Origin: Epithemia pelagica
Taxonomy: Eukaryota > Protista > Bacillariophyta
Reading direction: 5' to 3'
Length of the DNA stretch: 64,000 nt
Assembly: GCA_946965045.2 (NCBI GenBank)
Contig: OX337235.1
Coordinates: 2,976,001 to 3,040,000 of the forward strand
Shown here: in pieces, positions 1-64,000 of the stretch
Layout: each line of letters opens with the position of its first letter
Numbering within the stretch: position 1 is the stretch's first letter
Translations under genes and position numbers: made by a program
The notes under the pieces: model-generated
What the model was told of the DNA's origin: nothing
What the model saw: the letters and a program-made list of their open reading frames with translations, nothing else
Database searches by the model: none

Positions 1-26
1 TGGTAACCGTACCAATATTCGACCCC

Positions 27-2900
27 ATGCATCCAGCACCAGCCTTGTCTAATAACTCCTTCCGGTTCCACCAAGCTGCCTTCGCAGTCGCAACCCCAGA
101 TGATACCTACGGGCAACTTTATCGAGGCATTACCCTGCAGGAAACCTTTAACCTCCTGGGCCTACCTATTCATGTCCAAGACCGATTACGCTCCTCCGAC
201 AGGTCTGGTGTTGCCGACGAATTGGCCATTACCGTTCCAGCAACAGCCTTGGCGTGTATTTTGGATGGTCTATTTGATGCAGAATCCATGAACCCTGTTT
301 GGCATAACGCCCAATCATCCGACGACGCCGACATTGCCACTGCCCCCGAACGACACCTTCGCGTGTGGCTTGCCGACGTGTCCAAAAATATCCCCGTCCT
401 GGTCCTGCACCAGCCGGCATCCCTTCCCCTACCCACACGAGAGCAATGGCTAGAAGAATCTTTAAAAGACCATGACATGTCCCAAATCATTCGGGCCCTC
501 CATGACAACACTGACATCACACGAGACCACATGCACGACAAACGCTATCACGACGAATGGAAAAAACAGCGCTTCCACCTGCAGAATGGCATCCTCTGTA
601 GGTCTGATCTCCCACGTCTGGCGCAGGCTCAACACATCTACACTCGAGTCGTCCCTCCCTCATTACGACAAATGGTGTTTGCGGCATTCCACGCATCCCC
701 CCTGGCAGGTCACATGGGCCTAGCCAAGACATACCATCGAATTGCAACCCGATACTGGTGGCCCACCATGGCGACCGACATCCGGCGCATGACACTGGGT
801 TGTGCCCACTGCAGAGCAGTCAATGCATCCAACCATGAGGCACAACAAATCCTCAAGTCACTGCAAACCGAGCAACCATTCGACATCATCTTTCTAGATG
901 TATGGTCTCCCGGCAAAGTTCCCCCAATCAAATCCCCAAGCGGATCCTCTACCGGTCCTTCCGCAGTGCTTACCAGTTTGTGCGGTATGACAGCTTTTGC
1001 GGCTGGCGCTCCATTAGTCTCCACAACATCCGAAGAAGCAGCAAAAACTGCATTTCAACATTTCTTTGTTACCCGGGGACTGCCGCGCCTTATCATTATC
1101 GACCGGGGAAGCGAATTCGCGGGCTATCTAATTTCCATGTGCAAACTGCTGGCCATCGAGTATTATCCAGTCACTCGAGAAAACCACAAGGCCATCCTCA
1201 ACGAGCGCTTTCACCGGTACCTAAATAAGGTCCAGCGCCTACACTCTCTGGATTGTCGTTCATACTCTGACTGGATCATGGGCCTCGGCTTTGCCATCTA
1301 TGCCTGGAATTCAGCCCCCATTGATGGGACTGATAGCATCCGTTCCTTCGTCGCTCTCGGACGTCATTTCCCCTTTCCGCTCGACCTTCAGTCCGACGAA
1401 CGTCCCCAACAACCACCAGACCCAGCCTTCACCGAGTCACAAGTGCATAATCACCTCGCGGCCACCTTCCCCCTACTTGCTAAACAGCGAGATCTCCTTT
1501 CCATCCTTGTTGAGGACCGGCGACAGCGACATGCTGACATCAAGAATGCGCGTCGGGATCCTGCTCGCAATAAGTTCCACATCGGTGATCTTGTGCTCGT
1601 CCGAAAACAAGTTCAGTCGTCCGTCGACAAAGGCCCCGCGAAATTAATGACTCGAACACGTGGTCCCTACCGCGTCTTAGAAGAGATACACCAAGGAACC
1701 TACCGCATCCAAAAACTTCCCCTATATCAAGGTCAAGGCCGTCGCAGCAAACCTTATTCCGAGAGTGCAGCACGCATGGAACTTTTACCCTCCACTCTTC
1801 TTCTTCATCCTCAAACACAAGGCACTGACCATCGACTAGCTTATCTTCATTTCGGCCAAGTAGCAGACCCACTCAACAACATCTTCGGGGCCGATGATTT
1901 TGGCTCCTTTCAACAAGCCGACGCTCGACGACCCTACGCCTACGACCGAGTGGCAGACCTTTGGCCAGGTATAGAATGGAACGTTGAAGAATCCGACGAT
2001 GACAGCGCAGAAGAAGACAACCACGATCCACCGCCTACCACCGACCAAAACGCATCTCCGACTGATTCCAATTCTGCTGCTCCCAAACGCGTACATTTTG
2101 ACGTCAGCCGCAACCAAGTTCACGACCCACCAACGACTGCACCCCCATCAGTGATACCAGCCCCTCCAGCTACATCGCAGACAGAATCCCTTCGTCGCTC
2201 ATCACGACGACCTCGACCCTCCTCCAAGTATCATCCTGCGTCGTTCCAACGCGACGCTCCCGGACCCCACACTCGTCAACAGCGAGCACATAAACTCAAA
2301 AGCGACCTCACGGGTTCCAAAGACAAAATGTGTATTCTCCGATGGCCACAAACCAACTCACGTCGATACGACTGGCGCATTGCACATATACACTCGGCCG
2401 AAGACGAAGCTCGCGGAATCTACACAATACATCTGTATATTGCTCACCAGACAGACAGCGCCCGCAAAGCCACCCGACATTGCAGATTTTGGCCCGAAAT
2501 ACGACGAATCGACCTCAATGGGAACCCAACATCACTCATTTCCGTGTCTCCGAACAAAGTAAACACCTTTCTTCAACGCCACACAAACACCCAGCTCATG
2601 ACTCACACCCTTGACCTCGTCGAAAACCTCATCCTTGGCCCATTCGAATTCCAACCAGGCCTCGACTCTGTCGTCCCTCCCAAAATTTGGCGGCTGCTGA
2701 CCAACATGGCACCCTCCTTTGATTGCGATGTCGACAATCTAGATTCCATCATCCCGACCCTCGTTCACTTCTCCGACTGGGTCCAATGCCCACCGATACC
2801 GATACACCATCCTACAGACGATTTGTGGTCGCGCCGCAACACGGCTGACATATTATATTTCACAGCAAAAAAGGTAGCTCCTCCTTCCACTACTACTTAA
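27..2900 (+). CDS. pol: Ty3/gypsy pol, 3' part: integrase (H2C2 zinc finger, catalytic core, C-terminal module) plus a long C-terminal extension; 5'-truncated by the window edge
   Basis: HASPLAGHMG..KTYHRI...YWWPTM...CAHC zinc-binding motif; IIIDRGSEF and LNERFHRYL core motifs; FHIGDLVLVR..KL...RGPYRV module. The frame is open back to the window start. Confidence 0.9.
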   Translation: MHPAPALSNNSFRFHQAAFAVATPDDTYGQLYRGITLQETFNLLGLPIHVQDRLRSSDRSGVADELAITVPATALACILDGLFDAESMNPVWHNAQSSDDADIATAPERHLRVWLADVSKNIPVLVLHQPASLPLPTREQWLEESLKDHDMSQIIRALHDNTDITRDHMHDKRYHDEWKKQRFHLQNGILCRSDLPRLAQAQHIYTRVVPPSLRQMVFAAFHASPLAGHMGLAKTYHRIATRYWWPTMATDIRRMTLGCAHCRAVNASNHEAQQILKSLQTEQPFDIIFLDVWSPGKVPPIKSPSGSSTGPSAVLTSLCGMTAFAAGAPLVSTTSEEAAKTAFQHFFVTRGLPRLIIIDRGSEFAGYLISMCKLLAIEYYPVTRENHKAILNERFHRYLNKVQRLHSLDCRSYSDWIMGLGFAIYAWNSAPIDGTDSIRSFVALGRHFPFPLDLQSDERPQQPPDPAFTESQVHNHLAATFPLLAKQRDLLSILVEDRRQRHADIKNARRDPARNKFHIGDLVLVRKQVQSSVDKGPAKLMTRTRGPYRVLEEIHQGTYRIQKLPLYQGQGRRSKPYSESAARMELLPSTLLLHPQTQGTDHRLAYLHFGQVADPLNNIFGADDFGSFQQADARRPYAYDRVADLWPGIEWNVEESDDDSAEEDNHDPPPTTDQNASPTDSNSAAPKRVHFDVSRNQVHDPPTTAPPSVIPAPPATSQTESLRRSSRRPRPSSKYHPASFQRDAPGPHTRQQRAHKLKSDLTGSKDKMCILRWPQTNSRRYDWRIAHIHSAEDEARGIYTIHLYIAHQTDSARKATRHCRFWPEIRRIDLNGNPTSLISVSPNKVNTFLQRHTNTQLMTHTLDLVENLILGPFEFQPGLDSVVPPKIWRLLTNMAPSFDCDVDNLDSIIPTLVHFSDWVQCPPIPIHHPTDDLWSRRNTADILYFTAKKVAPPSTTT

Positions 2901-3123
2901 CAACTTTGTTCTTACCCCCTTGCCGTCACTGCTTCCCCCTTTAGGCATGTCTCTGCATCCGACTGGTTTCCACTGGTGTCCTCAAGAGGGGTCCCGTCGT
3001 GCAGTACCAACCCGAGCCGTTACATTCTTGGTGTGGAACGCTTAGTCCCGCCATCTTTTTGCTCCTTTCGCCTGGTCTTTGGCTCTGTCCCCGCTGAACC
3101 AGACCATTCTTCCGGACCGAAAT

Positions 3124-3137
3124 AGAGGAAGAGGGGA
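3124..3137 (+). promoter_or_regulatory. Polypurine tract of the gypsy element
   Basis: AGAGGAAGAGGGGA immediately before TGTAACG. Confidence 0.75.
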
Positions 3138-3381
3138 TGTAACGTGGGATGACCCGCCCGGCGCCATCGACTGGCCAATATCAGCCGTTGAACGGTTGAG
3201 TCGTTCGGGTCGTCCTGGTTGGCGAGCACAGTCTCCTTTCGTCCGAAGCGTACCAAGCACACAGTTCCCCCGTGAGTGCCTTTTCCGTCTCCTCCGCTCT
3301 CGTCGTTACCATGGCTTCTCACCGTCGCATCCACGAGTTCTACGCCTCTGGTCGCCCAGTGTACAGGCCTCACTCGTTACA
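3138..3381 (+). mobile_element. 3' LTR of the gypsy element (244 bp)
   Basis: Starts TGTAACG directly after the polypurine tract and ends CGTTACA (7-bp terminal inverted repeat). The 5' LTR is outside the window, so it cannot be compared. Confidence 0.7.
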
Positions 3382-3889
3382 GCAAACCAAGGTGGATTGG
3401 GTGAGTTTTGACGCGACAAGCAGAGAATCACAATCCACAAATGAACTGATTCACTTCCCAAAACATGCACTGCATGAATCACACCGACAACAGCAGCAAC
3501 TGTAGAACCCGAAAGTGCTAAGCTGTCATATTGATGAATGACAGCGTGGCAAGAGGAAGATTCGGAAGTCGACATGGCGAAATTTGTGGGCCGTTGGATG
3601 GAGATTTTGGTTCCAAATCGTTTAGGATTCGTTTAGGTCTTTCGACTGCTTCCAGAAGATGACCGATCGAAACTCCTAAACAAGAGGCCTTTCACGCCTA
3701 AACTGGAGGCCAAATGCGTCTGAACGTCGTACGATTTGGAGCGATCTGATTGGCTAAGAATAGGATTTTTAGGATTTTAGGTCAAACCGTTTTCCTCCAG
3801 TGTCAAGCTTGAATAGAAAACCTCACGCTTTTACTCCACGCATAAAAGTGTCTCGTTCTATTACTTCATCACTAGAATAACGAAGGAAG

Positions 3890-5299
3890 ATGGCGACAAC
3901 ATCCACAGAAAATGAAGAGTCGAATGAATTAGAGAATCAAGAGACCTTTGACTTCAAGAATAAAGATACCACAACAGAAGTGATGACAACGGTGAAGTCC
4001 ATAAACTTCTTTCGCGCAGTGACATCTCAAGCCAACTTTCAGAGTCGCCTCCACAAGGAATCATGGTATGGGCATCACTTCCCCTTTCGTCGACTCTTCT
4101 TCTTCCTTGCGCTCTACATCATGACCGTAGCAATGCATGAGGTGTTTTCCTGGCCTTTTAGCAATGATGATTTGAGAACGATGTCGGAGTTGAATGTCGA
4201 TTGTCTGCTCGAGATCAGTGATCTGGTAAAAACGATTCCAAAGTGCACCGTCGACCCTGACGGTTTATCTGCCAAGACTGATTTTGAAGAGTACGAAGGA
4301 CCCCTGAATGTGCCCTTTCCGGACAGTTGCAAAAAGTCGATGAACCTTTTCAAGAGGCACTTCAGTAATGTATCCTTTCCGGATGCAGGTTTGAACCTTT
4401 TCCATTTTGAAACCTCGGAGAAACGAAATTCAATGGATGCTTTTATGACAGTAGACGAAGATTGCCAGATGTATTTTTATGGCAACGAAAATAACAAGGA
4501 TTCTCTTCTTCAAGATTGGCAGATGTATTTTTATGGCAACGAAAATAACAAGGATCTTCTTCTTCCACGCGAAGTTATGCACGAATATCGTGGCAAAAGT
4601 GTTGAAGCAAAAATGAAGGAATTTGTCTGCGATATTTTGATTCCGGGAGTAACCAAACTACAAGCCTTTCTTCTACGGTCTCCTGCATTAATTCGATGGC
4701 TCATTTTCATGGTATCTCTTTCTCAAGGCATGGTTGTTCAGTTCTTTGCGTTGATTCATGTTGGGTTTCGACTGTTGCTGACAACGTTTGTTCTTCGACT
4801 CGTTCTGAGATGGCCCAACAACTTTGTTGGCTATGAAAAAGTCACCTTTTGGACAGTCTGGACAAACCTTTTGGTCCTGACATTCATCAATGTATCATAC
4901 TGTGATTACAACAATCCATCTTTCTGGTTGACAATAATCTTCTGTACTTCCATGATTACAGTTGCTTGGTTCGTCTTTGAAGACCGTGACACCGCGAGAA
5001 GTTGGTTGGATCTCGCTGTCGTGTGGCACGGACTGCCATTTCTTATTCCCTACATTGACATGGCGCGTCAATGGATTTATACCTTTGATATTCTGGATCT
5101 GGTTGGTTGGGTCTCCATGCTTGTCGACATTGTCGTTCCTGGTTCGCAAGGGGAGAAGTTGGTCTTTCTTTGGGTGTTTTGGCAATGCTATCCGTGTCGA
5201 AGTCATGTAAAGGGTCGAGCATTGAAATGGTTGGGTCTACAGTCGGATGAAGTGGGCGTGACTGATGTACCCAGTGGAGAAGTGAAAAAGTCATTGTAG
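3890..5299 (+). CDS. Hypothetical multi-pass membrane protein (469 aa)
   Basis: Long ATG ORF with a hydrophilic N-terminal half and several hydrophobic segments in the C-terminal half. No family recognised. Confidence 0.6.
   Translation: MATTSTENEESNELENQETFDFKNKDTTTEVMTTVKSINFFRAVTSQANFQSRLHKESWYGHHFPFRRLFFFLALYIMTVAMHEVFSWPFSNDDLRTMSELNVDCLLEISDLVKTIPKCTVDPDGLSAKTDFEEYEGPLNVPFPDSCKKSMNLFKRHFSNVSFPDAGLNLFHFETSEKRNSMDAFMTVDEDCQMYFYGNENNKDSLLQDWQMYFYGNENNKDLLLPREVMHEYRGKSVEAKMKEFVCDILIPGVTKLQAFLLRSPALIRWLIFMVSLSQGMVVQFFALIHVGFRLLLTTFVLRLVLRWPNNFVGYEKVTFWTVWTNLLVLTFINVSYCDYNNPSFWLTIIFCTSMITVAWFVFEDRDTARSWLDLAVVWHGLPFLIPYIDMARQWIYTFDILDLVGWVSMLVDIVVPGSQGEKLVFLWVFWQCYPCRSHVKGRALKWLGLQSDEVGVTDVPSGEVKKSL
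4460..4565 (+). repeat. 54-bp in-frame tandem duplication (18 aa)
   Basis: QMYFYGNENNKD occurs twice; units start at 4460 and 4514. Confidence 0.9.
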
Positions 5300-5763
5300 A
5301 TTCTGTTGTGCAATTATTAAGTTCCGACTTGTGATGTTTTTCTTCCAGCCTCTCAAAATGGTTGTAGTTCGAGGTATTTCAAGCTCTGATTCTTCTGGGC
5401 CATTACGAGTCTAGGTTTTTGTGTTAACGAGTGGTTCTGGAATCGGGGAAAGTGATGAGCCCATCATGGGGTACATGGTACCCCCCGCGGGAGTGTCTTG
5501 GAGGTACTCCTAGTATAATTTCGTTTACAAACACCCCATTTGACGCCCGGGGTATATTTCACAGCACTCTATGTGTCCGTTTTCAATGAGAGATGTTTGG
5601 TGACAACTTTGTGTTTTCTGAATCTTCCCAGCGATCCCGCTATTAGTAGTGCCACAACCAGTGTTAAATAGTGTGTCCGCACGCAACTGGAGACTTGATC
5701 CCAGGTGTTCACCCACGGCCGTCCTGGTGTGGAATATACCACAATGTGGATGGAAACTTCACC

Positions 5764-8128
5764 TCATTCGACATCCTCCGAGTCACAAGTCTCATTCGAT
5801 ACTGAGTTCACATGTTCCTTCTTCCAGGCATGCGGAAGAATGTCATCTGGGATCTGCATTTCGTGCCGAAACGACCAAGGCTGGGCAGAATCTCGGGTAT
5901 AGGGACGATCGATAAAATGGAAAACATCACCCGGCATACCAAAGAGAATCGTTTGCATGTACTCTCTGCAAGGATTTGTTATCCAATCCCAGTCGTCTTC
6001 ATATTCGTAATCCTCTTCGTAGTCGTAGTCCTCCTCTTCTTCGTCCGGCTCGGGATCATACCGTAATCTGAGTTCCACCACATATTCAATGTCACCAACA
6101 ATCGTTTCAGATCTACCAATGGGGACACACATCAGAACCGCTTGACTACGGATGCCCGAAAATAGACCATTTTCACGAAGAAAGCTCACATTACATAATA
6201 TTCCGGGAAAGTGCTGTATGGGCTTGTTGCTTGTGTCACAAAAACGCTCATTCAGCGAGTAAAAATCTGAACGATTTTCCCACACCGTAGGTAGCAGAAG
6301 ATCAGGCTTGTTTCTGTTCAACTCGAACGCACTCACAGGGATACACGAAACTTTGGGAACGGTCCAATTGGCGACATGCTGCGACCATGCCTCCTCCCAT
6401 TCCTCTCCATAATCAAGCAAGATTTCTTCGCCTTCTTCAATATCGCGAGATGCTACATATTCCCATGCCACACCAGAAACTTTATTGTGAACCCATTCCT
6501 CAGGCTTCATGTCCAACCAATTTGGATGTAGCGTCAACTTTTCGCTCCAAATGATCTTGGCGTTCGCCTGCTCTCGAGAATGATTGATCAACGCAGTTCC
6601 AACGCCATATGGACAAAGCAAGAGGTCAACCTCAGCATGACCAAAGCAGTAGTTCAACAGCAACTGGCGATGATACGGGGGTTCTATTACAATGCGATGA
6701 TCTCTTCCATGTCGTGGGTACCAATAATTTTCACCAGACTTGGGCCGATACATATTCAAGGTTTGCCGATTGGACACATGAATGAGCGGAACCGGAACGA
6801 TCGTTTCTCCCTCAGCCATGGGACGAGTCGCAAACGCACCTCGACCAGCATATGGAATCGTACTGGTTCCAGGTTCCAAATTGTCGATGCAGCTGCCATG
6901 GTCCTCCAGCCACTCAATAGAACGTATGCTCTTGTGAGCATGAGCCTGTCGGATTCCTTTGTGCAGGACCTCTTCCACACGATGAAACTCGTCGGGTAAA
7001 GTTTTCAGGACTGTACTCTCCCACACCTCCTGCAAGGTGTGGACCGAGAAATGATAGAGATCGTTTAGCCAAGGAGGGTACGGTGCATGAAAATCTGTTG
7101 GGACCTTCTCATCAAAGAGGTCGTTTGTGCTAGTCGTTTGTTGATTCTCCATTGTTGTTTTCGTGAATCTATGGAATGAACGCAGCAGATCGCTTCCTTT
7201 TCGAAAATGCATAGATCGGGGCACACCCGCATAAGCGTCGTCATCAAAGTAGTCTTCACCGTAGTTGATAAAGAGTTCCATCCTTTCATCGATCCGAGGG
7301 CACAATAGGGCAGTGTTAGCCGCACGGTCTCAGCAATAAATGGCACTTTGCGTTCAACGTACCCTTCAGGAATGTCCGTCTTGGCAATTCCCTCGTTACC
7401 ATGAAACAAAGTATAGGCTCCGGCTCCAGGATGGCGCCCCATGGGCCAAGACAGACTCGAAGTTATTCCGTCGGGATCCACGGCAGTATCTCCATGTTTC
7501 ATATTATTCAAGGCAAAGTTACAGTTGATGGCTGCACCAATACCAAAGCTGGCAGCATATGTTTCCGTAGCCTCTTCATGCAAGCCTTTAAATGTGGAGG
7601 CCTCCCATGTGTACCTGCAGATGATCAAGAAACGGAGAGGGTTGTGTTTAGAATTCTAGTCTCATGAAAAGAAACAACGAGACCGAGCGATTCACAGTCT
7701 TGAGCGCCACTTTGAGCAACAAGCTTGGTCCAAGAAACTTACTCATCCCACAAAAAGTCTTGCGCACTTGGACGTTTGTTGGTGTGAAAGGCGATGTCAT
7801 TGATTGGAACAACAAGGTCACCAGGAGTAATGACATCCCCAAGGTCAAAATCCTGTCCGGCATAAAGTCCAAGGCCAGCTCCCGGAATGCTGGAAGGAGC
7901 CATGTAAGCTCCACAAGTGTTGGGATCGCTCTCGTCGCCGTCGTCCTCGTCATCTTTGAATACTGTTTCGTCGTCCGCCCGCGTCACGGTTCCTGTTTGC
8001 TCCTCCTCCCAGTCTTTCATGGAAGGAAGATCCGTCACAGCGTCATCCGCGGAGCGAATTGGGGGCAAAGAGGCTGCTACAGCCAAACTGCGGAGGTAAA
8101 GTAACCAAAAGCCATGGTGGTTATCCAT
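5764..8128 (-). CDS. Secreted/ER tandem SET-domain protein (BacSET-like), 3 exons: 8128-7743, 7614-7363, 7282-5764
   Basis: Introns 7742-7615 (GTAAGT...CAG) and 7362-7283 (GTACGT...AAG) join the frames as WDE/YTW and PEG/MEL. SET motifs APSSIPGAGLGLYAG...INC...ELFINYG and STIPYAGRGAFA...INHS...RDIEEGEEILLDYG. Hydrophobic N-terminus ending AVAAS; acidic tract near the C-terminus. The start could alternatively be the ATG at 8173. Confidence 0.8.
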
Positions 8129-8576
8129 GACATGTAGTCGAACCATAACAAGAGGAGAACAAAACAATGACATGACCAGAGAGAGAGACTGGGTGTATTT
8201 GGGGGTATGGGTATATCTTCTTTGGGGGCTTTGGGTTCGCGTCCTTGCTCCGTTCATCCAAGCTAATTTTGGTTTTCGGGGGTAGGTTCTAGAGAGGTAG
8301 GTCAAAATGGAACAGGGGGGAGGTTCACTTTTTGCATTTCGCACTCTCTCTCAAGGGGGAATGCTACCGCGGTTGTATTCCACGTTATGGATTCATGTGT
8401 AAAAAGAATAAATCAAATTGGATTAACTCGTATTTTTGGATCTTTTCCTGGACCTTTCTTGACATGAAGTATAGTGCAGAACAAATTGTGGATCGAGAAA
8501 CACAAGTATGATTATAGTCTACCGAGTAGAGGAAAACAGCGAGTTCTCGTTGTTGGTCGCAACGGTGATCGCTTCG

Positions 8577-10469
8577 TCACGCAGCCTCGTCAGAGCTCCT
8601 CTGTCCAGCAAATGGTCGGTAAACGTCCACAAGCCGTTCTATGGTCGCCATCCGAACCCTGAACACTTCTTCGTACTTCTTTTTTCCGGAATTTGCCGCA
8701 GTGCTAGTCTCTTGCTCCGGCGACCACATTGCCGTGTCAAAAAACACCACTTCCACTGTTTGTTCAAATACAGCGCGTACTTTGTCGGGTGTCAACCCCT
8801 CATCCAAATACTTCTTGGCCAGAGTCGTATCATAGCGGTGGGTGGTAACGCGGCTATTTCGGATCATTGTGAGAGTAATCGTTCCGAGGTTCACTTGTAC
8901 ATTCAAGTTTCCACCACCAACTTTCCCAAACCCCAAGCGAATCATCAGAGTTACAAAGGCATTGAGACTGATCTTCACGTCGCGTTCTCCGACGTTGGCA
9001 TTGTACCAGTCTCTGCTCGAAGTGGCAAAGTCGAGAATTGGGTAACAACTTGAGGCCCGTACAACGTACCCTCCATTTGATTTCCTTATCAAGTGAGTGG
9101 TGTGTTTCAGATTGGCGCCGCACACTAATTTGCGCTGAGGGAGATCTTTGCTATTCCACCAGCCTCCTTTCCAAAGCATCGCACAAACGTCCTCATACTG
9201 AAACGCTTGGGCGCCTTCCAAACCAACAATCTTCTCCAACAGCTTATCACGAACAACGTAGGCTGTAAACGGCAAAAGCCTCGTCTTGACCTGGAGATGA
9301 TCTGTGGCACTTATTTCAGGAAGCGAAGGAAACACGGGATCTGTCCGGAAAACGCGAGACTTGGTAGCAACCGAGCTTCTCGACCCAACAGATATCAGGC
9401 CTTTGTACAAATGCAGCAATTCTCCAGCAATACCAGGCTGACCGCACTCTTGAAGTGCGGACTTGACGATCGCCGCGTAGGCTATACAGAACGAGACGCC
9501 GTCGTAAACATCTCGTATGATACACCCAACGACTGCACAGCGATTACAAAGCTCCTCCAATCGGAGTTCTGTCGTCTCGCAGTTTTGTTTGCCGATCAAC
9601 GACTGCTGGGACCACAGGACTGGCTCCATGCACAGTATTTCGTCCAGCGTTGGGGTTTTCATGACAAAAATACGTCCAAATTTTTCGGCTCCCCTCATAT
9701 CATGCTTGCCCTCGTTGTTGGACGCGTAGAGAATACAGCGACATCCAAATGTGGCCTCGTACATACCATTTTCGGGTGGGTCGGTGAGGACGTACATGGT
9801 GTCATGCAATGTCGGAAACGACGACCCCGTCCAAGAGTTTGAAGTGCTCCACCAAACCTGTTAGTTACCCTTCTCGTCCGGTAAAAAGAGAAAGGCGTCT
9901 TTCTCCTTGTAGCCAAGTCTGACTACAACTTCCCCTCGCCACAACAGACTTTGCAGCGTGTAGGCCAATGCACCGCGCGTCTTCCCAATCCCCGGTTGTC
10001 CCGTGCCAAGGATAAAGTTTCGGTCACTAGTGTCCACGGTGTCGATACAAAGCCTGGCAAACTCCCGCATGGCAACGGTAGTGATAGTTTTCGGGTGCGA
10101 TTTCGAGTCTGTGTCAAAACCGTGAGTGTTATTTTGTACCAAGACACCTTGTCCGAGATGAGTCACGGTGCTTGGACTTTCACCGAAAGTAACCGAGACA
10201 CCAACATCCATTTCAGGATTGGACGAGTATTCTTGTTCTAAAGCCAGAGAACAGGCATGCAAATTCACGAGCTCAGTGGCGTATGCATCGTGAGTATCGC
10301 GTCGGAACCATCGAATGGTATCGCCTGGATGCTCCAGCACTTGTCGTATGTTATTCGATATCTGTTGTCCGTCTACGGAGAGAGGAGGTCTCCCAGACGG
10401 AGCGACAATAGTTTCCACCTTCATCTGGTGTCCATGGCCATCGTCCGGTTCTTTCGATGACGACAACAT
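8577..10469 (-). pseudogene. Crinkler-like P-loop NTPase gene with one premature TAA at 9861-9863
   Basis: ORFs 9861-10469 and 8577-9809 are in the same frame. Walker A GQPGIGKT; later YVLTDPP...ILYASNN...FVMKTPTLDEI resembles CRN-type NTPases. The partial paralogue at 38305-39142 has TAC where this copy has TAA. Upstream exons not resolved. Confidence 0.6.
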
Positions 10470-11100
10470 TTGGACCTGAGAAATCCATACTACAGCAACT
10501 GTACAAAACCATCAAGATTAACTGAAGAGGAACGGGTTCTTCTTAGACGCTTTGGTGTGAAGTACTTCCTTTGTCTTTCGAGTTGTGCTCGCATCGATTA
10601 TCATGATGTTGTTGTTACCGACGGACGACAGACTCAGGGACTCACTATTCCCCAGCGGGGGTGAGTTTTCGGGTGCTAAGTGCTAAAGAGTCATTTTCTG
10701 CGAGTCATTAGTCACATATTGTAGAGCATTCAATCACTAAACCCCAGGACTCACCACCGCTGGGAGAGAAGGGACACCACATTTCCTTTAAATTACGCCG
10801 GCACCAACTCCCGAAGCCCCGGCACCACGGAACTCCCCCGCTGTTCCAAATGTTCCAAAGGAAAAAATTACGACAGTCGAGTTTTTCTCCCACCTTTACT
10901 TTCGCGGGGAGAGACCAGCGAACACATCCTGCAGTCGGAGCAGTCTATCTGTCGCGAGGTCTTCACACATAGCTAGAGGAGTGCTAGAGGAGTAGTCGCA
11001 CTTGCCGTAAGGCCCAACAGGAACCGGAATGGCTCCCACAACCATTGAACTCGTAGAGCAGAATCGGTGACATCGTTACTCGGTGCAAATCTTGGAGATG

Positions 11101-12441
11101 TCAATATTCGAGATTGAGCTGGTTGACGAATGTTCCGAATGCGACTGAGCCATTGAACTGGATTTCTTCTGGCGACTCGATCGCCGCTTCGATATTCGAT
11201 TGGATCGCCTCAACGTCGTGGTGCTGGAGTGTTGTTTGATTCGCGGGGTCAACGTGGCGAAAATCGGGGTTGGTGAGCATGGCCGTCGACATGCCCGCCG
11301 TCCATTCCATCACCTGTGGGCGGATGTAACGGAGAAACGCGGCGGAGGACCATCGACCCAGGATCATAATCTTGAGGACGGAAGTGCGTGCCAAGAATAG
11401 CGCCATGGCGGCGCCCGAGCGGATGGAGTGAGTGCCAATTTCGGCTGGTCGGTAGCCGAACATGGAGAAGCCGCCGCCTGTGGTGCACGAAGAGCGAAGG
11501 AGGTTCATCGTGTCTTCTGCGCGGATGAAGCAAGGCTTTGGTTTTGATGTTTGAGCGAGAATCTTGGGATCGAACCAACAATTCATCGGTGTCTTTGCCG
11601 GTGCGTCTGGGTAGTAATGCAAGATTCGTCGAACGATACGGCCGCCGGTACGGACAGGGCAGAGGATCTTGTCGTGCGTCCGGCATTGGGTGCGAGTTTG
11701 GAATTTTTCTGCATTCTTTTGTTGGACGAACGTGATGGAGATGAAGAATGCTTCGTCGTCAAAATTTGGGTCGGTGGGGGAGATCTCGGATCGCATTTGG
11801 TCATTGCGCTTGAATCGGATGTTGCCAATGGTGAGAAGCTTGGTTTTTCCGCGCTGCTTTACAGTACTGTATTCGCAGCTTCTCATGGCGAAGAAAAAGG
11901 CCAAGATCGCGAGATCAGCCACGCACGCATGGAACGATGCTGAATCAACAATGTCTGCTGCAATTTTACATGCTGTGAGCCACATATGACGGAGGTGGTG
12001 CGGTGTAATCGCTTTTTGTCGGTTCTCCTCGGGGTCGAGTTGCTTCCAAGCCTTCTTCAGCGTTTCTATTATGGGGTGGAGGCGGTTGCAGCCCGGGAGG
12101 TGGCAGGGGCTTGGCCTCTCGAAATTCCTGAACTTCGATGCCAGGTCGCTAAGGGCCTTTTCGAGAGTTGACGCTCGAAGAGGCCCCGTAACTCCTTCGC
12201 TCCAAGTTCCGTCTCGCAGTCGTTGGAGGAAGGTTCCAACGATCTGCGATCGCGTTCGAATGGACGTGAAGCCGTCCAGAAAGGGGTTGTCGTGGAGATT
12301 GAAGAGTCGGAGGTGCAATAGCCACCGCTTCCATGATCGGTCTTGAGCTTGGTGGGACGATTCGACTCGTCCAAAGAAAATTCTTGTAGCCGCGGTGCGA
12401 CCGAGGAGATCCAGGATTTGATTTCGTTGGGCAATTCGCAA
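11101..12441 (-). CDS. Tyrosine recombinase of YR element 1
   Basis: Catalytic motifs MRSCEY, HSIRSG and GRWSS..FLRY. Overlaps the RNase H 3' end in another frame. Confidence 0.92.
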   Translation of the reverse strand: MRIAQRNQILDLLGRTAATRIFFGRVESSHQAQDRSWKRWLLHLRLFNLHDNPFLDGFTSIRTRSQIVGTFLQRLRDGTWSEGVTGPLRASTLEKALSDLASKFRNFERPSPCHLPGCNRLHPIIETLKKAWKQLDPEENRQKAITPHHLRHMWLTACKIAADIVDSASFHACVADLAILAFFFAMRSCEYSTVKQRGKTKLLTIGNIRFKRNDQMRSEISPTDPNFDDEAFFISITFVQQKNAEKFQTRTQCRTHDKILCPVRTGGRIVRRILHYYPDAPAKTPMNCWFDPKILAQTSKPKPCFIRAEDTMNLLRSSCTTGGGFSMFGYRPAEIGTHSIRSGAAMALFLARTSVLKIMILGRWSSAAFLRYIRPQVMEWTAGMSTAMLTNPDFRHVDPANQTTLQHHDVEAIQSNIEAAIESPEEIQFNGSVAFGTFVNQLNLEY

Positions 12442-15400
12442 ATCCTGAAATTCTTCGGAATCTGGTTCGGAAAGAGAGAGTGGATTTGTGAGGTAAGATC
12501 ATCATCGCAACAATCAAACGAACGTGATAACATGTCAGTTACCACGTTCTGTCTGCCTGGGATGTGCTCGGAATGGAGGGCAAAACGATGCTCTAGTGTC
12601 AGTTCTGTCAGCCGCGCAGAGACTCGTTGGTGGTTGGGCTTGTTCGCGCCGAAGGAGGACCGGTGCATCCAGCCGGTCGCTGAGCTACTATCCGATAAGC
12701 CCAGCACACAAGCGTCGGTTGGGAGAGCGCCGTCCCAGCACTCTTGCCAAATGGTGACAACCTGGCATATGAACTCAAAGAGGTTGTTGCTAAGTGATGG
12801 GTCGGGTGAACCCGTGGCTTCATCATCAGCGAGGTCTTCGGCTTCATGCGCCATCGCGTAGACTTCGGGGTCGAGGGCGACATGCCAGGCACGACCAGTG
12901 CGGATGGAGAATCCACCCATGCCGTATGGGCAGGAGTCTGCTATGACAACGTTGGTTGGGATGCGGCATGTTAAAAGGTTCATGCTCACGCCTCGGTGGG
13001 CATACTCAAGAAGCTTGACCCAGATCTCGAGATCGGTGCGGATCGATGGTGGGATGGAGTATCGGAACCAGGGACGGGGGCGTGGGCTTGGACGTCCTGT
13101 TTCGGGCTGGTTTGTCTCGTTGTCCGACGAAGTATGTCTGGCTACGTATCGCTTAATGATCTTGGTCTTGAATGCTTGCATTCGTTTTGTGTAAAACAGG
13201 GCAAGGGGGATACCCTTACAAGCATGGGTCATCTTGCCGAGAATGGACTCAATTTCATCGAAGGTCCAATATTTTCGTTCCGGGTCGACAAGGGATTTTA
13301 TCTGCTTGGTCCATCCGAGGTACTTGTCGCGAGGGAGGATCATAAGGAGACGGCGTGTATCCAGCAACCAACCCAATACACGCATTGTTTCGGAAGGTGC
13401 ACCTTCGGCCTTCATCTTGTCGGCCGCCAAAATCTCGGTTCGGTGGATTGGTTCGTCGGGGGCGACTGGTCGGACTAACATATGAAGAACGAGGGGAACG
13501 ATGCCTGTGGAGCGTTCGAGGTTGTCCGAATTATCGATGAAGACCTGCATCATGTCGTCAAGGTAGACGTCATGATATCCCTTTGGTTTCGTTTCTACGT
13601 CAACGGCGATGGGCATGCCAGGGTTGAATGGAACCGAATCATCGAGGCGGCATACGGGGCCCATCATGTCTTGGAGGGGCGAACGGCAAATGCGGGGGTG
13701 CCATTCATCCAGGTCAGTTAGATCATTGCATAAGTCACAGGCGGCTTCAGAAAAGACGCTGAACATTGCTGGGTGCGGGCGCCCTCCAAAAGACAACCGA
13801 GTAAGAATGTTGGCGAATTCTCCGCTGCAGTCGGTTGTAATAGTACTCGCGGTCAAGGTGCCGTCACCATTGATCCGCCGGTATGCTGAGCCCCAATCGA
13901 ATTTGCAAATGAGAATTCGATCGGTGGGGAATTGGAGGCGTAAAGCGACAATTTGGTGAATCAACCGATTCATACACCAACCGAAAACCAGGTCGGGAAG
14001 TTCGGAGTCGTCCACAAGGTCGTTCAAACTCGGTGAGAATCCAAGCGAGAATGATTGGTCGTGTGCGAGACGGTCTTTTATTACGATGTCGCCATGCTCA
14101 TTAATTCCAGCATGTTGAGCAACACCCAGGGGGCCAACGCGGCCATCCTTGATCTTTCGGGCGCAGTCAAAAGTGATGGGGAGGGAAAACCCAAACTTTG
14201 TATCCTTCTCAGAGACCTTGCGGAGGGCGTCGGGTCGTTTGACGGCTGATGAATGATTGCCGTATTCGAGGATGGCCTCATTTTCAAGTTCCCGGTCCGA
14301 ATCGGGTGGGAGGTTCTTGAATTTATAGCTGGCTCCACGAAATAGCATGGATGACAACAATGGCCAAAATGGGTGATGCTGGAGTAGGGGTTCGATGACA
14401 TGGATGGGACGGAATTCAGAACCTGGACTGATTGTGCTGTTTGGGTGGGCGTCAAACAGTGCTTGGAGATCGAAACCGTATTCTTCGATAAGGTCCGAGT
14501 TGGTCTGCGCGGCTGACAGGGTTAGTTGGTGTACGAACGGAGATGCCTGTGGAGTCGCAACTGAAGAGTTACAAATCGAAGCAATCCGAGCGACGGAGTG
14601 GGATACGTCCGTGGCAGAACGTGGTGGTCTCGGTATTTTGCGTGTGAAAATTCGAGATGGGTCGTTTGGAAGATATGGGTCCTGAAAGTCAACAGGAATC
14701 AAGCCAGAACGAGGTAGTGGTAGTGTAGCATCGAACTCACCTAGCAATTCTTCGCTAGAAACCATTTCATCTTGAAGACGGGAAAGGTTCCTTTGTAGGG
14801 ATTTGCCGGACAAGTCAGATGCCAGATTAGGGGATGGAGATCCTTCGAGACGTGGGCGTCCAAAAGGAATTTGTGAGGAGTCGCTTGGGGGATTGGGGGA
14901 AAACTGAGATTCCTCGTCTTGAGTCTTGGCAGCTGCGGCAACTGCATCCAGAAGGAATCGGTTGGGTGAAGACAATTGGGGGGGATCTTCAGGGGTCGCT
15001 CTAGAGTTTGGGACATCAACTTGGGATAAGTCGTGTAAGACCTGTACAGTCGAGTCTTTAGGGGTCTTGCGCAGAATCGAAGGTAGAGTCTTCTGGGGAG
15101 ATGGCATCTGTTTCCTCGAAACTGGGGCGTTAGTCGAAAAGGATTTACAACGGACTGTGTCGATGAAATTTACTCGATGAGGGACAGAAACCATGTTTGC
15201 AGGGGGAAATTTTGTGTTGATATCCTCTGCAGAAATCCGGCGCTCGTCTGAGAAAGTTCGAGGTATCACTGGAACTGGAGTTCGAGGGATCGAGCGAATA
15301 AGCTCGGTATCATCTGGTGCTATTGATGGGGAAGAAGGAGTATTAAGGATGGGCGCGGGAGGGACAAGAGGATTCAGGTACGTAGAAGAAGTGGAATCGT

Positions 15401-15452
15401 TAGGAGACGAAGGAGCAACACTATTTTGAATGACTCTTGACCCATCCTCCTG
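12069..15452 (-). CDS. pol: RT-RNase H (pol) of YR element 1, open from the codon after the gag TGA
   Basis: KFDWGSAYRRI, LSFGG, YLDD; RNase H ADSCPYGMGG, SDSSSA, HIPGRQNVVTDMLSR. No stop between 15452 and the track ORF start at 15269. Confidence 0.92.
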   Translation of the reverse strand, partial: QEDGSRVIQNSVAPSSPNDSTSSTYLNPLVPPAPILNTPSSPSIAPDDTELIRSIPRTPVPVIPRTFSDERRISAEDINTKFPPANMVSVPHRVNFIDTVRCKSFSTNAPVSRKQMPSPQKTLPSILRKTPKDSTVQVLHDLSQVDVPNSRATPEDPPQLSSPNRFLLDAVAAAAKTQDEESQFSPNPPSDSSQIPFGRPRLEGSPSPNLASDLSGKSLQRNLSRLQDEMVSSEELLGEFDATLPLPRSGLIPVDFQDPYLPNDPSRIFTRKIPRPPRSATDVSHSVARIASICNSSVATPQASPFVHQLTLSAAQTNSDLIEEYGFDLQALFDAHPNSTISPGSEFRPIHVIEPLLQHHPFWPLLSSMLFRGASYKFKNLPPDSDRELENEAILEYGNHSSAVKRPDALRKVSEKDTKFGFSLPITFDCARKIKDGRVGPLGVAQHAGINEHGDIVIKDRLAHDQSFSLGFSPSLNDLVDDSELPDLVFGWCMNRLIHQIVALRLQFPTDRILICKFDWGSAYRRINGDGTLTASTITTDCSGEFANILTRLSFGGRPHPAMFSVFSEAACDLCNDLTDLDEWHPRICRSPLQDMMGPVCRLDDSVPFNPGMPIAVDVETKPKGYHDVYLDDMMQVFIDNSDNLERSTGIVPLVLHMLVRPVAPDEPIHRTEILAADKMKAEGAPSETMRVLGWLLDTRRLLMILPRDKYLGWTKQIKSLVDPERKYWTFDEIESILGKMTHACKGIPLALFYTKRMQAFKTKIIKRYVARHTSSDNETNQPETGRPSPRPRPWFRYSIPPSIRTDLEIWVKLLEYAHRGVSMNLLTCRIPTNVVIADSCPYGMGGFSIRTGRAWHVALDPEVYAMAHEAEDLADDEATGSPDPSLSNNLFEFICQVVTIWQECWDGALPTDACVLGLSDSSSATGWMHRSSFGANKPNHQRVSARLTELTLEHRFALHSEHIPGRQNVVTDMLSRSFDCCDDDLTSQIHSLFPNQIPKNFRICELPNEIKSWISSVAPRLQEFSLDESNRPTKLKTDHGSGGYCTSDSSISTTTPFWTASRPFERDRRSLEPSSNDCETELGAKELRGLFERQLSKRPLATWHRSSGISRGQAPATSRAATASTP

Positions 15453-18398
15453 TCAAGAAGATTTCTTCTTCTTCGCCTCCGCAAAAGTCTTCTTGTAAAA
15501 GGCTGTCATCTCACTTGCTTTGCCATGCTCTTTGGGATCAGCGTGGCAGAAGTGGCAACTATTACCGTTGCGACAATACTTCATGGTAAAAAGTTTGTTG
15601 CAGAACGGTCGTTCTTTTCCATCAATAGTGAGTTTCGGTGTGGAGGCCAAGACATCTCGCGTAAAGACCTTCGAGTACTTCATATCCGGAGGGATGCACC
15701 ACTCGGGGGGGGGGAGTCATAGCGGGCACTCAAGGCACGAGAATCGGAGTCAGTCGAAGGAGAGGCACGTTTCTTAGAGGAATTGTCCGAAGAGCCGCCG
15801 GAGGACCGAGAAGAATCATGGCCGGGTCTCGCTTTGGAACGAATGGCTTGATCGATAAACTTCGGGAGCATCTTGCAGATATCCTCCTTGGATTCGATCT
15901 TGTCGCACAGTTTATTGAAGTGGAAGTCGAGTTTTTCACACCGAATGTCTTCAAGGCATTCAGCATCCTCCAACATCTTATCGATGAATCGCTGGATAGC
16001 GAAATCGATAGAGAATAAAACACGACAAAGGAAGGTTGGGTCGAAGTCCTGGCTGTTGCGGTAGATGACTCGGTTCGACAAAAAATGTTCGACCATCTTA
16101 TGGATCTGCAAACAAGCGTAAGAATTCTCATCCCAAATAGCGCAAGCGAAAAGGTAATAAGACCGAAGTTGCATGGAGAACTCATCACAGGTAAGTGGGA
16201 AAAACAACTTCTCGTTCACAAAGATATCTCGCATATCTTTTGTCGACAAACCGTTGTCATGGCGAAGAGAACTCTCATAAATGTCATGTTGAATATCATA
16301 GTCGAGGGATCGCTGGGAAGCAGAGCTCGAAGAACCGTTAGGATCAAATGAGAATGGGGAGAAACCACTGGGGTGATCCTCTCCACGCCAACGGAGACCA
16401 TACTTCTGCAGAACTCCGTATTGACCAAAGAGAATATGACAAGCGTTGTCGGACTTCCGAAATACTCGAGCGTGGATGGTCGAATAGAAGGTATGGGTGC
16501 TCTTCTGTCGAAAGAGTTCAGTAGCAACCTCGGATGGGGACTGGGGAAGTTCCGTCGAGTTCGGACCAGCCTGACCGAAGACAATGCCGTTGCGAAGGTG
16601 AGAGGTATGTTTGAAAATCTCACGTTTCTCGTCGTCTTTCTCTTTAGAAATGCTCTTGGAATGTTTGAGAAGGGACTCGGAAAATTGTTCGGATAGTTTA
16701 TCCGCCATGTAGATCGCATCAGCGGAAACGGAGGGACCATTGGGGTTTGTAGGTATGTTTGAAAATCTCACGTTTCTCGTCGTCTTTCTCTTTAGAAATG
16801 CTCTTGGAATGTTTGAGAAGGGACTCGGAAAATTGTTCGGATAGTTTATCCGCCATGTAGATCGCATCAGCGGAAACGGAGGGACCATTGGGGTTTGTAA
16901 TCGAATCCGGACTTGGGTGGGCTTGAGGAGCTAGGGAGACCGGAGGGATGCCTTGGGGAGCTTGTGGTGGGGGAGCGAGTGGTAGTGGAGGAAGAACTTG
17001 AGATACTGAACCAAAATTCAGAGTCGGGAATAGACGGTTCACATGATTCTTCAGGGCAAGCAAGGCAGAGTCAAAGGCAGCTGGAACTTCAAAAGAAACC
17101 GACTCGATCTTAGACGCCTTATGGTGCGCGAACCAAAGGAAGCGGAACAAAGGAAGGGAAGCTTTGACCAAATCATTGTCTAAGGGAAACGAGGAAAGTT
17201 TCTTCTGAGCGTCTTCGGGAACGGAACGAGCCCAGCGGCGGGACACGATACCAAACACACAAGAAGCAATGGAAGGAGCGCCACAGCGAGGAGTACCATA
17301 TCCGAACTTCGAGAATAGCTGCAACAATTCACCTGAGAAGGCGGGATGAATAGGGAAAAGTCCCTTACAAGTGAAGGAATTCACAGGAGATTAGGGATCC
17401 GAGGGGCATTTCGGTTTCTTCAGGTTTCCAAACGAAGCAAAGTCCAAACAAAACTTGGGGAGGCAATCGTCAGGGCGTTTCTTCTTGGGTGAGGGAGTCA
17501 TGGCGTCGTACACGCAAGTGCCAAGGATCTCGGCAGCTGATGGGATACCGGAGTGATCCATGTTCAGAAGAAGGCCTGAATCGATTTCATCCGTATCAAA
17601 GCAGATAGGAGGGGAACCAAATTTTGAGTGGCAAAGACCTATAAAAGAAGGAACGGGATTCAAGAAGGTACCAGAATCCGGTCCAACCAAAAGGTTGTGA
17701 ACGAAACGGATCTTGCCTTTAGGGTCGACGCAAAGGAAGGCTTGAGAGGAAGCATTCAATTTGCAGGACAAGAAACGTTGTAGTTCGGGACTCGAAGAAA
17801 CTTATTCAAATCCTTTGCAGAACTTCGACCAGGATAACAGATCACGGTCCAGTGACAAGTTAAAAGGAAGAGTAAAGCTATCAGACCAATCCAAAGGAGG
17901 GCATGAGGAAAGGCTGTCAAGAACCGAAGTCGGGATAGGATGAGGTGACTTGAAGATATCGGAGGGGCGGCTAAGGGGGGAGCCACCATTCGAAGTACCA
18001 AGATCCACCTGCTGGTTCGACGTCTGACGTTTGGGAGAAGGAGGGGGTTTAGGTTTAGCAGAAGAACGTTTGGGAGATTTAGGAAACTTCTTCTTCGAGG
18101 CCTTCGCGGTATCAGAAGAAGAGCTCAGAGGAAGGTTCTTCTCGTTCTGATCAGAGAAGGAAGGATCATCACCATCCTCGTCCTCGTCACCAGAAGGGGC
18201 AGGAGTTGAGGAATGATAGGGAGCAGAGGGATCATCGTCAACACCAACACCATGGTGGGATTCCAGAAGTTGAGAAGGTTGGGAAACCACCGCTGCAACG
18301 GAAGCAGTCCCGTCTGCGCAATGAGGAGCAACAGAAACCCCAGGTCCCTCATCTTCATCGAAGAAGAGGTCGTCCTTGTAAGGTTGAGTAACAGTCAT
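15453..18398 (-). pseudogene. Gag-like ORF1 of YR element 1, disrupted
   Basis: Homologous to intact ORF 31661-34552. In-frame TAA at 17802-17804 and 17391-17393; frameshifts from the 148-bp duplication and near the G-run at ~15705. Ends in a C-x8-C-x5-C-x3-H zinc finger. Confidence 0.85.
16603..16898. repeat. Apparently perfect 148-bp tandem duplication
   Basis: Units start at 16603 and 16751. The ORF track shows identical peptides in ORFs 15680-16888 and 16216-16740. Confidence 0.95.
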
Positions 18399-18977
18399 AG
18401 CGAAGAAGGTAGCGGCAGCAACAACTTTTGATTGTCTTAGATCTATCTATCTGTAGACCTCGTCTCAGGATGGCAGTGTCAGAGCACACGATCCCAAGAT
18501 TGTGAGCTCTAGACTCTTGCGCATGGATTGGTCACTGGGCCAGTATCTTGTGTCCACGAGATAGTCCACCTGGCGCGTCATTGCCCGACATGCGCGCGCT
18601 TCACTGCCCTGCTCCGACGTACGCACGACAGACACTACCTTGGTTGTAATCCAATGAGGAGATGCGGCAAAGAGTTCGTTGGAAGGAAGAGAGTTGGCGC
18701 TGCTATGGAAATTTTGAGAAACGGCAAAGACAGTTTCGTCCAACATGTTTGCCATGTCTGTATTGCACGAGACATAGCCGAGGCCGTCTGGGAAGAGGCA
18801 AACCCTGGAGCGGCTGTAGGTGAAACAAGAATGAGAGACCCATTTTTCGGAGTTGGCGCGCGTACCGACTCTTTGGATCTTCTTCATTTTGTTCACGCCG
18901 AGTAGATGAACTTTTCATTCCAATGGTACGAGACTGTTGAAACCGATGGAGCTATTAGGGCAAACCCGATAGCTCCG

Positions 18978-19385
18978 TAATTTGCCATTGTTCCGTCGAG
19001 CAGAACTGGAAAAACGGTGTACGATTACAAGAACCATGTTGCGGAACGCGCGAACAATGAGTTTTCCAACTACCATGTCGTGCTAGTCTCCTGCCTAAAG
19101 CCAACGAACCAAAATCATGGCTACGATAATCTTTTCCGAAGCGCGCAAAGCGACGCGGACTTGAGAAGGATTGGCGTTGAATTTCGCAGTTTCCTTGGCA
19201 GCCTCATTCCAACGGACAAAAATCGCATCGTGCTCATTTTGGATGAAGCTCAGCACTTGGCAAACATGAACAACGGATTTCTGGTGAGGTCCCTTCGGTG
19301 GTTCTTGCGGGAAAGGAGGAGTCAAGTACGAGTAGTGGCAGTACTTTTTGGCTACATCCGGTTCAATAGCCGCCTTGTTTCCTGA
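18978..19385 (+). pseudogene. Degraded P-loop NTPase fragment (second copy at ~58136-58543)
   Basis: FAIVPSSRTGKT Walker A-like motif followed by IVLILDEAQHL Walker B-like motif. Truncated on both sides. Confidence 0.45.
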
Positions 19386-20157
19386 AGAGGAGAATGCCAC
19401 GTCGTTTTCCCCGATTGGGAGACCATGACACGAAGTTCTTCATGAACGTATCGAAAGAATTGTTCCCGCCCATGGTTGACTTGTGGACAGTGGGTTCTTT
19501 GTCGAAGCGGATTGTCGCCAGAAACAGCGAATGAGTACACCTGGGCAGTACCCTTCGGAAGGCCACGTCATGGTTCTTGTAATTGCGTCCAACTCGTTTG
19601 ATGTCAGGTCCCCTCAGTATGTTGGCCTGTATGAAGGATGAAGGCAAGCGCGTAAAATCGGTTGCCGTGAAGCAACTTGATGCATCGCGCCATACAGTTC
19701 CGTAGTTTGTTATGTGGCACGTCGAAATTGCTGGGATTGAGGAAGTCATCCGTTTTGGTTTCTTTTTCAGAATGAGTTGATCTGACATCACATCTATCTT
19801 TTATAGCTAGCCAGTGCCAATCATGGTAATCACATCCTTCTAGCTAGCTATTCAAGCCATATCACACCAGAGCTTTTCTCCGTGACCAATGGAGAGAACC
19901 CCATAACCCCCCGTGTTTGGTACAATGGCGAGGACAGGGTATTGTGTTGTCGGAACTGGAACGGCGAATAGAACAAACCCCCAGATAACACTACCGTATT
20001 TCTGGGAAACCTGTTGCTGTCTACACTGGTGAAAAATATAGATATTCGCTTACAGTCAAGTAGACAATAGATTGAAAGCGAGCTTTCCACTCTTTCGACC
20101 ACGGGGCAAGGTAGGTAGGTGCTCTAAAATACCACAATATTGGAATGCAAAGTACCG

Positions 20158-22575
20158 TCAATATCCTGATTGGAAGTGCACGTTTGATTCTTCGACATGG
20201 TTTTTTTTCCAGACCTGAGGAATGAGAATGTCCGGAATCTGCATCTCGTGCCGAAACGACCATGGCTGTGCTGAATCACGTGTATAGGGGCGATCCACGA
20301 AGTAGAAAACATCGCCTGACGTACCAAAGAGAACCGTTTTATGTCTTTCGGTACAAGAATGCAAAAACTCATTGTCATCATCATCGTCATCGAAAAAGTC
20401 GTCGTCGTCATCATCATCATCATCACCGAAAAAGTCACCAGTAACATCTTCCTCATCATCAAATTCCTGATCTTGATCTCCCTCGACCTCAGGGTCATAA
20501 CGAGACACTACTTCAACTGTGTATTCAATATCGCCAATACTGTTTTGATACCGATGGACTGGACGACAAAATAGTTGTTCAGTTCCACTTCGAAATCCGT
20601 TCCGAAGAAAGCCCATCTCAAGAAGAAGGTCTACGTCGCATTGAAAGTCTGGAAAGTGATGGTTCGGGTTGCGGCTTGATTCGCAGAAGTCATGATTCAG
20701 CAAGGAAAAATCTTCACGTCTCTCCCAGATAGTCGGGAGCAGTAAATGAGGCTTGTGCTTATTCAACTCGAACGCACTTGCGGGGATGCAAGAGGACGTC
20801 GGAACTGACCAATTGGCCACATGCTGCAACCATGCCTGTTCCCATTCCTCTCCGTAGTCAAGGAAAACTTCTTCACCTGGCCCGATATCCCGGGTTGCCA
20901 CAAACTCCCAAGCAAGGCCAGATATTTCAAGGTTGTCCCATTCACGAGGGTTCTTTTCGAGCCATTCTGGATGCGACATGAGCTTTTTACTCCAAATGAT
21001 CTGGGCATTTGCGCGTTCTCGTGAATGATTAATGAGGGCAGTCCCAACGCCGTATGGACATAGCAAGAGGTCGATATCAGAATGACCATAGCAGTAGTTC
21101 AACAACAACTGCCGATGATACGGTGGTTCTGTTACGTTGCGAGGGTCTCTTCCGCCTTCAGAGTACAAGTAGTTCTGGCCAGAGAGTGGTTGATACATGT
21201 TCAATGATTTGCGATCAGGGATATGGATCAAGGGAGCCGGAGCTATTGTTTGTCCCTTAACGATGGGTCGACGAGCGAAAGCACCCTGCCCAGCATAGGG
21301 AATCGAACTGGTTCCTGGCTCCAAATTGTCACTGCAGCTGCCATTTTCTTTGAGCCACTCAATTGAACGTATGCTCTTGTGAACATGTGACTGTCTGACA
21401 CCCTTGCGCATGATCTCTTCAACTCGGTCAAATTCGTCCGGCAACGTTTTTACAACTGTGCTGTCCCAAATATCGTGGAATGAATGTACCGACAGATCAT
21501 ACAGATCCTCCATCCATGAAGGATTCGAGGATGAAACGAGCGAAGGGCGGCTCTCGTTTTTTCGTTGCTGATTTTGAACCTTACTGATGACCGCGTCAAA
21601 TGACTGTAGCAATCTGTCTCCCATCCAAAAATGGCTAGATCTAGGCACACCTGCATATTTGTCCTCTGCAAAGTATGATTCACCGTAGCTTATAAAGAGT
21701 TCCATCCTTCGTGAAGGAACGTGAAGAGTATTTTATCGTTTGTTTGTATTGCGTCATCAAGAACACTCATTAGTTGGGAATGCGAAATGGGACCACATAA
21801 TCTAGTTGCTTCTTACCCTCTTGAAATGCTCTGTTGGGCAATTCCTTGTGGACCATGAAAACTTGTCATCGCCCCGGCACCAGGATGACTTCCCATAGGC
21901 GAAGAGAGACTGTAAGTAACTCCACCACTTGCCATGGTGGCTTCTCCATGCTCAACATTATTCAATGCAAAGTTACAATTGATAGCCGCGCCAATCCCAA
22001 AACTCGCCGCTTTTGGTTCCTGTGATTCTTCTTCAACCCCATCGAACTCATCGCCCGCCCATGTATACCTGTAGATGATTACGAGAAATGGATTCATCAA
22101 TGATTAAGGTGTTGAGTGAACGGGGAAGGCAGAACTTTTTGCATTCTCGTGTAAAATTGTGAACGGAAATACTGTCCAAAACGACTTACATATCCCACAG
22201 AAATCGCTTCGCACTTGGACGATTGTGATTGTGAAATTCGTAGTCATGAATTGGAACAACAAGGTCACCAGGAGTCACCACTTCCCCACTGGCAAAAGCA
22301 TGCCCTGCATATATCCCCAGGCCGGCTCCAGGAATAGTTGAGGGAGCCATGTAAACTCCACATGTATGTATCTCGCGGTTGTCGTTATTGTCTTCAGTAT
22401 CATGTTTTTCTTCGGGAAGGACCAAGTTTTCCAGCTCCGAGGTTGGATGGCAACATTGCAAGCTTCCATACGTTACAGTAGATGCAGACTGGTTTGAGGG
22501 CAAAGACGCAGCTACAGCTGAAGCGCAGTAGCATGCGAACCAGAAACCATGGTTAAGTATCGAATGATGAACCAT
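20158..22575 (-). CDS. Secreted/ER tandem SET-domain protein (BacSET-like) paralogue 2; exons 22575-22190, 22068-21817, 21706-20158
   Basis: Introns 22189-22069 and 21816-21707 have the same positions and phases as in the 5764-8128 gene. Same SET motifs, HGFW...AVAASLP leader and poly-Asp tract. The start could alternatively be 22659. Confidence 0.8.
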
Positions 22576-23097
22576 GTCAACACCAATAGCGAAACCAAAA
22601 ATGTGAGCAGGGTGTCGCAAGAGTTGCAAAATAGTGGCGCCTGTATCGATTATCGACATGCGATCGAAAATCGTAAGAATATCTAGACGCTATAGGTCAC
22701 AGGCGAGCCTGCAGAGGACATGCCGCGCGTGGAAGTATAGAAAAGCTTGTTCCCGTACAAGTTAGAGGTCACAATTTACAACCGCGATGTTTCTGACAAA
22801 CCGAGGAGGAGAAGCAAGGACTGGAGAACAAGTATCTCCCTCTGGGAGAAGATATTTCTGTGACAGCCATTCCCAAGCCATACAGAAAGAGAAAGGCATC
22901 ACGGTAGCAACCTCCCAAACTGTTTACTAGTACATGTGCTTCAAAGAATCCAGCCTATATCGTCGCTGGATGATCAGAGGCCAACAGTTTCAACGCTATA
23001 ATGACTGACCAAAGAACGACAAATAAGTCATGCGTACTGCTTGCAATACTTTACATTTGAAGTCGATTCATGAAGAAAAGAGTTGCTTCATGTGCAG

Positions 23098-25206
23098 CTA
23101 TATAAATACTTTGACTTGGTTGTATCGAGCGGTAGCAACTGCCAGGTGCTTCGAATCCGGTTGGAAATCATGCAGCACTGTCAGCGCAAAGATGTACCCT
23201 ACCTCATCTAGTATTTTGTGACACTTGGTTTCAATTCGATGCGAAGAGAGGGGATCGACATTCATGACATTGTCACTTGTATCCATGTCACCGTCGCTAT
23301 TACCTGTTTGCGAGTTGCTTCGTCCTTGGTCGTCTTTTTCTCCTCGCAGTTGCGCCGACTTCCACAATTGAACAGTCGCATCGTACTTGCCACCGGCCGT
23401 TAGCAAGTCCCCGTTGGGTAAGGGAAGAATACACTGGACAGCATCTTTCGTATGACCACCAAGGGTCGAAACAACGGCAATCCTCTCGATGCTGTCGACT
23501 GGAACGTTTTTTGCCATTTTCAAAACATAAACTGCCCGTCCCAATGGAACCGACACTTGTGCTTCTCCCAACGACGACGAGGCAGCGCTAGGGCTACCAG
23601 TTTCTTTGGTGGACACTACAATTTCCCCGTCCATGGTTGTTTCGAGACAAACTATGGAGCACCCCTCACCCGTTTCGGGTGTTAATCTCACATAAAACGA
23701 CTCTTGTACGGACACCGAGGACGAGGCTGGGGTGGAGGAAACGTTCTGCGGCAATGACATGTCCGTCGCCAGTACCTTCCAAAATCGCAACCCACCCGTT
23801 ACATCTCCGGCAATCAACCACGTGGGCTCTCCGACTGCCGTGCCAGGCACAACGGTGAGACAGGTCAACGGTGCGGCTCCTTCACTGTCACGGGCCTCCA
23901 AGACCAGGGATCGGAGGACCGGCCGCGTAGAAGCGTCCGACATTGTGGACGTGGTCACATCGGAAAACCATAGTTGAATGCATTTCGACATTCGATCCAG
24001 CTGATTTTGCAAGGCTTGTTCTTGTGCTTCGGCTTGTGCCCGACGTTGCCGTTCCACTTCAGTTTGCGGAGCCAAATGAAACTGATGCGGATTGGGCAGT
24101 CGAGTACTTTCAAAGCGTGCCGCCAAACATAAGAGAGAGGGTGCCGTCGTCTCGGTGTGGTTGTGGTTGGGTGCTGCCGCAAGCGCAAGGGGAACGTGTC
24201 GCAAGGAGGTGGGACTCGCCGCTCCAGGCATGGGACTGGCAAGTTCCAGAATTTCGTGGGCAATGTCCTCCTTCGTGGAGTACGACCACAAACGAATCAT
24301 TCCCCGTCCTGCCGTCGCAAACAAAGTAGAGGAGGAAGACGATGATGATGACGAAGAAGACGAAGACAAGGAATTTGCGGAACAATCCTCCAACACAGCA
24401 ATGCTTTGGACACCCCCACTACTATTCTGGAAAAATGGATGACCCTGGTGTACCAAATCGTCTTGCAGCACGCCATGTCTCCAAAATTGAATGTGTCCGT
24501 CGTCCAAGGCACTAATGAGGGTTCCATTTTGTGGCAAGACGGCCAAATCGTTGATATACGCTCGTCGTAGTTCCATCCCCATCCCCATTACCACCCGACC
24601 TAGTACTGTTGTCGTCGTTGTCGTTGTTGTTGTTGCTGCAGCAGCAGCAGCTGGGGTGTTGGTATTGGATGATGTTGAATCTGGTCTTGCATCGTCTTTC
24701 TTTGTCGGTTGTTGCTGCTCCAAGAGCAAGGATTCAATGTGTCGTTGGGGTATCCCCGATACGTAATGGTTGTACGCGTACCATTCGGTTTTGTTGTCAT
24801 TTCGTTCGTACGGTGGTTTCTGTATCGCCGGTATCATTCCAATGACTTGTTCTGATTCTGGGTCATTGTTTCTCATGGCCATTCTTCGTTCTTGTTCTTG
24901 CAATTCTTGAGGTGTCATGTCTTCGACAAACTTGATGGGTGTGGCGGACTGTTGTGGTAAGACGGCGGCCGATCCAATCAAGGTCACTACCATGGTGGTT
25001 GTCGACAGCGAACTAAACGAATAGTCGTCCTGGAGGATTCCCTTCCAACCACCCTTTTTGGCCAATAGCTTTTGTCGTTCGACGGGGACACCCGTCAAGG
25101 ATTGTATCCGTTCCTTGAAGGATGCCGGCGAATCGACGTGTGGATCCAACTCCATCGAAAACGTTTGTTTGGACCATTTCAAGGTAATGGCAATCATTTT
25201 GTACAA
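23098..25206 (-). CDS. Ubiquitin-like (Ubp6/USP14-type) N-terminal domain fused to WD40 repeats
   Basis: ITLKWSKQTF...FKERIQSLTGVPVERQKLLAKKGG...LIGSA resembles a UBL domain. WD repeats LISALDDGHIQFW, GDVTGGLRFWK and GHTKDAVQCILPLPNGDLLTAGGKYDATVQLWK. Confidence 0.75.
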   Translation of the reverse strand: MYKMIAITLKWSKQTFSMELDPHVDSPASFKERIQSLTGVPVERQKLLAKKGGWKGILQDDYSFSSLSTTTMVVTLIGSAAVLPQQSATPIKFVEDMTPQELQEQERRMAMRNNDPESEQVIGMIPAIQKPPYERNDNKTEWYAYNHYVSGIPQRHIESLLLEQQQPTKKDDARPDSTSSNTNTPAAAAAATTTTTTTTTVLGRVVMGMGMELRRAYINDLAVLPQNGTLISALDDGHIQFWRHGVLQDDLVHQGHPFFQNSSGGVQSIAVLEDCSANSLSSSSSSSSSSSSSTLFATAGRGMIRLWSYSTKEDIAHEILELASPMPGAASPTSLRHVPLALAAAPNHNHTETTAPSLLCLAARFESTRLPNPHQFHLAPQTEVERQRRAQAEAQEQALQNQLDRMSKCIQLWFSDVTTSTMSDASTRPVLRSLVLEARDSEGAAPLTCLTVVPGTAVGEPTWLIAGDVTGGLRFWKVLATDMSLPQNVSSTPASSSVSVQESFYVRLTPETGEGCSIVCLETTMDGEIVVSTKETGSPSAASSSLGEAQVSVPLGRAVYVLKMAKNVPVDSIERIAVVSTLGGHTKDAVQCILPLPNGDLLTAGGKYDATVQLWKSAQLRGEKDDQGRSNSQTGNSDGDMDTSDNVMNVDPLSSHRIETKCHKILDEVGYIFALTVLHDFQPDSKHLAVATARYNQVKVFI

Positions 25207-25567
25207 TGCACGCTTGCTTCTTTCAATGCTCTTTTATGCAGCAACCGAAGGTTATTGGAGCTTTTGTGAAGATGGTGAAGGATGATCCGTCACTGTGATG
25301 GGTTGATGTTGACAAAGATTGGTGTCCCGAGTCGGGTGTTTGCGGCTTCCATTTGGATCGATTGTGTTCTTGGACGCGTTCTCGTTACACATTTTCCGGA
25401 CGACGGACGAGCGAGCTCGACGCTATGTGCTCTTCACTTCTCTATTAGGAGTAGGAGTATCTAGAGAGCTACGAGGAGCTACTCCTAGTATCGATGTGCC
25501 GATGCCGAAGAGATCATGATTCCTCTCTATATTTTGGTTGCATCCTTTTCTCTAGAGCAGTGACTAT

Positions 25568-26947
25568 CTATACTGAAGCCGCATTCAAGAAATCTCCGCT
25601 CCGGAATTTAAGTCTCGCACCGTTCAATGGTCCCCATGTCATTTGGACCACAGCATTCGTGGACGCAATGTATCGAGAAAAATCGGGGCCGAGAACCAGT
25701 GCCACTTCTCTCCGTCCACTTTGATTGTCATTATCTGCCCGTATCTGAAGAAAATACAGTTTGGAAATATCGCCCTTCGTATTGGTCACGACATCCATCT
25801 CAAGGATCACATCGCCAGAAGAAAACGGTTGTGCATAGATGGATGCCGAAACAACCCGCACCACGCTATCAAGAGTTTTCTTCATCTTGATGAACCATGG
25901 AGTGCTTTTGAAGCTGGAAGTTTCAACCACACTAGTCACAAGGTCATTGGCTGTGATTGTGGAGTTGTTGGCGTCATTGCACATGGTATCAACCGTTATA
26001 TCAACCATCGCGTTCTGGAAACTATTCACCTTGTTTCCGAACACAAGAGACATGGAGTTCGACTCGGATTTCCCAAGCGCAATGTTTTCAGTGACTGTGC
26101 ACATCCACTCCATGGTTTGTGTGTTGACCTCCAGGTTAATGTTGGAATTTTTCAAAGAGAGCGATTTCTTTTGCGGCAGGATTGGTAACGTCAAATCGCT
26201 AATCACACGCCCTCCAATGCGCCATACCTTTGATTCAGAATCATCTTTGCTGATATGAACCTTGGCAGCAAGTGTGTGTGAATTGTCCAGTTTTGCAACC
26301 AAGGTCCCATAGCCGGATATGGAAGGCTTGCCCATTTTTTGTATTGTCATCTTGACATCTTTTAGGGCAATGTCCTTGGTGAGCCGAATTGCCTTTTCCC
26401 TTGTCACAACCAACTTGCCCTGGGCCAGTCCGTCCAGTAGCTTCTCGAGGTAGATCAAATCTTTGCCATATTTGGCCGCAAATTCCAAAAAAATCTCCAC
26501 GGCCCGGACTTATTGACCAACATATGGAATGTCACCAGCCAGTTCAATTACTTCATCAATAAGCTCCTTGTGTTTCAAGTAAAACTCCTCGGCTTCTTCG
26601 AGTGTTCGAACCGTGTCATCCGCAATGGTAACCGTGCGCTTGAAACACCGGTTTGGTTTCGCAGTACGACCCGCAGCAGGTACTGGCTTCGAATCACTCT
26701 TCTTCTTTGCTTGCAGACGACTCGTAGTGCCATCTGTCAAAGTTGGTTTTGATCGAGTTGATGCCTTACTGACCGCAGTAGTGGATACCGTGCCAACTTG
26801 CTCCCTCTTTGGTTGCTGATGATTCGTCGAAGTGCGGTTCATGGAGGCTGTCTTTACTCCAGTTGATTCCTTGATCGTCAAAGTATTCGTGGGTGCAGCG
26901 TCGACGACTTGTTGTTTCTTTGGCTGCGGACGAGTTGTGTTCACCAT
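25568..26947 (-). pseudogene. Unknown protein; two in-frame ORFs separated by a single TAA (26510-26512)
   Basis: ORFs 26510-26947 and 25568-26500 are in the same frame and read IPYVGQ*VRAVEIFLEF. The 3' part is duplicated at 63146-64000. Confidence 0.5.
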
Positions 26948-27367
26948 GATGATGTTTTGCTATTTTTTGTGTTTCTCTCGAACAATGTTTTGTTTTGTGA
27001 GCAGAGTTCTGAATCCTCCGTACCTTGCAAAACAATACTTGGGGGGATTATTCGCGGGGTAAGGACAACTGGTTTACGGTCGAGCGCACTGGAGATTCAG
27101 CGCTTGACAAACTCCCGCATAAAATGTGCCTTTCGGCTGGACATTCTGCTTCTCTAGAGGTGTCGAAGAGACACTACGACAAACATCCTTGGCACGTGCC
27201 GTTTCGGTCTGTCCGAGAGATCGCAGTCGGTTCTGTCACCGAAAACTTGGTCCGTTGAGATTTGTAAACAAGATTCTAAATCTAAACGATAGCCGAAGGC
27301 CTCTGAAACCAAAAATGGCTCCACTACCATCAAACCCGATATTACAATCCAACGATGTCCAGCTGGG

Positions 27368-28789
27368 CTAGAAGTCGAGATGGAGAGTGGTGGGGAAGTG
27401 ATGTTGGGGATCTTGGCCATTGAAGGTGTTAAAGAGGTTTTCATCCGGTGATTCGAGAGCAGTCTCGCTGTTCGTTTGAAGGGCCGGATCAACGAGGTTG
27501 TCGAGTCGGTTCCGCAGGTGTTCCAAGGAGGCGATGCGGGAAGCTGTTGTTGAGTTGTCAACATGCCGAAAGTCGGTAGTGTTGAGCATTAATTGGGCCA
27601 TGCCCGTGGTCCATTCAAGAACCTGTGGTCGGATATATTTCATGAAAGAGGTCGAACTCCATCTTCCAAGAATCACTATCTTGACGACGGAACAATCAGC
27701 CAGGAACAGGGCCATGGCGGCTCCTGATCTGAGAGAGTGCGTGCCGATATCCATTGGGTGGTAGCCAAAGGCGTTGACTCCGCCGCCCAATACACAGGTT
27801 TCTCGTAACAGGTTGCGAGTATCTTCTTGTTGGACGAAGCGAGGGGGAAGGGATGGGTTGGATGGGTCAAACCAACAATTCACTGTCGTGGATGGGGGAG
27901 CTTTCGGACGGTAGTGGAGAATCCGACGAATGACGCGGCCCCAGAGAAGGACTGGGTCGAGGATGGGGTCATTCGTTCTGCTCTGGGTACGAGTTTCAGC
28001 TTTGTGGTTGTTCTTTTGGTCTCGGAACGTTATCGAGACGTACTTCGCGAGGCGGTGAAAGTTGGGGTGGTTGGCGACGATCGTTTCGTGTTTCTTGGCG
28101 GTGAAGAACACGATGTCACCGATTGTTAGGAGTTTTGTTTTTCCTCTGTGGGGCACGGTCGTAATCTTGCAGCTTCTGCATCCAAAGAAGAAGCCGCATC
28201 CTGCGAGGTCGGCGACGACGGCTTTGAAGGTGGAGAAGTCGTAGACGCGTGGTGGGTTGGTGAGTCTGTTGGTTCGACAACAGTGGAGCCAGAGGAAACG
28301 GAGATGTTTGGTGGTAATGGCTTTCTCTCCTTTTTCGGGGGGGGGGTCCAAATTTGACCACGCGCGTTTGAGGGAGGCGACGAGGGGGTGGACGTGATGG
28401 CTGTCTTGACAGTGGCAGGGGCTCGGCCGGTCATGATGCCGGAAGCACGATGCCAAGTCTCCAATGGCTTGGCCAAGAGTGCTTGCTTGAAGAGGGTTCG
28501 AGCAGTCGCGATTCTTGGTGAATTCGGCGTCTCGGAGGGATTGCAAGAAGGAACATGCGATGCTGGCTCTGTGGTTGGATGCTTTGATGGACTCGAGGAG
28601 TGGATCGTGACCAAATCCAATCTTGTCGAGGTGTTCTGTCCATCGCTCCCAGACTTTGTCGCGCTTTTGGTGTGCTCCTTCGGTCTTGCCGAAGAAGATT
28701 CTGGACACGCTGGCACGATCGAGGAGATCCAGCATGTGATCTCGTTGGGGAGTGGTTTGATGCGAAAATTCGCGGGAATCTGAGAACAA
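27368..28789 (-). CDS. Tyrosine recombinase of YR element 2
   Basis: CRSCKI, HSLRSG and GRWSS..FMKY. Overlaps pol. Confidence 0.9.
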   Translation of the reverse strand: MFSDSREFSHQTTPQRDHMLDLLDRASVSRIFFGKTEGAHQKRDKVWERWTEHLDKIGFGHDPLLESIKASNHRASIACSFLQSLRDAEFTKNRDCSNPLQASTLGQAIGDLASCFRHHDRPSPCHCQDSHHVHPLVASLKRAWSNLDPPPEKGEKAITTKHLRFLWLHCCRTNRLTNPPRVYDFSTFKAVVADLAGCGFFFGCRSCKITTVPHRGKTKLLTIGDIVFFTAKKHETIVANHPNFHRLAKYVSITFRDQKNNHKAETRTQSRTNDPILDPVLLWGRVIRRILHYRPKAPPSTTVNCWFDPSNPSLPPRFVQQEDTRNLLRETCVLGGGVNAFGYHPMDIGTHSLRSGAAMALFLADCSVVKIVILGRWSSTSFMKYIRPQVLEWTTGMAQLMLNTTDFRHVDNSTTASRIASLEHLRNRLDNLVDPALQTNSETALESPDENLFNTFNGQDPQHHFPTTLHLDF

Positions 28790-31660
28790 AAATTTTTGTG
28801 AAGAAAAAGGGTAAGTTCGTTATCGTTAAGATACCAATGTCGTGACAAGATATCTGACACATCGTTCTTGCTCCCTGGAATATGCTCGGCTTGAAGGGAG
28901 AACTTGTGGTGAAGAATAAGTTCTGTTAGCTTCTTGGAGACTTGGACATGCAACGGCTTGTCAGATCCGAAGGATGATTTGTACATCCAGCCGACGGCGG
29001 ACGAGTTGTCGGAGAGACTCAGTACGGCCGAGTTTTCTTCGATGCCATCAAACCAACAATCAACCCACATTGACACAACAATTGCAATGTATTCAAAAAG
29101 ATTGTTGGTGCGTGTGTTGGTGGATGATGGGTCGAGTTGGGCAAGAGCTTGGAGTCTTGCTGGGTCGATTCGGAAGCGCCATGCTCTGCCGGATCGCACC
29201 GAGTAACCGCCCATCTCTTCGGGGCAGGAGTCGGCATGGAAGAGATGGGTGGGAACGCGACAAACCAGTCGATTGAGCGAGATGCCGTTGTGGGCATGTT
29301 GGAGGAGAGACGGCCACATTTCAAGATCCTTGGCGATGGAGTCTGGAATGGAGTACCGATAGAATGATGGAGGGACGTCTCTGTTGGGTCGAGGGCGTTT
29401 TGGATTCTTATTCGTCTCTGGTGGTTTTGCTTTCTGTTTCTGTCGGAACGCCCGTTCAATGAAGGTTTGGTACTCGCGAAGGCGAGACAACCAAAAGGAT
29501 GCGTGGGGTATGCCTTTGGTGGCATGTAATAATTTTCCAACCAAACTGCGGAGGTTGTGGAAGGTGGTGCGACGGGTCTTGAGAAGATGTTGTACTTCTC
29601 GGGTCCAACCAATCAGTTTGTCTTTTGGGAGACAAAGGAGGAGTCGTCTTGTGTCAACAATCCACCCGAGAACTCGTTGTTCTTCAGCGGGTGCACCTTC
29701 GGCTTCGAGTTTGTCGGCTTCCAGCATATCTTTTCGTGTAATTGGTTCGTCCTTGGCAACTGGTCGTGTCATGAGATGGACGACGAGAGGAACGATGCTC
29801 GGACATCGGCCAAGGTGAGGGTTGGTTGCAAGGAAGACTTGTATCATATCATCCAGATATGAATCGTGAAAACCATGGGGACGAGTTGGGACGCTGACGG
29901 CCAATTCACAGGCGGGTGCAATGGGAATGTCCTCTGGGAGATATTTGGGTCCTCCAATTCCTTCTTGGAGGGGCGATTGACAAAGGTCTGGCTGCCATTC
30001 ATCGAAATCGGCCAGGTCGTTGCAGAAGTCAGTTCCAATTTCCGAGACGATGGAAAATTCGGCCGGGTTGGCGGAAGCTCCAAACGTCAAGCGGAGATTT
30101 AGGTGGGCAAAGGAATTGGAGGGATCGATGGTTATATTCCTTGCTGCAACATCGCCGTCGCCATGAACTCGGCGGTATGCGGAGGACCAATCAAACTTGC
30201 TGATAAGGATACGATCGGTGGGAAATGCCAGACGCAATGCAACGATTTGATGGAGGACTCTATCTATACAGTGACCCATCACAAGGTCAATCAATTTGCT
30301 TTGATCAATCAAATCGTTGGTCGAGGGGCAAAATCCGAGGGAAAAGGATTGGTCGTGTGTCAAACGGTCTTTCGGAACAAGGTCGCCGTTGGCCCGTTTG
30401 GTGGGCGACACCCATGGGACTGATTCGACTATGCTTGATGCGTTTGGCACAGTTGAATGTGATTGGAAGAGAGAATCCTTTAGAAGCGTCTTTCCGGAGA
30501 ACTTTCGAAAGAGCTTTGGGATTTTTCTTGCCAGAAGCGTGATTGCCGTATTCGAGGATTGCCTCGTTTTCAGCGCGTCTGGCTGGCTCGTCTTCCTCAG
30601 CTGTGAGAGGATAGGAGACACCATGCGTGATATTGTGGTGAAACCGTGACCAGTATGGGTGGCCGGCTAGGAGTGGTTCGAGAATTTGGGCTGTGCAAAA
30701 TTCCGAGCCGGGTGTGATGACGGAGTCGGGGTGACTGTCGATCACTCGTTGCATGTCAAAATCAAACCGTTCAATCAGCTGTGAGTTGAAGGTTGCATTG
30801 GACAAAACAACAGAATCGTCAATAGAGTGACGAAAGGGTGATGGCTTGGGGGTTGGTGGCTCGTGATCGGCGATGAAAAGCATGACGGAGAGACGGATTG
30901 GGTGGCGAATAGGTTGGAGTGGGGGAGGGGCCAGTCTTGTGGGAAAGATTTCGGAAATCTCGTTGGGAAGGTAGCATTTGCCAGAACTTGGGGAACTGAA
31001 CGTCGTGTCATCTGCAATATTAAACTCACCTAGTAATTTTAAATCCGCTTGTCGAGCCTGTTCCAATCGTTTTACATTCCTTGCTAGGGGCTTGCCTGTG
31101 AAATCAGACCCGATGATCGCGGAGGAACTCCCTGGGAGAGATTCCGCAATTTGTGAGGGCAGATTTTCAGAATGAGAACTTGGGGGACTTGGGGGTCTTG
31201 TAGAAGAATCAACGATAAGGGAATCTGTTGGGTGATCCTTGGAAGTTGGTCGGGGGTGACTGTTGGCAGTCGTGGGGCTGGAAGTGGGTGCGTCAACGGA
31301 CGCGGATATCTTGGGAGCAGAATCAGACGTGATGACACATTGATTCTGAACGGACGAGATCAAATCGGAGAGTTCTCGTTGACGAGTCTCTGGATATTTT
31401 GAATAATCCTGGGTGATGTGATGAATCAAGAAAGGATTCGCAGTGCTTGGAATCTTAGGTTTGTGGTCTGACGACGGTGTCGCCAATGGGGGAAGGAAGG
31501 ATGGGACAATTTCGGATGAGAGTGGTGGAGGTGGAGCAAGAGGCTTCAAGTGGGAAGAAGACTCCGCAACTATAGTATTACTATTAATGGTGGGTTGAGA
31601 GTCGTCTTGCGACAAAAGAGGAGGAATCGAAGATGAGGCAACAATCAACCCGTCCTGGCG
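28126..31660 (-). pseudogene. pol: RT-RNase H of YR element 2 with a frameshifting short deletion at ~30392
   Basis: GVAHQTG in ORF 30305-31648 continues as NGDLVPKDRLTH in ORF 28126-30624; copy 1 reads GVAQHAGINEHGDIVIKDRLAH. YLDD, ADSCP and HIPGSKNDVSDILSR motifs present. Confidence 0.85.
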
Positions 31661-34552
31661 TCAATTGTTGTTGACGTTGGCGTACGCGGAGCGGTAAAAC
31701 TCGTCCATCGCCGCTTTCTTGTCATGCTTGCTGGGATCGTCATGGAGGAATTTACACTTCTTCCCTTTCTTGCAAATCCCTTTGGTGAAAAGAATATTGC
31801 AGAAATGTTGTTTCTTGTTGTTCTTTTCGACGAATGGGATGTTTGTGAGAACGCTTGGGGGAAAGACACGCATATAATTCGCATTCTCGGGAATCCGCCA
31901 ATTGGAAGGAGAATCGAAAGTGATGGGGGTCTTGTTGGTCTCAGAATTCGACGAGGAAGAATTTTGTTGTCGCTTGGAGCTCGGGGAACCGTCATCAAAG
32001 CCACCGGATCGTTTCTTCTGGGAAGTCTTCTGTCGGTTTGCTTGGAATTTGGCTTGGAGAGCTGGAGGAAGAGAGACTAAGGTCAAACCAGTCTTGACGG
32101 TGAAAAGAATCCAATTCACTCGCTCTTCAAAGTCTCGGAATCCCACGTCTCCAATGGATGATGCACTCGAAAGGGTAGAGACGAATTCTTGGACGGCCTC
32201 GTCGATGGCAAACAGAAATTGGCCGAAATAAAAATCGTTGCCAGAGCTTTGTTGTTTGGCCATGATCTTGGTGCGAAACTGATGATAAAAGTTCAAGACT
32301 TTGAGGATCTGGTTCGCAATTGCTGAAGAGGCACCGCAAAGTCCTTTTGCACAAGCCCAAAAGGAACGAAGTTGTTTTTTGAATTCATCGGCGGTTCTTG
32401 GGAAGAACAAGTTGTGGTCCGAGTAAAGTTGCTGCATCTCCTTTGACTGCTTCATGTCATTGAGATGACATAAGGAAGCATCGTGGATTTGCTGGCGAAT
32501 ATTCTTGTCCAAGGTGTTGTTTGAATCTAGCCCCGGAATTGCGTACGGGTCGAATGAAAAGGGGCTGAAGCCACCAGGACAAGCCTCCGATTTCCAATGC
32601 AATCCAAGTCGTTGGATCACAGTGCATTGGCCGAAAAGGATTGTGCACGCATTGTCGGATGGGTCGAACACTTCTGCAAGGAAAGACTCAAAGAATGTCG
32701 CTGAATTCTTTGACTTCCAAACAATCTTGATGATCGGAGACAGTTCGTCCGGGAGAGATGTTGCCTTTGGTGTAATCGATCCCAGACGTAATTGTTTTTG
32801 GGCATTCAAGGGTATGTCCCTAAACATGCTCTTGGACTCTGGAGCAGTGATATCGTCCTCATTTCCACTCTTCTTGGAAGTAACTTCTTTGATACATTTT
32901 GAGAGCAAGACCATTTCGGGAGAGACGAAATGAACGTTGCCTTCATCGTCCAACATGCGAACGCCGCCTTGAGGAGAAGAACGGTCACGCAATTGTGAAG
33001 AGTCTGGAAGAGGCAAACAATCAACCGGTGATGGTGACCGAAAGCGCACACTTGAGGAGGACCGACGAAGGGATGGGCGTCGAGGGACAGAGGACTGTTC
33101 TTGTGGGTGCGAATCGTTTTTGGGAAAGATTCGAGAACGATGATCCAACAATGTAGTAGTATTCGCTTTCTGTGGGTCTGCAGGGATGGATGGGAAGACG
33201 GACTGTAGCTTGGGATTCTTTGGACGATGGAGAACAATCCACAAAAAACGAATGATTGGTTCCTGAATCTGGAGAAGAGGGTAATCGATCGGCATACCTA
33301 ACTTCTTGGACTCTGGGGACAGATCTCTGGAGGCTTCCCACCAGTGAAACAAAGCCACTTTATACAATCCACTTGCAATATCTTCGAATGACACGGTAAT
33401 GTCTTGGCTCGAACGGTCAGTATTGTGGAGCATCAGACCAGACAAGCATGGAGGAAGAAGACACAAACTTGAGCATAGAAATTCACGGTCAGACTTCGAG
33501 CCAGTGTCGGAGGAGGAAGCTACGGTGAAGGTCTTGAACTTGGAGGGATCAAATGAGAGATGGGGAACGGACGAAGAATCGGAGAAATCGTCGATCTCAA
33601 CAACACAATGTTCAAGGATCTCGGCAAAGGTCGGAACATTAGGGAAAACATGTTCGGACAACAAAAGGGGAATGTCGTCACTGTCGATCTGAAAGGGCGG
33701 AGACTCGAATGAGATTCGGTCAAGACCATAGAATGTCGCTTGAGGATCCACGAACGTTCCACAATCGGCAGGGCAGCAGATGTTGTGGAAGAGGAAGGGG
33801 CGTCCATTGCGAGACAAACCAAGGAATGCCAGTGGGTGGCTCTTCATCTTCGAGGTCAGCCAAACATGGAGATCGTCGGAGGAGGATAGACGGTTAAAGC
33901 TGGAGCACACCTGCGACCACAAGGTAGGGTCCCGAGAAAGAGCGACGTGAAATGGCTGGAGAAAAGAGTCGCACCAGTCGATCGGGTCGACTTTTGTCAA
34001 CTTTGAGAAGATATGTTCCAAGGCTTTGTCTCCAAGCGAATGGAAGTCCTGCGTAAAGTAGAACTCATGGCGGTAGGCGCCTGCACGGAGAGAGGACGAC
34101 GGATTGTCGTTGTTGACGTCGTCACCATCCTTGTCGTCAACAAGGATGAAATCATCCTTATCAAGGGCACTTGGAGGAGCATCTTCATCGGAGCGGGATG
34201 TGGAAGACTTGCAAACCGGAGGAAGCGGAGCCTTAAGCCTCTTGTTGTCAGACTTGGACAGGAACTTGGACTTGGAGGAGGCAATAGCATCCAAGAAGGC
34301 TTGTTCTTGGAGGTCAGCGTCAGAATCCACCGAAGAGTCATCAGCTTTAGCATGGTGATCCTTGAGGGAAGACTTGTCGGAGGCGGAAGGCTTGCGATCG
34401 CCATTCGAATCATCGGGTTGGGAGACGACCGCCGCCGCTGCGGGAGCAGACAAAGAAGGAGAAGGGGGATCAGATCCTTTCGTCGACGTCGGCGTCTTAC
34501 CAAAGAGATCCTCAAGGAAAGGGTTGGAACCGGTAAAAGTCATGATGAACAA
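31661..34552 (-). CDS. Gag-like ORF1 of YR element 2 (963 aa, intact) with a C-terminal CCCH zinc finger
   Basis: Uninterrupted ORF with CNILFTKGICKKGKKCKFLH (C-x8-C-x5-C-x3-H) and an acidic/Ser-rich N-terminus. The likely ATG is at 34543. Confidence 0.85.
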   Translation of the reverse strand: MFIMTFTGSNPFLEDLFGKTPTSTKGSDPPSPSLSAPAAAAVVSQPDDSNGDRKPSASDKSSLKDHHAKADDSSVDSDADLQEQAFLDAIASSKSKFLSKSDNKRLKAPLPPVCKSSTSRSDEDAPPSALDKDDFILVDDKDGDDVNNDNPSSSLRAGAYRHEFYFTQDFHSLGDKALEHIFSKLTKVDPIDWCDSFLQPFHVALSRDPTLWSQVCSSFNRLSSSDDLHVWLTSKMKSHPLAFLGLSRNGRPFLFHNICCPADCGTFVDPQATFYGLDRISFESPPFQIDSDDIPLLLSEHVFPNVPTFAEILEHCVVEIDDFSDSSSVPHLSFDPSKFKTFTVASSSDTGSKSDREFLCSSLCLLPPCLSGLMLHNTDRSSQDITVSFEDIASGLYKVALFHWWEASRDLSPESKKLGMPIDYPLLQIQEPIIRFLWIVLHRPKNPKLQSVFPSIPADPQKANTTTLLDHRSRIFPKNDSHPQEQSSVPRRPSLRRSSSSVRFRSPSPVDCLPLPDSSQLRDRSSPQGGVRMLDDEGNVHFVSPEMVLLSKCIKEVTSKKSGNEDDITAPESKSMFRDIPLNAQKQLRLGSITPKATSLPDELSPIIKIVWKSKNSATFFESFLAEVFDPSDNACTILFGQCTVIQRLGLHWKSEACPGGFSPFSFDPYAIPGLDSNNTLDKNIRQQIHDASLCHLNDMKQSKEMQQLYSDHNLFFPRTADEFKKQLRSFWACAKGLCGASSAIANQILKVLNFYHQFRTKIMAKQQSSGNDFYFGQFLFAIDEAVQEFVSTLSSASSIGDVGFRDFEERVNWILFTVKTGLTLVSLPPALQAKFQANRQKTSQKKRSGGFDDGSPSSKRQQNSSSSNSETNKTPITFDSPSNWRIPENANYMRVFPPSVLTNIPFVEKNNKKQHFCNILFTKGICKKGKKCKFLHDDPSKHDKKAAMDEFYRSAYANVNNN

Positions 34553-35511
34553 GGTAAACTCAGAAGATTAGCTAACTAGAATCGTTGCGATCTCGAACTC
34601 GTCTCGTAGTCGTTGCAAAGATGCTGAACCCAAGAAGAGTGAGCTCTTCTCACGCTCCAACGACTCTGCATCAGGGTCATCCTAAAACTTCCGATTGTGG
34701 GAATCAAATCGGATGCTCGCCTCGCGTCGAGGAGGCGGAGCAGTCGCACCGCTGTTGTCGGTCGCGGAGTCTGGCCAGCATCGGCCACGTCACTCCACCC
34801 AGTACAGACACAGGTGGCACACCGCCTTTAGCTGGACCGCTTGACGTGGGTGAAGCGAATAGTATCTGCTGCTCCACTGGTTTGGTTTGGGTCTTGTCTT
34901 GGGTCTTGCCCTACGCTATTAAGAAAAATAAATCGCTCTTTACTGTACTCTACTCGTATCCATTCCCAGTTCATGTCGTGATTCATAGTTGTTTTGGTTG
35001 GGTGTAAAGATTAGATTCCCCAACTGGCTTTCTCTGGTCCATCAGTCATCAGTCAGTCCGTCAGAAGGCCATGGCGTTCAACAAGAGAAGGCCCTCCGTA
35101 CTTTCATTGGTTCGATCCTTTCATGCCAGTGTTCCAACTCCAGCGCTGTTTCTGGAAAAGAACAAAATTCCCAACAAGTCGGCCTGGTGACAATTGGTCA
35201 AGCCGTTTTTACTCAAAAGCCATTTAATATGATGGCATCGCTTCAAGAACAAATCAAGAAAGGGACCGATAATAGTACTGAATGATGACAATTCGTCCAT
35301 GAAACAAACCAATCTCCAAGCCATTCAGAATCTCAATGTGTATTTGGATACCATTCAAACCATGGTCGATGCTGTCGCGCAATCGCACGCCTTGGCGGAT
35401 CCCGAACAACAATCACAACCACCATCCAGTAAGCCAGTAAGAACAATCCTCAATTAGCCTCATCCAAAATTCCCTTGGAGTTGTCTTGGTGGTCGAAGAT
35501 ACGACAGCCCT

Positions 35512-36090
35512 TTGGAAAAAGAACCGCGAGCGTCCCAGGGTGGCCACCCGCCGCAAGGTCGAATTGCTCTTGCCCAATTGGCAACCGGCCGTTCTTTACA
35601 GCGTATCAATAACCCCGAAGCCACCGTGGCGGAACGCATGTCTCACTTGACACGTCATGTCGTGGAGCAATTGCCTCAATTGTTGCGTGTCGCCGGATTG
35701 CCCGTATCCTCCAAATTGCGTTCCTCCTTGTTGAGAATGCAACAACACGAAACACGAGGCAGTCGACGACGACGGCTACGGCCTTCGTCCCAAACAATTT
35801 CTCGGGACCGTCTCAATGCCAATCGACGATCCTTTTTAGATACCATTGATTGGAATAAGGTTCGTTATCTGGTGAATGTCACAGCCGTGGAAGCCGAGGA
35901 GGCTGAAGCCATGCGTGAAACCATTGTCAAGACACCTGGTTTACGGCGTCAACTCAATGTCGCTCTCTTGGCACGGGTCAAGGTACGTCGTGGCCGAAGA
36001 CTTTCTTGCGCTGCGAACCCGAACAGTAAAAGACCGACAGCCCCCGCACGCATGCAACAACGATTGCAACAACCAAAGAACCTCTGGTAA
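35512..36090 (+). other. Uncharacterised ORF, possibly a gene fragment
   Basis: 192-codon ORF with a non-ATG start and no recognisable motif. Confidence 0.2.
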
Positions 36091-36481
36091 GCCATCATAG
36101 ACCACTGCGTCTCGAGAGAGAAGCTGTCGAGTTCTAAAGACTACCAACGTGATGGACTACGATAGAATGGCTGCTCTTGTTGTTTCTTTGACGTTTATGG
36201 TTCGCAAAGGGAATGGTGCGAAAAAGCTATTTCTCTTTCCGACTTCCGACTCGCTCGCGGGAACAAAAACTCGCTCCGAAAACAGCACCCACAAAAAACA
36301 GACACGGTTGTGGGTTGTTTCGCATTGTGTGCGGCGTGTGGGATTCATTTTTCCTTCGGTGCCCACAAATGGGAAGAGTTTGGCAAAGCAGACATTTCTT
36401 GTCCAATATCCCTGCATCCAAGTAGACAGGTCGCAGCAAACCCACTGTATACCGTATTCGCCAGGCATCGTCCATTCCAAG

Positions 36482-38098
36482 ATGAGCCAAGAAGCTGATT
36501 ATCGCATCCGCGATCTGCAGATCGAAGTAAACCTTCTTCCCAGCCACAGCAATAGCCCTAGAAACGACTCCGACGCTCCAAAGATTACGCAGTCCACCAC
36601 GATCTCGACGAACGAGTCGCCATCGTTTTCCTTCAGCAGTGCAACTGAATCGTTTGAGTTGAAGACACCAACGGATCAGCCCACCAAGCCAGAGTCCTAC
36701 GAAACTATGAGTCTAACTCCCACCATGAAGATTCCCATCGACCAAGCTCACGAGAAAATCAAGGAAGATGGTATTCTCAAATTGAATTGGGTAAAGAAAC
36801 ACCATGTTCGTTGCATCTACTTCCTTTATGGAATTGGTTACGCTCGTGACGACAACAACGACACACGCGTCGAGAAGATAAAAAAGATGATAGTCCCGGC
36901 AAAAGCATTCGAGCGCCTGAAAAGTATTGCGGTGTCCGAATTACAAGACAAGGTCATGCTCGGTGCAGGAGCGTTTGAGAAGTACCTTCGTTTCGCCTCT
37001 ACGGTGCGAATTGTCTTCAAAAAGAAGAATGCAGGCGGCGGATTCCCTCGGGAAGCCGTGCTTCGCACCCAAAAGAGCCGTAATTGCTATTTGACTAGTG
37101 CCTGTGTTTGGGCCACTCTGCAGAGTCAATTCGATTTACCTGGAAATGATAAAGCCTGCCAGCTCCCTGACATTTCACAAGTTGCGCGTCGTCATATCTT
37201 GGACGAAGACGTGGGAGCTGCAAGTTTCGACAGACGCTTGGAGGATCGTGTGGTTCATGACAGAGGGTACTCTGCTCGTAAGCTTGCTCAAAAGCTTGTC
37301 GGCCGGGAGGGATCACAAGAAGCAGCATGGCGAATATTCATGCTAGACTCGGGCGAAAAAACCAAAGACAAAGTGGACTATGCTTGGATTGAGTGGGAAA
37401 ACAACATGAACTCTACTTACATCGAGGCCCTTGTTGGAGAACAACACAAGATTGGCCTCGTTACAAACTTTCGCGTTGCAAAACCATTTCGAACAGCCTC
37501 AGAGAAAGAGACGTCTGGAATTGGGTACTGGAAGTTTGATGGCGACAACATTGATACACAAGGCGAGTTTGTAAACCTGCCCGAAGACGAGGATTACGGA
37601 ACGGAAAAGACCAGACTCTCGAAACTCTGGAACATACAGATGGAAGACATAAAAGCTGAAAAAGACTTTCGCAAAGCATCGTTGGATAGTCTCTTTCCGG
37701 ACAGTATGTTCAAAAATTCTGTAGAGGAAGAGGGAAATGATGAAGAGCGCCTCGACCAGAATTCTCCTGGGCGAAATGATCAAGCGCAAGACCCCAAGCA
37801 TTCCATGGTCCTTCTTGGCACGGTCCGAGAAACGAGTCGTCTTCCGAGTGGCTATGGAAAAGAGGAAGACAGGGTGTTCTTCTTTCTGTTGAACTCGTGG
37901 GGAAATATGCCGTGTGTTTTGGTGTCGATCGAGTATTTGCGTGCATGCGGCGCATATGTAAATTTCATTCACAAACGACTAGACCAAGTTCCTGAGCTGG
38001 AGCGAAATTTCCGTTTGGCTGGAGAATGCAGCTTTCACGAAGATGGTGGGGACGACTCTTATTTCACAAGTTGGGAAAAGAAGGAAGACGATTATTAG
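36482..38098 (+). CDS. Papain-like (clan CA) cysteine peptidase without a signal peptide, copy 1 (538 aa)
   Basis: TQKSRNCYLTSA (Q...C), KHSMVLLG (H) and FLLNSWG (N) appear in papain order. The likely ATG is at 36482. Confidence 0.7.
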   Translation: MSQEADYRIRDLQIEVNLLPSHSNSPRNDSDAPKITQSTTISTNESPSFSFSSATESFELKTPTDQPTKPESYETMSLTPTMKIPIDQAHEKIKEDGILKLNWVKKHHVRCIYFLYGIGYARDDNNDTRVEKIKKMIVPAKAFERLKSIAVSELQDKVMLGAGAFEKYLRFASTVRIVFKKKNAGGGFPREAVLRTQKSRNCYLTSACVWATLQSQFDLPGNDKACQLPDISQVARRHILDEDVGAASFDRRLEDRVVHDRGYSARKLAQKLVGREGSQEAAWRIFMLDSGEKTKDKVDYAWIEWENNMNSTYIEALVGEQHKIGLVTNFRVAKPFRTASEKETSGIGYWKFDGDNIDTQGEFVNLPEDEDYGTEKTRLSKLWNIQMEDIKAEKDFRKASLDSLFPDSMFKNSVEEEGNDEERLDQNSPGRNDQAQDPKHSMVLLGTVRETSRLPSGYGKEEDRVFFFLLNSWGNMPCVLVSIEYLRACGAYVNFIHKRLDQVPELERNFRLAGECSFHEDGGDDSYFTSWEKKEDDY

Positions 38099-38304
38099 CC
38101 TTGAACTCGAGGGAAGCAACCACAGAGCCATGGTTGTGTGTAATGCGAGTAGGCTAACACCAACACGGTTCGTCAAATCGGTAAGAGTCCCAATATTGGC
38201 ATGTCTTGTGAATCCAGTTGCAAGGCTGAGTTTTGGGGATCATCGGAGAAATCCTAATTTGACATGTCTAGTACAAGATTTATAAAAAAGTTTACTTGAT
38301 GATA

Positions 38305-39142
38305 AGTGCTCCACCAAACCTGGTAGTCACCTTTCTCGTCCGGTAAAAAGAGAAAGGCGTCTTTCTCCTTGTAGCCAAGTCTGACTACAACTTCCCCTCG
38401 CCACAACAGACTTTGCAGCGTGTAGGCCAATGCACCGCGCGTCTTCCCAATCCCCGGTTGTCCCGTGCCAAGGATAAAGTTTCGGTCACTAGTGTCCACG
38501 GTGTCGATACAAAGCCTGGCAAACTCCCGCATGGCAACAGTAGTGATAGTTTTCGGGTGCGATTTCGAGTCTGTGTCAAAACCGTGAGTGTCATTCTGTA
38601 CAAACACACCCTGTCCGAGATGAGTCACGGTGCTTGGACTTTCATCGAAAGAAACCGAGACTCCAACATCCATTTCCGGATTGGACGTGTATTCTTGTTC
38701 TAAAGCCAGAGAACATGCGTGCAAATTCACGAGCTCCATGGCATATGCATCGTGGGTATCACGTCGGAACCATCGAATGGTATCGCCTGGATGCTCCAGC
38801 ACTTGTCGTATGTTATTCGATATCTGTTGTCCGTCTACGGAGAGAGGAGGTCTCCCAGACGGAGCGACAATAGTTTCCACCTTCATCTGGTGTCCATGGC
38901 CATCGTCCGTTTCTTTTGATGACGACAACATTTGGACCTGAGAAATCCATACTACAGCAACTGTACAAAACCATCAAGATTAACTGAAGAGGAACGGGTT
39001 CTTCTTAGACGCTTTGGTGTGAAGTACTTCCTTTGTCTTTCGAGTTGTGCTCGCATCGATTATCATGATGTTGTTGTTACCGACGGACGACAGACTCAGG
39101 GACTCACTATTCCCCAGCGGGGGTGAGTTTTCGGGTGCTAAG
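38305..39142 (-). pseudogene. Duplicated 5' half of the Crinkler-like gene (copy of 9843-10680)
   Basis: Near-identical sequence, truncated after DYQVWWST where it abuts the protease segment. Confidence 0.85.
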
Positions 39143-39625
39143 GGGGTATATTCAGGTGACCGCTTAGACAGTCTAAAATATTTCGGATCTAGAATAAATC
39201 TAAAAGTACTTTTAGACTATATAAAATGTCTAAAACAGGGTCTAAAATCTCTCCGTGGTTTTGTACGGCGAAGCAATAACCCTAACCCTCTAGACAGCCA
39301 GCTACTAGGAGCGAGCATTGTCTATGACAACACATCCAGAGGACCTCATAGCTTCATCATCTAAGTTATTGGATGGTATGGATTACATTGTTCTTGCACT
39401 CTCTAAGCATGAGAGAGGATAACTGAGACCTTACTTTGTTCATTGCGATGGCATTGAGATGAATGAGGCAGAACGGTCTCCTACTCACGCAGTGGCGGTG
39501 GCGCTACTGAAGGGTTAAGGTTAAGAGTCTAAAAATTTTATTTTAGACTCGACCTCTGTCTAAAATAATCATACCCTTTTAGACCGGGTCTAAAAGTGGG
39601 GGTATAATTAGACTCCGGTCACCCT
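39142..39625. repeat. Inverted-repeat module rich in TCTAAAA/TTTTAGA palindromes, with two inward-facing telomere-like motifs
   Basis: Perfect 18-bp palindrome at 39199-39216; further hairpins at ~39526-39550 and ~39577-39595; TAACCCTAACCCT at 39277-39289 and AGGGTTAAGGTTA at 39511-39523. Confidence 0.6.
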
Positions 39626-40133
39626 GGTATATTATCGGGCGCGCGGAGCATGTGCGGAGCATGAGATATGGGCGGAGAAAGGCCAAACCAACCCGGATAT
39701 AGAGCTTTCCTCCGCAAAATTTACATGCGGAGGAAGAGTGCGGGTGGAGCATGGTTGGAAGCAAAATCACGCGCCCACACACCACACACTCAATGCGTCG
39801 AACAGTCGAAGTCTTCCGATGATGGATTTATCCAATGGATACTCTAAATGATAAGTAGTCTATAAAGGGAATGATTATTGTGTCCGGAAACCACCCCTTT
39901 GCTTGCCATCGTCTTCCCAAAGTTGCTCTTCTCCTTCCTTTTCGATTCCATACTTAAGGCGACCCATACGCGTTTCCGTGACGGTCGAGGATTTTGAGCG
40001 CGCGCGCCGCGCATGCTCCGCATCTCTGCATCCGCCCACCGATAATATAGACGCGCGGAGCATGCATCGTGGAGCATGCATTGCTCCCCCATATCCATGC
40101 TCCGCCCATGCTCCGCGCGCCCGATAACATACC
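39626..40133. mobile_element. MITE-like element with ~50-bp imperfect terminal inverted repeats (TIRs) and repeated GGAGCATG motifs
   Basis: The left end GGTATATTATCGGGCGCGCGGAGCATGTGCGGAGCATG matches the reverse complement of the right end, GGTATGTTATCGGGCGCGCGGAGCATGGGCGGAGCATG. No TSD found. Confidence 0.65.
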
Positions 40134-41819
40134 CATTCGCCATTATTTCCCCTCCATATTGGTGAGGCGGCCAGACCAAATTTGGTCGCGTGTACTGGAC
40201 ACGTGCTAGGGAGAGCTTGCTCTCAAACAGGGTGGCTTTGCCAGCTCTCCAACTGCCAGCAAGCGGCCCTGCGTGGATGACGGTTGGTTGTTTCATAATG
40301 CCGGACAAGCACACAACACACAATCCTTTTCTCTTGCCAAAGCACATCGCATTAATGGCATTCCAGGTGAGCTTAATCCATTGCGGATTGCCATGACAAT
40401 TACATTGCTCATGCTCACTCACACTTGTCGCTTTTGCTTGCTCTGCTCATTGGACGAGAGTCTGCTCATCTGCTGTGTCTCTGGCTCAGCAGCTCATTAC
40501 TTGCCATTGTTCATTTCTGTCGAAATGAGACCCATAACTTTCATTGCATTTATCCACAGACTATAAACCTTCTTTTCTTTATTTCCTAGAAATAGAACTC
40601 AAGTGCTAGCCATCTATAGAGTTTAGTGCCTTCTGTTTTCGTGTTGTACATCTGTTTTCTGTTTGGAGCACGTCAATGACCCTCAGTTGCACCATGAACA
40701 CATGACAGAGCAGCTCTTACAAGCTTGTACAGCTACAAATTGAATCATTCGCTGTTTGACTCTCGATCTAGGAGCTGATAATTAGAAAGTAGGGTGTGGG
40801 AGGAGCAAGATGGAGCCATCTACTTGAAGCAAAAACAACAAAATGTTTGGTCGTTGAGAAATGATTGAGAATGATGCTACAATATGAATAGTGAATCATC
40901 TATCCTACAGGAGACATGAAAGTAACAAACTGTTAGGATTCTCACCGAAAACTAGGTGGCGAAACCTACAACTCATCGAATGATGCTAGTATTTTATGGC
41001 ATCCGATGACATTTTCCTAAAAGTGAGAAAAGAATGTCGGCATGCTCGCGAAACTATAAATTTGGCCACGGCATGCTCGCATTGCAAGCGTTATCGGCGA
41101 CCGCTGGGATATTAACTATGGCCCAACACGTGCGCGCCCAAAACTATCAAGTGCGCGCCTCTACTATCCGAGTACGCGCATCCACGATTCGACCTAACGG
41201 TCTATGTAATCAAAGCACGAATCACGATCACGCGAGACCATATCTCTGTTCCCACAAATCCAAGAATGCAAACAGCAACGCGCCCAGGACAAGACTTATA
41301 CCACGACAAAGCAAGAGCTGTTGCATCCCATACATGTTATCCATCACCCTATACATTCAATATTAGTAGAATTCTTTCAAATTCATGGGGGATAATGCTT
41401 GGTAGAGCAGACAATCAGGTAGTCACCAACCGATACAAACCTCTCCACGGGTAAGAGAGGAAAGCAAGTCGTAGTCTATCAAAAGGATAGTCGGGACACA
41501 AAAGAGGATGTGATAAATGGTGATATTGTTAGATTGTGAGCTTTAGGACTACGGTGTGTGTTTTGATGTGCAGGTCTGGCCAGGGTGCATGACTGATATA
41601 TTCATGGCGCTGACAGGACTGGTCTGGTTGGAGTAGACATGGATATTGTGTATTGGAAGTATATGCACTTGTATATCATATACTAATGCCAACAGCTCTG
41701 CTTTGTTGTGATATAGGTAGTTTTCTTGGCGCGTTGCCGTTTGCATTCTTTGATTTGTGGGAATAGAGATATGGTCTCGCGTGATCGTGATTCGTGCTTC
41801 GGTTACTTAGGCCGTTGGG

Positions 41820-44800
41820 CTAAGTCGTGGAGGTGCTCACTCGGATCTTGATTGCGCGCGCTTGAGAATATTGGGCGCGCACGTGTAGGGCCATAGTTAA
41901 TTTCCGAGCGGTTGTTGATAATGCGCGCATTGCGAGCATGCCATGGCCGAAATTAAAGGTCCGCGAGCATGTCGTCATTCTGTTCTCACTTTTCATGAAA
42001 TGCGAAGGAATATAGGTCGATATAGCGCCAGCTAGGGAACATAGGACGGAGATGGGCGGCATAGATGGTGCTTCGAAGCCTCGGGACTCGGCTAACCGAT
42101 GAGATGCCGGATCTAACCAATGGATAACGGTGAGAATCCTACTACTCCCCACAACTCGTTGGTTCAGCCTTGTCATCGTTGGATTTGTTGAGTTCTCGTA
42201 CTTCTCCACTCCAGAATAACCATGGCTTGAGTAGGGGTCAGATGGTTGCAAATTCCCAATGCTTGCTAAGGATGTCAGCAGGGTTGGTCTCCCCATCCTT
42301 CCAATAGAATACAACATACTTTGCTGCGATGGCTTCTTGTACTCGGTGATACGACAGAAGCTTCCATTATGTGTTGTATGCTGGAATGTATCAACGATAA
42401 CGTCTTCAGATTGCCGATCAAAGAATGGACAGAACTTCTCCCAGTCATATGCTTCCTGGTAACAACGGTGGACAGAGGCATGAAGGGTAATAGGATCATT
42501 GCCATTTGCATCAGCATATACAGAGAAGAATGATGTTTTGTCAGGTCCATGGTCATACGGCAAATCCAAAAGAAGATTGAGATTGCAGACAACACGATCT
42601 TTGTACTCCCCATAATTGCCATATGGATAGTTCACCATGCTACCATCAGTGTTGACTTGTTGCCAAGAAGTAGAAGCAGGGTCATGCGATGGGTCAGAAT
42701 GTGAATGATCCAAAACACCAGGATCCCATGTATCAGGTGATGTGAAGATGATCTGAGGTAACGTCTCCATGTCATCATCACTGGGGATACCTAAGGAGTG
42801 AATGTATGCTAGTCCCTCTTTGATGTGCAGAGACATAGCACGGCCATCAAGTGTTGTGATGCATTGTTTTCCATCAACTTTAACGGATCGTTCATCAACA
42901 GCATGTCCGAAGTGCTCGAATTGTCCAGGAGCATGGATCGATTGTCCTTTTCCGTGGAATGCATATTCATTGAAGATGCCAATAATGGGTCCATCATTGG
43001 TTTCAAACTTAGCGGCACATGTGACAATAGGAATCTCAGTAAGCTCATGATTGTCGATACCCATAATGGATATATGACGACCAGTCTTAGAAAGGATGCG
43101 CATGTCAGAACCAGCAAGTCCTCCATTAGCACCACGGTCAACCAATTGGTTTCCTGGGAGAGTAGATTTCCTGGAAGACAGATAGTGCAGTATGTGTCCT
43201 TCCTGTTTATGCATATTGGCCTTGAGGCTAACCTTCTTGCTTGTTTTTGACTTGGCGTTGGATAGAACACTGGTCAAGTCAGACGCTGGATGATTGATGT
43301 CAGTCGTCATGGCTTGGTTGATGAATTGTGTAACTGGATCTGACTCATCTTGATGCTTGGAAGTCGCACCAAGTGAAGCGTTTTTAGAAACAGCTTCTTG
43401 ACTGGGGTCAGGATCAGGTTCCGGATCAATGTCAAGGGCATGCGTCTGCACTTTCCTTGGCGTTGTTGATGATGGTGCATGAATCATCTTGTTGTACTCA
43501 ATGATCAACTTGCGATCTTCTTCAGAAAGTTTGAACCATAGGTCACGTGGCAGACTAACCTTAGATGAAGAGGATGGAGAGTCAGATGTCACGTTAGTGT
43601 TGTGAACATGATACTCCATATCATCTTGTGGGGTTAAGTCAGCATCTGTATCTTGGCCATATTGTGAATCATGTTGTTTGACATATCGACGGCAACTATG
43701 TGCAGATGACTGGGTTGCTTGATCATGGTCATAAGCTACGTCTAGAAGGAGACGGAAGTATGATTGATAGCAAAGGGATTTTGCACCGGATTTGGTGTTC
43801 ACCACGTTGTCCAAGATCTTGACTCGGCAGAGATCAGGTACCTTTTCTACAGCTTGCATGAGGAAAGTCATCCTGGTATGATCAGGGATGCAATCAGACA
43901 ATGTCACAAGATTGTCTAGCAAACGTAGCTGCTCTTGAAAGTGTAGAAGAAATTGACGTGTTGTTCCGCGCCATGTGTCATCAAGACGTAGATTGGAAAT
44001 GTAGTTGGTTAAACGTAGGACTTCTCGTTTTGCGAGATCAGATTCGGTATGTAATGAATGTAACTTCTTCAATACGGCACGCGCATCTTCATCATGTTCA
44101 TGTTCACGTACATAGGCTCGACCTTGGTCAGTCTGGATAATACGGACAAGAACGGAGTAAAGAAATACTTGTTGCTCTTGGAATAGTTCTTCAGCATACT
44201 CATCATCTTTGGGAGGTGTGTACTTGAAATTCAGAATGTTGGATAGGCCTTGTGCCTTAGCTGTAGTCTTGAATACACGCCAGAATGAATCGTAGTATCG
44301 TTCATCCTTGAATACCTCATATGCAGTTGCGTCGCGCTTAGTTCCCTTTCTGAACGCCGTTAGGTCTTGTTGAGATTGGGATGCAGCAGTAACTGTGCTG
44401 ACAGATTTTGCAGATGACGGCGACTTCATTGGCGAGACTGGGACTTGGCTAGGTTGTCCATTGGAGAAATTTGTATTGATCCTCCAAATGTTGAACTCTT
44501 TCCTCGTTAGGTTCATCCAGTCGCTATTGGATAGCTCATCTTGAATTTCACTGGTCTTGTGTATGGCCCAATAGGCTAAGAGCTTGATCTGTTGTCTTGT
44601 AGGACCTTGCAGATCATGCGTCTTGTTGTTGACCTTGTATTGGGTTAGTTCATTCATGGATTCCTCAGTATTGGTTTGCATGTACGAGATAACATGAGTA
44701 ATGTTCTCAAAACCATGGTATTTCATCCACTTCATTAAATAGTCAGCTCTTTCTTTGGTAAAGTATTGACAGACAGTATATATGATGTGGTCGAATAAGT

Positions 44801-44873
44801 CTGTGTTCGAGACATTGTCTTGGTTATCTTCTCCCTTAGGAGTCGTAGGTGTCTTGGGTGGTTGAGGATCCAT
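41820..44873 (-). pseudogene. gag: gag-protease of the nested copia, truncated by deletion
   Basis: Homologous to 47481-49980 (FRKGTKRDA, VDRGANGGLAG). After TFQHTTHNG it jumps out of frame into RNase H end sequence. Confidence 0.9.
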
Positions 44874-45043
44874 GGTAGTACTTGATTGGTTTTATTTAAT
44901 GTGTGGTGTGATCGGAACCCGGATGTACCACGTATGTACCACGGATAAAGTACCCGGATGTGTGTTGTGATGTCCAAAACGTAACCCGGATGTGCGGAAC
45001 TCGGTTTTGTCTCTGGTTTGGTGTGAAAACGACTTAAAGATAC

Positions 45044-45351
45044 TTATTCTTGGTCACTTCCAGACTCGTTGCGGTGATCGAGTTGAACCGGGGAGTCAGG
45101 AACAGTGGTAGCTTGCTCGTCTTGCTCGTAGTCCTCAACAAAGTGGTTCACTGGTCAGGTGAGTATTGGGAAGGTAGTTGCACGGAGTCCTGGTGCAGCT
45201 TGAGGTCCTGGAATAGGAGAGGGTTGGTGACCCTAGCCTTAGCCAGGCTGGCCCTGTTGTTGGGTTGGGTAGCTTTGTCCTCTAACTCTTGTTTGGTGGG
45301 GTATCTCAATCTGTAATGGGTGTTGATGGGTAAGTAAGGTTCCAAATGCAA
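45044..45351 (-). pseudogene. Remnant of ORF0 in the nested copia
   Basis: LFQDLKLHQD-(frameshift)-RATTFPILT*PVNHF...GSDQE* aligns with host ORF0 FVHEIHLCQDFRATIYPLFTQHVNHL...ESDQE*. Confidence 0.65.
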
Positions 45352-45369
45352 CTGCAGGGAAATAAGCAG

Positions 45370-45383
45370 TGAGACTGTTAATC
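45370..45383 (-). promoter_or_regulatory. Primer-binding site GATTAACAGTCTCA (nested element)
   Basis: Abuts the 5' LTR and is identical to the host-element PBS. Confidence 0.75.
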
Positions 45384-46494
45384 TAGTAGAATTCTTTCAA
45401 ATTCATGGGGGATAATGCTTGGTAGAGCAGACAATCAGGTAGTCACCAACCGATACAAACCTCTCCACGGGTAAGAGAGGAAAGCAAGTCGTAGTCTATC
45501 AAAAGGATAGTCGGGACACAAAAGAGGATGTGATAAATGGTGATATTGTTAGATTGTGAGCTTTAGGACTACGGTGTGTGTTTTGATGTGCAGGTCTGGC
45601 CAGGGTGCATGACTGATATATTCATGGCGCTGACAGGACTGGTCTGGTTGGAGTAGACATGGATATTGTGTATTGGAAGTATATGCACTTGTATATCATA
45701 TACTAATGCCAACAGCTCTGCTTTGTTGTGATATAGGTAGTTTTCTTGGCGCGTTGCCGTTTGCATTCTTTGATTTGTGGGAATAGAGATATGGTCTCGC
45801 GTGATCGTGATTCGTGCTTCGGTTACTTAGGCCGTTGGGCTAAGTCGTGGAGGTGCTCACTCGGATCTTGATTGCGCGCGCTTGAGAATATTGGGCGCGC
45901 ACGTGTAGGGCCATAGTTAATTTCCGAGCGGTTGTTGATAATGCGCGCATTGCGAGCATGCCATGGCCGAAATTAAAGGTCCGCGAGCATGTCGTCATTC
46001 TGTTCTCACTTTTCATGAAATGCGAAGGAATATAGGTCGATATAGCGCCAGCTAGGGAACATAGGACGGAGATGGGCGGCATAGATGGTGTTTCGAAGCC
46101 TCGGGACTCGGCTAACCGATGAGATGCCGGATCTAACAAATGGATAACGGTGAGAATCCTACTAAATATACACCAATGCCGGTCTACTCCAACCAGTGAG
46201 GACCTATCACACCAGATCCATGGCCGTATACAAGAGCCAGGACTTCGGCACCATCAACCACCTTAGTTAGTAATCGTCTCACAATCATTAATATCACCAT
46301 TTTAACACTCATCTTAAGACTAACCTCTTATCAGTGGACCGACTGCCCCCACCCACGGCGGACTTCGACTTGCAACTCTTCTCTGACCCGTGGAGGATTG
46401 TTGTATCGGTTGGTGATTCGATTGTTGGCTCAGCGAGCCTTTTACCTATCCTACCTATCTGTCTAACCCCTGTTGAATCGAGAGAAGTTTATCA

Positions 46495-46508
46495 GATTAA
46501 CAGTCTCA
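46495..46508 (+). promoter_or_regulatory. Primer-binding site GATTAACAGTCTCA (host element)
   Basis: Abuts the LTR end. The reverse complement TGAGA-CTGTTAA-TC has the form of a tRNA-Asn(GTT) anticodon arm. Confidence 0.75.
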
Positions 46509-46532
46509 TCGTTTATTTCCGAGAAGCTTTCG

Positions 46533-47288
46533 ATGTCTCACGACGATTCCAACCTCTCTATTCGACACATCTTTCATTCCTTCCAACAAAGCGGGGAGGA
46601 ACTCCATCCACCCGTGTCCCATCCGGGCGAGCCCTTGATTGAAACTCCGAAACAGACCCCGACTCAGGCCAGTGCTCCGAATCCCTTCCAGACCCCGGAC
46701 CAAGTGGTCCAGCCTCCTTCGATTCCGACTCACCCTTCGACTCCGCCTCGCCGTTTGAACCCTACTCGCACCCAACGTACGAGCCGTCTTCTTACTGCGC
46801 ATATCCGACACTTCCGCGAGCCGACCGAGTCGACTACCGACCCCGACGTGATCCGTTCCACAACCGAACGCGAGATCGATTTCCAGTCCGTCCAACCCGT
46901 GACTGACCTTGAGGACATCCAACGACTTCTCGACCTCTTGTACCAGTGCTCGAGACGCCGTTTCATTGTCCAAGCCCTGTTGGGCAACCCTGTGGAACCC
47001 ATCCGTATTCGATTCATCTCCTTTGAACGTCCAACCAACTACTTCCACACCATCTGGATCGTCAACTCGACGACGAATCCGCTACCTACCCCGACTACTC
47101 GTCTCGACGAGTACGTCTCCTTTGTTCACGAGATCCATCTCTGCCAGGATTTCCGTGCGACTATCTACCCTCTCTTCACTCAACACGTGAACCACTTGTT
47201 GGAAGACGACAACGTTGAAGAACTAGCCACTACAGTGACCGATTCCGCACCTCGTCTTCAGTACCGAGCCGAAAGTGACCAAGAATAA
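46533..47288 (+). CDS. ORF0: uncharacterised 251-aa ORF between the PBS and gag of the copia element
   Basis: Open ATG-TAA frame with a Pro/Thr-rich N-terminal half. The C-terminal part is conserved in the nested relative. Confidence 0.6.
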   Translation: MSHDDSNLSIRHIFHSFQQSGEELHPPVSHPGEPLIETPKQTPTQASAPNPFQTPDQVVQPPSIPTHPSTPPRRLNPTRTQRTSRLLTAHIRHFREPTESTTDPDVIRSTTEREIDFQSVQPVTDLEDIQRLLDLLYQCSRRRFIVQALLGNPVEPIRIRFISFERPTNYFHTIWIVNSTTNPLPTPTTRLDEYVSFVHEIHLCQDFRATIYPLFTQHVNHLLEDDNVEELATTVTDSAPRLQYRAESDQE

Positions 47289-47480
47289 GTAACTTTACGT
47301 AGTTTCTACACCAAACCAGACACAAAACCGAGTTCCGCACATCCGGGTTCCAAGCACATCACACATCCGGGTACCAACATACGTGTCACATCCGGGTTCT
47401 TTTCACACCGGTTAAATAAAATTTTCGCAAGGACATCACGCTACACACTGTGATAACAGCTGAACCATACAAGTACTATC

Positions 47481-50400
47481 ATGGAAGCGACACCTCCCAA
47501 GACACCGTTTACTCCTCCTGAGGACAAGTCAAGTCATATAACCAACCAAGATCTCTTCGACCATATAACTAAAGGCATCTTTGGTTGTAATGATGAACGA
47601 GCCCAATCACTTCAAAAGTGGATGCGACATCATGGTTTTGAACATATCCTTCATGTCCTCGACCATGTTGCAACTGATCCCGAGGAGACACTCAAGGATC
47701 TCATGCAATACAAGGTTGGAAAACAAGTCAACGACCTACAGACAAGTACAAGATTACAACTCAAACTAATGGCATATTGGTTACTACAACAACGGCAACT
47801 CCAACATGGAAAACTACCCCGTGCTACATGCATGAACCTCACGAGGGACCAATATAACGATTGGAGGATCAACACCGACTTTACCAAGTCTGGTATGAAC
47901 CAAGACCCAGTTTCTCCTCTGAAATCACCTGCACACTCCGTATCATCCCGATCTCCCACTACATCCTCTACAACATCTCAATCCATGTTAGATCTCTCTG
48001 CTTTCAAGAAAGGAACCAAAAGAGATGCAACAGCATTTGAATCATTCAAAGACGAACGATACTTTGATTTGTTTTGGCGTGTATTCAAATCAACTGCGAA
48101 AGCACAAGGATTGTCGAATGTTCTTGATTTCGATTACAAGGTACCCAAGGATGACGAATGCGCAGAGTTACTTTTCCGAGAACAACAAGTCTTTGTCTAT
48201 TCTGTACTTGTACGTATTATCCAAACCGACCAAGGAAGAGCATATGTTTGAGAACATGAACATGATGAAGATGCAAGAGCCGTCTTGAAGAAACTCCATG
48301 TTCTACACACTGAATCTGATCTAGCTAAGCGAGAAGTGTTACGCCTAACAAGCTACATTTCGAATCTTCGACTGGATGACTCTTGGCGTGGTACAACTCG
48401 TCAGTTTCTCCTACATTTTCAAGAACAGCTACGACTTCTGGATAATCTTGTACCACTGTCAGATCGTATCCATGACCATACAAGGATGACCTTCCTTATG
48501 CAAGCTGTTGAAAAGGTACCTGATTTAAGACGAGTCAAGATCTTGGATAACGTTGTCAACACAAAATCTGGAGCCAAGTCTCTCTGTTATCAATCATATT
48601 TCCGCCTGCTTCTTGATGCTGCTTTTGACCATGACCAAGCTACCCGAACTTCTGCGTCTAACCGCCGTCGTCATGTAAAGCAACATGAATTTCAGTTGGA
48701 TGAACCTTTTGAACCAGTGGAGCCCCCTGACTACCAGATCAACAACACGAATATCCAATCCGAAAAGTCCCCAACTTCGTCGAAAATCAGCCTTCCAAGA
48801 GATGTATGGTTTAAACTCTCTGAAGAGGATCGGCAAATCATTGTCGACTTCAATAAATCCGTCCAAGATTCCCCGACAACTCCACGCAAGGTCCAAACAC
48901 ATTCTCTTGACATTGATCCTGAACCAGACCCTGATCCTGATGCCAACAACATTGGTGATACCCATCAAGATGCACCAGAACAAGATCCATTCGATACATC
49001 CTCTGATCCGGTTACCCAGTTCGTACACCAGGCTATTGCATCGACAGATATCAATCATCCAGCATCTGACCTCAGCAACATCTTGTCAACTTCTACGACA
49101 AAGTCAAGTCCTAAAGTCAAGTTCAAGTCTTCTGCCGATCACAAACAAAAGGTTCATATGTCACGATATCTATTCTCCCGCAAATCCACCTTTTCTGGTA
49201 ATCAACTCATCGATCGAGGTGCCAATGGAGGCCTTGCAGGATCTGACATGCGTATCCTTGCCAAAACCGGACGTCATATTACCATCGTAGGTATTGACAA
49301 TCATGAATTGACTGGCCTTCCAGTTGTTACCTGTGCTGCCAAGTTTGATACAAGTGATGGACCCATTATTGGTATCTTCAATGAGTATGCCCACTATGGA
49401 AAGGGTTTATCTATCCATGCCCCAGCGCAATTTGAACATTTCGGCCTATCTGTCGACGAACGATCCGTCAAGGTTGATGGCAAACAACGCATTACTACCC
49501 TTGATGGACGTGCATTGCCCTTACGAATCAAGGATGGCCTTGCATACATTCAATCTCTGGGAATCCCTTCTGATGACGATATGGATAAATATCCGCATAT
49601 TGTGTTCACTTCACCCCATATCTGGGATCCTTCTGTTCTTGACCATACCCATCCAGACCCCCATCAAGACCCTGCACCGAACTGGACATCTGTGGAGACT
49701 GATGGTAGTATGGAAACATACCCCTATGACCAATATGGGGAGTATACCGATCGCGTTGTATGCACTTTGAATCTCCTCCTTGATCTCCCATATGATCATG
49801 GCCCCGATACACCTTCCTTCTTTTCCATCTATGCTGATCAAGATGGCAACGACCCCACACTTCATGCGTCTGTCCACAAACTCTACAAGGAACAATACGA
49901 CTGGAAGAAATTTCGCCCTTTCTTTGGGTGGCAATCGGAAGACGTAATCGCCGATACGTTCAAGCATACAACTCGTCATGGACACATTTCCTTTGACCAG
50001 GATACCTTGAAGAAACACTTTAAGGCCCGGAATCCTATCCTTAACCTACCACGACGGCATGAACCCGTTGCCACTGACTCCATCTTCTCCGACACCCCGG
50101 CTGTTAACCATGGTGGCAAGATTGCTCAGATTTTTGTTGGTCGTGATACTTTGGTTACTGACATTTATGGTATCAATTCTACCAAGCAATTCGTCAATAC
50201 CCTCCAGGATAACATTCGTACACGTGGTGTCATGGAGACTTTGATCAGTGATGGTGGTTCGTCACTTATTTCCCACAAGGTCAAGGATATTCTTCGCACC
50301 CTTCTGATTGGTGAATACCGTTCCGAGCCCTATCATCAACACCAGAACAAAGCTGAGAACCGCTACCAGACCGTTAAGTGTATGACCAATGCTATCATGA

Positions 50401-53162
50401 ATGCCTCTGGTTGCCCTGCTTCTGCATGGTTACTTTGTTTAGAATATGTGTGTGACCTCCTCAATCACACTTCCTCTCCCACCCACTCTGGCCGCACCCC
50501 TCTTGAGGCTCTTACCGGTACCCCACCCGACATTACCCATCTCCTTTTCTTTCCTTTCTGGGATGAGGTCTACTATCGTGTCGACCCTTCTGAACCTACC
50601 TCCGGTTCTTACCCTTCGTCTCCCGACGAGAAGATTGGCCACTGGGTTGGTTTTGCCCACAATGTTGGTGATGCCTTTACTTGGAAGATCCTCACTGCCG
50701 ACAACGTCATCATCTACCGTTCCGCTGTCCGTCGCGTTGCCTCCACTACCCCCAACCTTCGTGTGGATATCTCTTCAGGGGAGGAGTCGCCGCATAAACC
50801 CACTGACAAGCAAGGTGACACTGTCTTTATTCGCAGCAGAAGTGAAGACCCATCCACACCTATGCCAACAATTGACTACGACAATTTAGTTGGACGCACA
50901 TTCCTTTGTGACACTGAAGAGAATGGGGAGCGCCACCGAGCACGAGTAATCAAACGAGTTGTTGACCTGGAACAAGATGCAACCAAACAAGAAGATCGAC
51001 TCAAATATATCTTTCGCAAGTCTAACTCCAATGTTGATGAGATGATCTCCTACAACCAGCTCATGGAATACATTGAAAGGGATAATCAAGCCCAAACGAC
51101 AGGGGATAGTCTCTTCCGATTCAGAGACGTTATTGCACACCAAGGACCTTTGAACTCAAGCGACCCAGACTATAAAGGGAGTAAATATAATGTCCTTGTT
51201 GATTGGGAGACTGGGGAGACGACATACGAACCTCTATCTCTTATTGCAAATGATGACCCCATCACAGTCGCCATCTATGCCAAGAAAAATGGTTTGCTGG
51301 ATCTACCTGGATGGAAACATCTCAAGCGATACGTCAAGACAAGCAAAAGACTCATTCAAGCAGCTAAACAATCCAGGATCAAACAAGTTCGTCGCTCTAT
51401 CAAGTACAAGTTTGGTTTCCAAGTACCTCGCACCTATGAAGAAGCAGTGGAACTAGACAAGCAATTTGGGAACACGAAATGGCAAGACGCAACAGAATTG
51501 GAACTCTCACAGATCCAATCGTATAACACTTTCAAGGACCATGGAAAAGCCAAGTTCATTAATGGGAAATTGGCCAATGCACCAGAAGGATATCATAAGA
51601 TAAGAGTACATCTGGTCTTTGATGTCAAGCATGACGGAAGGCACAAGGCACGACTTGTTGCAGATGGACATCTCACCAAGGAACCCGTTGAGACCATCTA
51701 TTCAGGGGTTGTCTCCATTTGCAACCTTCGCATTGCCATATTTCTTGGAACCATGAACGACATGGAAATATGGGGAGCAGATATTGGGAACGCATACCTA
51801 GAAGCATTGACAGGAGAGAAGATTTTCATCATTGCAGGACCAGAGTTCAAGGAGTTAGAAGGACATATCTTGATCATCTACAAGGCATTATATGGTCTCA
51901 AATCCTCAGGTGCTCGCTGGCATGACAAACTGTTTGATGTTCTCATTGATATGGGATTTTCTCCAAGCAAGGCTGACCCTGATATTTGGATGAAGAAGGC
52001 TCCTGGAGAAGACTGTTATGAATATATCGCTGTATATGTTGATGACTTAGCTATCGTTGCCATGGACCCTGAAGCTGTCTGCAAGATCTTTACAGAAAAA
52101 TACAACTTCAAACTCAAAGGAGTCGGACCTATCGAGTATCATTTGGGGTGTCGTTATACCAAAGATCCAGACGGTACACTTGTGTTTGACCCACGAAGGT
52201 ACATCGAGAAGATGATGGATACCTATGAACGATTGTTCAATGAGAAACCCAAGAAAGCAAAGCCGCCAGTCATTGCTAAAGATCATCCTGAACTCGATGA
52301 CTCTGAGCTCTTAGATGAAGAAGGGACCCAGCATTTCCAGACTCTTATTGGACAACTGCAATGGCTAATTACCATTGGCCGTTTTGATGTCTTTCCTGCT
52401 ACCATGACTCTATCAAGGTTCAGAGCTGCTCCAAGGATTGGTCATTTGAAGCGAGCTAAACGCATCTATGGATACCTCATGTCATTTCCTGATGGGTCTA
52501 TCAGATTCCGCACTGGGGAGCCAGATTTATCAGCTTTACCTATCCAAGAATACGATTGGAGTCGTACCGTATACATGGACGCCAAGGAACGTATCCCTGA
52601 GGACTGTCCAACCCCACTTGGACGTTTTGTGACAACTATACATTATGTCGACGCAAATCTCATGCATGATATGGTTACTGGGAAAGCAGTTACAGCCATC
52701 CTGCATTTTGTAAATGGTACACCCGTGGACTGGTACAGTAAGCGACAAGCCACAGTGGAAACAGCCACGTATGGATCTGAATTTGTTGCCGCAAGGACTG
52801 CAGTTGATCAGATCACGGAGCTACGCCTTACACTCCGATACTTGGGAGTCCCTCTGCGAGAGAAGAGTTACATGTTTGGAGATAACCGTTCTGTCGTTAT
52901 CAATAGCACCACACCACACTCAATCATCTCCAAGAGGCACCATCTCCTATCCTATCACCGAGTCAGTGAAGCTATCGCTGCAAAGTACATCGCATTCTAC
53001 TGGAAAGATGGAAAGACAAACCCAGCTGATATCCTCAGTAAACATTGGGAATTCGCCGCAGTTTGGCCCATGCTCAGATCTTTGTTATTCTGGAGAGGAA
53101 AAATCCAGGAAAGTGATGAGGGAATTGACAATCCTCATTCAACGAATTGTGGGGAGTGTTAG
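47481..53162 (+). pseudogene. pol: Copia gag-pol polyprotein with one premature TGA (48249-48251)
   Basis: ORFs 47481-48251 and 48285-53162 are in frame, reading RAYV*EHEH versus RAYVREHEH in the relative. PR IDRGANGGLAG; IN VATD, ISDGG, HQNKAE; RT KARLVA, LYGLKSSG, YVDD; RH YVDA, GDN, NPADILSK. Confidence 0.92.
53148..53156 (+). promoter_or_regulatory. Short polypurine tract (TGTGGGGAG)
   Basis: Directly precedes the 3' LTR. The same 9-mer precedes the 3' LTR of the nested element. Confidence 0.7.
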
Positions 53163-54450
53163 GATTCTCACCGAAAACTAGGTGGCGAAACCTACAACTC
53201 ATCGAATGATGCTAGTATTTTATGGCATCCGATGACATTTTCCTAAAAGTGAGAAAAGAATGTCGGCATGCTCGCGAAACTATAAATTTGGCCACGGTAT
53301 GCTCGCATTGCACGCGTTATCGGCGACCGCTCGGATATTAACTATGGCCCAACACGTGCGCGCCCAAAACTATCAAGTGCGCGCCTCTACTATCCGAGTA
53401 CGCGCATCCACGATTCGACCTAACGGTCTATGTAATCAAAGCACGAATCACAATCATGCGAGACCATATCTCTGTTCCCACAAATCCAAGAATGCAAACA
53501 GCAACGCGCCCAGGACAAGACTTATACCACGACAAAGCAAGAGCTGTTGCATCCCATACATGTTATCCATCACCCTATACATTCAATATACACCAATGCC
53601 GGTCTACTCCAACCAGTGAGGACCTATCACACCAGATCCATGGCCGTATACAAGAGCCAGGACTTCGGCACCATCAACCACCTTAGTTAGTAATCGTCTC
53701 ACAATCATTAATATCACCATTTTAACACTCATCTTAAGACTAACCTCTTATCAGTGGACCGACTGCCCCCACCCACGGCGGACTTCGACTTGCAACTCTT
53801 CTCTGACCCGTGGAGGATTGTTGTATCGGTTGGTGATTCGATTGTCGGCTCAGCGAGCCTTTTACCTATCCTACCTATCTGTCTAACCCCTGTTGAATCG
53901 AGAGAAGTTTATCACAAACCAGCCAACAATCAAACAACAAAAGAATTACAAGAAGGGGAAAGGAAAAGATATTCCACTCGACCATAAGCAGCTTATACCT
54001 AGTCTACTCGTACAACATGAGACAAAACCAAAGGATCATGCATGAACAAAAGGAAAGATTGCAGCAGTGATGAGTAAGAAGAAAGAAAAGGAGACAACAA
54101 GATTAGAAATAAGCAGCAGTAGTGAGAAGTTAGAAGTGATTCAGCCCAGCATGATCCGTCCATGGTTCTTACCTCACGTCATGGTCAAGCATTTGCCTCG
54201 GTTTTGGGTTTTGTGACAGACGAGAGCGAGAGGGTTGTCCAAATTTATGAGCATTCGTCTCAAACAAGGACGCAAGCCGACCTTGACGTAACGGTGTTGG
54301 CAATTAGAGATACTCCTACTTAGAGCTACCTGAAGCAGTGGCGGGCGACATTGAAAACAGGATAGGGTTGGGGATTTGTCTGGCCGCCTCACCAATATGG
54401 AGGGGAAATAATGGCGAATGGTTCGCAAAGGGAATGGTGCGAAAAAGCTA

Positions 54451-55027
54451 CTCCCTCTGTAATCCCTTTGTTGCACCAAAAAAAGGGGAATTGCGTCATT
54501 TCATGGGCGTATGTCCGTTGGTCAAAAAAATTATATAGACTTAAAGCTCTTTTTAGTACGAACATTTCGGTATATAATTTATATGTTCGATCTCGTATTC
54601 CTGACGACCTGTGATAAAAAAAGGGACGAATTGGAAGCACCTACTCCTACTTTCATCCCGTACCGGTTGATCCTTATATGCCTCCTAGGAGAGCGCGAGG
54701 GCCAGGACGCTCTATTGGAGTGTCAAAGGGACCAAAGTTGCCGGCACAATGCTGTGGTCGGGCCATTTTGACCCTCATCACCATGGTCAATCAGGGCACC
54801 TTTTTCTGAGGTGCTTTGACTTCCGTCGCCAAATATTTTGTACTTTTCGTATAGTAGTGTAGAGGCGCGCATGTCATTCTATATGATCCCCCATATTATT
54901 CTTAGACTTTGATACTCCGAATGAGCCAGCCGTCCTCCTTTAGGTTTGTACTGGAGTATACGTGAATTTTTAATGCGACTAAAATAACCAAAAACCAATT
55001 GGTGCAACAAAGGGTTTACAGAGGGAG
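54451..55027. mobile_element. Stowaway-like (Tc1/mariner) MITE, 577 bp
   Basis: ~29-bp TIR CTCCCTCTGTAA(T/A)CCCTTTGTTGCACCAA; TA TSD at 54449-54450 and 55028-55029; the empty site has a single TA at 36228-36229. Confidence 0.92.
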
Positions 55028-55281
55028 TATTTCTCTTTCCGACTTCCGACTCGCTCGCGGGAACAAAAACTCGCTCCGAAAACAGCACCCACAAAAAACA
55101 GACACGGTTGTGGGTTGTTTCGCATCGTGTGCGGCGTGTGGGATTCATTTTTCCTTCGGTGCCCACAAATGGGAAGAGTTTGGCAAAGCAGACATTTCTT
55201 GTCCAATATCCCTGCATCCAAGTAGACAGGTCGCAGCAAACCCACTGTATACCGTATTCGCCAGGCATCGTCCATTCCAAG

Positions 55282-56898
55282 ATGAGCCAAGAAGCTGATT
55301 ATCGCATCCGCGATCTGCAGATCGAAGTAAACCTTCTTCCCAGCCACAGCAATAGCCCTAGAAACGACTCCGACGCTCCAAAGATTACGCAGTCCACCAC
55401 GATCTCGACGAACGAGTCGCCATCGTTTTCCTTCAGCAGTGCAACTGAATCGTTTGAGTTGAAGACACCAACGGATCAGCCCACCAAGCCAGAGTCCTAC
55501 GAAACTATGAGTCTAACTCCCACCATGAAGATTCCCATCGACCAAGCTCACGAGAAAATCAAGGAAGATGGTATTCTCAAATTGAATTGGGTAAAGAAAC
55601 ACCATGTTCGTTGCATCTACTTCCTTTATGGAATTGGTTACGCTCGTGACGACAACAACGACACACGCGTCGAGAAGATAAAAAAGATGATAGTCCCGGC
55701 AAAAGCATTCGAGCGCCTGAAAAGTATTGCGGTGTCCGAATTACAAGACAAGGTCATGCTCGGTGCAGGAGCGTTTGAGAAGTACCTTCGTTTCGCCTCT
55801 ACGGTGCGAATTGTCTTCAAAAAGAAGAATGCAGGCGGCGGATTCCCTCGGGAAGCCGTGCTTTGCACCCAAAAGAGCCGTAATTGCTATTTGACTAGTG
55901 CCTGTGTTTGGGCCACTCTGCAGAGTCAATTCGATTTACCTGGAAATGATAAAGCCTACCAGCTCCCTGACATTTCACAAGTTGCGCGTCGTCATATCTT
56001 GGACGAAGACGTGGGAGCTGCAAGTTTCGACAGACGCTTGGAGGATCGTGTGGTTCATGACAGAGGGTACTCTGCTCGTAAGCTTGCTCAAAAGCTTGTC
56101 GGCTGGGAGGGATCACAAGAAGCAGCATGGCGAATAATCATGCTAGACTCGGGCGAAAAAACCAAAGACAAAGTGGACTATGCTTGGATTGAGTGGGAAA
56201 ACAACATACTCTCTACTTACATCGAGGCCCTTGTTGGAGAACAACACAAGATTGGCCTCGTTACAAACTTTCGCGTTGCAAAACCATTTCGAACAGCCTC
56301 AGAGAAAGAGACGTCTGGAATTGGGTACTGGAAGTTTGATGGCGACAACATTGATACACAAGGCGAGTTTGTAAACCTGCCCGAAGACGAGGATTACGGA
56401 ACGGAAAAGACCAGACTCTCGAAACTCTGGAACAAACAGATGAAAGACATAAAAGCTGAAAAAGCCTTTCGCAAAGCATCGTTGGATGGTCTCTTTCCGG
56501 ACAGTATGTTCAAAAATTCTGTAGAGGAAGAGGGAAATGATGAAGAGCGCCTCGACCAGAATTCTCCTGGGCGAAATGATCAAGCGCAAGACCCCAAGCA
56601 TTCCATGGTCCTTCTTGGCACGGTCCGAGAAACGAGTCGTCTTCCGAGTGGCTATGAAAAAGAGGAAGACAGGGTGTTCTTCTTTCTGTTGAACTCGTGG
56701 GGAAATATGCCGTGTGTTTTGGTGTCGATCGAGTATTTGCGTGCATGCGGCGCATATGTAAATTTCATTAACAAACGACTAGACCAAGTTCCTGAGCTGG
56801 AGCGAAATTTCCGTTTGGCTGGAGAATGCAGCTTTCACGAAGATGGTGGGGACGACTCTTATTTCACAAGTTGGGAAAAGGAGGAAGACGATTATTAG
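55282..56898 (+). CDS. Papain-like cysteine peptidase, copy 2
   Basis: Same length as copy 1 with about a dozen substitutions. C/H/N motifs intact. Confidence 0.7.
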   Translation: MSQEADYRIRDLQIEVNLLPSHSNSPRNDSDAPKITQSTTISTNESPSFSFSSATESFELKTPTDQPTKPESYETMSLTPTMKIPIDQAHEKIKEDGILKLNWVKKHHVRCIYFLYGIGYARDDNNDTRVEKIKKMIVPAKAFERLKSIAVSELQDKVMLGAGAFEKYLRFASTVRIVFKKKNAGGGFPREAVLCTQKSRNCYLTSACVWATLQSQFDLPGNDKAYQLPDISQVARRHILDEDVGAASFDRRLEDRVVHDRGYSARKLAQKLVGWEGSQEAAWRIIMLDSGEKTKDKVDYAWIEWENNILSTYIEALVGEQHKIGLVTNFRVAKPFRTASEKETSGIGYWKFDGDNIDTQGEFVNLPEDEDYGTEKTRLSKLWNKQMKDIKAEKAFRKASLDGLFPDSMFKNSVEEEGNDEERLDQNSPGRNDQAQDPKHSMVLLGTVRETSRLPSGYEKEEDRVFFFLLNSWGNMPCVLVSIEYLRACGAYVNFINKRLDQVPELERNFRLAGECSFHEDGGDDSYFTSWEKEEDDY

Positions 56899-59116
56899 CC
56901 TTGAACTCGAGGGAAGCAACCACAGAGCCATGTTTGTGTGTAATGCGAGTAGGCTAACACCAACACGGTTCGTCAAATCGGTTAGAGTCCCAATATTGGC
57001 ATGTCTTGTGAATCCAGTTGCAAGGCTGAGTTTTGGGGATCATCGGAGAAATCCTAATTTGACATGTCTAGTACAAGATTTATAAAAAAGTTTACTTGAT
57101 GATACGCGTTAGTCGCAGGTGTGCGATTATCACGGCGACGTTGTTGCTCGCCCACTCGTTGCGCTGTACTTAGAGTGACTTGATTAGATCACCGGATCAC
57201 CAATCGCTCTTCGTTCATACTAGACCAGGTCACCTTGTATTCGTCCCGCTCCCTGACAGTCCCAATATTGTCACTGACCATGGCTGCATTGGTTTTAGCA
57301 GTGGACGAAAGTGGTCCATCAACAGTGACCAATCTTATCCATGGATGCCTTTCGTCCCGCGAGAATGATGCCACTACGACCAAAACTGCCAAAGAATGCA
57401 TCGCTAGAGCTTTGCCTCACTGTGAAGGAAGTCAATAGACATGAGTTCCCGGTTTTGTGGTCGTGGCGCACTCAGTGACGATGAAAATACTTTGTTTGAA
57501 TCCGTTATTCATTGTCAAGACTCAATTCCGTACAACCTTTTGGATTGACCACTTTCACAGTCATCGGAGATTAGAACCATCAGCAATCCATTCAATTCAT
57601 TAGGCACATATTGTAGAGCATTCAATCACTAGACCCCAGGACTCACCACCGCTGGGAGAAAAGGGACACCACATTTCCTTTAAATTACGCCGGCACCAAC
57701 TCCCGAAGCCCCGGCACCATGGAACTCCCCCGCTGTTCCAAATGTTCCAAAGGAAAAAATTACGACAGTCGAGTTTTTCTCCCACCTTTACTTTTACCGT
57801 GGTTGTAATCCAAGGAGAGATGCGGCAAAGAGTTCGTTGGAAGGAAGAGAGTTGGCGCTGCTACGGAAATTTTGAGAAACGGCAAAGACAGTTTCGTCAA
57901 AGAAGGTTGCCATATCTGTATTGCACGAGACATAGCCGAGGCCGTCTGGGAAGAGGCAAACCCTGGAGCGGCTGTAGGTGAAACAAGAATGAGAGACCCA
58001 TTTTACGGAGTTGGCGCGCGTACCGACTCTTTGGATCTTCTTCATTTTGTTCACGCCGAGTAGATGAACTTTTCATTCCAATGGTACGAGACTGTTGAAA
58101 CCGATGGAGCTATTAGGGCAAACCCGATAGCTCCGTAATTTGCCATTGTTCCGTCGAGCAGAACTGGAAAAACGGTGTACGATTACAAGAACCATGTTGC
58201 GGAACGCGCGAACAATGAGTTTTCCAACTACCATGTCGTGCTAGTCTCCTGCCTGAAGCCAACGAACCAAAATCATGGCTACGATAATCTTTTCCGAAGC
58301 GCGCGAAGCGACGCGGACTTGAGAAGGATTGGCGTTGAATTTCGCAGTTTCCTTGGCAGCCTCATTCCAACGGACAAAAATCGCATCGTGCTCATTTTGG
58401 ATGAAGCTCAGCACTTGGCAAACATGAACAACGGATTTCTGGTGAGGTCCCTTCGGTGGTTCTTGCGGGAAAGGAGGAGTCAAGTACGAGTAGTGGCAGT
58501 ACTTTTTGGCTACATCCGGTTCAATAGCCGCCTTGTTTCCTGAAGAGGAGAATGCCACGTCGTTTTCCCCGATTGGGAGACCATGACACGAAGTTCTTCA
58601 TGAACGTATCGAAAGATTTGTTCCCGCCCATGGTTGACTTGTGGACAGTGGGTTCTTTGTCGAAGCGGATTGTCGCCAGAAACAGCGAATGAGTACACCT
58701 GGGCAGTACCCTTCGGAAGGCCACGTCATGGTTCTTGTAATTGCGTCCAACTCGTTTGATGTCAGGTCCCCTCAGTATGTTGGCCTGTATGAAGGATGAA
58801 GGCAAGCGCGTAAAATCGGTTGCCGTGAAGCAACTTGATGCATCGCGCCATACAGTTCCGTAGTTTGTTATGTGGCACGTCGAAATTGCTGGGATTGAGG
58901 AAGTCATCCGTTTTGGTTTCTTTTTCAGAATGAGTTGATCTGACATCACATCTATCTTTTATAGCTAGCCAGTGCCAATCATGGTAATCACATCCTTCTA
59001 GCTAGCTATTCAAGCCATATCACACCAGAGCTTTTCTCCGTGACCAATGGAGAGAACCCCATAACCCCCCGTGTTTGGTACAATGGCGAGGACAGGGTAT
59101 TGTGTTGTCGGAACTG

Positions 59117-59921
59117 GGGTGTGGGGTAAACCTGATATTCTAAGACCCCCATTATCGACCAAATGCTTACTATGACCAAAATCATATGAGGTACTCGTCT
59201 AGAATCGATGATGTTAACTATGCTCTTCAAGCTCTTTGTAGAGGGATTATTGTGGTAATTTCTCTGTACCGATAGGTTGTTGAAACCGACCTGGGTCGTT
59301 TTTGGGTATGACAGCTTTTTCCTGATCAGACCGGGTCTGACGCGGTCTGACCGCCAAAATTTCAGTTGCCTATAAATCGTCAACAACATCGCCAACTGTA
59401 AAAGTCAAGCGACCCACATATTGCCCATGATAGGGGTTATCTGTGGGTCGCTTTACATTCAACATAATGTCATGAGAATACACTTTGGGTCGGTCTTGAA
59501 AAACAGCCCAGGTCGAAAAAAACGACCCAGGTCGTTTTTTCAAAACCGACCCAGGGCATATACACTCCTTTAAATGAAGGATTTCAAGCGACCCACAGAT
59601 AACCCATATCATGGGCAATATGTGGGTCGCTTGACTTTTACAATTGGCGATGCTGTTGACGAGTTATGGGCAATTGAAATTTTGGCGGTCAGACCGCGTC
59701 AGACCCGGTCTGATCAGGAAAAAGCTGTCATACCCAAAAACGACCCAGGTCGGTTTCAACAACCTATCGGTACAGAGAAATTACCACAATAATCCCTCTA
59801 CAAAGAGCTTCAAGAGCACAATGTAGTTAACATCATCGATTCTACTCATATGAGTAATGTGATTTTGGTCTACAAACTTGGTCGATAATGGGTCTGAGAA
59901 TATCAGGTTTACCCCACACCC
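59117..59921. mobile_element. Foldback MITE, 805 bp, with ~337-bp inverted arms and a CTG TSD
   Basis: Arms 59117-59453 and 59586-59921; termini GGGTGTGGGG...CCCCACACCC; CTG at 59114-59116 and 59922-59924. The empty site (GGAACTGGAACGG, ~19950-19962) has a single CTG. Confidence 0.92.
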
Positions 59922-60123
59922 CTGGAACGGCGAATAGAACAAACCCCCAGAAAACACTACCGTATTTCTGGGAAACCTGTTGCTGTCTACACTGGTGAAA
60001 AATATAGATATTCGCTTACAGTCATGTAGACAATAGATTGAAAGCGAGCTTTCCACTCTTTCGACCACGGGGCAAGGTAGGTAGGTGCTCTAAAATACCA
60101 CAATATTGGAATGCAAAGTACCG

Positions 60124-60569
60124 TCAATATCCTGATTGGAAGTGCACGTTTGATTCTTCGACATGGTTTTTTTTCCAGACCTGAGGAATGAGAATGTCCG
60201 GAATCTGCATCTCGTGCCGAAATGACTATGGCTGTGCTGAATCACGTGTATAGGGGCGATCCACGAAGTAGAAAACATCGCCTGACGTACCAAAGAGAAC
60301 CGTTTTATGTCTTTCGGTACAAGAATGCAAAAACTCATCGTCATCATCATCGTCATCGAAAAAGTCGTCGTCGTCATCATCATCATCGTCATCGAAAAAG
60401 TCGTCGTCGTCATCATCATCATCACCGAAAAAGTCACCAGCAACATCTTCCTCATCATCAAATTCCTGATCTTGATCCCCCTCGACCTCAGGGTCATAGC
60501 GAGACACTACTTCAACTGTGTATTCAATATCGCCAATACTGTTTTGATACCGATGGACTGGACGACAAA
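60124..60569 (-). pseudogene. 3' fragment of SET paralogue 2, left by a deletion equivalent to 20571-22907
   Basis: Matches 20158-20570. One acidic-tract unit is duplicated relative to copy 1. Confidence 0.85.
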
Positions 60570-60711
60570 GAGATCAACCTCCCAAACTTGCTTTGGAGAT
60601 ACAAACGGTTTTCTAGTACATGTCAAAGAACGACAAATAAGTCATGCGTACTGCTTGCACTACTTGTCATTTGAAGTCGATTCATGGAAAAAAGAGTTGC
60701 TTCATGTGCAG

Positions 60712-62784
60712 CTATACAAATACTTTGACTTGGTTGTATCGAGCGGTAGCAACTGCCAGGTGCTTCGAATCCGGTTGGAAATCATGCAGCACTGTCAGTG
60801 CAAAGATGTACCCTACCTCATCCAGTATTTTGTGACACTTGGTTTCAATTCGATGCGAAGAGAGGGGATCGACTTTCATGACATTGTCACTTGTATCCAC
60901 GTCACCGTCGCCATTACCTGTTTGCGAGTTGCTTCGTCCTTGGTCGTCCTTTTCGCCTCACAGTTGCGCCGACTTCCACAATTGAACAGTCGCATCGTAT
61001 TTGCCACCGGCCGTTAGCAAGTCCCCGTTGGGTAAGGGAAGCATACACTGGACAGCATCCTTGGTATGGCCACCAAGGGTCGAAACAACGGCAATCCTCT
61101 CGATGCTGTCGACTGAAACGTTCTTTGCCATTTTCAAAACATAAACTGCCCGTCCCAATGGAACCGACACTTGTCCTTCTCCCCGCGACGACGAGGCAAC
61201 GTTAGGGTTACCAGTTCCGTTGGTGGACACTACAATATCCCCGTCCATGGTTGTTTCGAGACAAACGATGGAGCACCCCTCACCCGTTTCGGGTGTTAAT
61301 CTCACATAAAACGACTCTTGTACGGACACCGAGGACGAGGCTGGGGTGGAGGAAACGTTCTGCGGCAATGACATGTCCGTCGCCAGTACCTTCCAAAATC
61401 GCAACCCACCCGTTACATCTCCGGCAATCAACCACGTGGGCTCTCCGACTGCCGTGCCAGGCACAACGGTGAGACAGGTCAACGGTGCGGCTCCTTCACT
61501 GTCACGGGCCTCCAAGACCAGGGATCGGAGGACCGGCCGCGTAGAGACGTCCGACGTTGTGGACGTGGTCACATCGGAAAACCATAGTTGAATGCATTTC
61601 GACATGCGATCCAGCTGATCTTGCAAGGCTTGTTCTTGTGCTTCGGCTTGTGCCCGACGTTGCCGTTCCACTTCAGTTTGCGGAGCCAAATGAAACTGAT
61701 GCGGATTGGGCAGTCGAGTACTTTCAAAGCGTGCCGCCAAACACACGAGAGAGGGTGCCATCGTCTCGGGTTGGTTGTTGTGGTTGGGTGCTACCGCAAG
61801 CGCAAGGGGAACGTGTCGCAAGGACGTGGGACTCGCCGCTCCAGGCATGGGACTGGCAAGTTCCAGAATTTCGTGGGCAGTGTCCTCGTTCATGGAATAC
61901 GACCACAAACGAATCGTCCCCCGTCCTGTCGTCGCAAACAAAGTAGAGAAGGAGGAGGAAGAAGACAACGAATTTGCGGAACAATCCTCCAACACATCAA
62001 TGCTTTGGACACCCCCACTACTATTCTGGAAAAATGGATGACCCTGGTGTACCAGATCGTCTTGCAGCACGCCATGTCTCCAAAATTGAATATGCCCATC
62101 ATCCAAGGCACTAATGAGGGTTCCATTTTGTGGCAAGACGGCCAAATCGTTGATATACGCTCGTCGTAGTTCCATCCCCATCACCACCCGACCTAGTACT
62201 GTTGTTGTTGCAGCAGCAGCAGCAGAGGTATTTGTATCGGATGATGTTGAATCTGCTTTTGCATCGTCTTTCTTTGTCGGTTGTTGCTGCTCCAAGAGCA
62301 AGGATTCAATGTGTCGTTGGGGTATCCCCGATACGTAATGGTTGTACGCGTACCATTCGGTTTTGTTGTCATTTCGTTCGTACGGTGGTTTCTGTATGGC
62401 CGGTATCATCCCAATGACTTGGTCTGATTCTGGGTCATTGTTTCTCATGGCCATTCTTCGTTCTTGTTCTTGCAATTCTTGAGGTGTCATGTCTTCGACA
62501 AACTTGATGGGTGTGGCGGACTGTTGTGGTAAGACGGCGGCCGATCCAATCAAGGTCACTACCATGGTGGTTGTCGACAGCGAACTAAACGAATAGTCGT
62601 CCTGGAGGATTCCCTTCCAACCACCCTTTTTGGCCAATAGCTTTTGTCGTTCGACGGGGACACCCGTCAAGGATTGTATCCGTTCCTTGAAGGATGCCAG
62701 CGAATCGACGTGTGGATCCAACTCCATCGAAAACGTTTGTTTGGACCATTTCAAGGTAATGGCAATCATTTTCATTTTGTACAA
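60712..62784 (-). pseudogene. UBL-WD40 gene, copy 2, with CGA>TGA at 60958-60960
   Basis: Copy 1 has CGA at 23344-23346. The frame continues through 60712-60900 to the same C-terminus. Confidence 0.8.
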
Positions 62785-63145
62785 TGCACGCTTGCTTCTT
62801 TCAATGCTCTTTTATGCAGCAACCGAAGGTTATTGGAGCTTTTGTGAAGATGGTGAAGGATGATCCGTCACTGTGATGGGTTGATGTTGACAAAGATTGG
62901 TGTCCCGAGTCGGGTGTTTGCGGCTTCCATTTGGATCGATTGTGTTCTTGGACGCGTTCTCGTTACACATTTTCCGGACGACGGACGAGCGAGCTCGACG
63001 CTATGTGCTCTTCACTTCTCTATTGGGAGTAGGAGTATCTAGAGAGCTACGAGGAGCTACTCCTAGTATCGATGTGCCGATGCCGAAGAGATCATGATTC
63101 CTCTCTATATTTTGGTTGCATCCTTTTCTCTAGAGCAGTGACTAT

Positions 63146-64000
63146 CTATACTGAAGCCGCATTCAAGAAATCTCCGCTCCGGAATTTAAGTCTCGCACCG
63201 TTCAATGGTCCCCATGTCATTTGGACCACAGCATTCGTGGACGCAATGTATCGAGAAAAATCGGGGCCGAGAACCAGTGCCACTTCTCTCCGTCCACTTT
63301 GATTGTCATTATCTGCCCGTATCTGAAGAAAATACAGTTTGGAAATATCGCCCTTCGTATTGGTCACGACATCCATCTCAAGGATCACATCGCCAGAAGA
63401 AAACGGTTGTGCATAGATGGATGCCGAAACAACCCGCACCACGCTATCAAGAGTTTTCTTCATCTTGATGAACCATGGAGTGCTTTTGAAGCTGGAAGTT
63501 TCAACCACACTAGTCACAAGGTCATTGGCTGTGATTGTGGAGTTGTTGGCGTCATTGCACATGGTATCAACCGTTATATCAACCATCGCGTTCTGGAAAC
63601 TATTCACCTTGTTTCCGAACACAAGAGACATGGAGTTCGACTCGGATTTCCCAAGCGCAATGTTTTCAGTGACAGTGCACATCCACTCCATGGTTTGTGT
63701 GTTGACCTCCAGGTTAATGTTGGAATTTTTCAAAGAGAGCGATTTCTTTTGCGGCAGGATTGGTAACGTCAAATCGCTAATCACACGCCCTCCAATGCGC
63801 CATGCCTTTGATTCAGAATCATCTTTGCTGATATGAACCTTGGCAGCAAGTGTGTGTGAATTGTCCAGTTTTGCAACCAAGGTCCCATAGCCGGATATGG
63901 AAGGCTTGCCCATTTTTTGTATTGTCATCTTGACATCTTTTAGGGCAATGTCCTTGGTGAGCCGAATTGCCTTTTCCCTTGTCACAACCAACTTGCCCTG
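63146..64000 (-). CDS. 3' part of the duplicated unknown protein (copy of 25568-~26420), cut by the window edge
   Basis: Near-identical translation in the ORF track. Confidence 0.55.
   Translation of the reverse strand, partial: QGKLVVTREKAIRLTKDIALKDVKMTIQKMGKPSISGYGTLVAKLDNSHTLAAKVHISKDDSESKAWRIGGRVISDLTLPILPQKKSLSLKNSNINLEVNTQTMEWMCTVTENIALGKSESNSMSLVFGNKVNSFQNAMVDITVDTMCNDANNSTITANDLVTSVVETSSFKSTPWFIKMKKTLDSVVRVVSASIYAQPFSSGDVILEMDVVTNTKGDISKLYFLQIRADNDNQSGRREVALVLGPDFSRYIASTNAVVQMTWGPLNGARLKFRSGDFLNAASV

Follow-up and report, generated by a model that had tools for sequence, protein, structure and literature searches.

A conserved UGA-C codon context and a covarying stem-loop at the gag-pol junction of a diatom tyrosine-recombinase retrotransposon family suggest programmed stop codon readthrough

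Introduction

Readthrough of a stop codon stimulated by a downstream RNA structure is known from viruses and from a few LTR elements. In MoMLV, the structure lies beyond an 8-nt spacer, and a Gag-Pol fusion is produced at a set ratio (PMC13517186). Alphaviruses and the coltivirus CTFV provide examples in which the UGA that is read through is followed by an extended 3' stem-loop (Firth et al. 2011, as cited in PMC13517186). In MoMLV, VEEV, SINV and CTFV alike, the stimulatory structure is as a rule preceded by a spacer of at least 8 nt (PMC13517186). Among retrotransposons, the gag-pol junction of the Candida albicans element Tca2 produced no readthrough in reporter assays (PMC2194720). The ORFs of tyrosine-recombinase (YR) retrotransposons frequently overlap (PMC9210276, PMC3783388), and the descriptions of YR elements in these two papers contain no mention of an in-frame stop or of readthrough.

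Here we analyze a YR retrotransposon in which gag and pol are separated by a single in-frame UGA followed by a potential stem-loop. The element lies in a 64,000-nt stretch of the genome of the diatom Epithemia pelagica (hereafter, the window), and was compared with other genomic copies of the family and with metagenome relatives.

Results

Architecture of the element and state of the window copy

The following features of the element, and of a second, diverged element in the window, are considered below.

10903..18635, minus strand: whole copy of the YR retrotransposon (element 1), inserted in another repeat (empty-site comparison)
15680..18446, minus strand: remnants of the gag-like ORF1 (stop-to-stop frames), broken here and uninterrupted in intact relatives
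15543..15602, minus strand: C-terminal CCCH zinc finger of Gag, C-x8-C-x5-C-x3-H (translation, conservation)
12069..15452, minus strand: Pol ORF (RT/RNase H), 1127 codons, in the frame of the UGA and lacking a start codon near its 5' end (invariant motifs, Atlas neighbours)
11101..12441, minus strand: ORF3, tyrosine recombinase, overlapping the last part of pol in a different frame (A7 catalytic residues, Atlas neighbours)
31661..31663, minus strand: equivalent TGA followed by C in the second YR element (locus L081), with the stem GGGUUGA/UCAACCC after a 9-nt spacer

The boundaries of element 1 follow from an empty site: the host repeat has a second copy in the window, and there the sequences that flank the element (10705-10902 and 18636-19000) adjoin each other (57597-57794 and 57795-58158, respectively). 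No direct or inverted terminal repeats of 16 nt or longer were detected at the ends of 10903-18635.

The K-x-D-x-x-S-A-Y motif (motif A), YLDD, and the RNase H-type D/E/D/N-x-V-A-D residues of Pol are invariant in alignment A3, and RVT_1, RT_RNaseH and Dam domains are found among the Atlas neighbours of this protein. Searching Pfam and PDB with the Pol sequence returned zero matches, the RT going unrecognised by the Pfam RVT_1 profile. In ORF3, residues R187, H338-x-x-R341, W364 and Y372 are invariant in alignment A7, and 70 of the 100 Atlas neighbours belong to Tyr-recombinase or Phage_integrase clusters; the Pfam Phage_integrase match is weak, below the cut-off. This ORF ends in TGA as an ordinary terminator. 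There were no Pfam matches to an integrase or a protease in the element. The family of tyrosine-recombinase (Ngaro/DIRS-like) retrotransposons to which it belongs is large and old.

In the intact relatives L095 and L096, ORF1 is a single ORF of 941 and 968 codons, respectively. The window copy of gag is broken in four places: by two in-frame TAA codons (17804-17802 and 17393-17391), by a 148-nt perfect tandem duplication (16603-16898) that disrupts the frame, and by a 1-nt indel near 15705 that shifts it. Because of these frameshifts, which are absent from the intact relatives, the long upstream gag ORF (16888-15680) is out of frame with the TGA, and only the 76-codon zinc-finger ORF (15683-15456) is in frame. 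The original prediction that gag ends at the UGA thus holds in the window copy for the zinc-finger ORF but not for the long ORF upstream. The zinc-finger segment yields a weak Pfam match to zf-CCCH_DUS3L, with an E of 0.0034 that does not reach the curated cut-off, is retained in 66 genomic copies, and has similar motifs in the metagenome relatives.

The gag-pol junction

The junction, read on the minus strand, comprises four parts.

15453..15455, minus strand: in-frame UGA, the proposed recoding site (TGA in 66/66 family copies and 6/6 distant relatives)
15444..15452, minus strand: 9-nt spacer starting at the +4 C (family single-sequence folds)
15434..15443, minus strand: 5' arm of the conserved stem, GGGUCAAGAG (folds, RNAalifold, covariation)
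15361..15370, minus strand: 3' arm of the conserved stem, CUCUUGUCCC (folds, RNAalifold, covariation; variant-free in three sequencing runs)

The TGA occupies 15455-15453 and is followed by C at 15452, from which frame 0 is open for 1127 codons to the TAA at 12071-12069, so that the UGA-C and the same-frame open pol of the original prediction are borne out in bases and coordinates. The same is true of the proposed stem, which starts exactly 9 nt past the UGA (spacer 15452-15444): GGGUCAAGAG (15443-15434) and CUCUUGUCCC (15370-15361) form 9 of 10 possible pairs around a 63-nt loop, the sole mismatch being U-U at the fourth position. The outer GAGGAU/AUCCUU helix that had also been proposed (15449-15444 with 15350-15345) is present in the sequence and is used in the minimum free energy (MFE) fold of 150 nt, but is not conserved among the relatives. 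Zero sequence variants were found in the TGA or in either stem arm in three DNA-like sequencing runs.

Taken alone, the window copy does not fold significantly (z = -1.1 for 150 nt and -1.75 for 99 nt), and in both folds the MFE favours a register other than that of the conserved stem, indicating that the registers compete. The support for the predicted structure comes from the comparison across copies rather than from either fold of the window copy.

Conservation of the stop codon and coding selection beyond it

An in-frame TGA is present at the junction of all 66 genomic copies of the family, in which the zinc finger is 35-100% identical, and in most of these copies, the frame remains open for more than 430 codons past the TGA. 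The next base is C in 62 copies and T in the other 4, so the UGA-C context expected to be invariant is nearly so; among the distant relatives, this base is C, A or G. All six distinct metagenome relatives that were read as DNA (pol 29-35% identical) also contain the in-frame TGA, and called gene coordinates, on which the assignment of two further relatives relies exclusively, place pol in frame with gag in 8/8. Thus, a different gag/pol frame or a missing stop, either of which would contradict the prediction, was found neither in the 66 copies nor, by coordinates, in the eight relatives. In contrast to the junction, pol itself never terminates with TGA in nine intact elements (six TAA, three TAG); therefore, TGA is specific to the junction.

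The first 100 codons after the UGA are under purifying selection in frame 0, as judged from substitution patterns: pN/pS for codons 1-100 past the stop is 0.20-0.71, and is below that of both other frames in 13 of 14 pairs. No start codon past the stop is conserved among the family copies, the first in-frame ATG occurring anywhere from codon 5 to codon 308.

These observations bear on the strongest alternative to readthrough, namely, that ribosomes get past the UGA, or produce Pol, by a non-canonical route independent of the local signal, either from a minor internal promoter or a separate pol RNA with a non-AUG start, or with the help of a trans-acting factor, the hairpin having another purpose. 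Tca2, for which a conclusion of this kind was drawn, sets a precedent: its junction alone yielded no readthrough, and it proved to contain an internal promoter (PMC2194720). However, if pol had an mRNA or a start site of its own, there would be no need for the shared frame in 66/66 copies and all relatives or for TGA in preference to TAA or TAG, nor would selection fall on the first codons past the stop when no ATG is conserved there. We consider this route unlikely.

Folding and covariation of the stem-loop

Of 14 family members folded as single sequences, 13 have the stem at the conserved position; in these MFE folds, it starts at +13 (a 9-nt spacer) in 12 members and at +12 in one. The z-scores were negative in 18/18 folds (-0.8 to -4.3). 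Five of the six distant metagenome relatives have a clear hairpin that starts 7-9 nt past the TGA; the remaining relative, L088, lacks a clear hairpin at that distance.

The arms of the stem differ completely between subfamilies, yet remain complementary, as in GGGUCAUCGU/ACGAUGACCC, GAGUCUUCGG/CCGAAGACUC and GGACUGUUUG/CAAACAGUCC. More than 20 distinct arm pairs, equivalent to natural compensatory mutants, occur in the family. The duplex formed by the 5' arm with its own downstream sequence has a mean energy of -13.9 kcal/mol, compared to -10.2 kcal/mol when the arms of different copies are exchanged (Mann-Whitney p = 8e-8). In the covariance model alignment A6, which is fitted to the model and consists of 36 sequences from one genome, 79.9% of the cells are paired, against 48.6% or less with a slid partner, and 8 of the 12 pairs show double changes, a level reached by 0/500 shuffles. 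The covariation that the original prediction called for in the stem is thus evident both from A6 and from the arm swap. RNAalifold independently detects the helix, although with a weak consensus energy (-4.8 kcal/mol); the consensus stem is short, a 7-bp core closing a long loop of 19-87 nt.

Such a stem-loop could, in principle, be a cis element for packaging by the zinc-finger Gag, for dimerisation or for RT priming, located beside a stop whose leakiness is due to its context alone. This explanation would fit the length and variability of the loop, the zinc finger of the RNA-binding type in which Gag terminates directly upstream, and the fact that UGA-C, even unaided, is a leaky stop context. 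It does not account for the distance between the stop and the first pair, which is fixed at 8-9 nt across subfamilies that differ in arms and loop lengths, and the distant relatives with unrelated hairpins retain a 7-9 nt spacer; a packaging signal would have no reason to be so spaced. Accordingly, we regard this possibility as distinctly improbable.

Discussion

Programmed UGA readthrough yielding a Gag-Pol fusion is the best explanation for the junction in this family, and a likely one, because the TGA is invariant, pol ends in TAA or TAG, the stem covaries, selection acts in frame 0, no ATG is conserved and no SECIS is detectable. The proposal that Pol is made as a Gag-Pol readthrough product is thus supported by the comparative evidence; that readthrough occurs, its efficiency, the inserted residue, and the fusion as the functional form of Pol are what we infer from it.

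Gag (~940-970 aa, with the CCCH end) and Pol (RT-RNase H, ~1000-1190 aa) occupy one frame in this family, with the single UGA between them. Under the proposed mechanism, the majority of ribosomes would stop at the UGA and release Gag. In a minority, a near-cognate tRNA would decode the UGA, and translation would continue to produce the Gag-Pol fusion. UGA-C is a weak termination context, which would favour readthrough, and the stem-loop, with its first pair 9 nt past the stop, would be located at the entry channel for the mRNA while the A site holds the UGA. The window copy itself, in which the signal is intact and gag is disrupted, is probably not a source of Gag-Pol; the interpretation therefore concerns the family, not what the window locus produces.

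A continuous Gag-Pol mRNA could also arise if an intron spanning the UGA were spliced out, the host being a eukaryote with introns. However, protein conservation and coding selection reach the stop on both sides, there is no GT within 30 nt upstream of the stop in the window copy, and an intron would require neither the enclosed TGA-C nor a hairpin at a fixed distance, so that splicing is very improbable. Recoding of the UGA as selenocysteine, suggested by the resemblance of a UGA near a hairpin to the arrangement of bacterial SECIS and of the eukaryotic Sec redefinition element (SRE), deserves the least credence of all, given that an Rfam scan of window positions 10800-18700 found no SECIS or other family at E up to 1, that ORF3 terminates at a plain TGA, and that a selenium-dependent mobile element would, to our knowledge, be unprecedented.

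Returning to readthrough, it is conceivable, although on balance doubtful, that a UGA, an 8-9 nt spacer and a hairpin represent a host-wide, convergent means of setting the Gag:Pol ratio in unrelated classes of retroelements. In YR elements, which lack a protease, the outcome would be an unprocessed Gag-RT-RNase H fusion of ~2070 aa that might carry the enzyme into the Gag-RNA particle. If so, the termination machinery of this lineage would be specifically permissive for structure-stimulated UGA readthrough.

We know of essentially no studies of Pol expression in YR retrotransposons, whose ORFs are described in print as overlapping or as separate. Our literature searches, in agreement with the original prediction, found no report of stop readthrough in these elements. 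The family offers a clear, deeply conserved recoding signal with compensatory arm variants. Confirmation would bring structure-stimulated UGA readthrough, so far known from viruses and a few LTR elements, to a third order of retroelements, and would give diatom genetics a natural readthrough cassette. In genomes that carry the family, annotation should treat gag and pol as joined through the UGA. In the metagenome relatives, gene callers began pol at an arbitrary downstream start.

Comparison with known systems

With respect to gene content, the element resembles the canonical YR retrotransposons (DIRS1, Ngaro, PAT, VIPER/TATE), which also have no protease or integrase. It has the RT/RNase H ORF that characterizes the order DIRS, along with a tyrosine recombinase ORF and without a DDE integrase or protease, and the order of its ORFs (gag-like, RT/RNase H, tyrosine recombinase) is that of Ngaro. 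Unlike in Ngaro, split direct repeats (A1 ... B1 A2 B2) were not found at the termini of 10903-18635, and unlike in DIRS1, which is characterized by inverted terminal repeats, an internal region complementary to them and a methyltransferase domain, there are no terminal inverted repeats and no Pfam match to a methyltransferase.

The junction of Tca2, a Ty1/copia element, is similarly organized, in that gag, UGA and pol share one frame and that a 3' structure or pseudoknot may follow (PMC2194720), and its behaviour in reporter assays implies that such an architecture is no guarantee of canonical readthrough. Tca2 is an LTR element, and the comparative support for the diatom family, known from sequence alone, is much stronger (invariant TGA in 72 sequences, covariation, fixed spacer).

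The alphaviruses SINV and VEEV and the coltivirus CTFV share with the family the UGA-C, a stem-loop at least 8 nt downstream, large loops and covariation; there, however, the signal resides in replicase genes of RNA viruses rather than in a retrotransposon gag-pol, and no sequence similarity is apparent.

MoMLV gag-UAG-pol is organized in the same way, with Gag and Pol in one frame, a single stop and a 3' RNA structure that overlaps the coding sequence. The differences are that the stop is UGA in the diatom family and UAG in MoMLV; that in the family a long loop closed by a simple stem makes up the structure, with no Rfam match and, in the RNAalifold analysis and in A6, only one conserved helix, no second stem of an H-type pseudoknot of the MoMLV type being identified; and that the diatom element, which has no protease or DDE integrase, integrates by means of a tyrosine recombinase.

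The gag-pol junction of the window copy

In the window copy, the YR retrotransposon on the minus strand of the window (element 1), a 76-codon ORF containing a zinc finger (15683-15456, minus strand) terminates with ...AAA UCU UCU UGA. The frame of this UGA is open for 1127 codons downstream, until TAA at 12071-12069 (minus strand). The zinc finger produced a weak Pfam match to zf-CCCH_DUS3L, under the curated cut-off.

Features of the junction
15455-15453, minus strand: UGA stop of the zinc-finger ORF, followed by C at 15452
15602-15543, minus strand: CCCH zinc finger, C-x8-C-x5-C-x3-H, within the 76-codon ORF

After a spacer of 9 nt, the stop is followed by a stem in which GGGUCAAGAG (15443-15434) and CUCUUGUCCC (15370-15361) form 9 of 10 pairs around a loop of 63 nt. 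The original prediction was that Pol is made as a Gag-Pol product by programmed readthrough of this UGA; its stop, shared frame, stem coordinates and spacer proved exact on re-reading of the window sequence. The TGA, the spacer and both arms showed zero variants across three DNA-like sequencing runs. Folding of the 150 nt after the stop did not recover the predicted helix register in the window copy alone: both the 150-nt and the 99-nt MFE structures adopt a competing register that recruits the spacer or a downstream CCC, with singly unremarkable z-scores (-1.1 and -1.75, respectively). The single-sequence fold of this copy is not informative by itself. A long-range pairing around the junction (15609-15628 with 15320-15339; 20 nt, 85% complementary) is not conserved and was rejected as chance because own and swapped duplex energies are equal (-16.4 and -16.8).

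Conservation of the in-frame stop

Searched in six frames with the zinc-finger segment, the genome yielded 66 copies (35-100% identity), and the DNA of all 66 was examined. In every copy, the zinc finger is followed by TGA as the first stop and the frame carries on, in most cases to the end of the examined DNA (about 430-500 codons); copies with another gag/pol frame or without the stop, which would have contradicted readthrough, were absent (0/66). UGA-C is nearly invariant: the +4 base, immediately after the stop, is C in 62 of the copies and T in the other 4. Pol relatives with 29-35% identity were found in marine and other metagenomes. All six distinct metagenome contigs read at sequence level contain an in-frame TGA between zinc-finger Gag and Pol, with C, A or G at +4, and in two further relatives, represented by gene coordinates only, gag and pol are called in one frame. 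In one metagenome contig (L087, 78-11102), a related element is present twice in tandem, head to tail, in the order gag, pol, YR, gag, pol.

As a control, the pol terminators of nine intact elements were compared: six are TAA, three TAG and none TGA. In ORF3, TGA serves as an ordinary terminator. Because ORF3 ends with TGA, and pol with TAA or TAG, TGA is a genuine stop in the host and is specifically selected at the junction.

A covarying stem downstream of the stop

Among the 14 closest junctions, RNAalifold finds the predicted helix unaided, with 76% of the cells paired; sliding the partner gives 53% at most. Across the family, the 5' arm lies at a constant distance from the stop, the loop ranges from 19 to 87 nt, and the arm sequences are wholly changed with complementarity kept, as in the subfamily pairs GGGUUGAUUGA/UCAAUCAACCC, GGGUCAUCGU/ACGAUGACCC, GAGUCUUCGG/CCGAAGACUC, GGACUGUUUG/CAAACAGUCC and GGAUCGUCGAA/UUCGGCGAUCC. 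The amino acids encoded by the arms differ from subfamily to subfamily, so protein conservation does not account for the complementarity.

In a MAFFT alignment of 21 divergent junctions, the 3' arms were mis-aligned due to the differences in loop length; a duplex analysis anchored at the stop, and a covariance model, were used instead. In the alignment-free arm-swap control, the mean duplex energy of the 5' arm with its own downstream sequence was -13.9 kcal/mol; arms taken from other copies gave -10.2, arms that had been shuffled -9.3 and 12-mers from the upstream coding sequence -6.8 (Mann-Whitney p = 8e-8). The covariance model, built on 11 short-loop members, recovered the junction in 36 representative copies (E < 0.02), and missed the most divergent subfamilies (L040-L049) and the window copy (E 9.1). 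In the resulting alignment of the 36 copies, 79.9% of the cells are paired, against at most 48.6% when slid, and double changes occur in 8 of 12 pairs, which none of 500 shuffles attained. This alignment is fitted to the model, and more weight was therefore given to the swap control and to the folds obtained unaided.

In single-sequence MFE folds, 12 genomic members have the first pair at nt +13 (a 9-nt spacer) and one has it at +12; z-scores are negative in all 18 such folds (-0.8 to -4.3). In five of the six distant relatives, unrelated hairpins begin 7-9 nt past the stop; the sixth, the metagenomic L088, shows no clear hairpin at the expected distance. A search of the element against Rfam gave no match. 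The anticipated covariation was borne out by the arm-swap control, the covariance-model alignment and the complementary divergent arms, and by this comparative evidence the stem is real.

Architecture of the element

The host-repeat flanks of the window copy (10705-10902 and 18636-19000) are contiguous in a second copy of the repeat, where they are joined at 57794/57795, so that the insert spans 10903-18635. The uninterrupted repeat copy (57597-58158) represents the empty site and shows no obvious duplication of the target. No terminal direct or inverted repeats of at least 16 nt were found at the ends of the insert, and no protease or integrase in the element. Intact relatives from the same genome, L095 and L096, contain three ORFs.

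Features of the intact relatives
ORF1 of L095 and L096, 941-968 codons: ends with TGA
ORF2 of L095 and L096, 1127-1179 codons: begins at the codon right after the TGA, in the same frame
ORF3 of L095 and L096, about 300-470 codons: in a different frame
880-3705, reverse complement: gag of L095
1194-4100, reverse complement: gag of L096

At 941-968 aa in L095 and L096, the family's gag is unusually long, and its sole Pfam domain is the C-terminal CCCH finger.

Upstream of the junction, the window copy is damaged: TAA codons interrupt the frame at 17804-17802 and 17393-17391, a stretch of 148 nt in gag is perfectly duplicated in tandem (16603-16898), which shifts the frame because 148 is not a multiple of 3, and there is a 1-nt indel near 15705. 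The contig of one run spans the duplication as a single unit; in the other two runs, the depth of the unit is roughly double. The base near 15705 is absent from the contigs of two of the three runs (X1 and X3; X2 has the window form), so this indel is polymorphic or allelic. With the shorter form, the zinc-finger ORF would be in frame with the long gag ORF, as it is in the relatives. At 15680-15683, the stop of the shifted gag overlaps the ATG of the zinc-finger ORF in the sequence ATGA. In relatives, this position is a Leu codon within one continuous ORF, which rules out a reinitiation signal and identifies the overlap as a by-product of the frameshift.

Identity of ORF2 and ORF3

ORF2 is an RT/RNase H, given its invariant motifs (K-x-D-x-x-S-A-Y, YLDD, LGW-x-LD, D-A-C-P-Y-G and N-x-V-A-D-x-L-S-R in 14 proteins, down to 28% identity) and its language-model neighbours, which are eukaryotic clusters with RVT_1, RT_RNaseH and Dam. 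Pfam searches with pol, gag and ORF3 gave nothing above the cut-offs, and a PDB sequence search with pol, including a 14-sequence profile, gave no match. The members of this RT/RNase H family (window 12069-15452 and 57 database relatives, P0001-P0057) have no Pfam domain on record; the motifs are plain by eye.

ORF3 is a tyrosine recombinase on account of the invariant catalytic positions (R, H-x-x-R, W and Y) in the ORF3 alignment and its Atlas neighbours, of which 70 of 100 are Tyr-recombinase clusters; lower-ranking neighbours include Crypton-derived families (DUF3504 and ALOG) and protelomerases. The ORF3 profile matched only GFP chains in PDB (E down to 1.5e-6, about 45 residues, alignment positions 46-99), almost certainly a spurious motif resemblance.

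Selection on the downstream frame and expression of Pol

Over codons 1-100 after the stop, pN/pS in 14 pairs of copies is 0.20-0.71 in frame 0 and 0.5-1.95 in the other frames. Frame 0 has the minimum in 13 of the 14 pairs, and the signal is clearest in the closest ones (for example, 0.20 against 1.18 and 1.95). These substitution patterns indicate that the downstream frame is translated from the first codons on. The first in-frame ATG past the stop varies from codon 5 to codon 308, and no conserved initiation site for a separately translated Pol was found among the family copies.

UGA-C, a spacer of 8-9 nt and a covarying 3' stem between ORFs in the same frame would together lead to readthrough, and structure-stimulated UGA readthrough is the best, and a likely, explanation of the junction. 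Expression of Pol from a separate pol mRNA or by downstream initiation fits less well, leaving the invariant frame, the invariant TGA and the coding selection on the first codons unexplained. The main caution against readthrough comes by analogy from Tca2, where reporters showed no readthrough at a gag-UGA-pol junction and an internal promoter came to light (PMC2194720). Splicing across the UGA fits poorly with the coding conservation that abuts the stop on both sides, and selenocysteine recoding is disfavoured by the lack of a SECIS match.

Comparison with known systems

Among papers open to full-text search, none was found that describes a gag stop in frame with pol, or its readthrough, for YR retrotransposons (DIRS, Ngaro), consistent with the original statement that no such case was known; an earlier mention elsewhere, as in paywalled key reviews, is possible. 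Overviews and surveys of YR elements do not mention readthrough and give the ORFs as frequently overlapping, matching that part of the earlier description of these ORFs as usually overlapping or separate. The ORF order of the element resembles that of Ngaro, whereas the termini differ.

In diatom LTR elements, gag and pol have been noted, without analysis, to be separated by one stop codon or frameshift or by none (PMC2806351). In a copia-like element in the window (47481-53162, plus strand), a gag-like ORF (256 aa) and a pol ORF (1625 aa) share a frame and are split by a single TGA (48249-48251) followed by G; its junction fold is unremarkable (z -0.63), with a hairpin immediately after the stop and no spacer.

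In MoMLV, SINV, VEEV and CTFV, the structure comes to lie at the entry channel of the ribosome thanks to spacers of at least 8 nt (PMC13517186). The present family shares with all these viruses the architecture of structure-stimulated readthrough.

Follow-up and report, generated by a model that had tools for sequence, protein, structure and literature searches.

The window, a 64,000-nucleotide stretch of the genome of the diatom Epithemia pelagica, carries two diverged elements, best read as tyrosine-recombinase (DIRS-order, Ngaro-like) retrotransposons. In both, an in-frame UGA lies at the gag/pol boundary and an RNA stem begins 9 nt past it. The features are as follows, in window positions, with the junction of element 2 at the centre.

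Element 2
31664..34543, minus strand: gag-like ORF, 960 codons from its first ATG, without internal stop
31661..31663, minus strand: in-frame UGA at the gag/pol boundary, the proposed readthrough codon; base 31660 is C
31652..31660, minus strand: 9-nt spacer CGCCAGGAC, constant in length among lineages and differing in sequence by clade
31645..31651, minus strand: 5' arm of the stem, GGGUUGA, codons Gly-Leu-Ile; the most conserved 9-nt bin (0.94) of a 1200-nt clade alignment
31599..31644, minus strand: 46-nt loop, poorly conserved (0.35-0.55)
31592..31598, minus strand: 3' arm of the stem, UCAACCC, the second conservation peak (0.82)
30308..31660, minus strand: 451 codons that continue the frame past the UGA, covering a linker rich in Ser and Pro and then the first part of pol
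30390..30396, minus strand: site of a length defect, where the window copy and the neighbouring copy L002 are 8 nt shorter than sister copies (MAFFT alignment of L001, L002, L003 and L005)
28129..30666, minus strand: 846 open codons of the shifted frame with the remainder of pol (putative reverse transcriptase (RT) and RNase H); its homologue in element 1 is a pol of 1127 codons without interruption
27371..28819, minus strand: ORF resembling a tyrosine recombinase, overlapping pol and in its -1 frame
Element 1
15453..15455, minus strand: homologous in-frame UGA, then CAG GAG GAT GGG TCA, so that C follows here too
15361..15443, minus strand: stem-loop beginning 9 nt past the stop, GGGUCAAGAG (15443-15434) with CUCUUGUCCC (15370-15361)
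12072..15452, minus strand: pol, which shares the frame of the UGA and runs without interruption for 1127 codons

The order of genes, with a gag-like ORF followed by RT and RNase H and then by a tyrosine-recombinase ORF overlapping pol, is that of DIRS, Ngaro and PAT elements; a methyltransferase domain was undetected in the elements here, a point in favour of Ngaro over DIRS1 or PAT. The gag ORF of element 2 matches Pfam Torus (E 6e-7) and has a zf-CCCH domain at residues 911-953, near its C-terminus. Sequence searches of Pfam, NCBIfam and PDB did not recognise RT, RNase H or tyrosine recombinase, apart from a weak Pfam Phage_integrase match in element 1 only (E 0.007, below the gathering score). 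The recombinase-like ORF matched nothing in PDB or NCBIfam; in element 2 it carries motifs found by eye (HSLRSG ... GRWSS ... Y, after the pattern HxxR ... GRW ... Y). The pol of element 1 contains the motifs KFDWGSAY, YLDD and HIPGRQNVVTDMLSR, and an AF2 model of its residues 420-780 (pLDDT 80) has the RTs of Ty3, CaMV, MMLV and foamy virus as top Foldseek matches (E 7e-3, probability 0.91-0.97, TM about 0.3-0.36). Together with the motifs, this gives coherent but weak support for a predicted RT and RNase H in pol.

At the element 2 junction the sequence bears out an earlier note on this DNA in each particular. The gag frame ends AAT-TGA, with the TGA at 31663-31661 on the minus strand and C as the next base; the frame continues CGC CAG GAC GGG TTG; and past a 9-nt spacer (31660-31652) GGGTTGA (31651-31645) forms seven Watson-Crick pairs with TCAACCC (31598-31592). 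In the minimum-free-energy (MFE) fold, a possible 4-bp extension of the helix (GUUG 31642-31639 with CGAC 31604-31601) lies beyond a 2x2 internal loop, and the corresponding alignment pairs (28-30 with 110-112 in alignment A3) covary in part. The frame past the UGA closes after 451 codons because of the length defect in this copy: the 8-nt shortfall at 30390..30396 shifts the pol frame, and sister copies L003 and L005 keep it open for 620 codons, as far as the fetched sequence reaches. The break in pol lies 1.27 kb past the UGA and the proposed readthrough signal is intact, so the window copy illustrates the signal of the family and does not represent an active element.

Element 1 carries frame breaks in gag, and both window copies are thus defective. 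The first Met of its pol is at about residue 86, far past the UGA, and the intervening frame is kept open. The element 1 stem (GGGTCAAGAG / CTCTTGTCCC) is paired at nine of ten positions, with one U.U mismatch, and closes a 63-nt loop; it thus differs in sequence from that of element 2 at the same placement, as had been claimed. In L027, a sister lineage of element 1, the stem is GGGCCAAGUG with CACUUGUCCC, an A-U to U-A swap. The description of the surrounding protein as poorly conserved holds for the stretch after the stop and not for the C-terminal CCCH zinc finger of gag, which has about 35-40% amino acid identity between the two elements.

A search of the 60.5-Mb genome with an HMM of the gag C-terminus found 68 places, 66 of them with a readable junction, representing about 31 lineages when these are defined by less than 85% nucleotide identity. 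TGA is present at the homologous in-frame site in all 66, while the identity of the gag C-terminus among lineages drops to about 35% at the amino acid level. These lineages share ancestry, and the copy counts overstate the number of independent events; independent support comes from about a dozen different helix sequences and not from 66 copies. The base after the stop is C in 62/66 copies and U in the other four (UGA-U), and the following codon is CGC, CAG, CUG, CAA or CGG, matching the CGG/CUA consensus only sometimes. Most copies have 400-612 open codons of gag before the stop and 500-620 of pol after it, up to where the fetched DNA ends, with no further stop (966 pol codons in L096), and many copies have no defect besides the UGA. 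In the L086-L090 clade the stop comes four codons earlier when measured against an L-I-V motif; the stem has moved with it and again begins 9 nt past the stop.

Relatives outside this genome carry the same stop. The pol of element 1 has 3900 homologues in a representative library, and all six relatives located through pol homologues have the in-frame TGA, as do 32/32 canonical gag(CCCH)-pol junctions that were readable in a metagenome scan (alignment A6). Searching with gag returned six proteins only; the two that were traced (P0005 and P0006) are on contigs of one ENA assembly, and since copies with almost the same junctions exist in this genome they add no new species. A separate metagenome scan with a profile of the gag C-terminus (A1) gave no match, and the RT alignment (A5) contained no stretch of sufficient conservation for such a scan. 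Both spacer and stem are kept in additional homologues, among them L099 from another assembly, with TGA, a 9-nt spacer and a 9-bp hairpin. In the metagenomic junctions, helices 6-10 nt downstream of the stop reach at least 7 Watson-Crick bp in 21% of cases, compared with 3.8% at control positions (Mann-Whitney p = 1.4e-4); many of these junctions have short contiguous helices only, and the stem structure may not be universal in the wider clade. The base after the stop varies here (A 12, C 10, T 8, G 2). Thus frame, spacer length and stem start, which the earlier note took to be kept together with the +4 C, are indeed kept in the lineages of this genome, and conservation of the C is confined to those lineages.

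The position of the stem stands out from its surroundings. When the longest helix anchored at each of 1800 offsets was compared, nucleotide +10 past the stop ranked first (mean 7.48 bp, versus 4.17 at control offsets), and with Watson-Crick pairs only the mean at +10 reaches 6.23, compared with 3.30 when the helix is anchored elsewhere and 3.99 +/- 0.17 in codon-shuffled sequences. For the family as a whole these controls do not yield equally stable stems, as none of 300 shuffles reaches the mean of 6.23; the single window copy is only modestly beyond chance. Folding energy gives the same position: in a profile of progressively blocked 5' bases, blocking bases 6-9 costs nothing and blocking base 10 costs 3-4 kcal/mol, a step that marks nucleotide +10 as the first paired base in most lineages. 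For most of the 31 lineages the MFE fold, too, pairs +10 with the arm expected. Taken alone and compared with codon-shuffled downstream sequence, the stem of the window copy has P = 0.017 for Watson-Crick pairs only and P = 0.16 for weighted pairs, and about 70% of codon shuffles attain 7 bp once G.U pairs are allowed. The common GGGUUGA arm shows no excess with G.U allowed because such an all-G/U arm finds pairing partners easily. By itself the 7-bp window stem is weak evidence, and the significance comes from the family-wide comparison.

The two arms covary. Alignment A3 covers 22 lineages; 79% of its cells pair, and sliding the partner lowers this to 33-51%; 8/12 pairs have changed on both sides, and none of 500 shuffles matches the observed score. 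Different lineages have distinct perfect helices at the same position, including GGGUUGA/UCAACCC, GGACUGA/UCAGUCC and GGGAUGA/UCAUCCC, as well as GGACUGUUUG/CAAACAGUCC, GGAUCGUCGAA/UUCGGCGAUCC, GGGUCAUCGU/ACGAUGACCC and GAGUCUUCGG/CCGAAGACUC. In some lineages the helix is lengthened to 11-12 bp, and the stems in the family close loops of 31-79 nt. A covariance model built from two clades (R1, on alignment A3) recovers junctions of divergent clades at E 6e-7 to 0.9 and misplaces their 3' arms; it was left out of the pair counts, and no single model covers the whole family. A MAFFT alignment of all 31 lineages (A2) misaligned the L085-L090 clade.

The constraint acts at the nucleotide (RNA) level and not at the protein level. 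In the 5' arm of L023, GGG has become GGA and UUG has become CUG, both synonymously; each change is matched in the 3' arm, in one case by a non-synonymous change (Pro to Ser). Judging from loop lengths, the 3' arm is in codon phase 2 in element 2 and in phase 1 in the element 1 clade, and because codon phase differs between clades UCAACCC is read as S-Q-P in one and as L-N-P in another. The conservation profile, by nucleotide identity, has two peaks that coincide with the two arms (0.94 and 0.82), with a variable loop between them (0.35-0.55) and a poorly conserved 3' flank.

Based on these observations, we suggest, with a probability of roughly 0.85, that the gag-pol junction has a programmed leaky stop, the UGA at 31663-31661, which yields a Gag-Pol fusion. 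Most ribosomes would stop at the UGA and release a Gag-like protein with a CCCH finger, while a minority would insert an amino acid there by means of a near-cognate tRNA and continue in the same frame, producing a fusion with reverse transcriptase and RNase H. The readthrough fraction would then set the ratio of Gag to Pol. The likely stimulator is the stop context (UGA-C in this genome) together with the RNA stem whose 5' end lies 9 nt past the stop; with the UGA in the A site, such a stem would sit at the mRNA entrance of the ribosome. That readthrough occurs, its efficiency, the residue inserted and the action of the stem are what we infer from this pattern of sequence conservation. It is possible, if somewhat less than an even bet, that a whole clade of tyrosine-recombinase retrotransposons, large and widely distributed, makes Gag-Pol by UGA readthrough with a downstream stem and has done so ancestrally; the 3900 pol homologues in public data belong to this group, which was met here in metagenome contigs and other assemblies as well.

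Among the alternatives, the one that fares best, which we nonetheless consider unlikely, takes the UGA as a true terminator. Pol would then be expressed through reinitiation after termination, through internal ribosome entry, from a subgenomic or spliced RNA, or once the stop has been excised with a short intron, and the stem would have another role, such as packaging, dimerisation or pausing. A stem could in principle serve such a role, and the recombinase ORF of the same elements, being in a different frame, must use some other route. None of these routes needs pol to share the frame of gag, yet it does so in every lineage, with hundreds of open codons on each side, and the frame is open all the way from the UGA to the distant first Met of pol in element 1. 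A plain stop would be expected to drift among TAA, TAG and TGA, yet TGA is found in 66/66 and 32/32 junctions; and the 9-nt distance from stop to stem is fixed even where the stop has moved relative to the protein.

Readthrough could also be real with a stimulator other than a simple stem, namely a pseudoknot such as that of murine leukaemia virus (MuLV) or a larger structure with bases from the loop or from further downstream. The long loops, inside which MFE folds place extra hairpins, and the extension of the helix to 11-12 bp in some lineages are consistent with this. We regard it as improbable, since conservation peaks at the two arms only, with loop and 3' flank poorly conserved, and a second covarying helix was not seen by eye.

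Diatoms possess selenoproteins, and a stem near a UGA resembles selenocysteine redefinition elements, so the UGA might be decoded as selenocysteine or as an ordinary sense codon. An Rfam search of both strands of window positions 26500-35500, the 9 kb around element 2, found no SECIS element or other family at E <= 1. Neither the gag frame (960 codons) nor the pol frame (1127 codons) has a further in-frame TGA, and when TGA is read as a stop the long ORFs across the window have normal boundaries; TGA is therefore not a general sense codon, and this explanation is very hard to credit. A chance nonsense mutation in decaying copies with a coincidental stem, which would suit the defects elsewhere in both window copies and the weak significance of a lone 7-bp stem, is refuted by the recurrence of the same codon in 66/66 junctions of about 31 lineages and in 32/32 metagenomic ones, many copies being otherwise intact, and by covariation, a positional peak and shuffle results far beyond controls. 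Selection on a recoding signal, which the earlier note had preferred to such a mutation, is thus supported by the 66 genome and 32 metagenome junctions, the +10 helix and the covariation.

Gag-Pol readthrough is textbook knowledge for gammaretroviruses, and in alphaviruses and several plant viruses the combination of UGA-C with a stem-loop is well established. In the literature searched we found neither reported for tyrosine-recombinase retrotransposons or for diatoms. A programmed leaky stop in the diatom family would most resemble the alphavirus, furovirus and tobravirus type, in which UGA-C(GG/UA) is followed by an extended 3' stem-loop (Firth et al. 2011, PMC3159437; 'type II' of Beier and Grimm). 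Shared features are the UGA, followed by C in most copies of this genome, a stem of 7-12 bp, a long and poorly conserved loop, compensatory substitutions, and a polymerase as the readthrough extension. The stem begins 8-9 nt past the stop in that type (9 nt in EEEV and WEEV; PMC3159437) and 9 nt past it in the diatom family, and two peaks of conservation at the arms with a variable loop between them are the pattern described for readthrough stem-loops by Firth et al. (2011, PMC3159437). As in their type II cases with structure, the diatom family has a lone in-frame stop before a conserved region without a nearby start, and a stem about 8 nt (7-12) 3' of the stop. It differs in being a nuclear diatom retrotransposon and not an RNA virus, in being known here from sequence comparison, in a codon after the UGA that is not confined to CGG or CUA, and in loops of 31-79 nt instead of about 100-150 nt.

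The gag-pol junction of MuLV (UAG-G, an 8-nt spacer and an H-type pseudoknot) follows the same logic of Gag termination with a minority of same-frame Gag-Pol, and in both systems the structure lies about 8-9 nt downstream and starts with GGG. The diatom family departs from the MuLV stop context, having UGA in every copy, and has a 9-nt spacer whose sequence varies by clade; a second stem is unsupported, as there is neither a third conservation peak nor an Rfam match. Apart from the RT fold, MuLV and the diatom elements are unrelated. Some LTR retrotransposons, including the diatom Copia elements of Maumus et al., likewise have a lone stop between gag and pol, and the literature searched contained no structure or covariation analysis for such single-stop elements. 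The diatom family belongs to a different order, with a tyrosine recombinase instead of an integrase and no protease detected.

For DIRS, Ngaro and PAT elements, the literature searched yielded no report of stop-codon readthrough; the founding descriptions lay outside that search, and an earlier mention is possible. A paper on Cafeteria Ngaro elements came up as a candidate report and proved an irrelevant match. If the UGA is indeed a leaky stop, the DIRS order would have its first described recoding signal, and one that bears on how poorly known elements set their Gag:Pol ratio. The family offers an unusually clean comparative case, with dozens of copies in about 31 lineages of one genome and many helix sequences at one position, and may serve as a natural test set for 3' structures that stimulate readthrough in a non-model eukaryote. 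All at 9 nt from the stop, the dozen or so naturally occurring helices would amount to a ready mutational series for simple-stem readthrough. There is also a consequence for annotation, as the UGA leads gene callers to divide these elements and their RT escapes Pfam.

Here we suggest, at a probability of roughly 0.85, that the UGA between gag and pol in a diverged YR retrotransposon copy (element 2) and in a second YR retrotransposon of the window (element 1) is a programmed readthrough stop. The gag-like ORF of element 2, which matches Torus (E 6e-7) and zf-CCCH in Pfam, ends at this codon, and its reading frame continues beyond the stop as CGC CAG GAC GGG TTG. When coordinates were recomputed, the stop, frame, following C and stem described for element 2 in the earlier note proved accurate, as did the homologous TGA-C and 9-nt spacer of element 1 with its different stem sequence. 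The junction features are as follows.

34543 (ATG) to 31664, minus strand: element 2 gag-like ORF, 960 codons, CCCH zinc finger near the C-terminus
31663-31661, minus strand: element 2 stop TGA after AAT, next base C
31651-31645 (GGGTTGA) and 31598-31592 (TCAACCC), minus strand: element 2 stem, full complementarity, 46-nt loop
15455-15453, minus strand: element 1 homologous TGA, then C, 9-nt spacer
15443-15434 (GGGTCAAGAG) and 15370-15361 (CTCTTGTCCC), minus strand: element 1 stem, one U.U mismatch

Past a 2x2 internal loop, the element 2 stem could be extended by 4 further pairs (31642-31639 with 31604-31601).

DNA searches of the species' own 60.5-Mb assembly gave 35 places and an HMM of the gag C-terminus gave 68, all of which were fetched. 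TGA stands at the homologous codon in all 66 readable junctions among the 68 (the remaining two being one truncated copy and one weak match) and is followed by C in 62 and by T in 4; one decayed copy has an additional TAG upstream. Grouping the copies at <85% nucleotide identity gives about 31 lineages, with the gag C-terminus down to ~35% amino-acid identity between clades. Most copies have 400-612 open gag codons before the stop and a pol frame that runs open through the rest of the fetched sequence (~500-620 codons), and in one copy from another assembly (L096, ENA) pol is open for 966 codons past the stop. These lineages share ancestry, and the independent evidence lies in distinct helices and a moved stop, not in copy number.

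Taken singly, the stem in the window copy is weak evidence. Codon shuffling of the downstream sequence of element 2 alone yielded a contiguous Watson-Crick helix of at least 7 bp at +10, the tenth nucleotide after the stop, in 1.7% of shuffles; the figure was 16% with weighted pairs, and ~70% of shuffles reached 7 bp with G.U freely allowed, because GGGUUGA is nearly all G and U. Across 31 lineage representatives, helix length by anchor base peaks at +10 among 1800 offsets (mean 7.48 bp versus 4.17). Counting Watson-Crick pairs only, the mean is 6.23 at +10 and 3.30 for the other offsets, and codon shuffles average 3.99 +/- 0.17, with 0 of 300 matching the observed value. Folding energy is unaffected when bases through +9 are blocked, and from +10 on each blocked base loses 3-4 kcal/mol in most lineages; for most representatives, the unconstrained MFE fold pairs +10 to the expected arm. 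On a MAFFT junction alignment of 22 lineages (A3), 79% of the cells of a 12-pair helix are paired versus 33-51% when the partner is slid by 1-3 columns, 8 of the 12 pairs show double-sided changes, and the covariation score was attained by none of 500 column shuffles. The earlier note had named two possible refutations, a lack of spacer and stem conservation in more homologues and equally stable stems in codon-shuffled controls; the +10 peak and the covariation show such conservation in 31 and 22 lineages, respectively, and the shuffles leave the family mean unreached.

Divergent clades carry perfect helices of very different sequence at an unchanged position:

GGACUGA/UCAGUCC
GGACUGUUUG/CAAACAGUCC
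GGGAUGA/UCAUCCC
GGAUCGUCGAA/UUCGGCGAUCC
GGGUCAUCGU/ACGAUGACCC
GAGUCUUCGG/CCGAAGACUC

In weighted-pair codon shuffles the 10-11-bp helices (GGACUGUUUG, GGAUCGUCGAA, GGGUCAUCGU and GAGUCUUCGG) each give P <= 0.003. Three of them hold this value with Watson-Crick pairs only, and GGAUCGUCGAA loses it (P = 0.28) because a G.U pair breaks the helix. The two 7-bp helices are individually non-significant (P ~0.08-0.12), and no single covariance model so far aligns all clades.

The comparisons between clades indicate that the constraint is on the RNA and not on the protein. The 5' arm of one lineage, L023, has two synonymous changes (GGG to GGA for Gly, UUG to CUG for Leu), each matched in the 3' arm, where one matching change costs a Pro to Ser replacement. 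Conservation of the 3' arm UCAACCC is at the nucleotide level in differing codon phases: translated, it gives S-Q-P in the clade of element 2 and L-N-P in that of element 1. Measured against conserved L-I-V residues, the L086-L090 clade has its stop four codons earlier, and the stem still stands 9 nt past it, in other codons; the stem therefore follows the stop, not the protein. A one-clade conservation profile has two peaks, at the 5' arm (0.94, the top 9-nt bin of 1200 nt) and the 3' arm (0.82), separated by a variable loop at 0.35-0.55.

A search for RNA runs covering this stretch found none. As read from the sequences, this junction architecture matches the class of Firth et al. 2011 (PMC3159437), in which UGA followed by C precedes a stem that begins 8-9 nt after the stop (9 nt for EEEV and WEEV), closes a long loop of low conservation and shows tandem peaks of conservation with compensatory changes; readthrough in these viruses is increased as much as 10-fold by the stem. 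MuLV gag-pol readthrough is a functional parallel, although one of its defining features, UAG-G, does not occur in the diatom junctions and the conservation profile of one clade has no sign of a MuLV-type pseudoknot. Expression of pol via reinitiation, an IRES or splicing would leave unexplained why gag and pol are always in one frame, why the stop is always TGA and why the stem keeps a constant distance from it. Selenocysteine decoding of the UGA is unlikely, there being no SECIS or other Rfam match at E <= 1 in the 9 kb around element 2 (26500-35500, both strands) and no further in-frame TGA in gag and pol. Chance nonsense mutation is ruled out by a stop at a single codon, always TGA, at this divergence and in frames otherwise open. 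The earlier preference for selection on a recoding signal over such a mutation is supported by the family-wide stop, position and covariation. Programmed readthrough would place a known recoding mechanism, with strong comparative support, in an element class and host group where it is apparently undescribed: we found no paper on readthrough in DIRS, Ngaro or PAT elements in a search that lay outside the founding Ngaro and DIRS descriptions, and an earlier mention is possible.

Beyond the stop, the frame of element 2 is open for 451 codons and then shifts to another frame for 846 more, and that of element 1 is an uninterrupted ORF of 1127 codons (12072-15452, minus strand). Sequence searches of Pfam, NCBIfam and PDB, including those with a 21-sequence profile, did not recognize pol, which was queried separately from the piece before the stop. 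Pol carries RT motifs (KFDWGSAY, YLDD) and an RNase H end motif (HIPGRQNVVTDMLSR), has 3900 homologues in a representative protein library (449 at E <= 1e-30), and is probably an RT/RNase H of a large retroelement RT clade without a curated model. An AlphaFold model of pol residues 420-780 (19-sequence alignment as input, pLDDT 80) found the RTs of Ty3, CaMV, MMLV and foamy virus as its best Foldseek matches, at probability 0.91-0.97 with E only 7e-3 and TM ~0.3-0.36. Each element has a further ORF:

27371-28819, minus strand: element 2 tyrosine-recombinase-like ORF, 483 codons, -1 frame, motifs HSLRSG ... GRWSS ... Y by eye
11104-12498, minus strand: element 1 tyrosine-recombinase-like ORF, -1 frame relative to pol

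A Pfam Phage_integrase match in element 1 (E 0.007) and these motifs tentatively suggest recombinases, and the elements are compatible with Ngaro-like YR retrotransposons. The pol/tyrosine-recombinase junction must use a route other than the gag-pol one, e.g., frameshifting, splicing or internal initiation. In both elements the recombinase ORF overlaps the pol 3' end by ~430-690 nt and has no early ATG.

Six contigs found via pol homologues in other assemblies, SRA runs and metagenomes all have an in-frame TGA ahead of pol, with a CCCH gag in frame upstream in five and a broken gag in the sixth (L103); in L099 (NCBI assembly) a hairpin of 9 bp with a GGG start follows a 9-nt spacer. A metagenome scan with an RT alignment gave 80 loci, in 32 of which a long gag frame was readable into pol, every one through an in-frame TGA, so that the leaky-stop architecture seems ancient and broadly distributed across this retrotransposon clade. 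It is not universal in the wider group, since a distant relative (L098, JGI metagenome contig, 323-5380) encodes gag (zinc finger) and pol as a single 1685-aa ORF with no stop. Among the metagenome junctions the +4 position lacks conservation (A 12, C 10, T 8, G 2), and contiguous helices are enriched, not universal: at 6-10 nt past the stop, helices of 7 or more Watson-Crick bp occur in 21%, against 3.8% for control positions (Mann-Whitney p = 1.4e-4). The sharp UGA-C, 9-nt, GGG-stem form is typical of the lineages of this genome.

Element 2 and L002, its 99%-identical neighbour outside the window ~38 kb downstream (G000:C8), are both 8 nt shorter in pol near 30393 than the sister copies L003 and L005, whose pol is open as far as the fetched DNA reaches; the common shortfall points to local duplication or to a source that was already defective and inserted twice. 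In element 1, gag is broken across three frames (223, 416 and ~87 open codons; 15683-17390, minus strand) and pol is intact. The window copies are therefore broken carriers of the signal, in a family that apparently also has intact members.

In the clade with the earlier stop (L086-L090 and L096), the 9-nt spacer CUGAUUGUU is homologous to the 5' arm of other clades, and the codons that follow supply a new stem. A short motif, (V/I)-x-E-S-S (as RNA, GAGUCUUC), lies beyond the stem-loop ~30 codons after the stop in L001-L025, L077, L081 and L093, and directly after the stop in L085-L091, where it forms the 5' arm itself; it may be either a protein or an RNA feature. Between the two elements lie host-like genes (Pfam) for a ubiquitin and WD40-repeat protein (23098-25206) and a SET-domain protein (20158-21705), both on the minus strand.
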